From Candidatus Stahliibacteriota bacterium (GTDB taxonomy: Bacteria; Hydrothermota; UBA3072): DNA of 52,030 nt. The translations under genes and the position numbers were made by a program. The stretch covers positions 1-52,030 of the forward strand of contig SOIB01000066.1 in NCBI GenBank assembly GCA_004377355.1, given 5' to 3'. Under the pieces are notes generated by a model, which saw nothing but the letters and a program-made list of their open reading frames with translations, made no database searches and was not told where the DNA came from. Each line of letters starts with the position of its first letter. Within the stretch, counting starts at the first letter, position 1. This document shows, piece after piece, positions 1-52,030 of this stretch.

Positions 1-62
1 CAGCTCACTTATAATTTGGTGTTTTCTAATCTTTTAAAGATTGTCAATTATATATTAATAGT

Positions 63-710
63 TCATTCTGATTGAGGCAGATTTAGGTCTTCGTATAAAA
101 TATGATGATTTTCAGGTATTACCTTATACATTTCAAGGGCAAGAGCCCTTATTTCCCATAGTGCCTTTTTTGAAGCTCGAAGTTGTAGGAAATTTCGAAA
201 ACTCCTCACATTTATACTCATCATCAATTCTGTTTTAAATGATTCAGGCAGGAGATATTTTACTATGTCGTTGGGAAGTTTATACTCTGATATAAACTTA
301 TATACATTTTTAAGACAAACTGCTGTACATGTATAAAATTCATTTAGTGCTTCTTCTGGAAGGTCAGGAACCACACAATATCGTTCTACAATTTTTTTGA
401 AATCAGATAAATCTTCCGCTTTCTCTATGTCTTTATTTTTTACTATATCTTTTAAAGTAAATCTAGTAGAACGAACTGTGTAACTGGCAATTCTGTGACG
501 AACCAGTTCCTGAAGCAATGCTCTTGATACTCCTTCTATCTTAAAAGTATAAGCACAATGTTCAAAAACGGATTCGTGTCTCAACTGGATCAGTTTTCTT
601 AAAAGACTTTTGTCACTCGGACCCATTCCATCTGACTCTGAACCATGGGATACACGTGCAGCCTTAACGATCTTTTCTATTTTATCATAATCAACAAGTT
701 CGACTTTCAT
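63..710 (-). CDS. thyX: FAD-dependent thymidylate synthase
   Basis: ThyX motif RHRIASYTVRSTR, plus HESVFEH and C-terminal NVRSFRNFLQLR...ALWEIR. Confidence 0.95.
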   Translation of the reverse strand: MKVELVDYDKIEKIVKAARVSHGSESDGMGPSDKSLLRKLIQLRHESVFEHCAYTFKIEGVSRALLQELVRHRIASYTVRSTRFTLKDIVKNKDIEKAEDLSDFKKIVERYCVVPDLPEEALNEFYTCTAVCLKNVYKFISEYKLPNDIVKYLLPESFKTELMMSINVRSFRNFLQLRASKKALWEIRALALEMYKVIPENHHILYEDLNLPQSE

Positions 711-1207
711 CAGTATTCAATCCCTTTTCTCGCTTTTATGCCTTTCCTATAATAATGTTTTATTTCCTTCATATCTGTTACCATGTCTGCTTTTTGAATC
801 ATTTTTTTTGTTGCGCTCCTCCCAGTAAGAATTACTTCCATCTTATCAGGTATTAAATCGAGTATTTCAAGGATTTCCTCTTCTGAAACAAGACCCTTGC
901 TCACAGCAGGGTTTATCTCATCTAAAACTAAAATATTATACAATCTTTTATCCATTATTTCTCTTACCCGTTCTAACCCCTTCTTAGCAGTGAGTTTTGC
1001 GTCCTCCGGTATTTTATCAAGAATAAAGCCGGTTCCAAAATATTCAACCGGAACTCCCAAATCCCTCAGGGGAGTATCTTCAGAAGATTCTTCTTTTTTA
1101 ATAAACCTGATGACAATTGGAGAAAATCCTGCACCTATAGCTCTTATAATAAGACCGGTGGAAGCAGTTGTCTTACCTTTTCCATCACCGGTGTATATAT
1201 GTATCAT
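710..1207 (-). CDS. cobO: cob(I)alamin adenosyltransferase (CobO/BtuR family)
   Basis: IYTGDGKGKTTA P-loop, LDEIN, ILTGR, ADMVTDM...KHYY..GIKARKGIEY. Confidence 0.93.
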   Translation of the reverse strand: MIHIYTGDGKGKTTASTGLIIRAIGAGFSPIVIRFIKKEESSEDTPLRDLGVPVEYFGTGFILDKIPEDAKLTAKKGLERVREIMDKRLYNILVLDEINPAVSKGLVSEEEILEILDLIPDKMEVILTGRSATKKMIQKADMVTDMKEIKHYYRKGIKARKGIEY

Positions 1208-1214
1208 CTATTAT

Positions 1215-1242
1215 ATTATATCTAAAACCCTACATAATTCAA
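1215..1242 (-). promoter_or_regulatory. sigma70-type promoter, probably leaderless, for cobO-thyX
   Basis: Minus strand TTGAAT-16 nt-TATAAT, then 7 nt to the ATG; no Shine-Dalgarno. Confidence 0.6.
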
Positions 1243-1340
1243 GATAATTAATTCTATATATCCCCAAATTTAAATCAAAACTTAAATAATTATTATATTT
1301 ACACCTTGACATTTCTTTGATTAACCTAATATATAACGGT

Positions 1341-2414
1341 ATGGAAGAGGTCTTAAAGGAATTATTTCAGGGCATAAGTGAAAAAGAATTTGAGGAAATA
1401 AAACCTTTATTCAAACTAGTATATTTTCCAAAGGGAACCCCTCTTATAAAAGAAGGAGAATGGGGGGATGAAGTATATATACTTAAAACGGGTAGTGTTG
1501 TCGTAATTAAAAAGGGTCAGGTGTTAGCAGAACTAACATCTGGAGATATTATAGGTGAAATGTCTCCTCTTGAAAAAAAGCCAAGGTCAGCAACAGTTGT
1601 GGCTACTGAAAACATAGAACTCTTTGAGACCAACAAGGATAGCTTTTTTAACCTGCTTAAAACAAAACCCATGCTTGCTATTGGGTTACTTAAGACACTT
1701 TCAGGAAGAATCAGGAAAATGGATGTGGAGATTGTTGATAGGGAACTTCAAGAGGAAAGACTTGCCACACTGGGAAAATTAGGTTCTACTATTGTCCATG
1801 ACTTGAAATCTCCCCTTACTGCAATAAAGGGTTATACTTCGATGCTAAAGGAAGACCTAAAAGACTCAAAACTTAAAGAATATGTTAAATCCATAGAAAA
1901 TTCACTTACTTTTATATTTAGTTTTATTGAGGATATACTCGAATTCGGTAGAGATAAGAGAAGCATAAATATCCAGAAAATTAACCTTTCCTGGTTCTTT
2001 AATGAAATAGTTGAATTATTCACAGGGAGTATTGATAGGGATAAAATAAAGCTAAACGTAAATGTCCCTGAGGAGTTAGAAGGGTACTTTGATCTATCAA
2101 AAATGAAAAGGGTTTTCTTGAATCTCTTAAAGAACAGCAGTGAAGCTATTCAAGGTGAAGGAAAGATTGATATAGAAGCAAAAGAGATAAAAAACGGTAT
2201 CATAATTACCGTTTCAGATAACGGAAAAGGAATACCTGAGAATATAATTGACAGAATATTCGATCCATTCTTCACATATGGTAAGTCGGGGTCAGGACTT
2301 GGAATGACAGTCGTAAAGAAGGTAGTAGAAGACCATAACGGAAAGATTGAAGTAAAAAGTAAAGAAGGCAAAGGTACAACCTATACTATAACTATCAGTT
2401 ATCCAGAGATTTAA
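1341..2414 (+). CDS. cNMP-binding domain sensor histidine kinase (cNMP-HisKA-HATPase)
   Basis: IGEMSPLEKKPRSATV cNMP cassette; H-box VHDLKSPL; N-box NLLKNS; DNGKGI, FDPFF, GSGLG. ATG 1341 preferred over TTG 1317. Confidence 0.9.
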   Translation: MEEVLKELFQGISEKEFEEIKPLFKLVYFPKGTPLIKEGEWGDEVYILKTGSVVVIKKGQVLAELTSGDIIGEMSPLEKKPRSATVVATENIELFETNKDSFFNLLKTKPMLAIGLLKTLSGRIRKMDVEIVDRELQEERLATLGKLGSTIVHDLKSPLTAIKGYTSMLKEDLKDSKLKEYVKSIENSLTFIFSFIEDILEFGRDKRSINIQKINLSWFFNEIVELFTGSIDRDKIKLNVNVPEELEGYFDLSKMKRVFLNLLKNSSEAIQGEGKIDIEAKEIKNGIIITVSDNGKGIPENIIDRIFDPFFTYGKSGSGLGMTVVKKVVEDHNGKIEVKSKEGKGTTYTITISYPEI

Positions 2415-2521
2415 TTAAAATAATTTTAATAAATATAAAAAGTTCCCAATCTGTTTCACAGCTTATAATTCTTTAAATTCTACTTTTACTTCATAAACTT
2501 TCTATAGTTTTTTATAAAAAA

Positions 2522-3058
2522 TTACATAATTATAACTCTACCTATCCTTATAATCTCCCTATTCTCGAGTTTTATAAAGTAAATACCACTCTTTAAATCC
2601 TTTATTGCAAATGAAAATTCGTTTTGTCCCCGCTACACTACCTCTAAATATAGTGTTATCTCCAACCTGCTCCATATCAGCTATTGCACAATTGATCCTT
2701 TCCCTAATAATTTTATTCAATTTTTCACTGTGTCTTCTCTTCTTACTCTAATCTTTGTAGTTATTATTTACAATTCTTTCTCTGTGACCTCTATACCGAA
2801 CAATATAGTCGTAGCAGTGATGTCTCTTTAGATGGCAGAAGATTGAATATAGAAGACTGAAGCAGGAGAAACTACCCAACCTCGAACTCTTTGAAGCAAT
2901 GATATCTTTCCTACAAGAAAGAAAAAATCTTTTCCCATTGTACCTTGCGCTCTTTGTGAGAGAAAAATGGGGAGGGATAGGCAATAACTCCTTTCCCTTG
3001 ACAGAAATAACAATTTTGATAGGTTTAAAGTATGAAAAAATCGCTTCTTATCATCCAT
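2522..3058 (-). pseudogene. decayed gene with T9SS type A C-terminal sorting domain
   Basis: Minus strand reads ...TIFRGSVA/(+1 frameshift)GQNEFSFAIKDLKSGIYFIKLENREIIRIGRVIIM*; upstream frame has in-frame stops around GIEVTEKE; 5' limit uncertain. Confidence 0.55.
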
Positions 3059-3156
3059 CGATTAAATAAACTAAAGGCTTATGGATATTTTAGATTGATT
3101 TTGAAAATCGCTGTTTTCAGTTTCTATATAATACCCTTTCATTTGAGATATAATTA

Positions 3157-4314
3157 ATGCAAATTCAAGCCTCTTTAAAAGAAATCTTGGCAGGAAAGAC
3201 AACTGATGTTTATTTTATAAGAGCCCAGGAGATACTAAAATCAGAAAATAAGAATCCTGAAGTTACAGCAGAAATCTGGACTAAGAATCTACCGGAAAAT
3301 TATAAATGGGGAATATTCACTGGATTAGAAGAAGCTTTATTTCTATTTAAGGATTTGAATATTGATATATGGGCACTTCCAGAAGGTAGTATATTCTATC
3401 ATAGAGAACCGGTTTTAACAATAAAAGGAAAATATCTTGATTTTGCTACTTTAGAAACACCCCTATTAGGCTATATCTGTCAGGCATCTGGTATTTCAAC
3501 AAAAGCAGCACGATGCAAGGTTGCTGCAAAAGACAGGAAAATACTGTCCTTTGGCGCAAGGAGAATGCATCCCTCACTAACTCCATTAATAGATAGATAT
3601 GCATATTTGGGAGGAGTGGATGGTGTATCTGCTGTTCTATCAGGAGAAAGATTGAATATAAAACCACAAGGAACAATTCCACATTCTGTAATCATCATCC
3701 TGGGTGATACAGTCAAGGGCGCAAAAGCATATGATAAAGCAATTACAGAGGAAATCCCGAGAATTATTCTTGTTGATACATTCAGCGACGAGAAAGTAGA
3801 AACCCTTAGAGTTGCTAAGGCTCTGGGAAAAAAGCTTGACGCTGTCAGAATCGATACTCCATCCTCAAGAAGAGGTAGTCTTCTGGAAATTGCCCGGGAA
3901 TTAAGAGAAGAACTCGACCTTCATAACTATAAAAATGTTGGAATATTTGCAAGTGGAGGGTTGAACGAATATAATATAGTCAATCTCAACCAATGGGTTG
4001 ACGGATATGGTATTGGCACCTGCCTTTCCAATGCTACCACTATTAACTTTAGCCTGGATATTGTTGAAATAGAGGGTAAACCTATAACAAAAAAAGGGAA
4101 AACGTCAGGAATGAAAATGGTTTTTGAATGCACAAGATGTGGAATGAGAAAAATTACTATCAACAAAGATATTATCAGTAAATGTGAATGTGGAAATCCA
4201 ATAAAATCGTTAACTCAAAAAATAATAGAAAATGGAAGAGCAATAAAAGAACCTGAAACTATTAATGATATAAGAAAAAGAGTGTTAACTGAAATAAATT
4301 ATTTAGATGTATAA
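3157..4314 (+). CDS. pncB: nicotinate phosphoribosyltransferase
   Basis: TDVYF, SFGARRMHP, GTIPHS, LVDTF, VRIDTPSSRRG, ASGGL, YGIGT; C-terminal CxxC..CxC. Confidence 0.92.
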   Translation: MQIQASLKEILAGKTTDVYFIRAQEILKSENKNPEVTAEIWTKNLPENYKWGIFTGLEEALFLFKDLNIDIWALPEGSIFYHREPVLTIKGKYLDFATLETPLLGYICQASGISTKAARCKVAAKDRKILSFGARRMHPSLTPLIDRYAYLGGVDGVSAVLSGERLNIKPQGTIPHSVIIILGDTVKGAKAYDKAITEEIPRIILVDTFSDEKVETLRVAKALGKKLDAVRIDTPSSRRGSLLEIARELREELDLHNYKNVGIFASGGLNEYNIVNLNQWVDGYGIGTCLSNATTINFSLDIVEIEGKPITKKGKTSGMKMVFECTRCGMRKITINKDIISKCECGNPIKSLTQKIIENGRAIKEPETINDIRKRVLTEINYLDV

Positions 4315-5554
4315 TATAAGATTTGTAGAAGAGCACATAGAAGAACTAAAGGAAGTCTCAGAGAAAAAAGGACTCTCCTTAGACTTTCAAGGATTTAGAA
4401 AATTAAACAAGGAGAGAAAATCTTTGAAGGGTGAAGTTGATGAATTCCGTAGAGAAAAGAATAAGAAGGGGCAAAAGGTTGGAGAACTAAAAAGAGAAGG
4501 AAAAGATGCTTCATCATTATTGTCAGAACTTGAGGACTTGAAGAAAGGAGTGACAAAAAAAGAAAAGGAATTAAAAGAGATTCAAAAGAAGGTAAACGAT
4601 TTCATTTCCTGGATACCAAACAGAGTTCATCCTTCAGTTAATTCTGAACCCACAGTTATAAAGGAGCCCACTGGAATTAAAAAATTCTCCTTCACACCAA
4701 TTGATCATATTAACCTCGGAAAATCTCTTGGAATTCTTGATTTTCAGCTAGCCTCTACTGTTGCAGGTAGCCATTTTGCTCTATATAAGGGCAAGGGTGC
4801 TATCCTTGAAAGGGCTTTAATTAACTTTATGTTAGATCTACATACAAAGCGTCATGGATATACAGAAATCTTTCCTCCTTTCCTGGTTAATGAATATTCG
4901 ATGTTCACAACGGGTCAGCTCCCGAAAATGAGAGATGATATGTATATAACAAAAAGGGATGGGCTTTTCTTAAATCCTACTGCAGAGGTCCCTTTAACTA
5001 ACATTCTCGCCAATAAAATACTGGAAAAAGAAGAAATTCCAATCAAATATTGTGCTTATAGTGCTTGTTTTAGAAGGGAAGCTGGTTCCTATGGAAAAGA
5101 AACCAAGGGGTTACTACGGATTCACCAATTCAATAAAGTTGAACTTGTGAACTTTGTTCACCCTGAAGAATCCTATAATACACTTGAGCATTTATTAAAA
5201 GAAGCATTGGTTGTAATTGAACTTCTTGATTTACCACATCGTGTAATTCAGTTATCTATTAACGAACTATCTTTTGCTTCCGCAAAAACCTACGATATTG
5301 AAGTGTATGCACCCGGGGTAGATAAATGGCTTGAAGTCTCCTCTATAAGTAATTTTGAGGATTTTCAGGCCAGAAGAGCCGGGATCAGGATAAAAGAAAA
5401 GGGGGGAACAATACATATTCATACACTAAATGCATCTGGTGTTGCTACACCAAGACTTCTGGTTTCTCTTATGGAAAACTATCAGACAGATAAAGGGGAA
5501 ATTATTATTCCAGATCCTCTAATTCCTTACACTGATTTTGAAAAGATAGGTTGA
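4307..5554 (+). CDS. serS: serine--tRNA ligase
   Basis: N-terminal coiled coil, LNPTAEVP, FRREAGSYG...GLLRIHQFNKVE, EVSSISN, HTLNASG. Confidence 0.97.
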   Translation: MYNIRFVEEHIEELKEVSEKKGLSLDFQGFRKLNKERKSLKGEVDEFRREKNKKGQKVGELKREGKDASSLLSELEDLKKGVTKKEKELKEIQKKVNDFISWIPNRVHPSVNSEPTVIKEPTGIKKFSFTPIDHINLGKSLGILDFQLASTVAGSHFALYKGKGAILERALINFMLDLHTKRHGYTEIFPPFLVNEYSMFTTGQLPKMRDDMYITKRDGLFLNPTAEVPLTNILANKILEKEEIPIKYCAYSACFRREAGSYGKETKGLLRIHQFNKVELVNFVHPEESYNTLEHLLKEALVVIELLDLPHRVIQLSINELSFASAKTYDIEVYAPGVDKWLEVSSISNFEDFQARRAGIRIKEKGGTIHIHTLNASGVATPRLLVSLMENYQTDKGEIIIPDPLIPYTDFEKIG

Positions 5555-5575
5555 ATTAAAACTATTCTCTTAATC

Positions 5576-6265
5576 CTATAGTTCAAACTTTTTGCTAAGA
5601 GAAGCTATGTCTTCAAATTCCTTAAGCCTTTCGCACTCCTCCTGAATTATAACAAGTTCTTCAAATTCATCGAGCTTTTCCATAGAGTTTATTATAATCG
5701 CTTCATCAACTTCAATAATATCTTCCTTTTTAAGTTTTTTGAGAAAATCTTTTACTTTAGAGGGCTCAAGAGCCAATATAACAGATATTTCTTCAACATC
5801 AGAAGATATTCCAGTATCAATATTAACTCCAGTACCTGTATCATTCTTCTTTGCCCTATATTTTAGATAGCGAATGAATCGTATTATATCGTTCGGAATA
5901 CCATGATATATCCACATTTCATTAACCCTTCTAATACGATGTGTAAGTGTACTTATAGTATATTTAATAAAAGGATTTTCGTTAATTTTTGAGAGAAAAG
6001 CATCTCTATCTACAATAATTAGTTCAGTATCAGTCTCCGCGATTGCTGAGGCTGAACGGGGCCTTTTATCCAGCACAGCCATTTCTCCAAAAAATGAACC
6101 TTCACCCAGAAATGCCAGGGTCTTTTCTTCACCATTATCCATTTCCTTGACAATTCTTACTTTACCAGATTTTATAAGATACATTTCATCATCCAGATCC
6201 CCCTCACGAAATAAGGTTTCTCTTGCTTTCAGTATCCTTTCGTACCCGATATTCTTTAATTCCAA
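5576..6265 (-). CDS. Crp/Fnr-family cNMP-binding regulator (paralogue 2)
   Basis: LFREGD..DEMYLIKSGKV, FFGEMAVLDKRPRSASA; C-terminal HTH-like helices. Confidence 0.85.
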   Translation of the reverse strand: MELKNIGYERILKARETLFREGDLDDEMYLIKSGKVRIVKEMDNGEEKTLAFLGEGSFFGEMAVLDKRPRSASAIAETDTELIIVDRDAFLSKINENPFIKYTISTLTHRIRRVNEMWIYHGIPNDIIRFIRYLKYRAKKNDTGTGVNIDTGISSDVEEISVILALEPSKVKDFLKKLKKEDIIEVDEAIIINSMEKLDEFEELVIIQEECERLKEFEDIASLSKKFEL

Positions 6266-6342
6266 TTAAACCCTCTGAAAATGAATAACTTTTACCTTAT
6301 TATTTGATTAATAAACTATAAAATAAGGTTATAATAGGAATG

Positions 6343-6984
6343 CTATCTTTCGAATTCCTCCTGTAAGGCGATAAAATCTTGATATTTATTGAGTTTTTCC
6401 ATTGATTTTATTATTATAGTATCTTGAAGTTCAACAATATTATACTTTGTTAATCTATTCAGAAATTCTTTTATTTTATTAGAATCCAGACCTATCATAT
6501 TCGTAATTTCCTTTCCATGTATATCTATACCTGTATCAATGTACTCTCCTGTTCCTTTGTCGTTCTTTCTTCCTTTATCACTTAGATAATGGATAAAACG
6601 CATTTGTTCATTATGAACTGAAACATACTTTAGCATATCATCAGTCTTTCTAAGGCGTTCGGTAAGTGTTAATATAACATATTTAATAAAGGGATTTTCA
6701 TTAATTTTACGAAGAAAAACATCTCTATTCACTATAATCAGTTCAGTGTCAGTTTCAGCTATTGCTGAGGCTGAACGAGGTCTTTTATCTAAAACAGCCA
6801 TTTCTCCAAAAAATGCCCCCGCTTCCAATACAGCAAGGGTCTTTTCTTCCCCTTTACTCATTTCCTTGACAATTCTTATTTTACCAGATTTTATAAGATA
6901 CATTTGATCACCCTCATCACCCTCGCGGAATAATGTTTCTTCTGCTCCCAGTGTCTTTTCGTACCCTATATCTCTCTCAGGCAT
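6343..6984 (-). CDS. Crp/Fnr-family cNMP-binding regulator (paralogue 1)
   Basis: LFREGDEGDQMYLIKSGKI, FFGEMAVLDKRPRSASA; near-identical N-domain to the neighbouring gene. Confidence 0.85.
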   Translation of the reverse strand: MPERDIGYEKTLGAEETLFREGDEGDQMYLIKSGKIRIVKEMSKGEEKTLAVLEAGAFFGEMAVLDKRPRSASAIAETDTELIIVNRDVFLRKINENPFIKYVILTLTERLRKTDDMLKYVSVHNEQMRFIHYLSDKGRKNDKGTGEYIDTGIDIHGKEITNMIGLDSNKIKEFLNRLTKYNIVELQDTIIIKSMEKLNKYQDFIALQEEFER

Positions 6985-6996
6985 AAGACCTCCTCT

Positions 6997-7554
6997 TTAT
7001 TTCCTTTCGGAGTAATCTCCAGTTCTTGTATCTATAACTACCTCATCCCCCTCGTCAATGAATAGCGGTACTTTCACTGTAGTACCTGTCTCCAATACAG
7101 CTGGTTTTGTACCTCCCTGAGCTGTGTTGCCCTTTACACCCGGTTCAGTTGACGTAACTGTTAAAGTTACAAAATTGGGAAGTGATATTCCAAACACTCT
7201 TCCTTCTGTAATCCTCACTTTATATTCCATACCCTCTCTTAAATAAGCTTTAGTTGAACCTATCTTTGATTCTTCTATAGCATATTGCTCAAAATTTTCC
7301 ATATCCATAAAAATATAATTTATATCATCCTTATAGAGGTACTGTGTTTCTCTTTCTTCCAACTTTAACAATTCAAAATTGTCACCTTTTTTAAATGTTT
7401 GTTTAATTGTCGATCCAGTTTCAAGGTTTTTTAGAGTAGTTCGGACAAAAGCCTGTCCTTTACCTGGATTTACGTGAAGGAAATCTACCACTTCGTATAT
7501 TGATTTGTCGAATCCTATTATTAAACCCTTCCTGAGGTCACTTACTGAACCCAT
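6997..7554 (-). CDS. efp: elongation factor P
   Basis: HVNPGKGQAFVR; PGVKGNTAQGGTKPA; VPLFI..G...IDTRTG.Y. Confidence 0.97.
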   Translation of the reverse strand: MGSVSDLRKGLIIGFDKSIYEVVDFLHVNPGKGQAFVRTTLKNLETGSTIKQTFKKGDNFELLKLEERETQYLYKDDINYIFMDMENFEQYAIEESKIGSTKAYLREGMEYKVRITEGRVFGISLPNFVTLTVTSTEPGVKGNTAQGGTKPAVLETGTTVKVPLFIDEGDEVVIDTRTGDYSERK

Positions 7555-7555
7555 C

Positions 7556-8626
7556 TTATAGGACTATCAATTCCCTTTCAGAGTTAGTTAATACATCACC
7601 TCTTTTATTACGAATCGCAACTATATCTTCAATACGTATACCTTGATATTCAGGTAGATATATACCAGGTTCGATTGTAAAGACCATTCCGTTTTCCACA
7701 ATTCCATTATGGTTTTTAATTGAAACAACTGGCGCCTCGTGAACATCTAAACCTACACCATGCCCTAATGAATGGGTAAAATATTTCCCATACCCACTAT
7801 TTTCTATGTAATTCCTGGCAATTCTGTCAAGGTCTTTCAATTTGGTTCCCTCTTTAGTAGCTTCTCGAGCAAGCTTTTGCGCCTGATAAACTACATCATA
7901 GAGATCCTTATCTTTATCTGTTGGAGTGCCTACGAATACAGTTCTTGTCATATCAGAAGCATAACCTCTATAATAAGTGCTAAAATCCATCACGACAAAT
8001 TCCCCTCTCTTAATCTTTTTATCTGAGGCAGTTCCATGTGGAATAGATGAACGAAATCCTGAAGCAACAATGGTATCGAATGCTACCTTTTCACCTCCCA
8101 ATTTCTTCATTCTGTATTCCAACTCGGCTGCAATCTCTATCTCTCGAACCCCAGGTTTTATATAATCTAATACTTCTAAAAATGCTTTATCACTTATCTC
8201 ACAGGCTTTTTTAATATTCTTAATCTCCTCCTTTGTCTTCTTAACTCTTAAATCTTCAATAAAAGAATCAAAACTCTTGAATTTTAACCAGTCGAACTTC
8301 TTTCTTAACTCCCAGTAGAGATTATAGGAAACGTGTCTTGATTCGAAACCTATACGGTCTTTTCTCTTTATAACTCTTTGAGTTGCAATCTCTTTAAAAT
8401 ATTTCTTCCTGGTTAAACAAACCTCTACATTATGAACCCGATCTACTACTTCACCTTGAAATCTGTAATCTGTTATCAGTTTTACCTTACGGGGAGAGAT
8501 AAAAAGAATACCGGCATCACCGGTAAATCCTGTCAAATAATATATATTCTTTAATGAAGTTACTAAGAAGCAGTCGATATTATTACTTTTAAACTTACTC
8601 TGTAATTCTTTTATTCGATCGGGCAC
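7556..8626 (-). CDS. Xaa-Pro aminopeptidase (M24B)
   Basis: NIYYLTGF, SDMTRT, HSLGHGVGLDVHE, TIEPGIY, GIRIED. Confidence 0.93.
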   Translation of the reverse strand: MPDRIKELQSKFKSNNIDCFLVTSLKNIYYLTGFTGDAGILFISPRKVKLITDYRFQGEVVDRVHNVEVCLTRKKYFKEIATQRVIKRKDRIGFESRHVSYNLYWELRKKFDWLKFKSFDSFIEDLRVKKTKEEIKNIKKACEISDKAFLEVLDYIKPGVREIEIAAELEYRMKKLGGEKVAFDTIVASGFRSSIPHGTASDKKIKRGEFVVMDFSTYYRGYASDMTRTVFVGTPTDKDKDLYDVVYQAQKLAREATKEGTKLKDLDRIARNYIENSGYGKYFTHSLGHGVGLDVHEAPVVSIKNHNGIVENGMVFTIEPGIYLPEYQGIRIEDIVAIRNKRGDVLTNSERELIVL

Positions 8627-8628
8627 AA

Positions 8629-10089
8629 TTATTTCCCGCTCAAACCATCAATCCAATCATGAAAACTATCATCATCTTCCCCCTCCACCTCCTTTGATTT
8701 ATCCTGAATCTCTCCTTTCTTAAATCCTTCAGTTTCTATAGGTGCTTTTTTATCTAACTTTGAAAAAATACCTTCATCACCTTCTTCTTTACCACTTTCA
8801 CTTAAATCCTTTTTCTTTGCTTCACTCTTTAATTCATCAATTTTCTTCTTTATCTCCTCATCTTTATTTTTCTCATATAATTCTTCATAGATTTCTAAAG
8901 CTTTATCAACAAATCCTCTTTTTTGATATAACTCTGCTAGCTCTGGAGTTAATCTTCTTTCCTCGGAAACCTCCCTTTCCCTGGCTACTTCAACTTTTAC
9001 CTCCTCCTTTTCTTCTTCAATAGGAATAACAGCTTCTTCAATTTCTTCTAACTTTTCTACCTCTTCTTTTTCTTCCCCTATTTCTTCAAATTCTTCAATC
9101 TCTTCGTCAATACTTTCATCTCCAAATACCTCTGTAAATTCCATCTCCTCCTTATGAGCTACCTCTTCAACTTTCTCTTCCTCTATCACAGTAGCTTCGG
9201 GAGGTTTCTCTTCGCTTTTTATTTCCTCCTCTTGCTTTCCAAAGAACTCTTCAAATCCGAATTCCTCTTTAACTTCTTCTGCTTCATAAGCAGTGGACAC
9301 TTCCTCCTCTACTTCTTCCTCTTCCAGTATCTCCTCTACAGCTTCTTCTTCTGGCTTTTGGATCTCCTCAAATTCCATAGTCTCTTCTTCTCCTATCCCT
9401 TCATCAAGGGAAAAGATACTCTCAATTTCCTCTTCAGAAACTTCTTCTGTAACTTTTTCTTCCTCGCCAGGAACTTCAGATAATTCAGGTTCTTCCTCCT
9501 TTAATTCCTCTCCTTTCAAGCCTTCAATGTCTATTTCCTCAAAACTAGATTTTGGTTCTCCTTCAAGTTTCTCCTCTTCAACTACTAACTCTTCCTCCTC
9601 TGCTTCTGGTTCTTCCTCTAAACTGGGGAATTCTTCTCTTTTGAAGTATGAGGACAATCCCTCTTCACCTAATCCTCCTACTTCTTTACTTTCCTTTTCC
9701 TCTATCTCTCGGAGCATCCTTTTCGCTTCCCTATCCAAAGGGTCTAATTCTAATAATCTATTTAATACTCTTTTAGCACTTATGTTATCATTCTGCTCCA
9801 TATATAACTCGCTGAGTTCCTTTAAAGCAAGGATGCTCTGTCTATCTAATTTAGATGCTGTATCCAGATGCTTTATAGCCTGCTCTATTCCCTTTTTCTC
9901 TTTAAAACATCTTCCAAGAACCAAGAATCCTGTAGCATATTCAGGATGCTTCTCTATCCCTCTTTCTGCTATTTCTATTGCTTCCTCTAAAAGTCCTTCC
10001 TTTCTTAATAGATCTGCATATTGAGCAAATAAAAGAGAATCCGGATCTTTTTCCAGGCGTTCTTTAAGTCTATTTAATTCATCACTCAT
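8629..10089 (-). CDS. TPR protein with long Glu-rich low-complexity linker
   Basis: N-terminal TPRs (FAQYADLLRKEG...HPEYATGFLVLGR), acidic middle, late TPR (TPELAELYQKRGFVDKALEIY), C-terminal DDSFHDWIDGL. Confidence 0.85.
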   Translation of the reverse strand: MSDELNRLKERLEKDPDSLLFAQYADLLRKEGLLEEAIEIAERGIEKHPEYATGFLVLGRCFKEKKGIEQAIKHLDTASKLDRQSILALKELSELYMEQNDNISAKRVLNRLLELDPLDREAKRMLREIEEKESKEVGGLGEEGLSSYFKREEFPSLEEEPEAEEEELVVEEEKLEGEPKSSFEEIDIEGLKGEELKEEEPELSEVPGEEEKVTEEVSEEEIESIFSLDEGIGEEETMEFEEIQKPEEEAVEEILEEEEVEEEVSTAYEAEEVKEEFGFEEFFGKQEEEIKSEEKPPEATVIEEEKVEEVAHKEEMEFTEVFGDESIDEEIEEFEEIGEEKEEVEKLEEIEEAVIPIEEEKEEVKVEVAREREVSEERRLTPELAELYQKRGFVDKALEIYEELYEKNKDEEIKKKIDELKSEAKKKDLSESGKEEGDEGIFSKLDKKAPIETEGFKKGEIQDKSKEVEGEDDDSFHDWIDGLSGK

Positions 10090-10106
10090 AAGAACTCCTT
10101 TTTTAT

Positions 10107-10135
10107 AATATAAGAAAAAAACTTATCTGTGTCAA
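10107..10135 (-). promoter_or_regulatory. sigma70 promoter for the TPR-pepP-efp-crp operon
   Basis: TTGACA-17 nt-TATATT, followed by AAGGAG RBS. Confidence 0.7.
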
Positions 10136-10152
10136 TAGGTAAAGCTTCTTTA

Positions 10153-10623
10153 TCAATCTCTTTCATTCTCTGATAATTCCTTAAATTGCACCACCAGAAC
10201 ACCCGCCTCTTTCAGTATTTCCATTGCGAAGGAATCAGGATAACCCTCTTTATAAATGATCTTTTTTACCCCAGCATTTATCAACATTTTAGAACATGTA
10301 AAACATGGGTGAGTAGTTACGTATAGAGTCGATTCTTCTATTGAGATACCTACTTTAGCCGCCTGAATTATTGCATTCTGCTCAGCATGAATTGCCCTGG
10401 AAAGCTCCATTCGTTCTCCAGAAGGAATTTTGAGTTCATCACGAATGCATCCACCCCTTTGTTCACAATGCGTAATTCCACTTGGTGGTCCATTATAGCC
10501 AGTTGTTAGTATTCTTTTATTACGAACGAGTACAGCACCAACTTTTCTCCTGAGACACGTTGCTCTACTAGCAACAAGTTCAGTAATCTTCATAAAATAT
10601 TCATCCCATGATGGTCTACCCAT
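10153..10623 (-). CDS. dCMP deaminase (ComEB family)
   Basis: [36 protein letters not shown] zinc motif. Confidence 0.93.
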
Positions 10624-10688
10624 TGTTTATTAATTTCCTCCAATTTCTAATATAGGGAAGTTTATACTATTAACAATCACTCAAACGG

Positions 10689-11153
10689 TTAATCTGAGAT
10701 ATCCACATAAATCTTTTTCCCTACTAATCTGTCATAATCCTCCCTTTTAATCTTTACTGTTTCTGTATGTGTTCCTGAGTTAAAAACGATCGCATCCTCA
10801 TTTTTAAAGGACTCATCAACATAGAAAGGTATGTTGTAAAGATTTCCAAAAGGAGGCATCGCTCCTATATCGCAATCAGGGAATAGTCCTTTAAACTCTT
10901 CTTCATTAGCTAGATTGACTTTTTTATATCCGAGTTTCGCTACCTTCTTCATTGAAACTACATGGGGGGCTGGTATAACCGCCATAACCATCTCTCCATC
11001 ACATTTTAACATTACAACTTTTGCAAACTCATAACCAGTTATATGTTCAGAAGCTGCAACCTCCTGGGCAGTAAACAATTCCTTATGCTTTTCTACATCA
11101 AATTTGATCCCATTCTCTTTGAATAATTCCTTTAATATTTTTGATATTGCCAT
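10689..11153 (-). CDS. YbaK/prolyl-tRNA editing domain protein
   Basis: FTAQEVA, AKVVMLK, FPDCDIGAMPPFG, FNSGTH; start at MAISK after GGAGG (upstream extension of the listed ORF is a repeat element). Confidence 0.88.
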   Translation of the reverse strand: MAISKILKELFKENGIKFDVEKHKELFTAQEVAASEHITGYEFAKVVMLKCDGEMVMAVIPAPHVVSMKKVAKLGYKKVNLANEEEFKGLFPDCDIGAMPPFGNLYNIPFYVDESFKNEDAIVFNSGTHTETVKIKREDYDRLVGKKIYVDISD

Positions 11154-11181
11154 AATGCCTCCTTTTTTACAATAAATAAAC

Positions 11182-11294
11182 AGATATTTCACCACAGAGC
11201 TCCTAAAGATCACAAAGAAAAAACGCAAAAATGTTCTCTGCCTGCCCCGTAAGGAGGAACCGACTGTACCGGGGTGTCTCTGTGGCAAATATCT
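11182..11294. repeat. inverted-repeat element (CCACAGAG...CTCTGTGG) with nested GC-rich hairpin
   Basis: AGATATTTCACCACAGAG / CTCTGTGGCAAATATCT arms; inner CCTGCCCCGTA...TACCGGGG at 11241-11274. Confidence 0.7.
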
Positions 11295-11322
11295 ATAAGG
11301 CTACTAATAAAACTCCTGTTAA

Positions 11323-12108
11323 TCAACCTTGATGAACCCCTTTTATAATCTTAATCATCTCCCTGTGTATTTTTCCATTTGATGCAACGATATTATCTTT
11401 TCTATCATCCCAATCATTATTATAGAAATTTGAAACTCTACCACCAGCCTCTAAAACCAATAGACCTCCAGCTGAGATATCCCATAGCTTAAGATGCTTT
11501 TCCCAGAAGCCATCAAGACGACCACAAGCGACATAAGCAAGATCAAGGGCAGCAGAACCCAAACGTCTTAACCCTCTGGTTCTCATTAGAAATTTTGAAA
11601 ACTCCGGGATATTTGAATCTTTTATATCTTCCCTTATATAAGGGAAACCTGTTGCAAGAATTGAATCATTTAAGTTCTCCCGATCTGAAACTTTTATCTG
11701 TTCTTCATTCAACCATGCACCACTACCTTTAATACACGAGAAAAGTTCTTTATGTATGGGGTCATAAACAATCCCAAGGATAATCTCCCTGTTAATCTTA
11801 TATGCGATAGAGATACTGAAGAAAGGAATCCCATAAGCAAAATTGTGTGTCCCATCAAGAGGGTCTACAATAAACACTTCCTTCTTTTCCCATTCTCTGG
11901 AATTGGACTCCTCAGCAATCACTCCGATATCAGGATATTTTCTTCTGAGTGCTGTAATGATAAATTCTTCAGATTTTATATCTGCGGTTGTTACTAATTC
12001 ACTCCCTGCCTTGCCTTTAATTTCAAAGGGTTTCCCAAAATAACCCATGAGTATTTTTCCTGCTCCATTGGAAACCTCCTTTAAAAATTCTAATTTCCCA
12101 TCCATCAA
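11323..12108 (-). CDS. suhB: inositol monophosphatase family protein
   Basis: DPLDGTHNF, ATGFPY, RRLGSAALDLAYVACGR, WDISAG. Confidence 0.92.
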   Translation of the reverse strand: MMDGKLEFLKEVSNGAGKILMGYFGKPFEIKGKAGSELVTTADIKSEEFIITALRRKYPDIGVIAEESNSREWEKKEVFIVDPLDGTHNFAYGIPFFSISIAYKINREIILGIVYDPIHKELFSCIKGSGAWLNEEQIKVSDRENLNDSILATGFPYIREDIKDSNIPEFSKFLMRTRGLRRLGSAALDLAYVACGRLDGFWEKHLKLWDISAGGLLVLEAGGRVSNFYNNDWDDRKDNIVASNGKIHREMIKIIKGVHQG

Positions 12109-13052
12109 GTACCACCCCAGATTATTCTATAGATATTTACACCTCCGCGGTAATTTGATACCCAAAGATATTCTCCTCCATTGGATATAGTAATTCCGAT
12201 AGGATGACCATTCCCATCGTCTCCCGTCTTTACACTGTATATCTGAACCATCTTATCTGTATCTACCACTCCAATTTCATTATCCATATAGTTACAGACA
12301 AAAAGGTATTTTTCTGACCATGAAAGAACACAACTTCTTGCTCTCTTTCCCACGTCTGCTATCCCTACATATCTATCTTTCATGAGATCCAATTTTCTTA
12401 CTACTTCCTCTAAATTATTGGTCTGATAGAGATATGCTCCATTCTTTGTAACTACAAGGTGACGAGGAGTAAGACCTGCGGGTAGATACTTAATCTTTTT
12501 ATGTCCATTTTTTACATCTATTTTTGACAAGCTACTCTCCCCCATATTTGCAATATAGGCGAATTTTCCATCAGGAGTGAATGCTATACCCCTTGGTTTC
12601 CTACCAACATCAATTTCCTTAATTACGGAGAGAAGAGCAACATCAATTACTGAAACTGAAGCAGAACCCCAATTACTCACATATACCCATTTCTCATCTG
12701 GAGATACTTTTATAATCTTTGGTTTTTCACCCACATTAATTTTTTTAATAATAGAATCTAATTCATAATCATATACGCAAATCATATCTTTATCATATAA
12801 TGAAAACCATATATATCTCCCGTTTTGAGTAAAGTCGCATTCAACAGGCTCCCCCCCAGCCGGAACCCTCCTTATAACCTTCATTTCATCATGATCAATT
12901 ATATTTAGATGATAACCGTACAAACAATTAGCAATAATATATTTACCATCCGGGGAATAATAGATCGATTTTGGTCCAGCATCAACGGGAACTTTCTTTA
13001 CCAATTCTAAATGGTGGAAATTTTGAGCGGCAATGAAAATAAGAAGAATCAT
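12105..13052 (-). CDS. secreted YVTN/YncE-family beta-propeller
   Basis: Short hydrophobic N-terminus; repeated blades such as VGEKPKIIKVSPDEKWVYVSN and VGRKPRGIAFTPDGKFAYIAN. Confidence 0.85.
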   Translation of the reverse strand: MILLIFIAAQNFHHLELVKKVPVDAGPKSIYYSPDGKYIIANCLYGYHLNIIDHDEMKVIRRVPAGGEPVECDFTQNGRYIWFSLYDKDMICVYDYELDSIIKKINVGEKPKIIKVSPDEKWVYVSNWGSASVSVIDVALLSVIKEIDVGRKPRGIAFTPDGKFAYIANMGESSLSKIDVKNGHKKIKYLPAGLTPRHLVVTKNGAYLYQTNNLEEVVRKLDLMKDRYVGIADVGKRARSCVLSWSEKYLFVCNYMDNEIGVVDTDKMVQIYSVKTGDDGNGHPIGITISNGGEYLWVSNYRGGVNIYRIIWGGT

Positions 13053-13564
13053 AGGAGCGAATCAATCGAGAATATTCCATCCGGGAGATCGGGATTTATT
13101 TTGTATTTAAAGAATCTAAATCTACCTTCAACTCCCTCCTGTGTAAATCGAATTTTTTCTGGAAAATATTCCTCATTGAAAAATACGCTAAGTGGGTAAG
13201 AAAAAATATCTTCTTTTGCAGAAAGATATGTCCATCCCGCTATAGTTGAATCAATATTATAGTAATCAAGTGGACTAAAAATTAACCTTGAGAGGGACAT
13301 CGGAGCAATTGTCTTATCCAACCGATTATCTTTCTCAATGTAAATAAAAACAGAATCTTCTTTAAATATAATAATTTGTTTATCTGGCTCTTCTACCTCA
13401 ATTCTTGATCCATTTCTACTTATGAATACCAAACCAGAAAAATAAATAGACCAAGTTTCAATTTCCAGAGTTTCAACAAAAGCACACTCTAAGGTCTTTA
13501 TATTAGAGAATCGTTCTGTAACTGCAGAGAGAATAGATGATGATATTAAAAGGAATATCAACAT
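13049..13564 (-). CDS. lolA: LolA-like outer-membrane lipoprotein carrier
   Basis: Signal peptide, IKTLECAFVE, RIEVEEPDKQIII, C-terminal INPDLPDGIF; lies directly after ftsK as is usual. Confidence 0.7.
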   Translation of the reverse strand: MLIFLLISSSILSAVTERFSNIKTLECAFVETLEIETWSIYFSGLVFISRNGSRIEVEEPDKQIIIFKEDSVFIYIEKDNRLDKTIAPMSLSRLIFSPLDYYNIDSTIAGWTYLSAKEDIFSYPLSVFFNEEYFPEKIRFTQEGVEGRFRFFKYKINPDLPDGIFSIDSLL

Positions 13565-15894
13565 TCTAAGTCCTCGACCCTTAAAAGAACATCCCTCGGT
13601 TTAGATCCTCTGAATTTGCTTACTATTCCAGCTCTTTCAAGCTGATCAATTATTCGTCCAGCCCTCGCATATCCTATCTTCAATTTCCTTTGAAGAAGAG
13701 ATACTGAAGCGGATTGACGGTCCACCACAATTCTCCTAGCTTCTTCGAACAACGCATCAACCTCACCTAATTCTCCAAATTCCTCTTTCTCTTCCAGAAA
13801 CTCATCAAGTTCTTCTGTCAGGGGATAATAATCAAGTCCATCAACGAATTCAGTGAATCTTCCTTCCTCAATATTAAGTTTATAACGAAGTAATTTACTG
13901 AATTCCTCAATTCGTTCTCCTGCGCCAGGAAGTAAGCGATCTGCAATTACATCAAGGATATCCTCTTCTTTCACTAATGCACAAATTGAATCTGGATCCT
14001 TAAACTCATTCTTAAGTAATTCACGGAGATGTCTAAGACCAATAAGATAGACAAGCTCTTTTGTCTCGTCAGTAGTAATATAAGAACCATGAAGACGTTT
14101 GGCCACTCCCTCATCTGGTGGTGTGAATAACATATCCCCATTGCCTAAAAGTTGTTCTGCTCCACCAAAATCCATTATGGTTTTGGAATCATGCCTGGAT
14201 GCAACCTGAAAAGCAATCCTTGCAGGGAAATTAGCCTTGATGAGACCTGTAATAACATCTACCGAAGGTCTTTGCGTTGCAAGTATTAGATGAATTCCAA
14301 CCGCACGACTCATCTGAGCAAGCCTTATTACAGCGTGTTCAACCTCTCTCCCACTCCTCATCATAAGGTCAGCAAGTTCATCAACTATGAGAAATATGTA
14401 AGGTTTTTTATCCTTCACTTTAATGTTATAGCCCTCTATATCACGAACACCTATCCTGGCAAACTCTTCGTATCTTTTCTCCATACAATCAAGTGTTCTA
14501 TTTAGATAATTAATTGCGATAGACTGCTCAGATATTACAGTTCTTATTAAATGTGGGATACCATTATATATAGAGAGTTCTATTCTTTTCGGATCGATAA
14601 GTATAAATCGAAGGTCTTGGGGATTAACTTTATAAAGAAGTGCAGTTATAATCGAATTAATAAAAACGGATTTTCCAGAACCAGTTGAACCAGCTATTAA
14701 AAGATGTGGCATTTTTGAAATTGGAGAGTATACGTACCCTCCTGTAATATTTTTACCAATTGGAACATATGTAATATCATTATTTCTTTTGAATTTCTCA
14801 TTGTTAATGAGTTCTTTTATTGACACTATCTCTCTATTTTCATTTGGAACCTCTATACCAACAACGCCTTTCCCTGGTATTGGAGCAATAACCCTTATTT
14901 TTTCAGCCTTTAAGGCCAGCGCAAGATCATTGGACAGATTAGATATCTTTGATAACTTTATTCCAGGATCAGGCTTATATTCAAATCTGGTAATAACGGG
15001 TCCCTTTAAAACATTTACAATGGTTCCTGTTATATCAAAATTTTCAAGTTTACTCTCAATAATTTTCTTATATTTTTCTATCGTATTCTCAGACATCCAT
15101 TCCATTTCAACTGGGTTATAGAGGACATTCAGGAATCTTTCATGGAATTCACCACTGCTCATTGCAAAAGAAAATGCTGGCTTCTTCGGTATTTCTTTTT
15201 GTCGCAATCTTTTTATTCTAAATACTTCCATCCGGGATTTATCTTCTTCTTTTTCTTCTAATTTATCCGGGGTTATCGTATCCTTTACTATCCTCCTTAC
15301 TTTTTCCGGTCTTTTTCTTCTAATCACCCAGGAGAATATTCTTATTAATGGTATAGCTCTAAATTTAAGAACAGAATATAGATAAATATAAAGAACTATG
15401 AGAAAAACGAATGAAATAAGTGCAATACTACCACTTATAGTCAGTTTCCCCAAAAGGAAATTACCAGTAATTATTCCTATCTCACCTCTTTTTATTTCAG
15501 AAACCCCGGGAAGGATTGATTGAACCAGAAGAATGATAAAAAATAACCATATGAACAGACCACCAAAGTGGTAAAACACCCTTCTTACACTGTTTGTGAA
15601 GAGCGATATAGATGCGATAATCAGTATAAATGGAAGGAAATAGGCTGATATTCCAAAGGTTTGATAAATACTCTTAGCTATATATGCTCCAATTATTCCA
15701 CCAAAGTTTTCTAAAGGATCTCCTTCTGGCGTATAGGTCAAAAGAGAAATATAGATTATAAGAAAGACAAACAGCAGGATTAGCCCATTCATAACCTGTC
15801 TCTTCTTGATATCCATATCCTTAATTACGCCAATCAGGGACCTAACCACGAATCCCAGAAGAACCGCCATTATAAGGCTATTTAGAAGTATCAT
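13558..15894 (-). CDS. ftsK: DNA translocase FtsK/SpoIIIE
   Basis: N-terminal TM segments, PHLLIAGSTGSGKS, IVDELADLM, ATQRPSVDVITG, gamma domain SVSLLQRKLKIGYARAGR. Confidence 0.96.
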   Translation of the reverse strand: MILLNSLIMAVLLGFVVRSLIGVIKDMDIKKRQVMNGLILLFVFLIIYISLLTYTPEGDPLENFGGIIGAYIAKSIYQTFGISAYFLPFILIIASISLFTNSVRRVFYHFGGLFIWLFFIILLVQSILPGVSEIKRGEIGIITGNFLLGKLTISGSIALISFVFLIVLYIYLYSVLKFRAIPLIRIFSWVIRRKRPEKVRRIVKDTITPDKLEEKEEDKSRMEVFRIKRLRQKEIPKKPAFSFAMSSGEFHERFLNVLYNPVEMEWMSENTIEKYKKIIESKLENFDITGTIVNVLKGPVITRFEYKPDPGIKLSKISNLSNDLALALKAEKIRVIAPIPGKGVVGIEVPNENREIVSIKELINNEKFKRNNDITYVPIGKNITGGYVYSPISKMPHLLIAGSTGSGKSVFINSIITALLYKVNPQDLRFILIDPKRIELSIYNGIPHLIRTVISEQSIAINYLNRTLDCMEKRYEEFARIGVRDIEGYNIKVKDKKPYIFLIVDELADLMMRSGREVEHAVIRLAQMSRAVGIHLILATQRPSVDVITGLIKANFPARIAFQVASRHDSKTIMDFGGAEQLLGNGDMLFTPPDEGVAKRLHGSYITTDETKELVYLIGLRHLRELLKNEFKDPDSICALVKEEDILDVIADRLLPGAGERIEEFSKLLRYKLNIEEGRFTEFVDGLDYYPLTEELDEFLEEKEEFGELGEVDALFEEARRIVVDRQSASVSLLQRKLKIGYARAGRIIDQLERAGIVSKFRGSKPRDVLLRVEDLEC

Positions 15895-15900
15895 ATCTAA

Positions 15901-15928
15901 ATACTATATTTAAAGATAAGGATGTCAA
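15901..15928 (-). promoter_or_regulatory. sigma70 promoter, probably leaderless, for ftsK
   Basis: TTGACA-16 nt-TAGTAT, then 6 nt to ATG 15894. Confidence 0.55.
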
Positions 15929-17367
15929 GACAGTCTTACGTATATAACTTTCTCCCGCTCCATTATAACTTTACCCTGAGTGAGTCTTTTAGTGCTCTTC
16001 ACGTATTTTTTTTCTGTATAACTCACTGGTACTAAACCCGCTTTTTTCATTTTACTGAAACGAACAGCTATAATTGCTGCTTCTTCAATGTTCTCAAATG
16101 GAGGAGGTTTATTTTTATCTTTAACTCGAAGGATTATATGTGAACCAGGAGCATTTTTAACATGTAAGAATATATCGTATGGACGGGCATAGGAAAATGT
16201 GAGTTTATGATTGGACTCTCTATTCTTACCTACCAACACCTTATATCCATTACCTGTAATAAATTCCCTGAAGCCATGTGAAGGCTTTTCTCTGGTTTTT
16301 TTCACTTTCACCTTATCAAATTCTCTTAACAATTTTTCTACATCTTCACTCTGTAAGATTCTATCCCTCTTTTTTCTAAGTTGTTCCAGGTCTTTTTGTA
16401 TCTTATTTTTTCCCTTTTTAGCTAACTCCAATTTTTTCTTTGCTTTTTTATATAATCTGAAGTAATTTTCAGCATTTCCCTCTGGTGAAAGTTTCACGTC
16501 AAGAGGAATTGAAAGCTCTTTATCCAGATAATTTAGCTTTATCTCTTTCATACCCTTCTTAATCTCCCTTATATGAGTAAGCAGGGCTTCTCCTTTTAAT
16601 CGATAATCATCTGGATCCTTTACAGATGAAAAATCTTCTATTACACTTTCAAATCTTTTTATCTCTCTGCCAATCTCTTTTAAAATCTCTTTTCTTTTCT
16701 CTTCTAATAAGTCTTTTTCCTCAAGAGAACTAAAATATTGTATCACTGCATCATTCATGGTGGAGAATTTTCTTCCGTAACCCAGGGAAAAGGGAGAAAG
16801 TATGTCATCCAATACAGTAGGCTCGAACTTCCTTTCCACAAAATGCTCTAATAATTCTTTCTTCTCATCTCTGATTCGATTGACAAAGCTCTTTGTGAGC
16901 CCTGAAATATTTTCTCCATTTAAAATTGCAGAAAGAAGTTCATTATTATCGGCTTCTAAAATATTCAATCCTTTAGGTGGTTTTGGCACCTTATACTTAT
17001 CCTTCTTTCTGCCTTTGACACTCCAGATGATATCATTACCTTTAAGTAAGAGACATTCGGACCGCCTACCAAATAATTCAAATACAATCTGTAGCTCCTC
17101 ACTCATCTTAATTATTAACAATCGGTCAAGTCCATTCTGAAACACATCTTCTACCACCTTACCTCTAAATAGTGATTGATAAAATCCCTCACCTTTTATC
17201 TTCTCCAGGGCTATGTGAGTATATTTAGGATGAAGATAAGCACTAAAAGATTTTCTCTTGAAATCTATTGAAATATTATTACCGGATCTAATTATGCTCT
17301 TTACTATCAGTCCTTTAACCTCTCCTAACTCTTTTAAGATATAATAAAGAACTATACCAGTAAACAA
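15925..17367 (-). CDS. NFACT/FbpA family ribosome quality-control protein (RqcH-like)
   Basis: LDRLL..FELFGR N-domain, ENAENYFRLYKK coil, VGKNRESN...FLHV..APGSH NFACT-R domain. Confidence 0.85.
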   Translation of the reverse strand: MFTGIVLYYILKELGEVKGLIVKSIIRSGNNISIDFKRKSFSAYLHPKYTHIALEKIKGEGFYQSLFRGKVVEDVFQNGLDRLLIIKMSEELQIVFELFGRRSECLLLKGNDIIWSVKGRKKDKYKVPKPPKGLNILEADNNELLSAILNGENISGLTKSFVNRIRDEKKELLEHFVERKFEPTVLDDILSPFSLGYGRKFSTMNDAVIQYFSSLEEKDLLEEKRKEILKEIGREIKRFESVIEDFSSVKDPDDYRLKGEALLTHIREIKKGMKEIKLNYLDKELSIPLDVKLSPEGNAENYFRLYKKAKKKLELAKKGKNKIQKDLEQLRKKRDRILQSEDVEKLLREFDKVKVKKTREKPSHGFREFITGNGYKVLVGKNRESNHKLTFSYARPYDIFLHVKNAPGSHIILRVKDKNKPPPFENIEEAAIIAVRFSKMKKAGLVPVSYTEKKYVKSTKRLTQGKVIMEREKVIYVRLS

Positions 17368-17443
17368 TTAAATCACCCCATTCGAAAAAATTGATAATAG
17401 TAACCTTTTTAAAATATGTTTTTTTTCATTTAATTGTTTTTCT

Positions 17444-17478
17444 TTTACAGTTTTCACTTTACAATTTACATTTTGCAA
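17444..17478. repeat. 5x degenerate heptamer array (TTTACAN)
   Basis: tttacag ttttcac tttacaa tttacat tttgcaa. Confidence 0.6.
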
Positions 17479-17490
17479 TGAGTGGTTGGC

Positions 17491-18183
17491 TCATCTTCCT
17501 ATTCTTGCAAGGAAGGAAGCACCAATAGAAACAAAATATAGAAAGAACAATGGAATCGACGCAATCATCATTGTAACTAAATCAATCGTTGGAGTAATAA
17601 TTGCAGCAAATATGAGTATTGTAACAATAGAAACCCTCCAATTCTTAATTAAAATTGAAGGTGATAGGATATCTAATTTTGAGAAGAGAAAAGAAAATAC
17701 AGGCATCAGAAAAGCTATTCCAAATCCTGCCAATAACCACATCAGGAATCCAATATATTTACTTATTGATATTAACGGTATCATAGTTTCCATTTGGAAA
17801 CTAAGAAGCATCTTTAAAATATATGGTAGAAATATTAAGTATGCGACAGTAACTCCACCATAGAAGAAAGCAATTACAGCTATTAGTAGAGGTGCAATAT
17901 ACTTTTTTTCAACCCTTGTTAATGCTGGCGCAATAAAAATATATAACTGGTGAATGATAAAAGGAAGGGCAAGTACAAAGCCAACCATCATGCTGACTTT
18001 AATCCGGATGAATAAAGCTTCCTGAGGAGCAAAGAAATATGTTTTCCCTACCGGGATTGATAGTGTTTGAATAATTTTGCCAGAAATAGGATATATGACT
18101 CCACTACCGATTGAAAAGAATAAAAGTGAATATATTAGTCTCTTTCTTAAATCTTCAATATGTTCCCAGAAACTCTCTTCCAT
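17491..18183 (-). CDS. tatC: twin-arginine translocase subunit TatC
   Basis: SFWEHIEDLRKRL, FIAPALT..EK, AAIITPT.D; six TM helices. Confidence 0.95.
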   Translation of the reverse strand: MEESFWEHIEDLRKRLIYSLLFFSIGSGVIYPISGKIIQTLSIPVGKTYFFAPQEALFIRIKVSMMVGFVLALPFIIHQLYIFIAPALTRVEKKYIAPLLIAVIAFFYGGVTVAYLIFLPYILKMLLSFQMETMIPLISISKYIGFLMWLLAGFGIAFLMPVFSFLFSKLDILSPSILIKNWRVSIVTILIFAAIITPTIDLVTMMIASIPLFFLYFVSIGASFLARIGR

Positions 18184-19069
18184 TCCTTAACCTGTGTTTT
18201 TTTAAAGCCCAGTTGGCAGCGCCTACAGGACCAGCCTTATCACCTAATTTTGCTATTACTATTCTTACCCCTTCCATACACCGACTATCATAGGGATTGT
18301 TATCTTCTATAGCTTCAATTATTTGGTCCCCAGATTTTGATACACCACCTGCAAGAACTATTATATCAGGATCAAAAATCTCAACAACATTATTTATACC
18401 TATTCCGAGATAAAATCCAAATTCATCTACCACACGTTTTGAATATACTTCACCTCTGATTGCTCTTTTGAATATATCTTTCACAGTAACATCGTCATCT
18501 GTAAGAGTCTTATATCGATTGGTTAAAGCATAAGCACCAATAAAGGCTTCAAGACACCCTCGTTTACCACACTTACAGATTGGACCGCTATGATCGATTA
18601 TCGTATGCCCAATCTCACAGGCAAAACCTCTACTTCCAGTATACACCTCTTTATCTATAATGAATCCTCCCCCTATGCCAGTTCCAAGAGTAAAGCCAAC
18701 TACAATTCTATAATTTTTAGCAGCTCCATACAGAGCTTCACCAAGAATAACTGCATTAGCATCGTTAAAAACATATACATGCGAACCAGTCTCCTTTTTC
18801 AGTAATTCTTCAAGGTTTAGCTCATTAATTGTAGGCAGATTGGGGGGTGTATAAATAATGCCATTTTGAACAAAACCAGGGAACCCAACCCCAATAATAA
18901 CATCTTTTGTTATATCAAATGAAGCAATTAATTTTAAAAGTTCCTCTTTTATATTTTCAGTCTTAAAAGGAACCCTTCTGAAATCTTTCACGGTTCTCTC
19001 TTTTACCCAGCCGGCTTTTATATTCTGACCTCCTACATCAATACCGAGTACAGGGTAATTAAATTTCAT
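18155..19069 (-). CDS. ROK-family sugar kinase (glucokinase-like)
   Basis: GIDVGG, NDANA, TLGTGIGGG, EIGH...CKCGKRGCLEA. Confidence 0.92.
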   Translation of the reverse strand: MKFNYPVLGIDVGGQNIKAGWVKERTVKDFRRVPFKTENIKEELLKLIASFDITKDVIIGVGFPGFVQNGIIYTPPNLPTINELNLEELLKKETGSHVYVFNDANAVILGEALYGAAKNYRIVVGFTLGTGIGGGFIIDKEVYTGSRGFACEIGHTIIDHSGPICKCGKRGCLEAFIGAYALTNRYKTLTDDDVTVKDIFKRAIRGEVYSKRVVDEFGFYLGIGINNVVEIFDPDIIVLAGGVSKSGDQIIEAIEDNNPYDSRCMEGVRIVIAKLGDKAGPVGAANWALKKHRLRNGREFLGTY

Positions 19070-19080
19070 AGGATTAAAAG

Positions 19081-19098
19081 AATCCCTTGAAAGGGATT
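19081..19098 (-). terminator. hairpin terminator after pnp
   Basis: AATCCCTT-GA-AAGGGATT, followed by CTTTT on the minus strand. Confidence 0.55.
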
Positions 19099-19184
19099 AT
19101 ATTTAAAGAACTTTTGAATAAAGATTTTAGAGCTAATATTAAGCTCATAATTTCTTGAAGTTCCTTGAAAAGTTAAAATATATT

Positions 19185-21275
19185 TTACTCTTTCTTGTTT
19201 TCACTCCGGGAAATGAGGGCTTTACGAGAGAGGTCTATTTTTCCATCTTTATCCACTCTCTTAACCTTAACCCTTACTTTATCTCCGACTGAAAGAATAT
19301 CTTCAACCTTATTTACATGATAATGAGCAATTTCACTTATATGGAGTAGACCATCTTTGCCTCTACCAATATTAACAATAGCTCCAAATGGTAATATCTT
19401 TTTTACCTCGCCTTCATATACTTCACCAGGTATGACATCCTTAATAATGCCTCTAATCATTGCCTCCGCCCTCTGTACAGATTCTTTATCACTTGCTGAA
19501 ATTATTACAACACCTTCCTCATCATCAATCTCAATTTCAGCTTTGGTTTTACTAATTATCTCTCTAATAGTCTTACCAGCCGGACCAATTATCTCTCCTA
19601 TTTTATCCCTGGGGATATCAATCTTGATTATCCTTGGAGCATATTCACTCAATACATCGCGTGGGCGTGGTATAGTTTTCTCCATGCTTTCCAGTATCTC
19701 TAGCTTCCCTTCTTTAGCAACCTTCAATACTTCCTTAATTATATCAAGAGAGAGGTCTTGAATCTTCGTATCAAGTTGTATTCCAGTTATCCCTTCACGT
19801 GTTCCTGCCACTTTAAAATCCATATCTCCCATATGGTCTTCAGCACCAATAATATCAGTCAATAAACGGTAATTATCACCTTCTTTGACAAGACCTATAG
19901 AGAGGCCCGCAACATGTGACTTAACAGGAATACCTGAATCCATCATAGCAAGAGAGCATGCACAAACAGTAGCCATAGAAGAAGAACCATTGGATTCAAG
20001 AATGTCTGAAACTAATCTGATTGTATATGGAAATTCATCTTCACCAGGAATAACATACTGAAGTGACCGTTCGGCCAGGATTCCATGCCCAATTTCCCTC
20101 CTGCCTGGACCCCTCATCCACTTAACCTCTCCAACAGAAAAAGGAAGGAAATTGTAATGAACCATAAATCTTTTATATTCTTCACCAATCAGACGGTCTA
20201 ACTTCTGCTCATCCCTCTTTGAGCCCAGAGTAACTGCACAAAGACTCACAGTTTCTCCTCTCTGGAAAATGGCTGAACCATGAGGTCTCGGGAGGACCCC
20301 TACTTCACACCTAACAGGACGAATCTCATTAAGAACTCGCCCATCTATCCTTCTTCCTTCATTTAATATCCTATCCCTCATCTCCTTTTTTAGATATTCA
20401 TCTGTAATTTTTCCCACAAGATAGTGCTGTTCCTCTGGATATTCAGATTTAGTGTTTTCTATTATACTTTCTCTATATTTACTTCGTTCTATCTTACCTG
20501 GAATAGTACTCAACTTTTCAAACATACCCGTTACTTTTCCAGAAACCTCCTGATATAATTCATCTGGAATCTTCAGGGGTACATATGTACGTTCACCCTT
20601 ACCTACCTTCGCCTTTAAATCCTCCTGGAATCGTACCAACTCTATTATCTCTCTCTGCGATATTTCTACTGCAGCAGATACTATATCTTCATCAACCTCA
20701 TTCATTCTCCCTTCTATCATCGTGATTGCTTTTGACGTTCCAGCAACTATCATCTCCATTTTACTATTTTCCAGCTCACTTACTTTTGGATTTACTATAA
20801 ACTGATCATTAATCAATCCGATACTTACAGCACCAATTGGACCATTAAAAGGAATGTCAGATAAGCTAAGCGCTGCAGAAGCAGCACATACAGCCAGAGT
20901 GTGAGTATCATTTTCCTGATCATGAGACAACACTAACGCTACAATTTGTGTCTCATAAGAATAATCATCAGGTATTAAAGGTCTAATGGGCCTATCGATT
21001 AACCTCGAAATTAATATTTCTTTTTCCGAAGGTCTGCCCTCCCGCTTAAAGAATCCTCCGGGTATCTTTCCAGCAGAATATGTTCTCTCCTGATAATCAA
21101 CAGTAAATGCTGCAAAGTCAAGATTTTCTGGTTGTTCATCACTCGAGCAGGCTGTTGCGAGAACTACTGTTCCCCCGCATGTCACCTTTACAGACCCTGA
21201 TGCTTGTTTGGCAAGTCTTCCGGCTTCAAAAACTAATTCTTTATCACCAACTTTCACAGTGCCTATATATTCCAT
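19185..21275 (-). CDS. pnp: polyribonucleotide nucleotidyltransferase
   Basis: GKIPGGFFKREG, RREIGHG, SNGSSSMA, DMDFKVAGT, KH and S1 domains. Confidence 0.98.
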   Translation of the reverse strand: MEYIGTVKVGDKELVFEAGRLAKQASGSVKVTCGGTVVLATACSSDEQPENLDFAAFTVDYQERTYSAGKIPGGFFKREGRPSEKEILISRLIDRPIRPLIPDDYSYETQIVALVLSHDQENDTHTLAVCAASAALSLSDIPFNGPIGAVSIGLINDQFIVNPKVSELENSKMEMIVAGTSKAITMIEGRMNEVDEDIVSAAVEISQREIIELVRFQEDLKAKVGKGERTYVPLKIPDELYQEVSGKVTGMFEKLSTIPGKIERSKYRESIIENTKSEYPEEQHYLVGKITDEYLKKEMRDRILNEGRRIDGRVLNEIRPVRCEVGVLPRPHGSAIFQRGETVSLCAVTLGSKRDEQKLDRLIGEEYKRFMVHYNFLPFSVGEVKWMRGPGRREIGHGILAERSLQYVIPGEDEFPYTIRLVSDILESNGSSSMATVCACSLAMMDSGIPVKSHVAGLSIGLVKEGDNYRLLTDIIGAEDHMGDMDFKVAGTREGITGIQLDTKIQDLSLDIIKEVLKVAKEGKLEILESMEKTIPRPRDVLSEYAPRIIKIDIPRDKIGEIIGPAGKTIREIISKTKAEIEIDDEEGVVIISASDKESVQRAEAMIRGIIKDVIPGEVYEGEVKKILPFGAIVNIGRGKDGLLHISEIAHYHVNKVEDILSVGDKVRVKVKRVDKDGKIDLSRKALISRSENKKE

Positions 21276-21287
21276 AATAACACCCAA

Positions 21288-21557
21288 TTAGAAACGGAGG
21301 TCCAGTTCTTTCTTAATCTTGTTAAATCTTTCAGGGTCTTTTCTCCTGAGATAATTCAACAATTTCTTTCTTGTTGACACCATAACTTCTAACCCTTTAC
21401 GGGAATGAAAGTCCTTTTCCTCCTTTTTTAGATGCTCTGTTAACTGATTGATTCTTTTTGTAAGCAGTGATACTTGAACTTCAGGGGATCCTGTATCCTT
21501 ATCATGCCGGGCGAATTTCTTCACAATATCCTTTTTACTCATATTTGAAATTTTCAT
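21288..21557 (-). CDS. rpsO: 30S ribosomal protein S15
   Basis: DTGSPEVQVSLLT..I..L..H...KDFHSRKGL. Confidence 0.97.
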   Translation of the reverse strand: MKISNMSKKDIVKKFARHDKDTGSPEVQVSLLTKRINQLTEHLKKEEKDFHSRKGLEVMVSTRKKLLNYLRRKDPERFNKIKKELDLRF

Positions 21558-22501
21558 TTATAAACCTCCTTAAGAGTCTTCATCACTTCTTCCTTATTTC
21601 TTTTTATGCTTTCTTTTAATAATTCTTTTGATGAGAAACATTTCACCTTTCTGATAAAAGAATATACATCACATTCTATTCTCTGTTCATAAAGGTCACC
21701 TGTAAAATCTATCAAATGTAATTCTATCTTTCTCTCTTCTATTCCATGGGTTGGTGAACTCCCAATATAAAGCATAGCAGGAAAATCCCCTTGTTTAATT
21801 CTCACAATAGAAGAATAAACACCATTAGGGGGAAGAAGTTTATATTCAGTATCCAATTTTATATTCGCAGTAGGGTAACCTAATTCTTCTCCTAATCCAT
21901 GCCCCTTACTAACCGTTCCACTAATAGAATATGTACATCCAAGCAGTTTTGGCACCACTTCCATCTCTCCCTCATGAATCAACTCTCTAATCACAGTACT
22001 TTTCACTGCTTCCCCATTAACCCTCACCTCTGGATATACTATTACTTCAAATCCCAGACTTTCACCTAAACTCTGAAGATAATCGGGGGTACCCTTTCTT
22101 CCCTTTCCAAAATGATGGTCATAGCCAATAATTACCCTATCGGGATTTAACCGTTCCTTAATAACTTCCTTTGCAAATGTATCCGGAAGCATATTTGAAA
22201 CTTCTAAATTAAAATTAATAAAAATAATATTTTTTACCGAAAGACTATTAAGTAGAGATTGTTTTTCTGTATCCGTTGTTAGTAGAAAAGAACTTTTTAC
22301 TCTACCAAGGGCTATAGCTGGATGAGGGGAATAGGTCAAAATAGTTACTTCTCCTTGCTTTTTTGCCTCCTGTATTAAACTCCTATGACCTAAATGTACA
22401 CCATCAAAGTTACCCATAGCAAGAAGTCCAGAAATAGGTGATAAATCACGCCAATTATGTACTGTATAAGACTTTAACAGGCTGAACTGCATAGGTTTCA
22501 C
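21554..22501 (-). CDS. ribF: bifunctional riboflavin kinase / FAD synthetase
   Basis: GNFDGVHLGH, GYDHHFG, GYPTAN, ELHLIDF; start approximate. Confidence 0.95.
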   Translation of the reverse strand: MKPMQFSLLKSYTVHNWRDLSPISGLLAMGNFDGVHLGHRSLIQEAKKQGEVTILTYSPHPAIALGRVKSSFLLTTDTEKQSLLNSLSVKNIIFINFNLEVSNMLPDTFAKEVIKERLNPDRVIIGYDHHFGKGRKGTPDYLQSLGESLGFEVIVYPEVRVNGEAVKSTVIRELIHEGEMEVVPKLLGCTYSISGTVSKGHGLGEELGYPTANIKLDTEYKLLPPNGVYSSIVRIKQGDFPAMLYIGSSPTHGIEERKIELHLIDFTGDLYEQRIECDVYSFIRKVKCFSSKELLKESIKRNKEEVMKTLKEVYK

Positions 22502-23300
22502 CCTTTCCTATTCCGATTAAATTACCCAGATGATTTTTTACCTGATATAATCCTTCAGGATAGAATCCTCTAACCTTTCCTCCATGAACAAAATTCCAGA
22601 CACCTTCCTCATCCAGGGTTATTGCAGATAAATGTGGTAATGCATCCCTCAATTTTATAACCTTCAATTTACCTTCCTCAATATCACTTAATTTTAAAGC
22701 GTCGGTAATATCATATGGATCGACTTTAACTCTTGTTAATTTACTCAAGTGGGCTCCATACCCTAGAGAGTTTCCAATATCTCTAGCCAGAGCACGCATA
22801 TAAGTACCTCTATTTGCTATACATCGCATAACAAAGAATGGAGGAGAAAAATCCAATAATTTAAGTTTCTTAATATATACATCCCGGATTGGTAAGTCTT
22901 TAATCTCTATACCCTCTCTTGCTTTCTTATAGAGTCGTTCTCCATCCTTCTTTATTGCACTATAAAGAGGAACCTTCTGTTTAATTTTTCCCCTAAATTT
23001 AGGGAGAACCTCCTCAAGTTTTTCCTTTGGAAAATCTGGAACAGCGGTTTGTTTAATAATATTTCCGTCTGGATCATCCGTATCTGTTATAATACCCAAT
23101 CTAACTGTACAAATGTATTCTTTAAAATCCCCTATATATTCCATCACTTTGGTTGCGTTTCCATATAATACAACAACTAATCCTTCAGCAAATGGATCAA
23201 GTGTTCCTGCATGACCAGCTTTTTTGAGATGGAGAATTTTCTTTACTCTGTTTAATAAGGCTGTGGTTCTTATTCCAGAGTCCTTATTTACAAGAATCAC
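22455..23300 (-). CDS. truB: tRNA pseudouridine(55) synthase
   Basis: KAGHAGTLDPFAEG, TDTDD, PLYSAIK..G.RLY, GTYMRALARD; start uncertain (GTG 23300 or further upstream). Confidence 0.95.
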   Translation of the reverse strand: MILVNKDSGIRTTALLNRVKKILHLKKAGHAGTLDPFAEGLVVVLYGNATKVMEYIGDFKEYICTVRLGIITDTDDPDGNIIKQTAVPDFPKEKLEEVLPKFRGKIKQKVPLYSAIKKDGERLYKKAREGIEIKDLPIRDVYIKKLKLLDFSPPFFVMRCIANRGTYMRALARDIGNSLGYGAHLSKLTRVKVDPYDITDALKLSDIEEGKLKVIKLRDALPHLSAITLDEEGVWNFVHGGKVRGFYPEGLYQVKNHLGNLIGIGKGETYAVQPVKVLYST

Positions 23301-23304
23301 TCCA

Positions 23305-24345
23305 TCAGAAGGAATACTGTGCTGAGAGTCTATAGTTTGATGTTTCAAATTCATATATTTCTTGATCTGCTGAAATGTCAAAATAAAAGGTCTTATACTG
23401 GAACCCTGCTCCAAATGTTGGACCTACCCTTTTACCTATTCGGTCAATAAAATACCCCGACCTTAAAGAGAAAAGCTCATTAAAGATATATTCTATACCA
23501 GCTGCCTTCCAGGTATCTTCCCATATCCCGCTAAAGTCAGTGTAATCATCAATATTTACAATGATTTTTGTTAAGTCTATATTAAATCTCAGTTGATGGC
23601 GTTCATTCTCAAGAATTCCAAGTGAAGAACTTAATCGAATAGTTCTGGGAAGAGGATCAGAATTGCCACCTTCAATATAACGTATCTCTGTTCCCATATT
23701 CTGAAAGGCCAGTCCCAGACGTAATACACTAAGCCAATCCATTCCTAAGGCATTAATATTCATAAAATTATTCCATCTGTAAAAAACTGAACCATCTAAT
23801 GCCCATGCATGGCCTGTACCTCCACTTAAAACACCACCAATCTCTCTTCCTAATTCTTCAATTACATCATCAGGAGCCAAAAAGGAATATATATACTTCA
23901 TACCAAGAGAAAGACCCAGTTTTTCCGAAACGGGCATTGTTCCCGCTAATTTAATAGCAATATCATAAGTAATCCATTCCCTTTCTAATCCACCTACTGT
24001 GGCCAAGGTTCTACCGGTGGTTAGATAAATTATTGTAGCTGTAAAATTAATATCTCCTGCAACTGGCATCAAAAACGCAAGATATTCATAATACATACCT
24101 GGATAAAGTCCTGGTAACCAATTTGAGTGTTGGAGACCAATAATTTTCTTTTGAGTAAATGCCAAGCATGCATTATTGTAATAAGTTGAGAATATATCAC
24201 CCTCTATAGCTCCAAAAGCTCCACCCATCGAAGTTGCTCTTGAACCTGGGAATATCATTAAAAAAACCGCTCCGGCTTCAAGTGAACTTGAGAATAGTGG
24301 TAGCACACAAACCAATAATGCAAAAACAATCAATATTCGTCTTAT
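23305..24345 (-). CDS. PorV/PorQ-family outer-membrane barrel (T9SS shuttle-like)
   Basis: FLMIFPGSRATSMGGAF...STYYN..LAF...HSNWL typical of PorV; amphipathic strands; terminal Phe; probable ATA start at 24345. Confidence 0.8.
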   Translation of the reverse strand: MRRILIVFALLVCVLPLFSSSLEAGAVFLMIFPGSRATSMGGAFGAIEGDIFSTYYNNACLAFTQKKIIGLQHSNWLPGLYPGMYYEYLAFLMPVAGDINFTATIIYLTTGRTLATVGGLEREWITYDIAIKLAGTMPVSEKLGLSLGMKYIYSFLAPDDVIEELGREIGGVLSGGTGHAWALDGSVFYRWNNFMNINALGMDWLSVLRLGLAFQNMGTEIRYIEGGNSDPLPRTIRLSSSLGILENERHQLRFNIDLTKIIVNIDDYTDFSGIWEDTWKAAGIEYIFNELFSLRSGYFIDRIGKRVGPTFGAGFQYKTFYFDISADQEIYEFETSNYRLSAQYSF

Positions 24346-24406
24346 TTCTCCTCCTCATTGCAAAGGTTCATAACAATTTAATCTCTCCTACCCCCCTCGT
24401 GGGTAT

Positions 24407-24471
24407 AGAATAACATATTCAGTCTTAATGTCAACCCCACCCTTGACATCAATCTACTCCTGTAATATATA
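24407..24471. promoter_or_regulatory. divergent sigma70 promoters (porV operon / acyP-apt)
   Basis: Minus: TTGACA-16 nt-TATTCT with extended TG; plus: TTGACA(24443)-17 nt-TATATA. Confidence 0.55.
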
Positions 24472-24480
24472 CATAAAAAG

Positions 24481-24753
24481 ATGAAAAGGATTCATATGTG
24501 GGTAAGTGGTATTGTTCAGGGAGTTGCTTTCAGGTATTTTGCAAGAAAAATAGCAAGAGAGTTAGAACTAACCGGTTGGGTCAAGAATTTATACAACGGT
24601 AAGGTAGAAATTGTAGCAGAGGGTGAAGAATGGCAACTGAAGAAGTTAGTTATGGATCTTCAAATCGGTCCTCCTGCCGCCACAGTAACAGGAGTTGAGG
24701 TCAAAGAGGAGGAATTTAAAAATGAATTTGATAAATTTGAAGTGAGGTTTTAA
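24481..24753 (+). CDS. acyP: acylphosphatase
   Basis: VSGIVQGVAFR...GWVKNLYNGKVE..AEG. Confidence 0.93.
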   Translation: MKRIHMWVSGIVQGVAFRYFARKIARELELTGWVKNLYNGKVEIVAEGEEWQLKKLVMDLQIGPPAATVTGVEVKEEEFKNEFDKFEVRF

Positions 24754-25269
24754 ATGAAAAAACTCAAAAGTAAAATTAGAGATATTCCCGATTTTCCAGT
24801 AAAGGGCGTCCTCTTCAGAGATATTACAACACTCTTAAAAGATATAGACGCCTTTAATGAGTCAATAGAACGCATGGCTGAAATCATAAAAGAAAAGAAA
24901 GTAGATAAAATCATTGGAATTGAAGCACGTGGCTTTATCTTTGCTGCTCCAATTGCCTATAAACTAAAAGTCCCTCTTAACCTGATCAGAAAACCTGGTA
25001 AACTACCTGCAGAAACCGTAAGTGAATCTTATAAACTTGAATATGGTGAGAATACAGTGGAAATACATAAAGACGCAATCACTAAAGGAGATAAGGTGGT
25101 AATATGTGACGATCTTCTTGCAACGGGTGGAACTGCAAAAGCCAGTGCACAGCTTGTTACAAGACTGGGAGGAGAGGTTGTTAGTATTCTTTTTCTTATT
25201 GAATTAACAGACTTAAAAGGCAGGGATAAACTAAAAGACTATCCTGTGGATTCTATCTTAAAGTATTAG
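24754..25269 (+). CDS. apt: adenine phosphoribosyltransferase
   Basis: DFP..G.LFRDIT, EARGF, RKPGKLP, LEYG, DDLLATGGT. Confidence 0.97.
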   Translation: MKKLKSKIRDIPDFPVKGVLFRDITTLLKDIDAFNESIERMAEIIKEKKVDKIIGIEARGFIFAAPIAYKLKVPLNLIRKPGKLPAETVSESYKLEYGENTVEIHKDAITKGDKVVICDDLLATGGTAKASAQLVTRLGGEVVSILFLIELTDLKGRDKLKDYPVDSILKY

Positions 25270-25622
25270 AAAAAATCAAAATCAAAGCCTTTCCATCTCA
25301 TGATAGTCTAATATTAACATAGCATCCTCGTTTCACAAATTTAGGTTCTATATTTTTACAAACCTATGATAAAGCTTGACGACCTTTGAATTTCTCATTA
25401 GAATATTGGACTCTAGTATGTTCAGTAGAATCAGATTTTATATCACGAGAAGGTCATAAAATCCGTTATTGCACTTCAGAATCAAAAAATCATGAAACTT
25501 CTCGTTTTTTACAAATTAAAAGGATGGGTAGGAGAAGCGTTTGTTTACAAATTTTTTTTATATGGGACAAATAAATTGTAATATGCAAATATATGTCGCA
25601 TTATGCATTAAATTTAGAAAGT

Positions 25623-25668
25623 TAACTTATTGATTCGTGGGCGATTAATTTTTGGCATAAAAATTGTT
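25623..25668 (+). promoter_or_regulatory. IHF site plus sigma54-like promoter upstream of the pilin
   Basis: Minus-strand AATCAATAAGTTA matches WATCAANNNNTTR; TTGGCATAAAAATTGTT gives -24 GG and -12 GT (one mismatch). Confidence 0.5.
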
Positions 25669-25681
25669 GTATATTTGCGTT

Positions 25682-26077
25682 ATGAAGTATAAAATTAATA
25701 TTGGGTTTACTTTGATTGAATTAATGATTATAATAGTAATCATCGGAATCCTTGCTGCTATCGCAATCCCTAATATTATAAAAATTATAAACAGGGCGAA
25801 GGAAGCTAGGGTTAGGAGTAATATTCATACCGTGCAATTTGAGGTAGAGTTATATCAAGTTGACCATCCCGAGAGTTATCCATCAGATGTTGATGTAATA
25901 AAGCACCATCTCCCAGCACATTTGAAGAACCCCTTTAATGAGACGAACCCTGTTCTTCAATATGCGAGTGATCTTGATATCGATGGAGTGGTTGAGTGCA
26001 ATTCGGAAATTCTACGAAAAATGGATTTTTTTTTAAATACCATTGACAAATTGTCCATTATTATTTATAATTGCTAA
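25682..26077 (+). CDS. type IV pilin / pseudopilin (prepilin N-methylation motif), C-terminus probably truncated
   Basis: G|FTLIELMIIIVIIGILAAIAIP, RAKEARVRSN, NPF; last ~25 codons overlap a consensus promoter. Confidence 0.8.
   Translation: MKYKINIGFTLIELMIIIVIIGILAAIAIPNIIKIINRAKEARVRSNIHTVQFEVELYQVDHPESYPSDVDVIKHHLPAHLKNPFNETNPVLQYASDLDIDGVVECNSEILRKMDFFLNTIDKLSIIIYNC
26043..26071 (+). promoter_or_regulatory. perfect consensus sigma70 promoter for the four-gene cassette
   Basis: TTGACA-17 nt-TATAAT. Confidence 0.8.
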
Positions 26078-26083
26078 GGTGAT

Positions 26084-26524
26084 ATGATGTTATTATGGAT
26101 TCCTTTACTTATATGTGGGCAAACACCGGTAGAGATTAATTTCTCCAACCGAGAAGCACTGGCTTTAGAGATAACAGTGAAGGATCTGTATATTGGACTT
26201 GTGAATCCTGCAACAGGACCTATTGAAATCCCCGGAGCAATTGAAGGTAAGATATATGCGAACACTAATTGGGTTCTGATAAGTTCAACACAAGAAGATT
26301 TTATATCATTAGAAGGAAATACAATTCCTATTAACCGATTAAAGTGGAGGGTCGGTGGTAAGGATTACAGCCCATTCAAAATGGGAGATGTTCATTTATT
26401 GGAAGGTAACCCAACGAGTGAAGATGGAATGTATTTCTCTGTGGATTTGATGCTGGATCTGAAATGGAAAGATGAAGCAGGGGAATATTCCACAAAGTTG
26501 ATGTTTACCGTTATGAAACAATAG
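26084..26524 (+). CDS. secreted pilin-like subunit (Csu/spore-coat-U/WxL-like beta sandwich)
   Basis: Hydrophobic N-terminus; NTNWVL, IPINRLKW; C-terminal strand AGEYSTKLMFTV. Confidence 0.6.
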   Translation: MMLLWIPLLICGQTPVEINFSNREALALEITVKDLYIGLVNPATGPIEIPGAIEGKIYANTNWVLISSTQEDFISLEGNTIPINRLKWRVGGKDYSPFKMGDVHLLEGNPTSEDGMYFSVDLMLDLKWKDEAGEYSTKLMFTVMKQ

Positions 26525-26538
26525 AAAGGAGGTATAAA

Positions 26539-27078
26539 ATGCGTAGATTTATTTATTTGATTCTTCTTATACCGTTTGTAGTATTTGCGATTGGGACTTC
26601 AAAAGGTGATTCTCCTCAATCTCAAACAGCCACTCTTACCCTCAAGATTTCCAACAGTGTTGGTATAACAGTTAACAATGATGCAGAGTGGGATTTCACT
26701 ACAGTGCCCAATTTCCCACCAGATGTCTTCCCTCAGTACTATTATCCAACCACCCCAGCCTCGAGTCCTTATCAGCAACTTGAGTACATGGTTTATGGTG
26801 CGGCTGTAGGAGTACTTTGGGAGGTCATTGTTTCTGGAGACGGAGATCCAAACCCTGCCTGTGGTATTCTGCTTGGAGATATAGAATTCAGTGTAGCTGG
26901 TGCGGAGTCATGGACTCCATTCCATACATCCGCTACGCCCGATCAGATTGCAAATGGTTCAGGCAAAACAGCTGGTTGGGTCTCACTAAATCAGGATTAC
27001 CGCGTTAATATAGATGGCGATGAGGTATCGACTGTCGGTTCAACCGTCACCATAACCTATACCATCCAGACTCTTTAA
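26539..27078 (+). CDS. secreted pilin-like subunit (probable major subunit)
   Basis: Strong RBS AAGGAGGT, signal peptide MRRFIYLILL, N-terminal strand QTATLTLKI, C-terminal STVTITYTIQ. Confidence 0.6.
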   Translation: MRRFIYLILLIPFVVFAIGTSKGDSPQSQTATLTLKISNSVGITVNNDAEWDFTTVPNFPPDVFPQYYYPTTPASSPYQQLEYMVYGAAVGVLWEVIVSGDGDPNPACGILLGDIEFSVAGAESWTPFHTSATPDQIANGSGKTAGWVSLNQDYRVNIDGDEVSTVGSTVTITYTIQTL

Positions 27079-27121
27079 TGGTTAATAAAACTGGCCCTCC
27101 CTTCTAATCATTAATATGTAG

Positions 27122-27841
27122 ATGATAAATTTACTCCTTGCTGTTTCCCTCCTTGTTTCTCCTATGCGTATCGAAGTAACCACTTTACCGGGAGTGGTTA
27201 TGAAAGAAATTATTGTAAAGAATGCCGATGAATTCAATGAATCCCGGTTTGTTATTTATGAGGGGGATTGGAGACTTGATCCATGGGGGGTTGTATCGTA
27301 CTTTCCTCCTGGAAGCCTTACTACTTCATGTTCTGATTGGATTTCCATAAATCCCCGGGAATTTACCTTACCACCGGGTGAGCAGGAAGTAGTAAGGGTG
27401 ACATTTGATGTTCCTCCAGAGACAGAAGGCAGTTTCTGGAGCGTTATCTTCATTGAGGGAAAGCCGCCTGAGAGAGAAGAATGGACACCGCTTCTTCAAC
27501 TTGCGGGTAGAATTGGTATATCTACCTACCTCGAAATTGCCGGAACAGTGGTGCGGCAGGCTACTATCAAGGATATGAAAGTAGAGGATAACAACGTAAT
27601 TATAGAATTCTACAATGAGGGAAATCACTGGGTGAGGCCTGAGATCAAACTCTGGATTTCCAGAGGAAAAGAGAAGATATATTCTGATTCTGTTAAAACC
27701 TCTCTTGTGCTTCCTGAATCCAGGAGATACTATAAATTCAATCTGGATGATCTAGAACTCCATTCGGGTGACAGTATAATAACCCGGATAGATTATGGAG
27801 GAGAAAAAATACTGTTGGGGATCAAGGATATTAAATATTAA
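27122..27841 (+). CDS. PapD/DUF916-like pilus assembly chaperone
   Basis: VSPMRIE, WISINPREFTLPPGEQEVVRV, FWSVIFIE, NEGNHWVR. Confidence 0.7.
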   Translation: MINLLLAVSLLVSPMRIEVTTLPGVVMKEIIVKNADEFNESRFVIYEGDWRLDPWGVVSYFPPGSLTTSCSDWISINPREFTLPPGEQEVVRVTFDVPPETEGSFWSVIFIEGKPPEREEWTPLLQLAGRIGISTYLEIAGTVVRQATIKDMKVEDNNVIIEFYNEGNHWVRPEIKLWISRGKEKIYSDSVKTSLVLPESRRYYKFNLDDLELHSGDSIITRIDYGGEKILLGIKDIKY

Positions 27842-27847
27842 TCGATA

Positions 27848-29674
27848 ATGACCCTTTTTCTTATTTCGTTTACATATTTTTCCCAACTTAGCCATAACCT
27901 ATATCAGTATCAGGAAGAGACTTTTTCGGTTACAAGCTGGGGAATTGAACTTGAAGAAGATCAATGGACCATCTATTCCCGTTTATACAGATATCAAAGG
28001 ATGGCAGGGCTTAAGGAATTTACTTTCCGATACGATTCAATATTGATTAATAAGAACTATTATCATTTATTGGCTGGGGATAATAATAGAGTAAGAGGAC
28101 TTCTGGTTGGATCGAAAACAAAGGGTTTTGGGTGGGATTTGCAAGTAGGGAAAATGCAGGATATTATACCAGGCCCATTCCCAACCTATAATAGGAATCT
28201 CTTCTATTCTGAGTTAGATCTCAGCATTTCCGGTCATAATTTTTTCCTTATGGGTAGATGGGATAAAGATAGTTATCTACCACTCCTTGGAGACCAATTT
28301 GTGTTTAAACATGGAAACCTTAGTCTGTTGAACGACATTAAGATCAGTTATAGAGATCGCCCCGGGATAGCTTTATATGAAGATCTTTATTACAAAAGGC
28401 CCAATCTCTTCTTACGCTCATTTCTTCGTTATTTTAGTTCGGGATTTTCCGATAAAGAGAATATAGTTTACAGCAGGGGAAGGGTGAACTGGGGGATGAA
28501 TTCTTCATATAGGTTCCCCTCTGGTCTTTCTATCCATTCAGGAGCGGGGTTCAGAGGAATGTTGGATGAAAAACTGGAGTATCTGTTTTTGGGAGGGCTA
28601 TCTTTTTATATGCCGGGAAGGATCTCATTTGATTTTACCAATAATCTTATGGGGGGAGGATACAGGGATTGGGGATATAGGCGTTATCTCAGACTGAATG
28701 TGCCTTTCAAGCGGCATCAATTTCTAGTCAATTATGAAAAGAGTAGCATTAATAGGGAAAGGGAGTCCTTCGGTTTAGAAGGCCAGTTCTATCTTTCAAG
28801 TAGGAGCAGGCTGGATCTTTCCTTTGAAAGGATGAGTCTTTATGGATGGGATATCTCCTTTGGCGGAATGCTTTCTCCCTTCAGGAATCTCAAGACAAAC
28901 TGGAGATTCCAGTATCGAGAAGATCGTCTCTATTATAATACCTCTCTTTCCTGGATTGGTTGGGGGAATTGGATTGGTAGATTCGGTATAGCCGGGAATA
29001 CGGAGACTAATTCAAAACAATATCGACTTGAAATAACGAAAAGCGGTACTCTGGAGAAATTTGGCATCGGTGGGGTTACGGGTTTGGTCTGGCAGGATGA
29101 AAATGGAGATAGGATAAGACAGGAGGGAGAACCTCCAGTCAGGGATATTGAGGTAATCCTTGATGAAGAGAGGAGGACGAAGGTTGATGAGAGGGGCAGG
29201 TATAAATTCAGACTGATCCCGAAGGGAGAACATACCATAAAACTTGATATCAAAGGAGTTCCCGCCTTTTTAGGTACGGAAAGGGTTGAGAAAAGTTTTA
29301 CAAGTGGCTTCTTTGATGTACAGGTAATAGATTTTCCTATCTACGGACTTTCCTCTATTCAGGGTAGAGTCTACTACGATAAAAATCATAATTTAAAATG
29401 GGATCCCGATGAAGGAGGCGTGCCCAACGTAAGGGTAACAGTAAAGATAAAGAAGTTCGAGAAGTATACTTACACCTGGCAAAACGGTACATATCTTATT
29501 AGCAACCTTGTACCTGGAGTCTATACCGTTACTGCTTCCATTCTTCCTCCTGGCTATGAATTAAGTCCTAAGGGGCTGGTTTTATATATCGAACTCACTC
29601 CCGGAACAAAGATAAAAGGACTAAATTTTGGGGTGGCTACCCCGAAGAAAGAGGTAGAAATAAAAAGGTTCTGA
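27848..29674 (+). CDS. outer-membrane barrel-like protein with two SdrD-B/Cna-B domains (usher-like)
   Basis: Aromatic/Gly-rich amphipathic strands; GLVWQDENGDRIRQEGE and GRVYYDKNHNLKWDPDEGG motifs; terminal Phe. Confidence 0.65.
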   Translation: MTLFLISFTYFSQLSHNLYQYQEETFSVTSWGIELEEDQWTIYSRLYRYQRMAGLKEFTFRYDSILINKNYYHLLAGDNNRVRGLLVGSKTKGFGWDLQVGKMQDIIPGPFPTYNRNLFYSELDLSISGHNFFLMGRWDKDSYLPLLGDQFVFKHGNLSLLNDIKISYRDRPGIALYEDLYYKRPNLFLRSFLRYFSSGFSDKENIVYSRGRVNWGMNSSYRFPSGLSIHSGAGFRGMLDEKLEYLFLGGLSFYMPGRISFDFTNNLMGGGYRDWGYRRYLRLNVPFKRHQFLVNYEKSSINRERESFGLEGQFYLSSRSRLDLSFERMSLYGWDISFGGMLSPFRNLKTNWRFQYREDRLYYNTSLSWIGWGNWIGRFGIAGNTETNSKQYRLEITKSGTLEKFGIGGVTGLVWQDENGDRIRQEGEPPVRDIEVILDEERRTKVDERGRYKFRLIPKGEHTIKLDIKGVPAFLGTERVEKSFTSGFFDVQVIDFPIYGLSSIQGRVYYDKNHNLKWDPDEGGVPNVRVTVKIKKFEKYTYTWQNGTYLISNLVPGVYTVTASILPPGYELSPKGLVLYIELTPGTKIKGLNFGVATPKKEVEIKRF

Positions 29675-29946
29675 ACTTCCTCTTCCCCTTTAGGCTTCCA
29701 ACCCAGATTCATATTACCTCTTTAGCCTCAGTTACACATAAAGCATACAAGATTTTAAAGCGTATCTGTGCTCGGTCCGGTTACTGACCAATCCAGTTTC
29801 CTGTATCATCTGGGCCCCCATTGGGAAATAAAAAGGGACCAAGACGCTGTGGATAAGCTTTATAAGAATTACTAATAAATCAATTCTCTCATTTTTTAAA
29901 CATCTAAATCTAGGCGAAAAGCCCACCGATATATTGCCCAACACAA

Positions 29947-30522
29947 TTATCTCACCATTATTAACTTCTTGGATGAATTGTAATCCCCTGCCACAATCCT
30001 ATAGAAATACGAACCGCTTGGAACTTTTTCTCCTTTCTCATTTCTTCCATCCCAAATAACTGTATATTCGCCGGGTTCCTTTTTGCCCTCGACAAGAATC
30101 CTCACTAATTGACCTGCTAAATTATATATTTTGAGCGATACTTCCCCTTTTTCCTGAAGGATATAGCGGATTCTTGATTCCTTTACACCCTTAAAGAGTA
30201 TTTCATACACGCCATCCTCATTAACATCTATCAATCGGGGGCTCAAAAGTGGGTGATACCAACCACCGTAGCTGTCTGCACCATCCTCAATATAATTCCA
30301 CTTCTCAGATTCCCATTCTAAGTTTCCTGTAGTTCCATCAATTACAAGTATCCTATCGGAAAGAAAAACAACTTCTTTTGTTGCATCCCCATCAGTATCT
30401 TCACATCCAATAAAAAGATATGCTTCAGTGTCCCAAGTCTCTTGGTATTGAGCGCTTACTGGATAAACCATAAATCCAAAAATTCCAACCATGATTAGTA
30501 TACGGAATAAGTTTTTAAACAC
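29947..30522 (-). CDS. small secreted protein with FG-GAP-like motifs and FlgD-Ig/T9SS sorting domain
   Basis: GTG start after AAGGAGGT; signal peptide; DTDGD and DVNEDG motifs; IYNLAGQLVRIL...WDGRNEKGEKVPSGSYFYR...KKLIMVR. Confidence 0.8.
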   Translation of the reverse strand: MFKNLFRILIMVGIFGFMVYPVSAQYQETWDTEAYLFIGCEDTDGDATKEVVFLSDRILVIDGTTGNLEWESEKWNYIEDGADSYGGWYHPLLSPRLIDVNEDGVYEILFKGVKESRIRYILQEKGEVSLKIYNLAGQLVRILVEGKKEPGEYTVIWDGRNEKGEKVPSGSYFYRIVAGDYNSSKKLIMVR

Positions 30523-30795
30523 TTTAACCTCCTTATTTTTGCTTATTTTACAACAATATTTCTTCATAGGCAAGCTTTTCACCTAAATTTGTTGGAAGGA
30601 CGTAAATTATAAAATTAACTTACTATTACAATATTTTCATTCTCCCCCCTTTTATAAAATATAAACAGATAAATCAGACAAGCCAAAAAACCCTTATTTT
30701 CAATTCCTTTCTTCAAAATTCAGAAACATTAATAACTTCCCAAAATATAAGGTTTAAAAATGATTTTATAGTAATCATAACACGCTCCAAAAAAC

Positions 30796-30823
30796 TTGAC
30801 ATCATTTATATTTTTGTTATATT
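30796..30823 (+). promoter_or_regulatory. sigma70 promoter for the tRNA pair
   Basis: TTGACA-16 nt-TATATT with extended TGn. Confidence 0.65.
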
Positions 30824-30915
30824 ACAAAAGCAATGTTTGAGACTAGGATAATTTCATTAGAATCTAGATTCGCGAAGTTGGCACAAACAAGATTTAATGC
30901 TTTATAAGTTATTGA

Positions 30916-30989
30916 GGGCCCGTAGCTCAGTTGGTTAGAGCGCCTGACTCATAATCAGTAGGTCGCGGGTTCGAAGCCTGCCGGGCCCA
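30916..30989 (+). tRNA. tRNA-Ile2 (CAT, lysidine type; Met less likely)
   Basis: GGGCCCG/CGGGCCC acceptor stem, loop CTCATAA, GGTTCGAA T-arm; CCA not encoded. Confidence 0.9.
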
Positions 30990-31016
30990 TAACAAAAAAT
31001 GGAGTTTATTATAATA

Positions 31017-31090
31017 GGGCGGATAGCTCAGATGGTCAGAGCGCCGGTCTCACATACCGGAGGTCAGAGGTTCAACTCCTCTTTCGCCCA
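31017..31090 (+). tRNA. tRNA-Val (CAC)
   Basis: GGGCGGA/TTCGCCC acceptor stem, CCGGT-CTCACAT-ACCGG anticodon arm, AGAGG-TTCAACT-CCTCT T-arm; CCA not encoded. Confidence 0.93.
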
Positions 31091-31116
31091 AAAGTGCACG
31101 AGAGTGCACTTTTTTT
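31090..31116 (+). terminator. intrinsic terminator after the tRNAs
   Basis: AAAAGTGCAC-GAGA-GTGCACTTTT plus T-tract. Confidence 0.85.
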
Positions 31117-31132
31117 ATATTCTGGAGGATAT

Positions 31133-31849
31133 ATGGAAATCCAGGAAAAAATGAAGACACTTATGGAGCTGTATGAAAAGGATAAAGAGTTAATTAAAAT
31201 ACAAAATTTAGAGAAGGAAGTTCCCGAAGAAATCACTAGATTAGATGAAGAATTAAATGAACTAAGTGAAAAATTAGGAGAAGAGGAAAAATCTTCAGAA
31301 GAGATTGATACGAGAAGGTTGGATTTGGAACGTGAAGTGGAAGAACAGAGATTAAATCTTAAGAATTTCAGAAAGAGAAAAATGGAGGTACATACTAATA
31401 AGGAATTTCTGACATTAAAAAGTGAGATTGAACATACAGAGAAAAAGATAATAGAGTTAGAAGACGAATTAATCGATGTTTACCTTGAAAAAGAAGAGCA
31501 GGAGAAGAAAACAGACGAAGCCAGTTGTATTTACAACAATAAAAAAGAAGAAATAGAAAAAATAAAGGAATCACTCAATAAGAAGCTTGCTGATTCAAAG
31601 GAAGGTTTATTAATTAAGGAGGATGAAAGAAAAAGAATTGCAGCAAGACTGCAGGATGAAATACTTCTTAAAAAATATGATAGATTAAAAGAATCCAGAG
31701 GAAGGGGAGTTTCTATTATAGAAAATGAAATTTGCCCGGAATGCCATTCCACCATACCTCCTCAATTATTTGCTGAAGTCCGTAGGGGTGATAAAATAAT
31801 TACCTGCCACTCGTGTGGTAGAATATTGCTTTATAAGTGGATAGAGTGA
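31133..31849 (+). CDS. coiled-coil protein with C4 zinc ribbon (DUF164/CT398-like)
   Basis: Long coiled coil, TNKEF..L..EI, CPECH..IPPQ...CHSCGRILL; GGAGG RBS. Confidence 0.9.
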   Translation: MEIQEKMKTLMELYEKDKELIKIQNLEKEVPEEITRLDEELNELSEKLGEEEKSSEEIDTRRLDLEREVEEQRLNLKNFRKRKMEVHTNKEFLTLKSEIEHTEKKIIELEDELIDVYLEKEEQEKKTDEASCIYNNKKEEIEKIKESLNKKLADSKEGLLIKEDERKRIAARLQDEILLKKYDRLKESRGRGVSIIENEICPECHSTIPPQLFAEVRRGDKIITCHSCGRILLYKWIE

Positions 31850-32247
31850 TCAAAATCTATACCGATGGATCTAGTCGTGGCAATCCAGGTCCTGCAGGAA
31901 TTGGTATTTTAATAATAGATGATAAAGGTAATGAGGTTAAAAGAATATCTGAATATATAGGTGAAACGACAAATAATATCGCTGAATACAGTGCACTCCT
32001 ACGAGCAGTTATTGAATGTGAAAAAAGAAAAATATATTCAGTTGAATTCTTCACAGATAGCGAGTTGTTGGTAAATCAACTCAACAAAGTATATAAGATT
32101 AAAAATGAAGGATTAAAGCCCTTATATGTAAAATTGTTGAGTAAGCTAATGAATTTTAGGGATTGGAGTATTAAACATATTCCAAGGGAAGAAAACAAAA
32201 TAGCTGATTTCCTTGCAAATCAGGCACTTGATAAAAAAAGTCGGTGA
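31837..32247 (+). CDS. rnhA: ribonuclease HI
   Basis: YTDGSSRGNPGPAG, TNNIAEY, TDSELLV, HIPREENKIADFLAN. Confidence 0.93.
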   Translation: MDRVIKIYTDGSSRGNPGPAGIGILIIDDKGNEVKRISEYIGETTNNIAEYSALLRAVIECEKRKIYSVEFFTDSELLVNQLNKVYKIKNEGLKPLYVKLLSKLMNFRDWSIKHIPREENKIADFLANQALDKKSR

Positions 32248-32264
32248 TTTAAAATCAGCGACTT
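32237..32264 (+). terminator. hairpin terminator overlapping the rnhA stop
   Basis: AAAGTCGGTGATTT / AAATCAGCGACTTT, one mismatch. Confidence 0.65.
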
Positions 32265-32503
32265 TAATTGAATATAAAATATTTTAATAAATTATTCTCC
32301 TAAATTTTCTATTTATCTTAAAAATACCTGGAATGGTATTGAAAACATCAATCACATAATTTACTATTCACTGATATTAGGTACTTAATTTTCAAAAATA
32401 CACTTTACTACCTTTTTTAAATGGTTATCGCTTAAGATATACTTACCAACATCCTATTAAATAATTAGATTTTTCTCTTAAACTTACCATCCTAATTTCA
32501 CAC

Positions 32504-32532
32504 TTGACTTATTGATATATCATTTATATATT
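32504..32532 (+). promoter_or_regulatory. sigma70 promoter heading the accB...recX operon
   Basis: TTGACT-17 nt-TATATT. Confidence 0.65.
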
Positions 32533-32558
32533 TTACAAAAGGAAAATGGGGGAACAAT

Positions 32559-33035
32559 ATGAAAATAAGCTTTATTAAGCAGTTGATTAATATCGTGGAA
32601 ATGAGCAATATTTGTGAAATTGAGATAACAAGATTTTTTACAAAGATTAGGATTTCTAAAACTTCCCTAAGAGAAACAAATGAAGAATTAATTTCTATAT
32701 CAAAAAAAACCAATAGAGAATCTGGAAAGTCAGTAAAGATTGAAGAAGTAAAAAAAGAAAAAAAGAAAGAGAAAAAGAAAGAAAAGGAGGACAATATCCA
32801 TACTATTACTTCACCAATGGTTGGAACTTTCTATATAGCTCCAGCCCCTGATGCACCTCCATATATTGAAACCGGGGATCGTATCAAGAAGGGTGATGTA
32901 GTGTGTATAATTGAAGCTATGAAAATAATGAATGAGATTGAGTCTGATGTGTCTGGTGAAGTTGTTGATGTTTTAGTAACCAACGAAGAACCCGTGGAAT
33001 ATAATCAGGAATTATTCATTATAAGGAAAACTTAA
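32559..33035 (+). CDS. accB: acetyl-CoA carboxylase biotin carboxyl carrier protein
   Basis: SPMVGTFY, IIEAMKIMNEI biotinylation motif. Confidence 0.96.
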   Translation: MKISFIKQLINIVEMSNICEIEITRFFTKIRISKTSLRETNEELISISKKTNRESGKSVKIEEVKKEKKKEKKKEKEDNIHTITSPMVGTFYIAPAPDAPPYIETGDRIKKGDVVCIIEAMKIMNEIESDVSGEVVDVLVTNEEPVEYNQELFIIRKT

Positions 33036-33038
33036 AGA

Positions 33039-34121
33039 ATGGATTTACGAGAAGTAATAAATAAAATGATTGAAGCCGATGCATCGGACCTTCATTTAAA
33101 GGTTGCCATTCCTCCTACAATAAGAATAAATGGGGAACTTTCTCCTTTAAAAATGGACCCTTTAAACAAGGAGGAACTCCGTCGTGCTGCTTCCTCTCTA
33201 ATGACCAAAGAACAACAAAACCGATTTGTTGAAGAAAAAGAAGCTGATTTTGGTATAGGAATTCCAGGGCTCGCTAGATTCCGCGTTAACATCTATATTC
33301 AGAGAGGAACTATTGCCATTGCAATTAGACCGATACCCAAAGATATAAAAACCACTGAAGAACTCAATCTTCCTTCTATACTTGAAGATCTGGCTCTCAC
33401 TGTAAGGGGGCTTATCCTTATAACAGGAACCACCGGGTCAGGAAAATCAACAGCTTTGGCATCAATGATAGAGCACATTAACAAGAATAAAAGAAAACAT
33501 ATAATAACCATAGAGGACCCTATTGAATTTCTTTTCACAGACAGACAATCAACTATCTCTCAAAGAGAAATTGGAACCGACACAAAGAGCTTTTCTTCAT
33601 CACTTAGGTACGTCCTGCGTCAGGATCCAGATATTATTATGATAGGAGAGATAAGAGATATCGAAACAATGGAAGTGGCTTTGAAAGCCGCTGACACAGG
33701 ACATCTTATATTCTCTACCCTTCATACTTTAAATGCTTCAGAGACTGTAAACAGAATTATTAGTTTCTTCCCTCCCTATCAGCATCTACACATTAGAATA
33801 TTACTGGCAAGCGTATTAAAAGGTATCATTTCACTTAGACTTCTTCCGAGAAAGGATGGCACTGGAAGGATCCCCGCCACGGAAATTCTCGTATCTACTC
33901 CAACAATAAGGGAGTACCTGCTGGATGAAATAAAAACAATGTTGATACCTGAAGCAGTTAGTGATGGTCAACAGTACAATATGCACTCATTCGATCAAAA
34001 TATTATGTCACTATATAAGGACGGTATTATAGATCTCCAAACCGCCCTGGATAATTCAACTAATCCTGACGAATTTAAAATGAGATTGAGGGGCATTGAG
34101 CAATCTTCAGCCCGATGGTAA
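33039..34121 (+). CDS. pilT: type IV pilus retraction ATPase (PilT/PilU family)
   Basis: ASDLHL, RFRVNIY, TGTTGSGKST, TIEDPIE, LRQDPDIIMIGEIRD, TGHLIFSTLHT. Confidence 0.9.
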   Translation: MDLREVINKMIEADASDLHLKVAIPPTIRINGELSPLKMDPLNKEELRRAASSLMTKEQQNRFVEEKEADFGIGIPGLARFRVNIYIQRGTIAIAIRPIPKDIKTTEELNLPSILEDLALTVRGLILITGTTGSGKSTALASMIEHINKNKRKHIITIEDPIEFLFTDRQSTISQREIGTDTKSFSSSLRYVLRQDPDIIMIGEIRDIETMEVALKAADTGHLIFSTLHTLNASETVNRIISFFPPYQHLHIRILLASVLKGIISLRLLPRKDGTGRIPATEILVSTPTIREYLLDEIKTMLIPEAVSDGQQYNMHSFDQNIMSLYKDGIIDLQTALDNSTNPDEFKMRLRGIEQSSARW

Positions 34122-34124
34122 GAA

Positions 34125-35465
34125 ATGGAAAAGATCCTTATAGCCAACAGAGGAGAAATAGCACTGAGGGTAATACGGGCTGCAAAGGATCAAGATATCA
34201 AAACTGTAGCAATTTTCTCAGAAGTAGATAGTGATTCTCTTCATGTTAGATTTGCAGACGAATCTGTCTGTATTGGAGGTTCCTCACCAGAGGAAAGTTA
34301 TCTTAATATACCAAGAATCATAGCAGCAGCAGAAATAACCGGAGCAGACGCAATCCATCCTGGATATGGATTTCTTGCTGAAAATCCCTCATTTGCTGAA
34401 GCCTGCGAAGATAATAACTTTATTTTCATTGGTCCAACATCAGAGATTATTAAAAAAATGGGAGATAAAGTAGAAGCAAGAAAAGTAATGAAAAAAGCAA
34501 ATGTTCCGGTAACACCGGGAAGTAATGGTGTTGTAGCAAATATTGATGAAGCACTAAAAATCGCTCTGAAAATAAAGTACCCGGTAATCATAAAAGCTGC
34601 AAGTGGCGGAGGGGGAAGGGGACTACGAATTGCAGGAAACGAACTTGAACTTAAAACCGGATTTGTAATGGCAAAATCGGAAGCTCAGGCTGCATTTGGA
34701 GATAATAGGTTATATATAGAGAAATACCTACTAAATCCACGCCATATAGAAATCCAAATATTATCAGATTCTCACGGCAATGTAGTACATTTAGGAGAAA
34801 GAGAATGTTCAATACAAAGAAGGCATCAGAAATTGGTAGAAGAAGCTCCCTCAACTGCTATCGATAAGAAACTTAGGGAAAGAATGGGAAAAGCTGCAAT
34901 TTCCGGGACCCAGCAATTGGGTTACACATCTGCCGGGACCTTTGAGTTTTTAGTTACTAAAGATGGTGATTTCTATTTCATGGAAATGAATACAAGGATC
35001 CAGGTAGAACATACAGTAACTGAAGAAGTAACAGGCGTTGACATTGTATCCGAACAGATCAAAATTGCTCAAGGGAACTGTATATCTGTACACAAGCAGG
35101 ACCAAATCCATTTAGAGGGACATGCAATAGAGGTCCGAATCAATGCTGAAGACCATACAAGGGGTTTTATCCCCAAACCTGGTACAATAAACGCTCTACA
35201 CTTCCCCGGGGGTCCAGGTATACGAATAGATAGTCATATATACCAGGGATACACCATACCCCCCAATTATGATTCACTCCTCCTTAAACTGGTCTCCTAT
35301 GGAATTGATAGAGAGCAAAGTCGAAAAAGGTTACTCAGAGCATTAGACGAATTTGTCATTCGTGGAGTTCCAACTACTATACCATTATACAAAGAAATAC
35401 TCACCCATCCTGATTTTATCAATGGAAAGATAAGTACAAATTTTATAGAAAATCTTGAATATTGA
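34125..35465 (+). CDS. accC: acetyl-CoA carboxylase biotin carboxylase
   Basis: ANRGEIA, HPGYGFLAEN, GGGGRG, ERECSIQRRHQK, EMNTRIQVEH. Confidence 0.97.
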   Translation: MEKILIANRGEIALRVIRAAKDQDIKTVAIFSEVDSDSLHVRFADESVCIGGSSPEESYLNIPRIIAAAEITGADAIHPGYGFLAENPSFAEACEDNNFIFIGPTSEIIKKMGDKVEARKVMKKANVPVTPGSNGVVANIDEALKIALKIKYPVIIKAASGGGGRGLRIAGNELELKTGFVMAKSEAQAAFGDNRLYIEKYLLNPRHIEIQILSDSHGNVVHLGERECSIQRRHQKLVEEAPSTAIDKKLRERMGKAAISGTQQLGYTSAGTFEFLVTKDGDFYFMEMNTRIQVEHTVTEEVTGVDIVSEQIKIAQGNCISVHKQDQIHLEGHAIEVRINAEDHTRGFIPKPGTINALHFPGGPGIRIDSHIYQGYTIPPNYDSLLLKLVSYGIDREQSRKRLLRALDEFVIRGVPTTIPLYKEILTHPDFINGKISTNFIENLEY

Positions 35466-36075
35466 CTTTAGTATAATTGGGGTAACAGAGAGAAGGTACT
35501 GTGGAGATAGGGTAGTTGAAAGTGTTAGAGCAGCAGCAAAAGGAGGAATACGGACAATACAACTCCGGGAAAAAGGACTTTCGGATATTGATTTTTTTAA
35601 AACGGCTTTCACCTTAACAAAATTAAAAGAAGAAATGGATATAAATATTTTCATCAATGATCGTTATGACATCGCCGAAGCTGCATCCTGCGATGGAGTT
35701 CATCTTGGAAATGAAGATTTACCGTTATACGCTGTTAGAAAATTTTACAAAGGCTGCATTGGGAAAACTGTAAAAAGTAAAGATGAGGCAATAAAAGCGC
35801 AAACTGAAGGGGCTGATTACATCGCGATTGGTCCTTTCTATAATTCCAACACAAAACCCCAAAAGATATTATTGCAAAAAGATATTTTACCGGAAATTAA
35901 AGATGCTATATCAATACCTATTATAGTAATTGGTGGTATTACTCCTCTGAATGCTTCTATACTTTTTGAAATGGGAGCAGATGGAATAGCTGTATCTGAA
36001 TCCCTCTTCAAGGGAAATGTAGTAAAAAATGCAAAAAAACTAATTGATGTGACGAGTAAATATGGCGGTAATTAA
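35455..36075 (+). CDS. thiE: thiamine-phosphate synthase
   Basis: QLREK, INDRYD, GVHLG.ED, DYIAIGP...TK, IGGI. Confidence 0.88.
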   Translation: MNIDFSIIGVTERRYCGDRVVESVRAAAKGGIRTIQLREKGLSDIDFFKTAFTLTKLKEEMDINIFINDRYDIAEAASCDGVHLGNEDLPLYAVRKFYKGCIGKTVKSKDEAIKAQTEGADYIAIGPFYNSNTKPQKILLQKDILPEIKDAISIPIIVIGGITPLNASILFEMGADGIAVSESLFKGNVVKNAKKLIDVTSKYGGN

Positions 36076-36658
36076 GTTTGCATCTCGTGAGGTAATATGC
36101 AAAATAGTATATTACGGACCCGGACGTTCTGGGAAGACAACCAGTATAAAATATTTATATTCCCGTATACCGAATAATAGAAAATCAGATATGATTTCAC
36201 TTGCAACTAAAGAGGATAGAACCCTATTTTTTGACTTCCTACCTTTGGAATTAGGAAATTTCAAAGGTTTTAAGGCAAGACTCCAAATTTATACGGTTCC
36301 AGGGCAGGTAATCTATGACTCTACGAGGAAACTGGTCTTACGTGGTGCAGATGGAGTTGTATTTGTTGCAGATTCTCAAGAAGAAAGATTCGATGATAAC
36401 AGATGGAGCTGGGAAAATATGATGGAAAACCTTGAAGAAAGCAGTATAGTTATAGGTGATTTACCAATTGTATTTGAATATAATAAGCGTGACTTAGAGC
36501 ACATAACCCCAATTGAAAAACTTGACACTCAACTAAATTTTGATGATTGTCCTTTCTTTCCCACAATTGCAACACAAGGAAAAGGAGTCATTCCAGCATT
36601 TAAAACTATTGGAGTATTGGTTTTAAAAAGAATTAAAGATCGTCTAGGAGAAAAATAG
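36062..36658 (+). CDS. mglA: MglA-family small GTPase
   Basis: KIVYYGPGRSGKTT, DRTLFFDFLP, YTVPGQV, RKLVLRGADGVVFVADSQ, NKRDL. Confidence 0.93.
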   Translation: MAVIKFASREVICKIVYYGPGRSGKTTSIKYLYSRIPNNRKSDMISLATKEDRTLFFDFLPLELGNFKGFKARLQIYTVPGQVIYDSTRKLVLRGADGVVFVADSQEERFDDNRWSWENMMENLEESSIVIGDLPIVFEYNKRDLEHITPIEKLDTQLNFDDCPFFPTIATQGKGVIPAFKTIGVLVLKRIKDRLGEK

Positions 36659-37797
36659 TGTCTGAAATAATATTTGGAAACTTCAATGCTGAAGCAATAA
36701 AAGCAATAAAAAAATCTCTAAAGTCAAAGGAAATCAATCCCCTCTACATTCATGGACCTTATGGTTCAGGGAAATCCTTCCTTGTCCAAAAAATGGAAGA
36801 AGAATATAAAGGTAAATCCATAACTATTGAAGCAACAAAATTTGAACCATCCCTTATAAATGAGTATCTCGATTATGATTTATTTATACTATCAGATTTA
36901 GAACTTCTCCCTCTAAGATCCCCAATTCCAGAAACTATTTTTGATATCCTGAGTTACTATATTGAGAAAAAGAAACAGATTGTATTCACATCAGACAGAC
37001 CACCCTACGCTCTTAAGCTCTCAGAAAGGATTATATCAAGAATTGAGCGCGGTGTAACTGTCAAAATTAAACCATTTGATAAAACCTCAAGAGAAAAAGT
37101 AATAAAGACACTTTGTAAAGACCTGCCACCAAAAATTATAAATAATCTTATAGACGAAGATATCGAGACAATTAGTCAGGCAATTGGAGCAATAAAAAAG
37201 GCAAGGGTCCTGGGTTATGTAGTTAAAAGGAAAGAAGAGAGAGAAAAAACAAAACAATTATTGTCAAAGAAAACAATGGGAGAATTTGATAATTTTGTAA
37301 ATGATATCAGAGAAACTTTTTCTGAAACAATTGATAGATCCGCAAAAGAGCACAAACTTCGTGAGGAATACAGTTCAAAGATGTATGTCTGGAAGATGAA
37401 GGGATTCAACACTGATTGTATAAAAAAAGTTATAGATGGGCCTATTGATAAGCTAACAAGTGAGTTTGTATCATTTACTATGGATATACAACGACTTATT
37501 GAACTACAGAGGCAATATGGTGTGGTTAATATAAAGAATTTATTAAATATGGGAATCCTCTCAAAAGAAGAGATTAAAGACATAGAAAAAGCGCTATTTA
37601 ATCCAGATAAAACAGATTGGTTAAGCATAAGAATAAGTGAACTTGAAAACCAGGAAGAGGAACTTCTTAAAAAGCCCACTGAGGTTGAAATTAAAGAAGC
37701 TAAAAAGGAAACATCGAGTGTCAATATTGATAAGCTAACAGAGGAACTTAAAATAGATTTAAACGCCAATAGTTTCCGGTTTCTAAAAGAATTTTAA
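36658..37797 (+). CDS. DnaA/Hda-like AAA+ domain protein lacking the DnaA DNA-binding domain
   Basis: NPLYIHGPYGSGKSFL, QIVFTSDRPP, LSERIISRIERG; unrelated helical C-terminus. Confidence 0.75.
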   Translation: MSEIIFGNFNAEAIKAIKKSLKSKEINPLYIHGPYGSGKSFLVQKMEEEYKGKSITIEATKFEPSLINEYLDYDLFILSDLELLPLRSPIPETIFDILSYYIEKKKQIVFTSDRPPYALKLSERIISRIERGVTVKIKPFDKTSREKVIKTLCKDLPPKIINNLIDEDIETISQAIGAIKKARVLGYVVKRKEEREKTKQLLSKKTMGEFDNFVNDIRETFSETIDRSAKEHKLREEYSSKMYVWKMKGFNTDCIKKVIDGPIDKLTSEFVSFTMDIQRLIELQRQYGVVNIKNLLNMGILSKEEIKDIEKALFNPDKTDWLSIRISELENQEEELLKKPTEVEIKEAKKETSSVNIDKLTEELKIDLNANSFRFLKEF

Positions 37798-37798
37798 A

Positions 37799-39397
37799 AT
37801 GTCAATTAAAGGTTCACTAAATGATATTTCTATAGCTGATATATTGCAGATGCTCTCACTCGGTAATAAAACTGGTGAACTTTCAATAATTAAAGAGGAA
37901 AATCTTGTGCATCTATATGTAGAATCAGGAATACTAAAAGGTGTGCTCTGGATGAATAGAGCCAATAAATTGGGCAAAATACTCGTTGAAAAGGGATATA
38001 TTGACGATGAAACCCTTAATAAGGTCCTCTCATTCCAGGAAACCCAACCTGAAATCCCTCTTGGGGAATTGTTGCTAGACTTAGATCTTATAGATGAAGA
38101 AACCATTGTTAAAAATATAAAAAAACAAACAAGGGATACGATAATTGAGTTATCTGAATGGGATAGTGGGCAGTTTGTGTTTGAAAGCGGAATAGAATCA
38201 AAAATTAAAGGCGTTCCAGTTTCAATAAAAATAGATGATTTACTTCTTGAATCCGCTGCCCTTCAGGACGAGTTAAAAGCCTCCTCCCTACTGGATAAGG
38301 AGAGTATTCTGATTAGAGCTCAAATTCCTGATTCTGAACTTTCTCTTGATGAAAACGAAATGAAGGTGCTTGAAAAGATTGATGGTAATAGGTCACTTTA
38401 TACAATTTTGACATCACTACCTTTGGATGAATTTGGAGTACTCCAGATAATATCTAAATTATTAGATGAAGGAATTATTAAAAAAATTGAGCTGGATAAA
38501 GAAACTTTAGAAAAAGCAAAATTAAAAAGTCACGAACATAGAAATTTGGGAGTCGCTTTTCTGCATATAGGAATGTATGAAGAAGCTTTGAGAGAATTCA
38601 ACCATATCCTTGGACTTGAACCAGATGACAAAGAAGCCCTATTCTACAAGGGTATAATAGTATATGAATCGGGAGATACCAAAGAGGCAAAAGAAATTTT
38701 TGATTCAATCCCATTTGGAGATGAAAACGCTGCTGTACTAAATAACCTTTCAGTAATTATGGGACTTGAAGGAGACCTGAATAACGCAATAAAATATATA
38801 GAGAAAGCAAAAGCTATAGAGGGAGAAAACCCAGTAATTTCACTAAATAAGGCTATCCTTTTAATTAAACAGAACAAACTGGAGGAAGCAAAGAAAATTA
38901 TTGAAAACATAGAGCAAAAAACTTCTTTCACTCAATTTTATTATTCTTACGTTTTAACCAAGCTTGGTAATTTAGAAGAAGCTCTATCGGAGCTTAAAGG
39001 TGGTCTTAATATGGATCCTAAGTTTGGAGAGTATTACTTTAATTTAGGAAAAATTTATGAAGCTATGAATGATGAAAAGAAAGCAGAAGAAGTGTATAAA
39101 AAGGGATTAAAAGTTGATAGCAGTTCAATCATCTTATCAAAGGCTTTAATTTCGTTTTACTACCGTAATAAAACATTTGATGTGTGTGAAAGAAAAATTG
39201 ATTCATTAATATCATCTGGCGTTGAAGATTGGGACCTCTATTTCAAAAAGGGTAATATACTGTTCCAAAAGGGAAAAGGAAAGGAAGCTATAGACACATG
39301 GGAAAAAGCTCTCAAACTAAATCCGGATAACGAAACAATAAAAAGTACTATTGAAACAGCAAAAGAACATGAAAAGAAATCAAGATCAGGATTTTAA
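37799..39397 (+). CDS. DUF4388 + MshEN-like + TPR protein
   Basis: KGSLNDISIADILQML...KTGEL (DUF4388); KLGKILVEKGYI....L...L..Q; multiple C-terminal TPRs. Confidence 0.82.
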   Translation: MSIKGSLNDISIADILQMLSLGNKTGELSIIKEENLVHLYVESGILKGVLWMNRANKLGKILVEKGYIDDETLNKVLSFQETQPEIPLGELLLDLDLIDEETIVKNIKKQTRDTIIELSEWDSGQFVFESGIESKIKGVPVSIKIDDLLLESAALQDELKASSLLDKESILIRAQIPDSELSLDENEMKVLEKIDGNRSLYTILTSLPLDEFGVLQIISKLLDEGIIKKIELDKETLEKAKLKSHEHRNLGVAFLHIGMYEEALREFNHILGLEPDDKEALFYKGIIVYESGDTKEAKEIFDSIPFGDENAAVLNNLSVIMGLEGDLNNAIKYIEKAKAIEGENPVISLNKAILLIKQNKLEEAKKIIENIEQKTSFTQFYYSYVLTKLGNLEEALSELKGGLNMDPKFGEYYFNLGKIYEAMNDEKKAEEVYKKGLKVDSSSIILSKALISFYYRNKTFDVCERKIDSLISSGVEDWDLYFKKGNILFQKGKGKEAIDTWEKALKLNPDNETIKSTIETAKEHEKKSRSGF

Positions 39398-40142
39398 ACG
39401 CATTGTTAGTATAATTAATAAGGTAACGGATTTTAATCTAGACCATTATAAAATAAAGCCACTACGAAGAAGAATTCACTCTCGTATGAGGCGTCTGGGT
39501 ATTGACAATTATGAGGATTATACGAATTATCTGGCAACAAACAAAGACGAGGTAACAATCCTTGAAGAAGCTCTCACAATAAATCTTACCCGATTTTTTA
39601 GAAATAAAGCAGTGTTTGAATATATAAAAGATGAAATACTTCCATCTTTAAATAATCCCTCAATATGGAGTGCTGGTTGTGCCAGTGGTGCAGAACCTTT
39701 TACACTTGCAATCCTTTGCCATGAACAAAATTTGAATTGTTCAATAGTCGGCACAGATATTGACACAGAATCCATTAAAAAGGCTAGAGAAGGTATCTAT
39801 GACATTTTTTCCATGAAAGAAGTAGAACCGGATATTCAGAAGAAATATTTCAAGAAGGTTGGGAAGAATTATAAAATAATAGACAAAATCAAAGAAAGAG
39901 TCAAATTTCAGCAGTTAGACCTTAAAGACATTAGCTTTGAAAGTGGGTTTGATTTAATTATATGTAGAAATGTCTTAATTTATTTATCAAGAGAATTCCA
40001 GGAGCAAACGTTATTATGTTTTCATAAGGCACTTAAACCCGGGGGTTACCTTATTCTCGGAAAGGTAGAGTCCCTGGTTGGGCAGGCAAAAGAACTCTTT
40101 AACCCTCTTAATCTAAAAAACAGGATTTATGATAAAAGGTAA
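39369..40142 (+). CDS. cheR: chemotaxis methyltransferase
   Basis: TINLTRFFR, WSAGCASGAEP, FDLIICRNVLIY, PGGYLILG. Confidence 0.95.
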   Translation: MKRNQDQDFKRIVSIINKVTDFNLDHYKIKPLRRRIHSRMRRLGIDNYEDYTNYLATNKDEVTILEEALTINLTRFFRNKAVFEYIKDEILPSLNNPSIWSAGCASGAEPFTLAILCHEQNLNCSIVGTDIDTESIKKAREGIYDIFSMKEVEPDIQKKYFKKVGKNYKIIDKIKERVKFQQLDLKDISFESGFDLIICRNVLIYLSREFQEQTLLCFHKALKPGGYLILGKVESLVGQAKELFNPLNLKNRIYDKR

Positions 40143-40611
40143 TAAAATAATAGTAAAAACCGGAGAATATTCAGTTTCGGATAATTGCAATGTACTAATA
40201 ACACATGGATTAGGTTCATGTGTCGCTGTTACTATTCACGATGAAGAAAATAAAATTGGAGGGATGCTACATTACTTACTACCTGAAAGCCCTAATAAAG
40301 AGAAAAAATCTAAATATGCAGATACAGGTTTAGATTTACTTCTTGCAAGATTATTGGAGTTAGGCGCTAATAGAGAAAAATTAAAAGCAAAATTATTTGG
40401 TGGTGCAATGATGTTTGGTGATTTTATAAAGGATAAGAGTAAATCAGTTGGAGGCAGAAACATTAAAAAGGCTCGTGAAGTCCTGGGAGGTTATGGTATC
40501 CCTATAATAGGAGAAGACGTAGGAGGTAACTATGGTCGCTCAGTTGAATTTGATATAGCAACTGGAATAGCAAAAATAAATTCCTATATAAAAAGAGAGA
40601 AATCAATTTGA
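40129..40611 (+). CDS. cheD: chemoreceptor glutamine deamidase
   Basis: GLGSCVAV, GGMLHYLLP, AKLFGGA, EDVGGNYGR. Confidence 0.95.
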   Translation: MIKGNKIIVKTGEYSVSDNCNVLITHGLGSCVAVTIHDEENKIGGMLHYLLPESPNKEKKSKYADTGLDLLLARLLELGANREKLKAKLFGGAMMFGDFIKDKSKSVGGRNIKKAREVLGGYGIPIIGEDVGGNYGRSVEFDIATGIAKINSYIKREKSI

Positions 40612-41627
40612 TAGATGTTCTAGTTGTTGATGATTCAGCATTCATGAGGAAAGTTTTAACTGATATCCTGAATGAAGATCCTGCAATAAATGTAATTGAG
40701 ACAGCATCTAATGGAAATGAAGCAATAGAGAAAACCGCACTACTCCGACCAGACGTAATTACAATGGATGTTGAAATGCCTGGAATTAATGGAATTAAGA
40801 CAGTAAGGCGTATAATGAAGGATTATCCTACTCCTATTATAATGGTCTCAGCTTATACAAAAGAGGGAGCCGAAAAAACTATAAAAGCTCTGGAAGCGGG
40901 TGCAATAGATTTTGTTGAAAAACCAGGTGGAACTATATCCTTAAAGATAAGAGAAGTAAAACAGGATATCTTAAAAAAAGTAAAAATAGCAAAAAAGGCA
41001 AATATACCATATACAAAGAAAGAAGCAGGTTTGATAAAGAAACCAATACATAAATTGAAGATGAAAACATTAATTATAATTGCTGCTTCCATAGGAGGTC
41101 CACAAGCCATCTATCTTCTCTTATCACAACTCCCCAGAAATTTTCCTTCTTCAATAATTGTCGTTCAACATATGCCAAAGGGATTCACTGGCGCATTCGC
41201 AAAAAGATTAAATCAAAATTGTAAGATTAAAGTAAAAGAAGCAAAAGATGGAGATATTTTGAAAGACGGAGAGGTCTTAATTGCACCTGGAGATTTTCAC
41301 CTTGAGCTAAATAATAGCAACGAGATCAAACTAAACAAAAAACCTCCCTTTCATGGCATCCGTCCATCAGCAGACATAACAATGAACTCTGCTTCAGATG
41401 CCTTTGATGGTAATATAATTGGAGTTGTCCTTTCTGGGATGGGGAAGGATGGAGCAATTGGTGTAAGGAAAATAAAACGTAAAGGAGGTATAATTATAGC
41501 TCAAGATAGAGAAACCTCTGTAGTTCATGGAATGCCAAAAGCAGCTCTTGAAACAGGATTTGTAGATCATATTCTACCACTATCCAAGATAACAGGTAAA
41601 CTTACGGAGATAGTAAACAATGTTTGA
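40608..41627 (+). CDS. cheB: chemotaxis response regulator methylesterase
   Basis: Receiver domain VVDDSAFMR...MDVEMP; ASIGGP, QHMP, SGMGKDG, HGMP. Confidence 0.95.
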   Translation: MIDVLVVDDSAFMRKVLTDILNEDPAINVIETASNGNEAIEKTALLRPDVITMDVEMPGINGIKTVRRIMKDYPTPIIMVSAYTKEGAEKTIKALEAGAIDFVEKPGGTISLKIREVKQDILKKVKIAKKANIPYTKKEAGLIKKPIHKLKMKTLIIIAASIGGPQAIYLLLSQLPRNFPSSIIVVQHMPKGFTGAFAKRLNQNCKIKVKEAKDGDILKDGEVLIAPGDFHLELNNSNEIKLNKKPPFHGIRPSADITMNSASDAFDGNIIGVVLSGMGKDGAIGVRKIKRKGGIIIAQDRETSVVHGMPKAALETGFVDHILPLSKITGKLTEIVNNV

Positions 41628-42420
41628 AAAAATAAAACAGCGACTAAATGAGATAGAAGACAAGTCATATAAAGAGGAAGATATAAAAGAAGAACTTGAA
41701 AAAATACTTAAGACTATCATTCAAGTAAAAAGAGAAATAACAGAGCTTGAAGAGAAAACCAAATCTTTATTAGAACAAGGTGGTAGTGATAACGAAAAAG
41801 ATGAAGGTCAAGGAGATATGACAGGTTTTATAAGTGGAATTCAATCCGCTCGTGTAAATGTGGAAACACTTTTGGATAGAGGGTGGAATTACATCGTATC
41901 TGGAAAATATAAAGAAGCTATTAAGGAACTATTACGTGCAAAGCAAATGGACCAAAGAAATGTACAGATATTCAATCTTATTGGATGGGCTTATATAAAA
42001 ATGGAACAATATGATAAAGCTAACTCAACCTTTCAGGATGCACTGAGAGTAGATGGGGAGAATGAGATGGCTCATACAAATATGGGGTTTTTAAAATACA
42101 AGAAAGGACAATACGCTGAAGCACTTAAAAGTTTATCAAATATTTCTGAAAATGCCAAGAATAAACAGGCAGTATTATATGCATTATTTTATCTTGGATT
42201 GATCTACTATGAGAGAGAAATGTTTAATGATGCAATAGAATTACTTAATGAAGCAATAACTCAAGGACCAAATCTTTATGAGGCGTATTACTATCTGGGT
42301 ATGGCTTATAAAAAACGAGGCTTAAATAACATGGCTACTCAAATATGGAAGAGATTAATCGATATAAATCAATACAATATATGGGCTAAAAAAGCAGTGG
42401 AAGCTCTGGATGGTCAATAA
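41620..42420 (+). CDS. coiled-coil + TPR protein
   Basis: N-terminal coiled coil followed by about five TPR motifs. Confidence 0.8.
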   Translation: MFEKIKQRLNEIEDKSYKEEDIKEELEKILKTIIQVKREITELEEKTKSLLEQGGSDNEKDEGQGDMTGFISGIQSARVNVETLLDRGWNYIVSGKYKEAIKELLRAKQMDQRNVQIFNLIGWAYIKMEQYDKANSTFQDALRVDGENEMAHTNMGFLKYKKGQYAEALKSLSNISENAKNKQAVLYALFYLGLIYYEREMFNDAIELLNEAITQGPNLYEAYYYLGMAYKKRGLNNMATQIWKRLIDINQYNIWAKKAVEALDGQ

Positions 42421-42458
42421 ATACAAGAGTTAACAAATACAAAGAGTTGAAATTATAA

Positions 42459-42989
42459 ATGTCCAAAAAGAACAATTCCCATCACGTTCAAAAAAGTGAG
42501 AGTAAGGAAAAGGGGGAAGCGAACAGGAAGAAAGAAGATATCCCAATTATTCCACAGCAAGAGATGATTATTATTCGAGAAGGAGAGGAATTCTATGGCA
42601 TCCTCCTTGATTATGTAGATGAAATAAAAAGAGATATAACTTTAACTGAAGCACCTAATCTTGGTGAGTTTGTATCTGGTATAACTGAAATAATGGGTAA
42701 CATGGTTCCAGTTATTAATTTCTCTAACCTTATAGGTCTAAAAACAAAGGGAGGAAGAAAAACACCGGTATTAATTGTTAAGATCTCCAATCAAATTATT
42801 GGTCTACAAGTCGATGAAGTAATAGAAATTGTAGAAATAAATAAGGAGGAAATATTATCTCTCCCTGATATATTTCCTCCAATGATACTCTCTGGTGCAT
42901 ATGATTATAATAATAAGGTAGTAGGTATACTGAGGTTAGAAGGTTTGATAAAAGGAAAACATATTCATTCACTTAAGGATTTAAAATGA
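42459..42989 (+). CDS. cheW: chemotaxis coupling protein CheW
   Basis: YGILL..VDEI, GITEIMGNMVPVIN, IGLQVDEVIEI. Confidence 0.85.
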   Translation: MSKKNNSHHVQKSESKEKGEANRKKEDIPIIPQQEMIIIREGEEFYGILLDYVDEIKRDITLTEAPNLGEFVSGITEIMGNMVPVINFSNLIGLKTKGGRKTPVLIVKISNQIIGLQVDEVIEIVEINKEEILSLPDIFPPMILSGAYDYNNKVVGILRLEGLIKGKHIHSLKDLK

Positions 42990-44686
42990 GTATTAATTAT
43001 GAAGAAAAAAATAAGTTAATTTATAGATATTTAATAATAACTATTTTACCAAAGATAATATTCGGGATTCCAATACTACTCATCGCCTTTCGTTTTTTTA
43101 CAGGCTTTCATCATAATCAAAAATTCTATTTTACCATAATTTTAACAATTATTTTTCTTGAGATTGCATATTATATAATACATTCACTACGCCTAAAAAA
43201 ATTTCTAAATTTAAATGATTCGGATTCTTTATATAAGACACCAATATATACAGCTTTTCATACAGGTCTTAATTTCATTTTTTTCGCACCAATTATATTT
43301 TTGCTTTTAAATCATTCCCAGAAGATTGTAACCATAGGTGAGTTACTTAAAGGAGTCTGGCATATTATTCCTGTTGGAATTATTGAATTTTGTTATGTTT
43401 ACTGCTTAGGTTATTTAATTTTTACTCCACTTTATAAAACCTTTGAAGGGGTAAAATTCAAAGGATTATCTTTAACGGAAAAATTCTTAGTAATCATCGT
43501 TCCTATGCTACTTTTCTCGTTCTATAATGGTTACATCTTGAGTAAATCCTGGGTAGGTTACATTTACTTTCTGCTATATATATTCCCTATTTACGCTCTA
43601 ATCAGATTTATAAAGGAGCCTATATATTCACTTGCTGAAGGATTTGATAAAATCCTTTCTGGTAACTACAATCTATCCATAAATGTATCAGTTGTATCAG
43701 GTGATGAGCTACAAGTACTTAAAGATAAATTCCAGAGTATTCTCATGTTAATATCCAATATTGTTAGTCATATAAAGGAATCCGCATCAGAAGTTAAAAA
43801 GCTAGCAGAAAATATTTCTACTGGTACTAAAAAGCTAAGCACCTATAATGAGGATATCTGTAATTCATTAGAGGGGATAAACTCAAAATCACATAATATC
43901 AGAGCTTATGTCGAATTAATAAAGCGATATATTGAAAATCTATCTTTAACATCAAAAGAATTTGCATCCCAGACGCAAATTCTAAATAACATTACAAATA
44001 AATCTGTTAATTTAGCAAACACAGGGGAAGAGATAAGCGAAGAAGCAGTCAATATGATACAGAGAGGTGCTCTAAAAGTAAAAGAGTCTACCAAGAATCT
44101 TGAATTTCTGATTAAAAGTTTTAAGGAAGTTAAAGGATTCTCCTCAATGATGGGAGCAATATCCAATGATACAAATCTTCTTGCACTTAATGCATCTGTT
44201 GAAGCAGCAAGAGTAGGAGAGGGGAGTGAAGGCTTTAATGTAATAGCTGAAGAGATTAGAAAACTGTCCAATGACTCTGCAAAATACCTGGAAAAAATGA
44301 CAGAGAATATAAAAGAGATGAATAATGCAGTCCTATTATTCAGAGTTAACACCGAAGAGAATGAAAACATATCTCTAGAGATTAAGGAAAAAGTGGAAAA
44401 GACTAAAACGACACTTGCCGATGTCTCTGAATCAATCGCAATGACAATGAATCTAGTGGATCAGACCCCGGGAATCATAAGTGATGTATCAGATTCAATA
44501 AACGAAATAAAAGAGGCAGTTATCCTCGTAACCGAAACAACAGAAAAGCAGATAGCCAACACAGAAGATATCTCGATAATAACAGAAAAGCAAATCAAAA
44601 CGATGGATGTAACGGAAAAAGTTGCACAGAATCTTTTCAAATTAAGCGAAGAAATGATAAAAGGAATTGAACACTACAATGAATAA
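42986..44686 (+). CDS. methyl-accepting chemotaxis protein with polytopic membrane N-terminus
   Basis: Several TM helices, HAMP-like region (SGDEL), TNLLALNASVEAAR..E...GF.VIAEEIRKLS. Confidence 0.9.
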   Translation: MSINYEEKNKLIYRYLIITILPKIIFGIPILLIAFRFFTGFHHNQKFYFTIILTIIFLEIAYYIIHSLRLKKFLNLNDSDSLYKTPIYTAFHTGLNFIFFAPIIFLLLNHSQKIVTIGELLKGVWHIIPVGIIEFCYVYCLGYLIFTPLYKTFEGVKFKGLSLTEKFLVIIVPMLLFSFYNGYILSKSWVGYIYFLLYIFPIYALIRFIKEPIYSLAEGFDKILSGNYNLSINVSVVSGDELQVLKDKFQSILMLISNIVSHIKESASEVKKLAENISTGTKKLSTYNEDICNSLEGINSKSHNIRAYVELIKRYIENLSLTSKEFASQTQILNNITNKSVNLANTGEEISEEAVNMIQRGALKVKESTKNLEFLIKSFKEVKGFSSMMGAISNDTNLLALNASVEAARVGEGSEGFNVIAEEIRKLSNDSAKYLEKMTENIKEMNNAVLLFRVNTEENENISLEIKEKVEKTKTTLADVSESIAMTMNLVDQTPGIISDVSDSINEIKEAVILVTETTEKQIANTEDISIITEKQIKTMDVTEKVAQNLFKLSEEMIKGIEHYNE

Positions 44687-45110
44687 GAGTATTGTATTCT
44701 CATTAGCTGAAATATTTTTTGGCATTCCAATAAATCAAATTAAGAGACTTGGAAAACCAGAGAATATAGAACCCCTAAAAGGAGCACCCGATTGGATTAG
44801 TGGCTTTATGTCATATAGAGATAGTATGTTGCCATATATAACACTCTGGAATATCCTTAAAATCCATCCACCTTCTAAGGAATTTTTACTATTACCTTCT
44901 AATTTTGATTATTGTGCATTTGGAATTTCCAAAATAAATGGTATATTCGAGATTGAGATAAAAGAGAAAAATAGTAATATCTTTAAGATTCCATACATCA
45001 TGGGATTTGGAGAATTTCATGAAAGAGTTGTTATATTTGTCGATCTTAACAATTTTCTCTCACCAGAACAAAAGAATATTGTGGGGAACTTTTATAAGAA
45101 AAATGAATAA
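44679..45110 (+). CDS. cheW: second, divergent CheW-like protein
   Basis: FGIPINQI, PLKGAPDWISGFMSYRDSMLP, VVIFVDL. Confidence 0.7.
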   Translation: MNKSIVFSLAEIFFGIPINQIKRLGKPENIEPLKGAPDWISGFMSYRDSMLPYITLWNILKIHPPSKEFLLLPSNFDYCAFGISKINGIFEIEIKEKNSNIFKIPYIMGFGEFHERVVIFVDLNNFLSPEQKNIVGNFYKKNE

Positions 45111-45549
45111 AAATAACATTCCTTTCTGGAGGAAATTCTTAGGTAGTTTTTTCTTTATAGGTAAAATAAAGGGTGGAGGAACTTACACCTCGATTATCGC
45201 AGGATTCCTTTTTTATTATTTTTTGGATTGGAATTCGGTATTATATTCAGGAATAGCTGTAGGTATCATTATTCTGGCAATTATTCTCTCATACGACCTA
45301 AAAAAAGATTTTTCCTGGTTTACTCTTGACGAACTTGCTGGAACAGCCCTAACTTTTGCTTTCCATACAAAAACTATCCCTACTCTTGTAATAGGATTAA
45401 TAGTCTTCAGGATTTTCGACATTTTCAAACTACCCTTTATCAAACGATTAGAGAGAGTTAAAACAGGAATTGTTCTCGATGATATAATTGCAGGTTTAAT
45501 TGCAAATGGATTCCTCTGGATTGTGAGATATTTATGGATACTTCGATAA
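45103..45549 (+). CDS. pgpA: phosphatidylglycerophosphatase A
   Basis: GGGTYTS, LDELAG, FRIFDIFK, GIVLDDIIAG. Confidence 0.85.
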   Translation: MNKNNIPFWRKFLGSFFFIGKIKGGGTYTSIIAGFLFYYFLDWNSVLYSGIAVGIIILAIILSYDLKKDFSWFTLDELAGTALTFAFHTKTIPTLVIGLIVFRIFDIFKLPFIKRLERVKTGIVLDDIIAGLIANGFLWIVRYLWILR

Positions 45550-46034
45550 AAAGTGAAGGAGAAAGATTAGCAAAAGATATAGGAACTCTTTTAAGAGAAA
45601 AAGGGTTAACTCTATCAATTGCTGAATCATGCACTGGAGGATTAGTAAGCAATTTGATTACTTCTATCCCGGGAAGTTCAGCCTATTTCCAAGGAGGTAT
45701 AATCGCTTATTCTAATAGAATTAAAAAAGAATTATTGAGGGTTCCTGAGGAGACTTTAAAAAAGTTTGGAGCAGTTTCTGAGGAGGTTGCAAAAAGTATG
45801 GCTAATAGTATAAGAGAGTTAATGAAAACTGACATTGGAATCTCCACTACCGGGATTGCTGGTCCTGGCGGTGGAAGCGAGAGAAAACCTGTAGGAATGG
45901 TAATCTTTGGAGTTGACATTAAGGGAAAAATAACTACTAATATAGAGTACTACAAGCCATCACGTAAACGGATAAAGATGCAGGCTGCAACTGATCTGCT
46001 GAAAATTTTAAAGGATAATCTAAATAAGGATTAG
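45534..46034 (+). CDS. pncC: CinA/PncC nicotinamide-nucleotide amidohydrolase
   Basis: AESCTGGLV, PGSSAYF, GAVS..VA..MA, TGIAGPGGGS..KPVG. Confidence 0.92.
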   Translation: MDTSIKSEGERLAKDIGTLLREKGLTLSIAESCTGGLVSNLITSIPGSSAYFQGGIIAYSNRIKKELLRVPEETLKKFGAVSEEVAKSMANSIRELMKTDIGISTTGIAGPGGGSERKPVGMVIFGVDIKGKITTNIEYYKPSRKRIKMQAATDLLKILKDNLNKD

Positions 46035-46035
46035 C

Positions 46036-46569
46036 ATGAGAATATTTACTGCTATTGAAATACCTGTAGAAGCAAAAATATCTATCAAGGAGATTATAAA
46101 TAATATTAACACAGAAGCTATCTTAAAATGGGTTACGAAGGAAAATCTTCATATAACTCTTAAATTCATTGGGGAAATAGACTCACCCGATCCAATAGAG
46201 AATGTTTTGAATGATGTTAGCAAGGATTTTCAACCCTTCAAGATATCCCTTTCCGGGCTTGGGGCTTTCCCCTCAAAAAATAGGATTAAAGTTTTATGGG
46301 TTGGAGTAGATGAAGGTAAAAACCAATTGAAGGAATTATATAAAAATATTGAAAAAAGGATTATTCAATTTGGGTTTAAAAAGGAAGAAAAGGATTTTAC
46401 CCCTCATGTGACTATAGGAAGAGTAAAGAAAGGATTACTTAAATTTCCGAATATCGACTTTTTCTACCCTCCGTTTCTTGCAAGAAAGATAACATTGTTT
46501 GAGAGTATACTAACACCTTCCGGGCCAATATACAAAATTTTGTACAGTTTTCCAGAAGACACAGATTGA
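46036..46569 (+). CDS. thpR: RNA 2',3'-cyclic phosphodiesterase (2H family)
   Basis: Two HxT motifs (HITLKF, HVTIGR), GAFP, ESILTPSGPIY. Confidence 0.92.
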   Translation: MRIFTAIEIPVEAKISIKEIINNINTEAILKWVTKENLHITLKFIGEIDSPDPIENVLNDVSKDFQPFKISLSGLGAFPSKNRIKVLWVGVDEGKNQLKELYKNIEKRIIQFGFKKEEKDFTPHVTIGRVKKGLLKFPNIDFFYPPFLARKITLFESILTPSGPIYKILYSFPEDTD

Positions 46570-47540
46570 ATATGAACCCACCATTTGCATATTTCTTCTC
46601 AATACTAATACTTCTTTTTGTTACTGCTTCTATAAAAAGGTCTCGAATAATTGACTATTTTGGAGATAAAATTTTGAGTAATAACAATGAGAGATTTGCA
46701 ACTATCTTATTGGTAATCTTATCTTATATACTATCTCCGCTTTTCCTTTCCTTTGTTCTTTTCTCATCCTTTGATAAATGGCTTCTAAGGTTCAGAAATA
46801 AATCCAGGATAAGTGTATTGCTACTCACTTCAACTTTACTTGGTGGAATTATTCTACCTTTTGGTAATATGAGAAATGTTTATATTACAATATTTTATGG
46901 AGGAGGTAGCCCAGGTATACTACTATCAGATTTTGTTAGAGTTATGTTCCCACTGTGGATTGCGGGTCTTATTATCTTACTTATATACTCATATTTTTCT
47001 ACAGTAAAGGATGAAATAAAACAAAAGAAAACAAAGACTAAATGGAGATGGAAGGAACTTGTGTTTTCGTTAATACTTTTAATTTTCATAATTGCTTATT
47101 TTAACGGAAAAATGAGTTCATTAGGATTTCTCTTTATCACTGGAGCGTTCTCCTTCGCCTTTATAAGCATGGAAACACTAAAGCAGGTTGATTGGTGGGT
47201 GCTTATTCCTGCTGGTTTTGTCTTCGTTTTCTATTATCTATTAAACAACATAGATATCACTTTAAATGTATGGACAGGATTCTTCACTGGTAGTATATGT
47301 TCTCTTTTCTTATCATCCAACATATTATCTTACATTCTACCATTCTCCGGCATGGAAAGCCGATTTCTACTATACGCTATATCGGTTGGGGGATTGGGAG
47401 GAATTCTCGGAACCGCTGAAAGCATATTTATGTGGAGAAAAGGCAGGGTTGAACTAGATTGGAAGTTAATGCTCCGGATATACGGAATATGCCTCTTGGT
47501 TGCTTTATTAATACTAGTTTTAGGAGGTTTTTATGGATAA
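46566..47540 (+). CDS. polytopic membrane protein, degenerate ArsB/NhaD/CitM-like permease
   Basis: About ten TM helices; [13 protein letters not shown] and VDW motifs. Confidence 0.55.
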
Positions 47541-48573
47541 TGAAAAAAAGAAAGCGCTCGACTCCGTAATGAAACAGATTCAAAAACAATATGGGGATTG
47601 GGCGGTTATGAAACTGGGAAGTAAGAAAAGAGCAGATGTTCCCACAATTCCAACAGGTTCAATTTCTCTTGACCATGCTCTTGGTATTGGAGGAATACCC
47701 AGGGGCAGGGCAATTGAAATTTTCGGACAAGAAGCTTCTGGAAAGACCACTATTGCCCTTCATATTGCAGTAGAAGCACAAAAAAAAGGCGGAACAGTAG
47801 CATTTATCGATGTTGAACATGCTCTCGACCCTAAATACGCAGAGCAACTTGGTGTGAATATAGAGGATCTTCTTATATCTCAACCCGATACAGGGGAAGA
47901 GGCTCTCGAAATAGCAGAGATGTTAGTAAGAAGTGGTGCAGTCGACCTTATCATAGTAGACTCAGTTGCAGCGCTTGTTCCAAAGGCTGAAATAGAAGGA
48001 GAAATGGGGGATTCTCATATTGCACTCCGTGCACGCCTCATGTCACAAGCACTAAGGAAATTATCCGGTGTTATGAGTAAATCCTCTACCTCTGCAATTT
48101 TCGTCAATCAGGTTCGATATAAGATAGGTATTCAGTTTGGCAATCCCCTGACAACTCCTGGAGGTCTTGCATTGAAATTCCATACAACTATCAGGATGGA
48201 GATAAGAAATATAGGTGCAATTAAAAGGGAAACAGAATCTGTTGGTATGAGAGCAAAGATAAAAATTGTCAAGAATAAGCTTGCACCTCCTTTTAAAGAG
48301 GCTGAATTTGATATAATGTATGGAGTTGGAATATCAAAGGAAGGGGAATTAATTGATCTAGGTCAATCCCTAGGATTTGTTGAAAGGTCAGGCGCCTGGT
48401 ATAATTACGGAGATGTGAGTCTTGGTCAGGGACGTGAAAATGCAAAAGAATTCCTCAAAGAGAATCCCGAGATAAGTGATGACCTCGAGAGAAAAATAAG
48501 AGAAAAACTTAATATATCAGATGAGCAAGATAACAAGGATAGAGGAGCAGAAGAAGAAAAAGAACAGAGTTAA
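47533..48573 (+). CDS. recA: recombinase A
   Basis: [44 protein letters not shown]. Confidence 0.98.
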
Positions 48574-49126
48574 TATCTATATAGATGGTAAGTTTTCTCT
48601 AGGTTTGTATAAAGATACTCTAATAAAATACCATCTCTATGAAGGTAAAGATATTACGCAATCAGAAATTTCCCAGATAAAAAACCATGAAATTCTCACA
48701 GAAGCAAAAGAGAAAGCTCGAAATTACTTATCTTACAGAATACGTTCAAAAAAAGAAGTAAGTGATTACCTTTACCGGAAGCAAGTCAATAAAGATGTGG
48801 TTTATAAAGTAATAAGTGATTTTGATAATGCCGGACTTTTAGATGATCATGAATTTGCTCTTATGTGGGTAAAAGACAGAAGTATGAGAAATCCAAAAGG
48901 AAATTTCGTATTACGCCAAGAATTAAAAAATAAAGGAATTTCAGATTTAGATATCGAATTGGCATTAAGAGATATCGACGAAAGAGAAAATGCACTTAAG
49001 GCTGCATCTAAGGCTCATAAAAAATTTCAAGATAAGAATAAGATAATGGCGTATCTCGTACGACGTGGATTTTCACACTACCTATCAAAAGAAGTCATAG
49101 AAGAGTTATTGGAAGAAAGTCACTAG
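48521..49126 (+). CDS. recX: regulatory protein RecX
   Basis: ITRIE.QKK...[35 protein letters not shown]. Confidence 0.92.
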
Positions 49127-49749
49127 TCCTAAGTCATTAGTCTCTCGCAAAGACACAAAGATATTCTAAAAAATAGTTAAATAGTTGAATAGTCAAATAG
49201 TTAATTAGTAACACTGGAGGGTTCGAGGATAATATAAGTCATTAGTCTATAGTCTTTAGTCAATGTTACACCAATACTTAAGAACCCAAGACCTAATTTC
49301 TATTGACTTTGGACGTAGGACTTCGGACCTCGGACTTTATATAAAAACTCGATAAACTAAAAAAACTAAATAAACTCAGTACTCCACACTTCGAACTAAC
49401 GGAAGACTCTCGACCCTCGACTCATGACTGAGTTCCCCATGCTTCTCTTATCAAATTTCTTCCAATCCCTAATCTTAACCTCGGTCTTCCGCCTCTAATC
49501 ATCGGTCATATTCAGCCACAGAGACACTGAGGATGTAGAGAAATCTCTAATTTATTGAAAATTGAAAAATGTATTGCAATCTACTGTCAAGAAGTCAATC
49601 CTCATCCCCCTCAAACGCAAATATATCTCAATGTCTAAATAGAGCCTGTGCGTCAAGCTGGGAAAATTGAGCTTGTCTTTTCGTATAACAAGTCCGAAGA
49701 ACATTTTCATACCATTTTTTATGACCTATGACTAAAGACTATTGACTCA
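49118..49749. repeat. mosaic of short 7-9 bp tandem arrays
   Basis: AGTCNNN x4 (49118, 49237), AATAGTYR x4 (49172), GGACNNN x5 (49304), WAAACTMRR x4 (49344), NGACNNN x4 (49404, 49722). Confidence 0.75.
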
Positions 49750-49756
49750 AGCTTAT

Positions 49757-49788
49757 AATAAAAACTGACTAAAAAGTCAGTTTTTATT
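49757..49788. terminator. bidirectional intrinsic terminator downstream of 23S
   Basis: Perfect 14 bp inverted repeat AATAAAAACTGACT-AAAA-AGTCAGTTTTTATT. Confidence 0.85.
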
Positions 49789-49823
49789 TTCTCTTTGACA
49801 ATTGAATAGATGTTTTATTATAT

Positions 49824-52030
<2,207 letters not shown>

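Follow-up and report, generated by a model that had tools for sequence, protein, structure and literature searches.

Genes A to D of a WOR-3 bacterium form a conserved module that resembles a WxL/WxLIP-related, chaperone-assisted fibre system

Ushers of the chaperone-usher pathway have an N-terminal domain, a barrel and two C-terminal sandwich domains. Intimin and invasin carry their barrel at the N-terminus and Ig-like domains C-terminal to it, and anchor barrels have 12 strands, far smaller than ~400 aa. Among the closest described systems to the locus presented here are the Elr/WxL pilus of Enterococcus faecalis (Sleutel et al., bioRxiv 10.64898/2026.10.17.759780, below the Elr preprint) and the WxL-WxLIP clusters of Bacillota (Hassan et al. 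2023, PMC10599100). Elr-type systems were seen nowhere outside Bacillota, except that the chaperones include a small Actinomycetota satellite (Elr preprint). The Pam pili of the Candidate Phyla Radiation consist of Ig-like pilins joined by donor-strand exchange, with operon-encoded PapD/FimC-like chaperones (Troman et al., PMC13278184). Donor-strand exchange also holds together the TLP-1a/b pond fibrils, environmental fibrils of unknown origin whose protomer fold is common to many unannotated bacterial proteins (CryoSeek, PMC11494351; PDB 9IKJ/9IKK).

We analysed a 52,030-nucleotide stretch of DNA (the window, 52 kb) from an uncultured marine-sediment bacterium of the candidate phylum WOR-3, a diderm. 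ORF listing confirmed the four co-directional ORFs, here genes A to D, that a sequence-only reading had interpreted as a chaperone-usher-like fibre system (Table 1). The block is indeed GC-richer than the window (0.410 versus 0.361); this rise is modest but real, since only 4.5% of 3.6-kb windows in the 52 kb reach it. A perfect promoter had been claimed before gene A, and TTGACA-17-TATAAT was found there with a 12/12 match, the sole exact match in the window. With at most one mismatch allowed, the window held 2 such matches against 0.76 expected, a number reached in 14/100 shuffles, and promoter-like sites overall were not enriched in 25200-30000 (17 versus 14.2 +/- 3.7 expected). The end of the -10 hexamer lies 13 nt upstream of the ATG of gene A, so the expected transcript start would coincide with the Shine-Dalgarno sequence AAGGTGA or precede it, with almost no leader. 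The -35 element reads TTGGCA in a ~97% identical strain. Judged by its sequence, the site is a promoter-like candidate for driving the A-D block.

Table 1. Positions of the features of the A-D locus in the window
Feature	Position	Strand	Length	Description
Promoter-like site	26043-26071	+		sigma-70-type; inside 3' end of upstream type IV pilin-like ORF
Gene A	26084-26524	+	146 aa	ORF
Gene A, VEINF	26129-26143	+		
Gene A, N..W.L	26261-26278	+		
Gene A, C-terminal strand	26477-26512	+		AGEYSTKLMFTV
Gene B	26539-27078	+	179 aa	ORF
Gene B, TATLTLKIS	26626-26652	+		
Gene B, W-x-V/L strand	26815-26832	+		
Gene B, C-terminal strand	27040-27069	+		STVTITYTIQ
Gene C	27122-27841	+	239 aa	ORF
Gene C, candidate donor strand	27491-27544	+		G1-like; LLQLAGRIGISTYLEIAG
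Gene D	27848-29674	+	608 aa	ORF
Gene D, N-terminal part	27848-29050	+	~400 aa	beta-rich, putative outer-membrane barrel
Gene D, C-terminal part	29063-29674	+		two SdrD-B / prealbumin-like domains
Gene D, DxNxD/N loops	29090-29122 and 29372-29413	+		
Gene D, basic tail	29624-29671	+		conserved, ends in Phe

Co-occurrence of the four genes elsewhere had been left as a point to check, and we observed pilin-pilin-chaperone-D as a recurrent gene order across WOR-3. At 10 loci from 10 genomes collected by homology to D, D is directly preceded by C in 10/10, with a B-like gene in 10/10 (one cut by a contig end) and an A-like gene in 8/10. A further 14 WOR-3 loci were picked from the stronger matches to C. 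Downstream DNA was available at 13 of these, and in 9 of them the next ORF matched the D model; pilin-like genes stood upstream in 12/14. The arrangement extends to other lineages. All three Deinococcus plasmid loci encode small proteins, a C-family chaperone and a CarboxypepD_reg/SdrD_B protein of 839-1090 aa, and three unrelated metagenome contig sets hold a chaperone with a D-like protein of 900-975 aa that shares the SdrD-B tandem and the tail (D model 1.8e-17 to 1.3e-38), beside pilin-like genes in two of the three. These observations support A-D as a conserved module with D as the invariant partner.

The product of gene C had been called PapD/DUF916-like. Its family, secreted Ig proteins of two domains, is very large, with 1858 representatives at E<=1e-3. 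In the PDB, the C family profile matched EfmWxLIP1 best (E 4.7e-12, both domains covered) and, more weakly, EcpB (E 1.1e-4), over a region spanning ARIGTILVV that aligns with GRIG..Y. of C; other Ig proteins stayed at E>0.01. Three DUF916 proteins of actinobacteria also matched the profile, at 64-78 bits. A likeness to the chaperone-usher pathway is seen in the EcpB match, in a tblastn match to an Acinetobacter pilus chaperone (1e-4) and in the source names of some relatives ("fimbrial biogenesis chaperone" or "PapD"). In Pfam, C itself reached Ig models below threshold only, and PapD_N, PF06030 and PF11797 did not reach it; among 87 relatives, PF06030 matched 32, PapD_N 3 (weakly) and PF11797 2. 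Thus, a remote but specific relationship to DUF916/DUF3324 (WxLIP) proteins and a weaker one to chaperone-usher chaperones stood, but the label itself had been inferred, with Pfam matches below threshold. An N-terminal hydrophobic segment was present in 87/87 relatives, and a C-terminal TM-like segment in 0/87 and in none of the best 150 matches, which fits a periplasmic location. This differs from WxL chaperones, 96.7% of which carry a C-terminal membrane helix (Elr preprint), and resembles the soluble two-domain chaperones of the chaperone-usher pathway. We therefore consider C, on the strength of these comparisons, a candidate soluble secreted two-domain Ig-like chaperone of the WxLIP/DUF916-DUF3324-like kind. 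The family is not tied to one function, since its domain also occurs in dockerin fusions of Bipolaricaulota, where neither pilin-like nor D-like genes stand nearby.

Both pilin-type terminal strands ascribed to A and B were found, at residues 132-143 of A and 168-177 of B. The two proteins are paralogues (hhalign 96.2%, E 2.3e-9) and hold up as subunit candidates with WxL-like features. A short hydrophobic segment precedes VEINF in A, and a canonical signal peptide precedes TATLTLKIS in B. In the family alignments, an alternating strand whose last residue is F or L directly follows the N-terminal segment or signal peptide. This strand, which is kept across lineages of only 13-30% identity, resembles the donor-strand consensus of WxL pilins, [G/A]10-x-[V/I]12-x-F14 (Elr preprint). 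G38, N60, W63 and L65 are invariant in nine aligned A sequences, and the W-x-L is thus kept throughout. With a W-x-L strand, a last strand of the G-x-Y...T-x-T type, this N-terminal strand and genes that adjoin the chaperone gene, A and B share several traits with Elr/WxL subunits. The nearest Pfam-bearing cluster to B in the Atlas was WxL (0.91). However, the locus differs from Elr-type systems in its WOR-3 diderm host, where those hosts are Gram-positive, and none of the window's proteins was matched by PF13731, PF06030 or PF11797. Indeed, a search of the window's genome gave no match to WxL PF13731 or to PF06030 at E<=10, and PF13731 had none in 5 other genomes or records holding C-family loci. 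Neither A nor B had a match in Pfam, nor A in NCBIfam, and they matched none of the fimbrial or SCPU families of chaperone-usher systems. A second B copy lies 3' of D in one genus. We conclude that B is probably a major and A probably a minor or adaptor pilin-like subunit candidate.

By description, the Pam system shares Ig-like pilins and an operon chaperone with the locus, and structural neighbours of B in the Atlas include the C-terminal part of LRR/DUF285 proteins, among them those of Saccharimonadota; it differs in the membrane anchoring of its chaperones, and machinery spanning the envelope was not proposed for it (PMC13278184). A 40-sequence pilin-like profile had TLP-2 and TLP-1 as top PDB matches, over the N-terminal and W-x-L strands, but these were non-significant (E 0.11 and 0.42) and covered only ~60 residues of protomers of 236-237 aa. 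We take this possible kinship, visible in the profile match, as a lead only.

We considered whether A-D might be adjacent but functionally unrelated secreted Ig-like proteins, with matches that reflect generic beta-sandwich similarity. In support of this, the window's own proteins reach only sub-threshold Pfam matches, and weak profiles can give spurious matches at E 0.01. Of five pilin-like profiles, one, A9, matched the WxL chain 9i25_A (E 0.0016; EfmWxLIP1 is in the same PDB entry), in line with A and B as WxL-like subunits, and up to E 10 the chain was absent from the matches of A2, A3, A8 and A10. A10, which includes the window's A and B, gave a plainly unrelated match to MAPKAP1 at E 0.01, so that values of ~1e-2 to 1e-3 from these profiles cannot be trusted alone. 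Against this explanation, A9 and A10 scored 28.7 and 20.9 bits, over the full length, on the small protein encoded just 5' of a DUF916 gene that PF06030 matches, compared with at most 8.2 and 9.4 bits on 1502 shuffled or reversed control sequences. The coverage of both WxLIP domains by the C profile, far ahead of other Ig proteins, and a gene order that holds throughout the phylum, and in other phyla where identity is 20-30%, also speak against it. We regard this explanation, already disfavoured, as very improbable.

The two SdrD-B domains with DxNxD/N loops described in D were recovered by Pfam (SdrD_B x2, E 1.3e-17), together with a CarboxypepD_reg match, and SdrD of the PDB matched at 1.7e-22. 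SdrD_B was present in 13/13 D homologues, in which D417 and N419 of the first loop (WQDENGD, residues 415-421) and D511, N513, D519 and E522 of the second (YYDKNHNLKWDPDE, residues 509-522) are invariant. The tail pattern K..I..K.F is conserved and aligns in D-like proteins from other lineages. This C-terminal 200 aa, with its conserved D/N loops, resembles the SdrD B domains of staphylococcal MSCRAMM adhesins, but D fuses it to a putative outer-membrane barrel and not to a cell-wall-anchored stalk. The first ~400 residues had no match in Pfam and no sequence match in the PDB. They contain 14 amphipathic dyad segments, compared with 5.2 +/- 1.9 in shuffles, longer homologues match Porin_4, and a pre-computed Atlas model of this region resembles DUF6029 and the N-terminal parts of proteins that combine a barrel with CarboxypepD_reg/SdrD_B (TM 0.74-0.87). 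We consider the region a putative outer-membrane barrel. D is not a PapC-type usher: PF00577 was unlisted at E<=1 and no usher appeared in the PDB search. The term "minimal usher" proved apt by comparison only, in that D is short relative to its counterparts outside the window's clade, which reach 839-1090 aa and have N-terminal Ig-like domains, a porin-like middle and two C-terminal sandwich domains. Of the earlier interpretation, four points are supported, namely a conserved module, the kinship of C, the subunit candidates A and B and a non-PapC partner D; incomplete Ig folds, donor-strand exchange, the barrel and usher activity are its predictions.

The subunit-chaperone-outer-membrane protein order follows the operon logic of chaperone-usher systems, whereas D lacks usher similarity and, in the window's clade, the N-terminal domain. 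D may not be a secretion pore but an outer-membrane anchor or terminator of a C-aided polymer, whose SdrD-B stalk holds the fibre or is itself exposed, as the passenger of an inverse autotransporter is. The subunits would then be exported by another route. The layout shared with intimin and invasin fits this, as do the SdrD-B and PKD domains, which are typical of surface-exposed proteins. Indeed, surface adhesins are where SdrD-B domains typically occur, and a PKD domain is present in one D-like protein as well, so the C-terminal domains may be extracellular. Similarly, the Gram-positive Elr fibre is ended and anchored by a dedicated subunit (Elr preprint). However, no other linked outer-membrane candidate was found at the loci where D is the partner (10/10 and 9/13), the beta-rich part of D is far larger than a 12-strand anchor barrel, and the long D-like forms keep the domain order of ushers. 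We thus regard an anchor role as unlikely.

Neither LPxTG anchor nor sortase was found within the A-D cluster, which further separates it, with the added outer-membrane protein D, from Elr/WxL loci. It is also conceivable that no fibre is made: A and B could be monomeric Ig-like surface or periplasmic proteins in a static complex with C at the outer membrane, with D a decorated adhesin or porin. Until 2026, published work saw WxL/WxLIP clusters as such a "platform" (PMC10599100; Elr preprint), the polymer is predicted here from genes, and the C-family domain also occurs in non-pilus settings such as the dockerin fusions. However, a WxL cluster builds a donor-strand-exchanged polymer according to the Elr preprint, the N-terminal strand of A and B is kept despite strong divergence, and the duplication of the subunit gene is typical of major and minor pilins. 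We give this static arrangement a low probability.

Our preferred reading, to which we assign a probability of about 0.55, is that A-D is a chaperone-assisted donor-strand fibre system of diderms with a usher that is not PapC-like, evolutionarily related to the Gram-positive WxL/WxLIP (Elr-type) pilus and working like the chaperone-usher pathway. The N-terminal hydrophobic segments of A, C and D, unusually short and uncharged in the window's clade, weigh against it, as do the lack of usher similarity in D, the surface-protein character of its C-terminal domains, the empty PF13731 and PF06030 searches, the single pilin-like profile that reached a WxL chain and the dockerin fusions of the C family. 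A and B would be exported by Sec as Ig-like subunits, B as the major and A as the minor or adaptor subunit, and the soluble periplasmic chaperone C would first complete their fold with the strand around LLQLAGRIGISTYLEIAG. In donor-strand exchange, the strand of C would then give way to the psi-x-psi-x-F strand at the N-terminus of the next subunit. D would be the outer-membrane component, with its N-terminal barrel as the place of assembly and exit. Its C-terminal pair of SdrD-B domains, presumed to bind Ca, could stand in for the C-terminal domains of ushers and handle chaperone-subunit complexes. If this is true, A-D would be a diderm relative of the newly described WxL pilus of Gram-positive bacteria, in which D may take the job of the usher.

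The four co-directional ORFs reported by the sequence-only reading were present; we call them A and B (candidates for pilin-like subunits), C (candidate chaperone) and D (a putative barrel with SdrD-B domains). They are separated by gaps of 6 to 43 bases, and good Shine-Dalgarno sequences precede A and B. The block has the operon layout subunit(s), chaperone, outer-membrane protein: the order A-B-C-D is conserved, C is predicted to be secreted and unanchored, and D is a putative barrel. We hold it slightly more probable than an even bet (roughly 0.55) that this module is a chaperone-assisted donor-strand fibre system of diderm cells, related to the WxL/WxLIP pili and with an usher that is not PapC-like.

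Features of the A-D block and its surroundings in the window
Feature	Position	Strand	Description
PorV/PorQ-family gene	23305-24333	-	NCBIfam 8.9e-47; flanks cluster
Type IV pilin/pseudopilin-like ORF	25682-26077	+	N_methyl motif; weak GspG, PilA, ComGC matches
TTGACA-17-TATAAT	26043-26071		exact match; inside 3' end of upstream type IV pilin-like ORF
Gene A	26084-26524	+	ORF, 146 aa
Gene B	26539-27078	+	ORF, 179 aa
Gene C	27122-27841	+	ORF, 239 aa
Gene D	27848-29674	+	ORF, 608 aa
Small protein with FlgD-Ig / T9SS C-terminal sorting domain	29947-30582	-	flanks cluster

Relatives of D are few, with only 21 in an index of 5.8 billion proteins; of 41 related genomes searched in full, 25 carry D or, at minimum, the C-terminal part of it. 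We examined ten loci found by D homology, including cases of 27-29% identity and two from another family of WOR-3, the candidate phylum to which the naming of close homologues assigns the organism. C lies directly upstream of D in all ten. A B-like gene is likewise present in every locus (once cut by a contig end and once weak, E 5.6e-6), and an A-like gene in eight, one of the two absences being at a contig end. The order in one genus is B-A-C-D-B', and no further conserved gene beyond A-D was seen in the ten loci. At E<=1e-3, a C-family profile had matches in 68 of 151 WOR-3 genomes, and 14 loci were picked from its stronger matches in families not yet sampled. Pilin-like genes occur upstream in 12 of these, and a D-family profile (the D model) matched the next downstream ORF in 9 of the 13 that have downstream DNA. 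One of these 13 carries a 662 aa ORF without a match in the D position, and three (L047, L048, L051) carry a fused double chaperone of 528-532 aa followed by an unrelated ORF of 426-536 aa, with no D-like gene. The linkage counts in both sets of loci thus establish A-B-C-D as a conserved module, and the co-occurrence elsewhere that the sequence-only reading had called for was borne out.

The fused double chaperones of some WOR-3 families measure 518-535 aa and comprise two full C-family units; they were also seen in genomes G034, G068, G092, G096, G126 and G142. One WOR-3 family (L020, L021) has genes for NtrC-like response regulators upstream of the module. Downstream of the module on the metagenome contig L036, two ORFs were taken as a two-component pair from their N-terminal sequences alone, and one of them reads like a response-regulator receiver. 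The NtrC-like genes and the L036 pair may be dedicated regulators of the module.

Relatives of C were collected by an exhaustive phmmer search of a library clustered at 50% identity, which returned 1858 representatives at E<=1e-3, of which 288 reached E<=1e-10 and 3 reached E<=1e-30; an alignment and profile (A1) were made from 87 of the 1858. Scanned singly, 32 of the 87 matched PF06030 (WxLIP_PGBD, formerly DUF916), 24 matched fn3_5, 3 matched PapD_N (best E 0.0018) and 2 matched PF11797. Against all PDB sequences, the best match of the A1 profile was EfmWxLIP1, a solved chaperone of the WxLIP type (DUF916/DUF3324), with both domains aligned (9i25_C, E 4.7e-12; 9i1y_A, E 5.5e-12). EcpB (5dfk), a chaperone of the alternative chaperone-usher class, came next with a partial match at E 1.1e-4, in which its strand ARIGTILVV aligns with GRIGISTYLEI of C; all other PDB matches had E>0.01. 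On three actinobacterial proteins annotated as DUF916, one of which passes the PF06030 threshold, the A1 profile scored 64-78 bits. C of the window had only sub-threshold Ig-like matches in Pfam (fn3_5, Cep192_D3): PF06030, PF11797 and the PapD-type families PF00345/PF02753 were not listed for it at E<=1, and PF06030 had no match in the window's genome at E<=10. The description of C as a PapD/DUF916-like chaperone, made by the sequence-only reading, therefore stands in part: judged by profile comparison, C is a remote homologue of the DUF916/DUF3324 chaperones, with a weaker likeness to EcpB, but it is not a member of the curated models. The names given to some of its relatives by their sources include 'P pilus assembly chaperone PapD' and 'fimbrial biogenesis chaperone [Limnochorda pilosa]'.

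The C terminus of C (...GGEKILLGIKDIKY) is without a hydrophobic stretch. A C-terminal TM-like segment was found in none of the 87 A1 members and none of the 150 best matches, compared to all three of the actinobacterial DUF916 proteins, and an N-terminal hydrophobic segment was found in all 87 members. From these two features, C is predicted to be a soluble, secreted relative of the WxLIP chaperones. Among WxL chaperones, 96.7% are membrane anchored according to the preprint on the Gram-positive WxL pilus, the Elr system (bioRxiv 10.64898/2026.10.17.759780).

The A and B families are paralogous (hhalign probability 96.2%, E 2.3e-9, 138 columns), and searches of Pfam and NCBIfam returned nothing for either protein. 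In both, an alternating hydrophobic strand follows immediately after the signal peptide. This strand reads V-E-I-N-F in A and V-Q-V-G-F or V-D-V-G-F in its homologues, T-A-T-L-T-L in B and A-T-L-T-F or A-D-F-N-F in most B homologues. Taken as a sequence pattern alone, it fits the donor-strand consensus of WxL pilins, given in the preprint as [S/T]8-x-[G/A]10-x-[V/I]12-x-F14 (bioRxiv 10.64898/2026.10.17.759780). A and B also share a W-x-L/V strand, in which N60, W63 and L65 are invariant in 9 of 9 A sequences, and a last strand of the type G-x-Y-x-T-x-L/I-x-F/Y-T-L/I. Each protein has one W-x-L/V; the second position is held by F-T-V in A and Y-T-I in B, and a second Trp-x-Leu motif is absent from both. 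PF13731 (WxL) was not detected in A or B at E<=1, and it had no match at E<=10 in the window's genome or in five other carriers.

Five profiles of pilin-like proteins were compared to the PDB. The best match of A9, made from 15 proteins of distant lineages, was 9i25_A, the WxL chain of the EfmWxLIP1 entry ('WxL domain surface protein', E 0.0016, profile positions 24-167), with the W-x-L strand and the last strand both lining up. No WxL chain was listed at E<=10 for A2, A3, A8 (40 sequences) or A10 (which includes A and B of the window). The match to 9i25_A is fragile, since one of five profiles found it and the best match of A10 was an unrelated eukaryotic protein at E 0.01. A firmer indication of relatedness came from a Cellulosimicrobium plasmid, where a 214 aa protein directly upstream of a PF06030-positive DUF916 gene matched A9 (28.7 bits) and A10 (20.9 bits) at full length; among 1502 shuffled or reversed controls, the highest score was 8.2 bits for A9 and 9.4 bits for A10. 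A match on a Rossellomorea plasmid (E 9) was dropped, the locus not being WxL. A word-indexed search with the B-family alignment added only six distant matches, none with a Pfam family.

In the ESM Atlas, the feature clusters nearest to B were unannotated proteins of about 180 aa from Bacteroidota and Thermodesulfobacteriota (score 0.95), and the nearest Pfam-bearing cluster was WxL (0.91, 166 shared features), a lead by the standards of the tool. The structural neighbours of B (TM 0.58-0.68) were proteins of 180 aa from Bacteroidota and Gemmatimonadota, together with LRR/DUF285 proteins of Saccharimonadota, matched in their C-terminal part. The latter recall the Elr system, for which the preprint describes an LRR tip adhesin with a C-terminal WxL module. 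The top PDB matches of A8 were the pond fibrils TLP-1a/b (9IKJ/9IKK; E 0.11 and 0.42, non-significant), covering the N-terminal strand and the W-x-L strand. These fibrils are reported as donor-strand-exchange filaments of unknown origin (PMC11494351). Their possible relation to the A8 proteins is a lead from sequence.

The two SdrD-B domains with D/N loops noted earlier in D were confirmed. In Pfam, the C-terminal 200 residues (about 400-608) correspond to two SdrD-B / CarboxypepD_reg domains; SdrD_B (PF17210) scored 64.4 bits over two stretches, against a cut-off of 29.7, and was matched in 13 of 13 homologues with invariant D/N loop positions. A basic tail, K..I..K.F, is also conserved. The D profile matched SdrD in the PDB (1.7e-22), through the SdrD-B domains only, and the first 400 residues had no Pfam family and no PDB sequence match. 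In the Atlas model of D (pLDDT 0.76, pTM 0.50), these 400 residues resemble putative barrel families at TM 0.74-0.87: the N-terminal parts of proteins from Acidobacteriota, Synergistota, Bacteroidota and Pseudomonadota that bear CarboxypepD_reg, SdrD_B or SpaA, and DUF6029 proteins. By Atlas features, the nearest named clusters were outer-membrane barrel and porin families (0.85-0.87, only a lead). D has 14 amphipathic dyad segments, compared to 5.2 +/- 1.9 in 200 column shuffles (maximum 12). A Chou-Fasman strand call was too crude for counting, and the roughly 22-25 beta segments counted by eye were set aside as evidence. The usher family PF00577, that is, a 24-strand barrel with a plug, an N-terminal domain and two C-terminal domains, was not matched by D or 12 homologues at E<=1, and no usher appeared in the PDB search at E<=10.

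Outside WOR-3, a tblastn search of plasmids with C gave matches on three Deinococcus plasmids, the best at E 1e-8 and covering 95% of C, and to a pilus chaperone of Acinetobacter at 1e-4. All three Deinococcus loci (L028, L029, L039) consist of one or more small hypothetical proteins, a C-family chaperone and then a protein of 839, 1013 or 1090 aa. Two of the chaperones were scored against the A1 model (5e-61 and 2e-44). Two of the large proteins were scanned, and they have Ig-like domains of the Cep192/HYDIN kind at the N terminus and CarboxypepD_reg/SdrD_B at the C terminus. The pilin and D models did not match the Deinococcus small proteins or putative barrel parts. One of the plasmid chaperones carries the annotation 'FimB/Mfa2 family fimbrial subunit', apparently in error and owing to a 21.7-bit Mfa2 match.

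Metagenome contigs were found through a chaperone motif. On L033, three pilin-like genes (A2/A3 models, 1e-5 to 1e-7) are accompanied by a chaperone, a D-like protein of 940 aa (D model, 4.1e-29) and a second chaperone-like gene. The D-like protein of L036 has 900 aa (D model, 1.8e-17) and occurs with a chaperone and an A-like gene (6e-10); that of L030/L031 has 975 aa (D model, 1.3e-38) and occurs with a chaperone. The D-model matches cover the SdrD-B tandem and the tail and, in L036, also the last strands before the tandem. These long D-like proteins have N-terminal Ig-like domains in Pfam, and Porin_4 was found in the middle of two of them, at 27.4 bits (cut-off 27) and, under the cut-off, at 25.0 bits. 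On a contig labelled Thermotogae, a B-like gene lies close to the gene of a 403 aa chaperone. On L033, the second chaperone-like gene is followed by an O-antigen ligase (Wzy_C) plus TPR protein (7308-8975), a hint of a link to surface glycan assembly or subunit glycosylation. Not all surroundings match the module: in three Bipolaricaulota/Acetothermia loci (L023, L024, L025), C-family domains are joined to a dockerin at the C terminus and have a subtilase or a cohesin/dockerin protein as neighbour, and neither pilin-like nor D-like genes are present. These loci suggest that the same Ig module occurs in a cellulosome-like setting.

The sequence-only reading had given the block its own perfect promoter. 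The TTGACA-17-TATAAT site is indeed exact and is the sole exact copy within the window, where promoter-like sites in general are not enriched. However, it would place the expected transcript start only about 6 nt ahead of the ATG of A, cutting into the Shine-Dalgarno sequence, and a strain about 97% identical, seen in other runs, has TTGGCA as its -35. For these reasons, we regard the site as no more than a plausible promoter of the A-D block. The higher GC content also attributed to the block was found (41.0% versus 36.1% for the window; only 4.5% of windows of the same size reach or exceed this value). Horizontal transfer as its cause was set aside, since the module is syntenic across WOR-3. 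Runs catalogued as marine-sediment and cold-seep metagenomes contain near-identical DNA.

The upstream type IV pilin-like ORF was rejected as a fifth component, since tblastn found no copy beside any homologous cluster. It is in the same frame as A, with TAA plus two codons between the two, and its 3' tail has lost one base, at 26026, in a related strain. C and D likewise share a reading frame, separated by TAA and two codons (27839-27850), and in the genome search a C match ran on upstream through a TAG; we take both as coincidence. The N-terminal hydrophobic segments of A (26084), C (27122) and D (27848) are very short (about 11-15 aa) and uncharged, unlike the canonical signal peptide of B, and no upstream start is possible for the three because in-frame stops lie just before each ATG. 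In L020 and L021, from another family of the phylum, all four homologues have canonical signal peptides. The PorV/PorQ-family gene and the T9SS sorting-domain protein flank the cluster, and a type IX secretion system is therefore probable in this organism.

Compared to chaperone-usher systems, the module agrees in layout, whereas C and D fail PF00345/PF02753 and PF00577, respectively. Ushers have the domain order N-terminal Ig, barrel and two C-terminal sandwich domains, and the long D-like forms, with a putative barrel, repeat this order without homology to the usher. The WxL/WxLIP pilus differs in having a chaperone with a C-terminal TM helix, where C is predicted to be soluble, and in its LPxTG base subunit and sortase anchoring; no LPxTG motif or C-terminal anchor was visible in A-D when the sequences were read by eye. 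The module also adds a protein with a putative barrel plus SdrD-B domains. According to the preprint, the Elr system is a donor-strand-exchange pilus that has a chaperone anchored in the membrane but lacks an usher, this type is reported only from Bacillota, and WxL chaperones form a family disjoint from the chaperone-usher chaperones (bioRxiv 10.64898/2026.10.17.759780). A comparable usher-less system is described for CPR bacteria in a second 2026 preprint (PMC13278184). A full-text literature search found no prior description of the diderm module.

In the donor-strand fibre system that we favour, A and B would be Sec-exported subunits and C a soluble periplasmic chaperone, and D would be the only outer-membrane candidate that always accompanies the subunits and the chaperone. 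We infer incomplete folds for A and B, strand complementation and exchange, and distinct roles for A and B; D would form a barrel with a pore, and its SdrD-B domains may lie on either side of the membrane. A broader proposal, which we rate somewhat below an even chance, is that the module represents a widespread, undescribed pilus pathway of bacteria with diderm or atypical envelopes. Soluble WxLIP-type chaperones would prime WxL-type subunits for assembly at a novel type of usher, a porin-like barrel with SdrD-B/CarboxypepD_reg C-terminal domains and no relation to PapC. This pathway would span WOR-3, Deinococcota, Thermotogota-like bacteria and Limnochordia and, according to pre-computed models, possibly also Bacteroidota, Acidobacteriota, Gemmatimonadota and others.

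If true, the module would be a missing link between the Gram-positive WxL pilus and the Gram-negative chaperone-usher pili, and the pathway might account for some of the unassigned donor-strand-exchange fibrils that environmental cryo-EM has revealed. Cultivable Deinococcus strains with the module on plasmids, among them Deinococcus deserti VCD115 with plasmid 2 locus DEIDE_RS15110-15120, offer a way into experiment. The C family, predicted to be soluble, is present in diderm lineages; its profile has a strong match to WxLIP and a weak one to a single chaperone-usher chaperone, and its candidate outer-membrane partner has an architecture other than that of PapC. If the mechanism holds, chaperone-assisted strand exchange would be older and more widespread than either known branch, and passage through the outer membrane would have been solved at least twice.

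Follow-up and report, generated by a model that had tools for sequence, protein, structure and literature searches.

A chemosensory gene cluster with an MglA-type GTPase and a DnaA-like ATPase is one half of a pathway split over two loci in a Candidatus Stahliibacteriota bacterium

Content and layout of the cluster

We analyzed a 52,030-nucleotide stretch of contig SOIB01000066.1 (the window), in which ten genes run from an mglA-type gene to a second cheW. All ten genes named in an earlier, sequence-only reading were found at their places by Pfam, and the tight coupling that it described is borne out by the ORF coordinates, which give one overlapping string in which neighboring ORFs overlap or are separated by no more than 38 nt, the mglA stop overlapping the ATPase start by 1 nt. 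The features, with pilT upstream, are as follows.

33039..34121, + strand: pilT, PilT/PilU-family type IVa pilus retraction ATPase (Pfam T2SSE, 3.1e-44; NCBIfam pilT_fam, 2.3e-133, above cutoff)
36062..36658, + strand: che-linked MglA paralog, 198 aa (weak Pfam matches to Roc/Ras; strong matches to solved MglA chains)
36658..37797, + strand: DnaA-domain-III-like AAA+ ATPase (P-loop; Pfam Bac_DnaA, 8.4e-16)
37333..37710, + strand: central helical domain of the ATPase, to which the invariant positions of the family are confined (alignment A2)
37799..39397, + strand: PATAN (DUF4388)-TPR protein (Pfam DUF4388, 3.7e-26, residues 4-159; TPR repeats at ~240-520)
37967..38128, + strand: MshEN-like tandem motif inside the PATAN domain, residues 57-110 (NCBIfam NF053729)
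39351..40142, + strand: cheR methyltransferase (Pfam CheR, 2.8e-51)
40129..40611, + strand: cheD (Pfam CheD, 1.6e-30)
40608..41627, + strand: cheB, REC plus methylesterase (Pfam CheB_methylest, 1.6e-66; Response_reg, 1.4e-25)
41620..42420, + strand: TPR protein, 266 aa (Pfam TPR families)
42459..42989, + strand: first cheW (Pfam CheW, 8.3e-21)
42986..44686, + strand: MCP (Pfam MCPsignal, 7.4e-23, residues 349-516)
44667..45110, + strand: second cheW (Pfam CheW, 2.2e-15)

The 266-aa TPR protein is a conserved member of the cluster, its ortholog following cheB in relatives, and the MCP joins a hydrophobic multi-helix N-terminal region (approximately residues 12-209, Kyte-Doolittle) to a C-terminal signaling domain. 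The gene for PilT had been placed just upstream of the cluster; it does lie upstream, but is not adjacent, being situated between accB and accC with thiE also intervening. The co-directional string around the cluster also holds the housekeeping genes accB, accC, thiE, pgpA, cinA, and ligT, and adjacency in this genome is therefore no proof of shared function. The cluster is not an assembly artefact, because contigs from three other sequencing runs bridge the thiE/mglA junction, and one 13,865-letter contig spans 35323-47000. No RNA sequencing runs holding the locus were found.

The GTPase, the ATPase, and the PATAN-TPR protein

The MglA motif set consists of a P-loop, a G3 motif with Thr in place of Asp and a catalytic Gln (TxxGQ), an intrinsic Arg finger, and NKxD. 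The window protein carries GPGRSGKT, DRTLFF, TVPGQ, and NKRD, and over residues 1-193 it matches solved MglA structures from Thermus (E of 1.7e-63) and Myxococcus (~2e-60). Across an alignment of 40 sequences (A3), Gly-19, Gly-21, Gly-24, Lys-25, Thr-26, Thr-78, and Gln-82 are invariant and Arg-53 is at least 90% conserved. Judged by full-length similarity and motifs, the GTPase is assigned to the MglA family. It groups in a clade of 38 rows, all of them MglAs from che clusters, and is 49% identical to the canonical MglA of the same genome, which is encoded in an mglB-mglA pair on contig C183. Two or more MglA genes occur in 24 of 31 related genomes, and all 14 of the canonical copies fetched adjoin mglB. 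The cited part of PMC4316618 defines a coupled MglA as one with mglB within four genes; the window mglA is not coupled in this sense, there being no Roadblock gene on its contig. A 159-aa Roadblock protein encoded on contig C128 matches solved MglB at 5.8e-12. Genes of this 159-aa type lie directly before the ATPase gene in loci L062, L073, L074, and L080 of relatives, and an MglB paralog adjoins the che-linked mglA or the ATPase gene in L062, L073, L074, and L080-L083. The che-linked MglA and the MglB paralog on C128 are thus a putative dedicated GTPase/GAP pair.

The ATPase consists of an AAA+ domain (residues 1-190), a disordered linker, and a conserved helical domain (residues 226-351). 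Like the DnaA/Hda family, its N-terminal part matches DnaA domain III both by sequence (1.2e-13 against PDB DnaA chains for the first 190 residues) and by fold (AF2 model with a pLDDT of 80.8; Foldseek match to 1l8q at 1.3e-14). Unlike that family, it lacks the N-terminal and DNA-binding domains, as Pfam found neither domain I (DnaA_N) nor domain IV (Bac_DnaA_C), and its helical domain is specific to its own family. In a 53-sequence alignment (A2) the 7 invariant columns are all found within residues 245-316, and the helical domain matches only 76 of 1.84 billion cluster representatives at E ≤ 0.001. Most relatives of the ATPase have two tandem AAA+ domains. Assignment as a DnaA or Hda equivalog was rejected on NCBIfam scores far under the cutoffs (75.9 versus 343.9 for DnaA and 55.9 versus 194.8 for Hda); the true dnaA of this genome lies on C128.

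In the PATAN-TPR protein the C-terminal part is made of TPR repeats, with no Response_reg match in Pfam. Its PATAN domain contains an insert that scores 41.1 bits against NF053729 (cutoff of 38) and resembles MshEN (T2SSE_N), a c-di-GMP-binding domain of MshE/PilF-type pilus ATPases, in its tandem 24-residue motif, recognizable at residues 57-110 and visible across 35 orthologs. It differs in its location, a PATAN domain instead of the N terminus of a secretion ATPase, and in having a spacer of 6 residues, not 5. A relaxed form of MshEN allows Gly, Ala, or Ser at position 10 of the second motif (PMC5013675); the first motif here fits the relaxed pattern and the second deviates only at this position, which is Asp. 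In the AF2 model (pLDDT of 87.8) the insert is predicted to form four helices, which superpose on MshE with c-di-GMP (5htl) with an rmsd of 1.3 Å over 56 columns, at a non-significant Foldseek E of only 0.15, and also on 8pdk, again with non-significant E-values. Nine genes of the genome encode GGDEF domains. PATAN-TPR may add a c-di-GMP input through this putative, modeled MshEN-like insert.

The second locus and conservation of the linkage

The sequence-only reading described the cluster as lacking CheA, CheY, and MglB. This is accurate for the window, where genes for CheA, stand-alone CheY, and Roadblock proteins are all missing, but not for the genome, in which they are found on C128 and C183. 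A cognate cheA-cheY-mglB locus elsewhere had been named as evidence against that reading, and cheA and cheY do lie with Roadblock/MglB-type genes on C128, with mglB-mglA on C183; the accompanying caveat that CheA could be encoded elsewhere proved correct, as C128 holds the one CheA of the genome. By Pfam, the C128 cluster encodes a soluble MCP-SBP fusion (no membrane segment predicted), CheW, CheY, CheA, CheC/X, an 877-aa TPR protein, a second PATAN protein, and three Roadblock proteins, namely a TPR-Roadblock protein, a Roadblock protein, and the MglB paralog. The CheA has Hpt, P2, dimerization, HATPase_c, and CheW domains and lacks REC, as is also the case in L062.

The two loci complement each other. 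Searches with tblastn gave single genomic matches for cheR and cheD, both in the window, and the window copy of cheB is likewise the sole one, with only REC-level matches elsewhere. CheA and CheC are each single copy and confined to C128. Besides the CheB of the window, a CheY query matched REC domains on seven further contigs, but the sole full-identity match is on C128, beside cheA, and only there does a stand-alone CheY lie beside che genes. Absent from the C128 locus are CheR, CheD, and CheB, exactly the set that the window supplies, so that the genome-level set is complete, with CheA, CheY, CheW, and an MCP on C128 and CheR, CheB, CheD, two CheW proteins, and an MCP in the window. The cluster is one half of the only chemotaxis-type pathway of this bacterium, split over two loci and otherwise complete. 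Gene content, the split, and the complementarity of the halves are direct observations, as is their conservation in relatives.

A lack of conserved linkage between mglA and the che genes would have spoken against the sequence-only reading, but the linkage holds in family-, order-, class-, and phylum-level relatives. Among 58 ATPase loci, which are not independent since many come from one family, mglA lies directly upstream of the ATPase gene in 42 and a Roadblock gene takes that place in 8; the ATPase gene is followed immediately by that for PATAN-TPR in 54, with cheR downstream in 51. Both gene orders are retained in family- to phylum-level relatives. The general contiguous order in other lineages is cheY-cheA-cheC-TPR-PATAN-Roadblocks-(mglB-mglA)-ATPase-PATAN/TPR-cheRDB. 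L062, its genes confirmed by Pfam, reads cheY-cheA-cheC-TPR-PATAN-TPR/Roadblock-Roadblock-159-aa-type Roadblock-ATPase-PATAN/TPR-cheR-cheD-cheB; L081 and L082 read cheA-cheC-TPR-PATAN-TPR/Roadblock-Roadblock-mglB-mglA-ATPase-PATAN/TPR-cheR-cheD-cheB-TPR-cheW-MCP; and L076 reads MCP/SBP-cheW-cheY-cheA-cheC-TPR-ATPase-PATAN/TPR-cheR-cheD-cheB. Given that both halves are contiguous in these four loci, the two loci of the present genome are parts of one conserved supercluster. Of the 31 related genomes, 25 encode both CheA and the ATPase. Counting against the reading that we favor, mglA is missing from the region inspected in six loci (L062, L075, L076, L079, L094, and L095).

Output of the pathway and relation to known systems

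The absence of flagellar genes noted for the window extends to the genome (95% complete), in which neither FliG_C nor FHIPEP was found, and FliG_C was found in none of the 31 genomes. Genes for PilB, PilT, and PilC are present. In 37 of the 58 related loci a pilT gene is found no more than 2.6 kb upstream of the ATPase gene, and in 13 it directly precedes mglA. According to the cited parts of two reports, PATAN regulators of Synechocystis bind PilB1 (bioRxiv 10.1101/2021.06.11.447907; PMC10519157). Taken together, the lack of a flagellar marker, the pilus genes, the pilT neighbor, and the PATAN-PilB1 precedent make type IV pili the likely target, which the two halves, judged from their sequences, probably steer through a small GTPase switch.

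Our best reading, to which we give a probability of roughly 70%, is a Frz-like system in which Che signaling acts on MglA/MglB to set the polarity of type IV pili; the PATAN, TPR, and DnaA-derived ATPase proteins would be its uncharacterized output parts. We are likewise fairly confident that the window encodes the half that covers reception, adaptation, and output in the single chemosensory pathway of a non-flagellated WOR-3/TA06-type bacterium, the kinase half being that on C128. The chemosensory-to-GTPase polarity switch for pili, possibly acting via TPR and ATPase adaptors, that was first proposed from the window would be retained as the best reading. What we infer is how the signal travels, that pili are its target, and what the ATPase and c-di-GMP do. 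In such a system the MCPs, three CheW proteins, and CheA would form the sensing array, with adaptation and phosphatase activity provided by CheR, CheB, and CheD from the window and CheC/X from C128. Phosphorylated CheY would act on the dedicated MglA/MglB pair, directly or via the Roadblock, PATAN, and TPR proteins, and the GTP state of MglA would decide which pole, or which type IV pilus motor (PilB/PilT), operates, a step that would resemble the action of Frz on MglA/MglB in Myxococcus and of PATAN regulators on PilB1 in Synechocystis. The DnaA-derived AAA+ protein could be an ATP-dependent scaffold or switch working with PATAN-TPR. We found no published description of such a system.

Two features count against a Frz-like pilus system. 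Hybrid CheA-REC kinases are typical of ChpA and FrzE, and the CheA here has no REC fusion; CheC plus CheD, both present here, is a gene set typical of flagellar-class systems. This kinase architecture and gene set, unlike those of Pil-Chp or Frz, would fit a split Che system that is real but controls something other than pili, be it cell polarity or division, surface adhesion or biofilm formation, or the placement of the chemoreceptor array through the ATPase. ParC and PpfA-type ATPases position such arrays, and DnaA oligomerizes on ATP, a property that would suit positioning or scaffolding by an ATPase derived from it. We nevertheless consider a non-pilus output unlikely in view of the conserved pilT neighbor, the lack of any flagellar marker, and the documentation, in the cited parts of the sources, of MglA, MglB, and PATAN proteins as pilus-polarity regulators (PMC7519303; bioRxiv 10.1101/2021.06.11.447907; PMC10519157).

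It is a good deal less probable that mglA-ATPase-PATAN/TPR is an independent pilus-polarity module lying merely beside the che genes, with no flow of signal between them. One relative (G028) keeps the ATPase, PATAN-TPR, and TPR genes with no adjoining che genes and no CheA match, so this trio can exist without Che, and the string in the window also carries unrelated housekeeping genes. However, these housekeeping neighbors vary across rearrangements, yet ATPase-PATAN/TPR stays with cheR-cheD-cheB; the frequent downstream cheR, the joining of cheA in four loci, and the co-occurrence of CheA with the ATPase argue in the same direction. That the window holds a self-contained, non-canonical module feeding MglA directly, as the absence of CheA, CheY, and MglB genes from it might suggest, is very improbable, being contradicted by the single complementary CheA locus on C128, with its CheY, CheW, CheC/X, and three Roadblock genes, and by the contiguous relatives.

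The Frz-like pilus reading can be set against two known systems. The cyanobacterial Tax/Pix systems, with PATAN-REC (PatA-type) regulators that bind PilB1, likewise encode a PATAN protein within a che cluster; their host moves by means of type IV pili (bioRxiv 10.1101/2021.06.11.447907, in the cited part). Here, in contrast, PATAN is fused to TPR repeats and not to the C-terminal REC domain of the PatA type, and it carries the MshEN-like insert; neither MglA/MglB nor a DnaA-like ATPase is described for the cyanobacterial systems in the cited part of the source. The other is Myxococcus xanthus Frz-MglA/MglB/RomR, where, as here, a Che-type pathway occurs together with an MglA GTPase, a Roadblock GAP of the MglB type, and TPR proteins, type IV pili being present in both organisms; cytoplasmic MCPs are also shared, here the MCP-SBP fusion. 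In Myxococcus, mglA lies apart from the genes for its response-regulator partners, one of which, RomR, links Frz genetically to MglA (PMC4316618, in the cited part), whereas the Che and MglA genes described here make up a single supercluster or a pair of conserved halves. The CheA, in which Pfam found no REC domain, also departs from the CheA-REC hybrid kinase that is typical of Tfp-class (Pil-Chp)/Frz-type systems, and the present system has extra parts in a pair of PATAN proteins, two more Roadblock proteins, and the DnaA-like AAA+ ATPase.

A che-mglA gene string in the window and its kinase half

All ten genes that the sequence-only reading had placed at 36062–45110 on the forward strand were recovered by ORF calls and Pfam. 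The product of the first has weak Ras/Roc Pfam matches and a full-length match to solved MglA (Thermus, 1.7e-63; Myxococcus, 2e-60), with a P-loop and the motifs DRTLFF, TVPGQ and NKRD. The second encodes an AAA+ protein akin to DnaA domain III (Pfam 8.4e-16; PDB DnaA 1.2e-13), called here the ATPase, and the third a DUF4388 (PATAN) domain followed by TPR repeats (PATAN-TPR); genes 4–10 are, in order, cheR, cheD, cheB, a gene for a 266-aa TPR protein, cheW, an MCP gene and a second cheW. Neighboring genes overlap or are separated by gaps of 38 nt or less, and the co-directional string extends past the module, with thiE overlapping mglA upstream and pgpA, cinA and ligT downstream. The pilT gene expected just upstream is indeed present 1.9 kb away (NCBIfam pilT_fam, 2.3e-133), but it sits between accB and accC.

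Features of the window
30916–31090: two tRNA genes, just upstream of the long forward-strand string
32559–35465: accB-pilT-accC (biotin carboxyl carrier and biotin carboxylase genes around pilT)
36062–45110, + strand: ten-gene module
36658–37797, + strand: ATPase gene, with its helical domain at 37333–37710
37799–39397, + strand: PATAN-TPR gene
49824–52030, − strand: 23S rRNA gene, cut by the window end

The odd placement of pilT is kept in 24 of 58 related loci, and the 23S rRNA gene accounts for the 56% GC at the window end. The thiE/mglA junction is also crossed by contigs of three further sequencing runs, one of them 13.9 kb long and spanning 35323–47000, which shows that this arrangement is not an assembly artefact. 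A promoter and terminator scan of 30500–49800 was uninformative on operon boundaries, giving 77 promoter-like and 13 terminator-like sites against 74.1 and 10.5 in shuffled sequence. DNA near-identical to the module occurs in marine sediment, cold seep, hydrothermal vent, subsurface and seawater metagenome runs from 12 studies, one of them perhaps the source of the window; no RNA run is listed among these, and one provisionally labeled as RNA is probably DNA.

The genome (1.81 Mb in 211 contigs, rated 95% complete, the window being contig C123) holds a single match to the CheA dimerisation domain, and this lies on a different contig, C128, in a row that is co-directional from the MCP-SBP fusion through TamB.

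The che row of C128, in gene order (domains from Pfam)
L010 (the C128 stretch) 4430–7585: MCP-SBP fusion, 1051 aa, N-terminal MCP signalling and C-terminal SBP_bac_5
next: CheW
next: CheY
next: CheA, Hpt-P2-dimerisation-HATPase-CheW, without REC
next: CheC/CheX
next: TPR protein, 877 aa
next: PATAN protein, 336 aa
next: TPR-Roadblock protein
next: Roadblock protein, 110 aa
next: Roadblock protein, 159 aa (MglB paralog), followed by TamB

Searched against solved structures, the 159-aa Roadblock protein hits MglB at 5.8e-12; it shares 29% identity with the genome's canonical MglB, which is encoded on a third contig, C183, where ruvC-ruvA-ruvB is followed by an mglB-mglA pair (1.3e-32 and 3.2e-79 to PDB MglB and MglA, respectively). 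When each Che protein was searched against the genome with tblastn, CheR, CheD and CheB had matches in the window alone and CheA and CheC on C128 alone; with CheY, REC domains came up on seven further contigs and in the CheB of the window, but a stand-alone CheY beside che genes came up only on C128. Since the two Che sets are complementary, the window carries half of a split system, and the earlier description of a module lacking CheA, CheY and MglB gives way to one whose cognate cheA, cheY and MglB-paralog genes lie on C128. An assembly gap as the origin of the split was ruled out, as the thiE/mglA junction in the window and the MglB paralog/tamB junction on C128 are both inside contigs and recur in relatives.

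The MCP-SBP protein, for which neither a membrane segment nor a signal peptide is predicted, is conserved, its gene standing divergently beside accB in loci labeled Cloacimonadota and in the related genome G026. On the opposite strand, dnaA-dnaN (L010 1717–4296), the presumed origin region, adjoins the kinase cluster, as it does in the related genome G004. Three more PATAN (DUF4388) genes lie outside both che loci, at C128:41530–42003 and on two other contigs at C8:7244–7543 and C13:2850–3113.

A conserved supercluster with its own MglA line

A search with the ATPase alignment, taking one genome per species, gave 58 loci, in which ORFs were labeled by BLASTP against the proteins of the window, C128 and C183. 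Most are labeled candidate division WOR-3 or TA06, the minority being Candidatus Stahlbacteria (1), Cloacimonadota (4), UBP2 (1), Gemmatimonadetes (1) and a few others. The linkage of mglA with che genes is borne out in these neighborhoods. Directly upstream of the ATPase gene stands mglA in 42 of the 58, otherwise a Roadblock gene (8), a large TPR gene (2), accC (1), nothing recognised (2) or a contig edge (3); directly downstream stands PATAN-TPR in 54, nothing recognised in 3 and a contig edge in 1, and cheR follows downstream in 51. These locus counts, and the genome counts below, overstate independent support because the genomes are related to one another. Four loci carry cheA on the same stretch as the ATPase gene.

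Gene orders of loci that join both halves
L062 (gene identities confirmed by Pfam): cheY-cheA-cheC-TPR-PATAN-TPR/Roadblock-Roadblock-MglB paralog-ATPase-PATAN/TPR-cheR-cheD-cheB
L081 and L082: cheA-cheC-TPR-PATAN-TPR/Roadblock-Roadblock-mglB-mglA-ATPase-PATAN/TPR-cheR-cheD-cheB-TPR-cheW-MCP
L076: MCP/SBP-cheW-cheY-cheA-cheC-TPR-ATPase-PATAN/TPR-cheRDB

Judged from gene order, the window and C128 loci are the halves of one conserved supercluster, which in the lineage of the window is broken between the MglB paralog and mglA. Each half is conserved: the relatives examined at order and class level share the arrangement accB-pilT-accC-(thiE)-mglA-...-cheW-pgpA, which varies in the three at phylum level, and the C128-type order is kept in all seven relatives fetched, including one shorter variant and one without the TamB neighbor. 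The CheA query matched 26 of 31 related genomes, 24 of them once and 2 twice, one of the double matches being a single gene interrupted by TAG.

Two or more MglA genes are present in 24 of the 31 genomes, one in 5 and none in 2. In each of the 14 cases fetched, the copy most like the C183 MglA (68–92% identity) is directly preceded by mglB; the che-cluster copy is 48–60% identical to that copy. A 65-row maximum-likelihood tree places the MglA of the window in a 38-row clade made up entirely of che-cluster MglAs without an adjacent mglB, with an ultrafast bootstrap of 90 and an SH-aLRT of 82, which is below the star threshold of the tool. L081–L083 have an mglB of their own, and their che-cluster MglAs group separately; the che-cluster MglAs of L073, L074 and L080 fall in with the canonical-type group. 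Because catalytic positions are kept in the che-linked line, its members would be expected to cycle and to depend on a GAP, for which the MglB paralog on C128 would be the obvious candidate.

The DnaA-like ATPase and the PATAN-TPR protein

In most relatives the ATPase has 550–890 aa, with two DnaA-type AAA+ domains, a helical domain of ∼100 residues between them and an acidic tail; in the family of the window the second AAA+ domain has been lost (379–397 aa), and in loci L084–L093 a recognisable first one is missing. Among 53 aligned ATPases, invariant columns are found only in the helical domain (W245, M247, K248, F250, L280, F314 and P316). The AF2 model (pLDDT 80.8) is confident for the AAA+ domain (1–190), disordered at 193–225 and helical at 226–351. 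With Foldseek its N-terminal part resembles DnaA (1l8q, 1.3e-14), and the whole model gave AAA+ matches only, with no separate fold match for the helical domain. Read against the family alignment under the DnaA motif names, the ATPase of the window has an intact Walker A (GPYGSGKS) and the box VII arginine region (SRIERG), with S-D at the Walker B position and a serine where relatives have the sensor-2 arginine. It may therefore bind ATP yet hydrolyse it poorly.

The helical domain matches only 76 cluster representatives of 1.84 billion. About half are this ATPase family, which in the loci examined is confined to the supercluster context; the others are proteins of 600–1600 aa (such as P0005 and P0018) with 5–10 tandem copies of a ∼105-residue unit of which the ATPase has one. 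Among the tandem-unit proteins, one begins with a DUF835 domain and another ends in a zinc ribbon. In the ESM Atlas the helical domain had no more than sub-threshold leads (0.82), to hypothetical proteins of archaea, with one weak lead pointing to Thermoplasmatota. One genus of the family of the window also has a second, two-AAA+ paralog of 607–609 aa off the che cluster (L053 10001–11830; L054 1948–3771), and the L053 stretch carries a 518-aa PilT-like ORF.

Within the PATAN domain of PATAN-TPR, residues 57–110 match NCBIfam NF053729 ('MshE-related c-di-GMP-binding domain') at 41.1 bits against a curated cutoff of 38. The tandem 24-residue motif published for such domains (PMC5013675) can be recognised in 35 PATAN-TPR orthologs. 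The AF2 model of residues 1–170 (pLDDT 87.8) has a four-helix insert. No Foldseek match for this model reached E ≤ 0.001; the best consistent hits were the c-di-GMP-binding N-domains of MshE and Thermus PilF, the insert superposing on MshE (5htl) with an rmsd of 1.3 Å over 56 columns at 27% identity (E 0.15). The genome has 9 GGDEF genes, and we regard c-di-GMP input through PATAN-TPR as plausible.

The probable pilus target and known systems

FliG_C was found in none of 31 genomes, and a search for FHIPEP in the genome of the window was negative; this genome has two PilB-like and several PilT-like genes, one pilC and four MCP genes. In 37 of the 58 loci a pilT gene stands no more than 2.6 kb upstream of the ATPase gene, and in 13 of these mglA comes directly after pilT. 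A REC-domain ORF was noted at C31:22028–22378, ∼1.5 kb beyond pilC of the pilus cluster. Pilus polarity in Myxococcus is controlled by MglA, MglB and TPR effectors (PMC7519303, PMC3441718), PATAN regulators of Synechocystis bind PilB1, and genes for homologs of MglA and MglB are regularly seen close to those for PATAN proteins (both bioRxiv 10.1101/2021.06.11.447907). The most economical reading is that the Che pathway would act through an MglA/MglB switch of its own to steer type IV pili. Against it count the housekeeping genes in the same string and the phylum-level relative G028, in which thiE, an 885-aa ATPase, PATAN-TPR and TPR genes (L029 2430–8105) have no che genes beside them and the CheA query found no match in the genome. 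The CheA described here, without a REC fusion, also differs from FrzE and ChpA, and this too counts against steering of pili by the Che pathway.

Taken jointly, the data allow a broader proposal, to which we give only about three chances in ten: that an undescribed, widespread supercluster of WOR-3/TA06 and neighboring candidate lineages ties a complete Che pathway firmly to an MglA/MglB pair of its own, the links being PATAN, Roadblock and TPR proteins and a DnaA-derived AAA+ protein, whose invariant helical domain would be a new interaction module; that an ATP-dependent, DnaA-type oligomeric switch would thus have been co-opted from replication initiation to pilus polarity; and that c-di-GMP would be read by the MshEN insert in PATAN.

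A search of mostly open-access literature turned up no account of che clusters that contain mglA or a DnaA-like ATPase, nor of pilus chemotaxis in WOR-3; the orphan-MglA tables of PMC4316618, which in its accessible portion counts 59 such genes without analysing them, may already list some. One conserved neighborhood in uncultured marine-sediment bacteria encodes a full parts list, namely kinase, response regulator, phosphatase, adaptation enzymes, GTPase, GAP-like Roadblock proteins, PATAN and TPR adaptors and an unexpected DnaA-like ATPase. From it come specific candidates for the interaction partners of MglA and of PATAN proteins, and it draws attention to a DnaA-derived ATPase family. The Che-MglA-pilus logic is already known; the hard-wired supercluster with its DnaA-derived component is apparently undescribed, and it suggests that Che-to-GTPase control of pili is older and more widely spread than the myxobacterial case.
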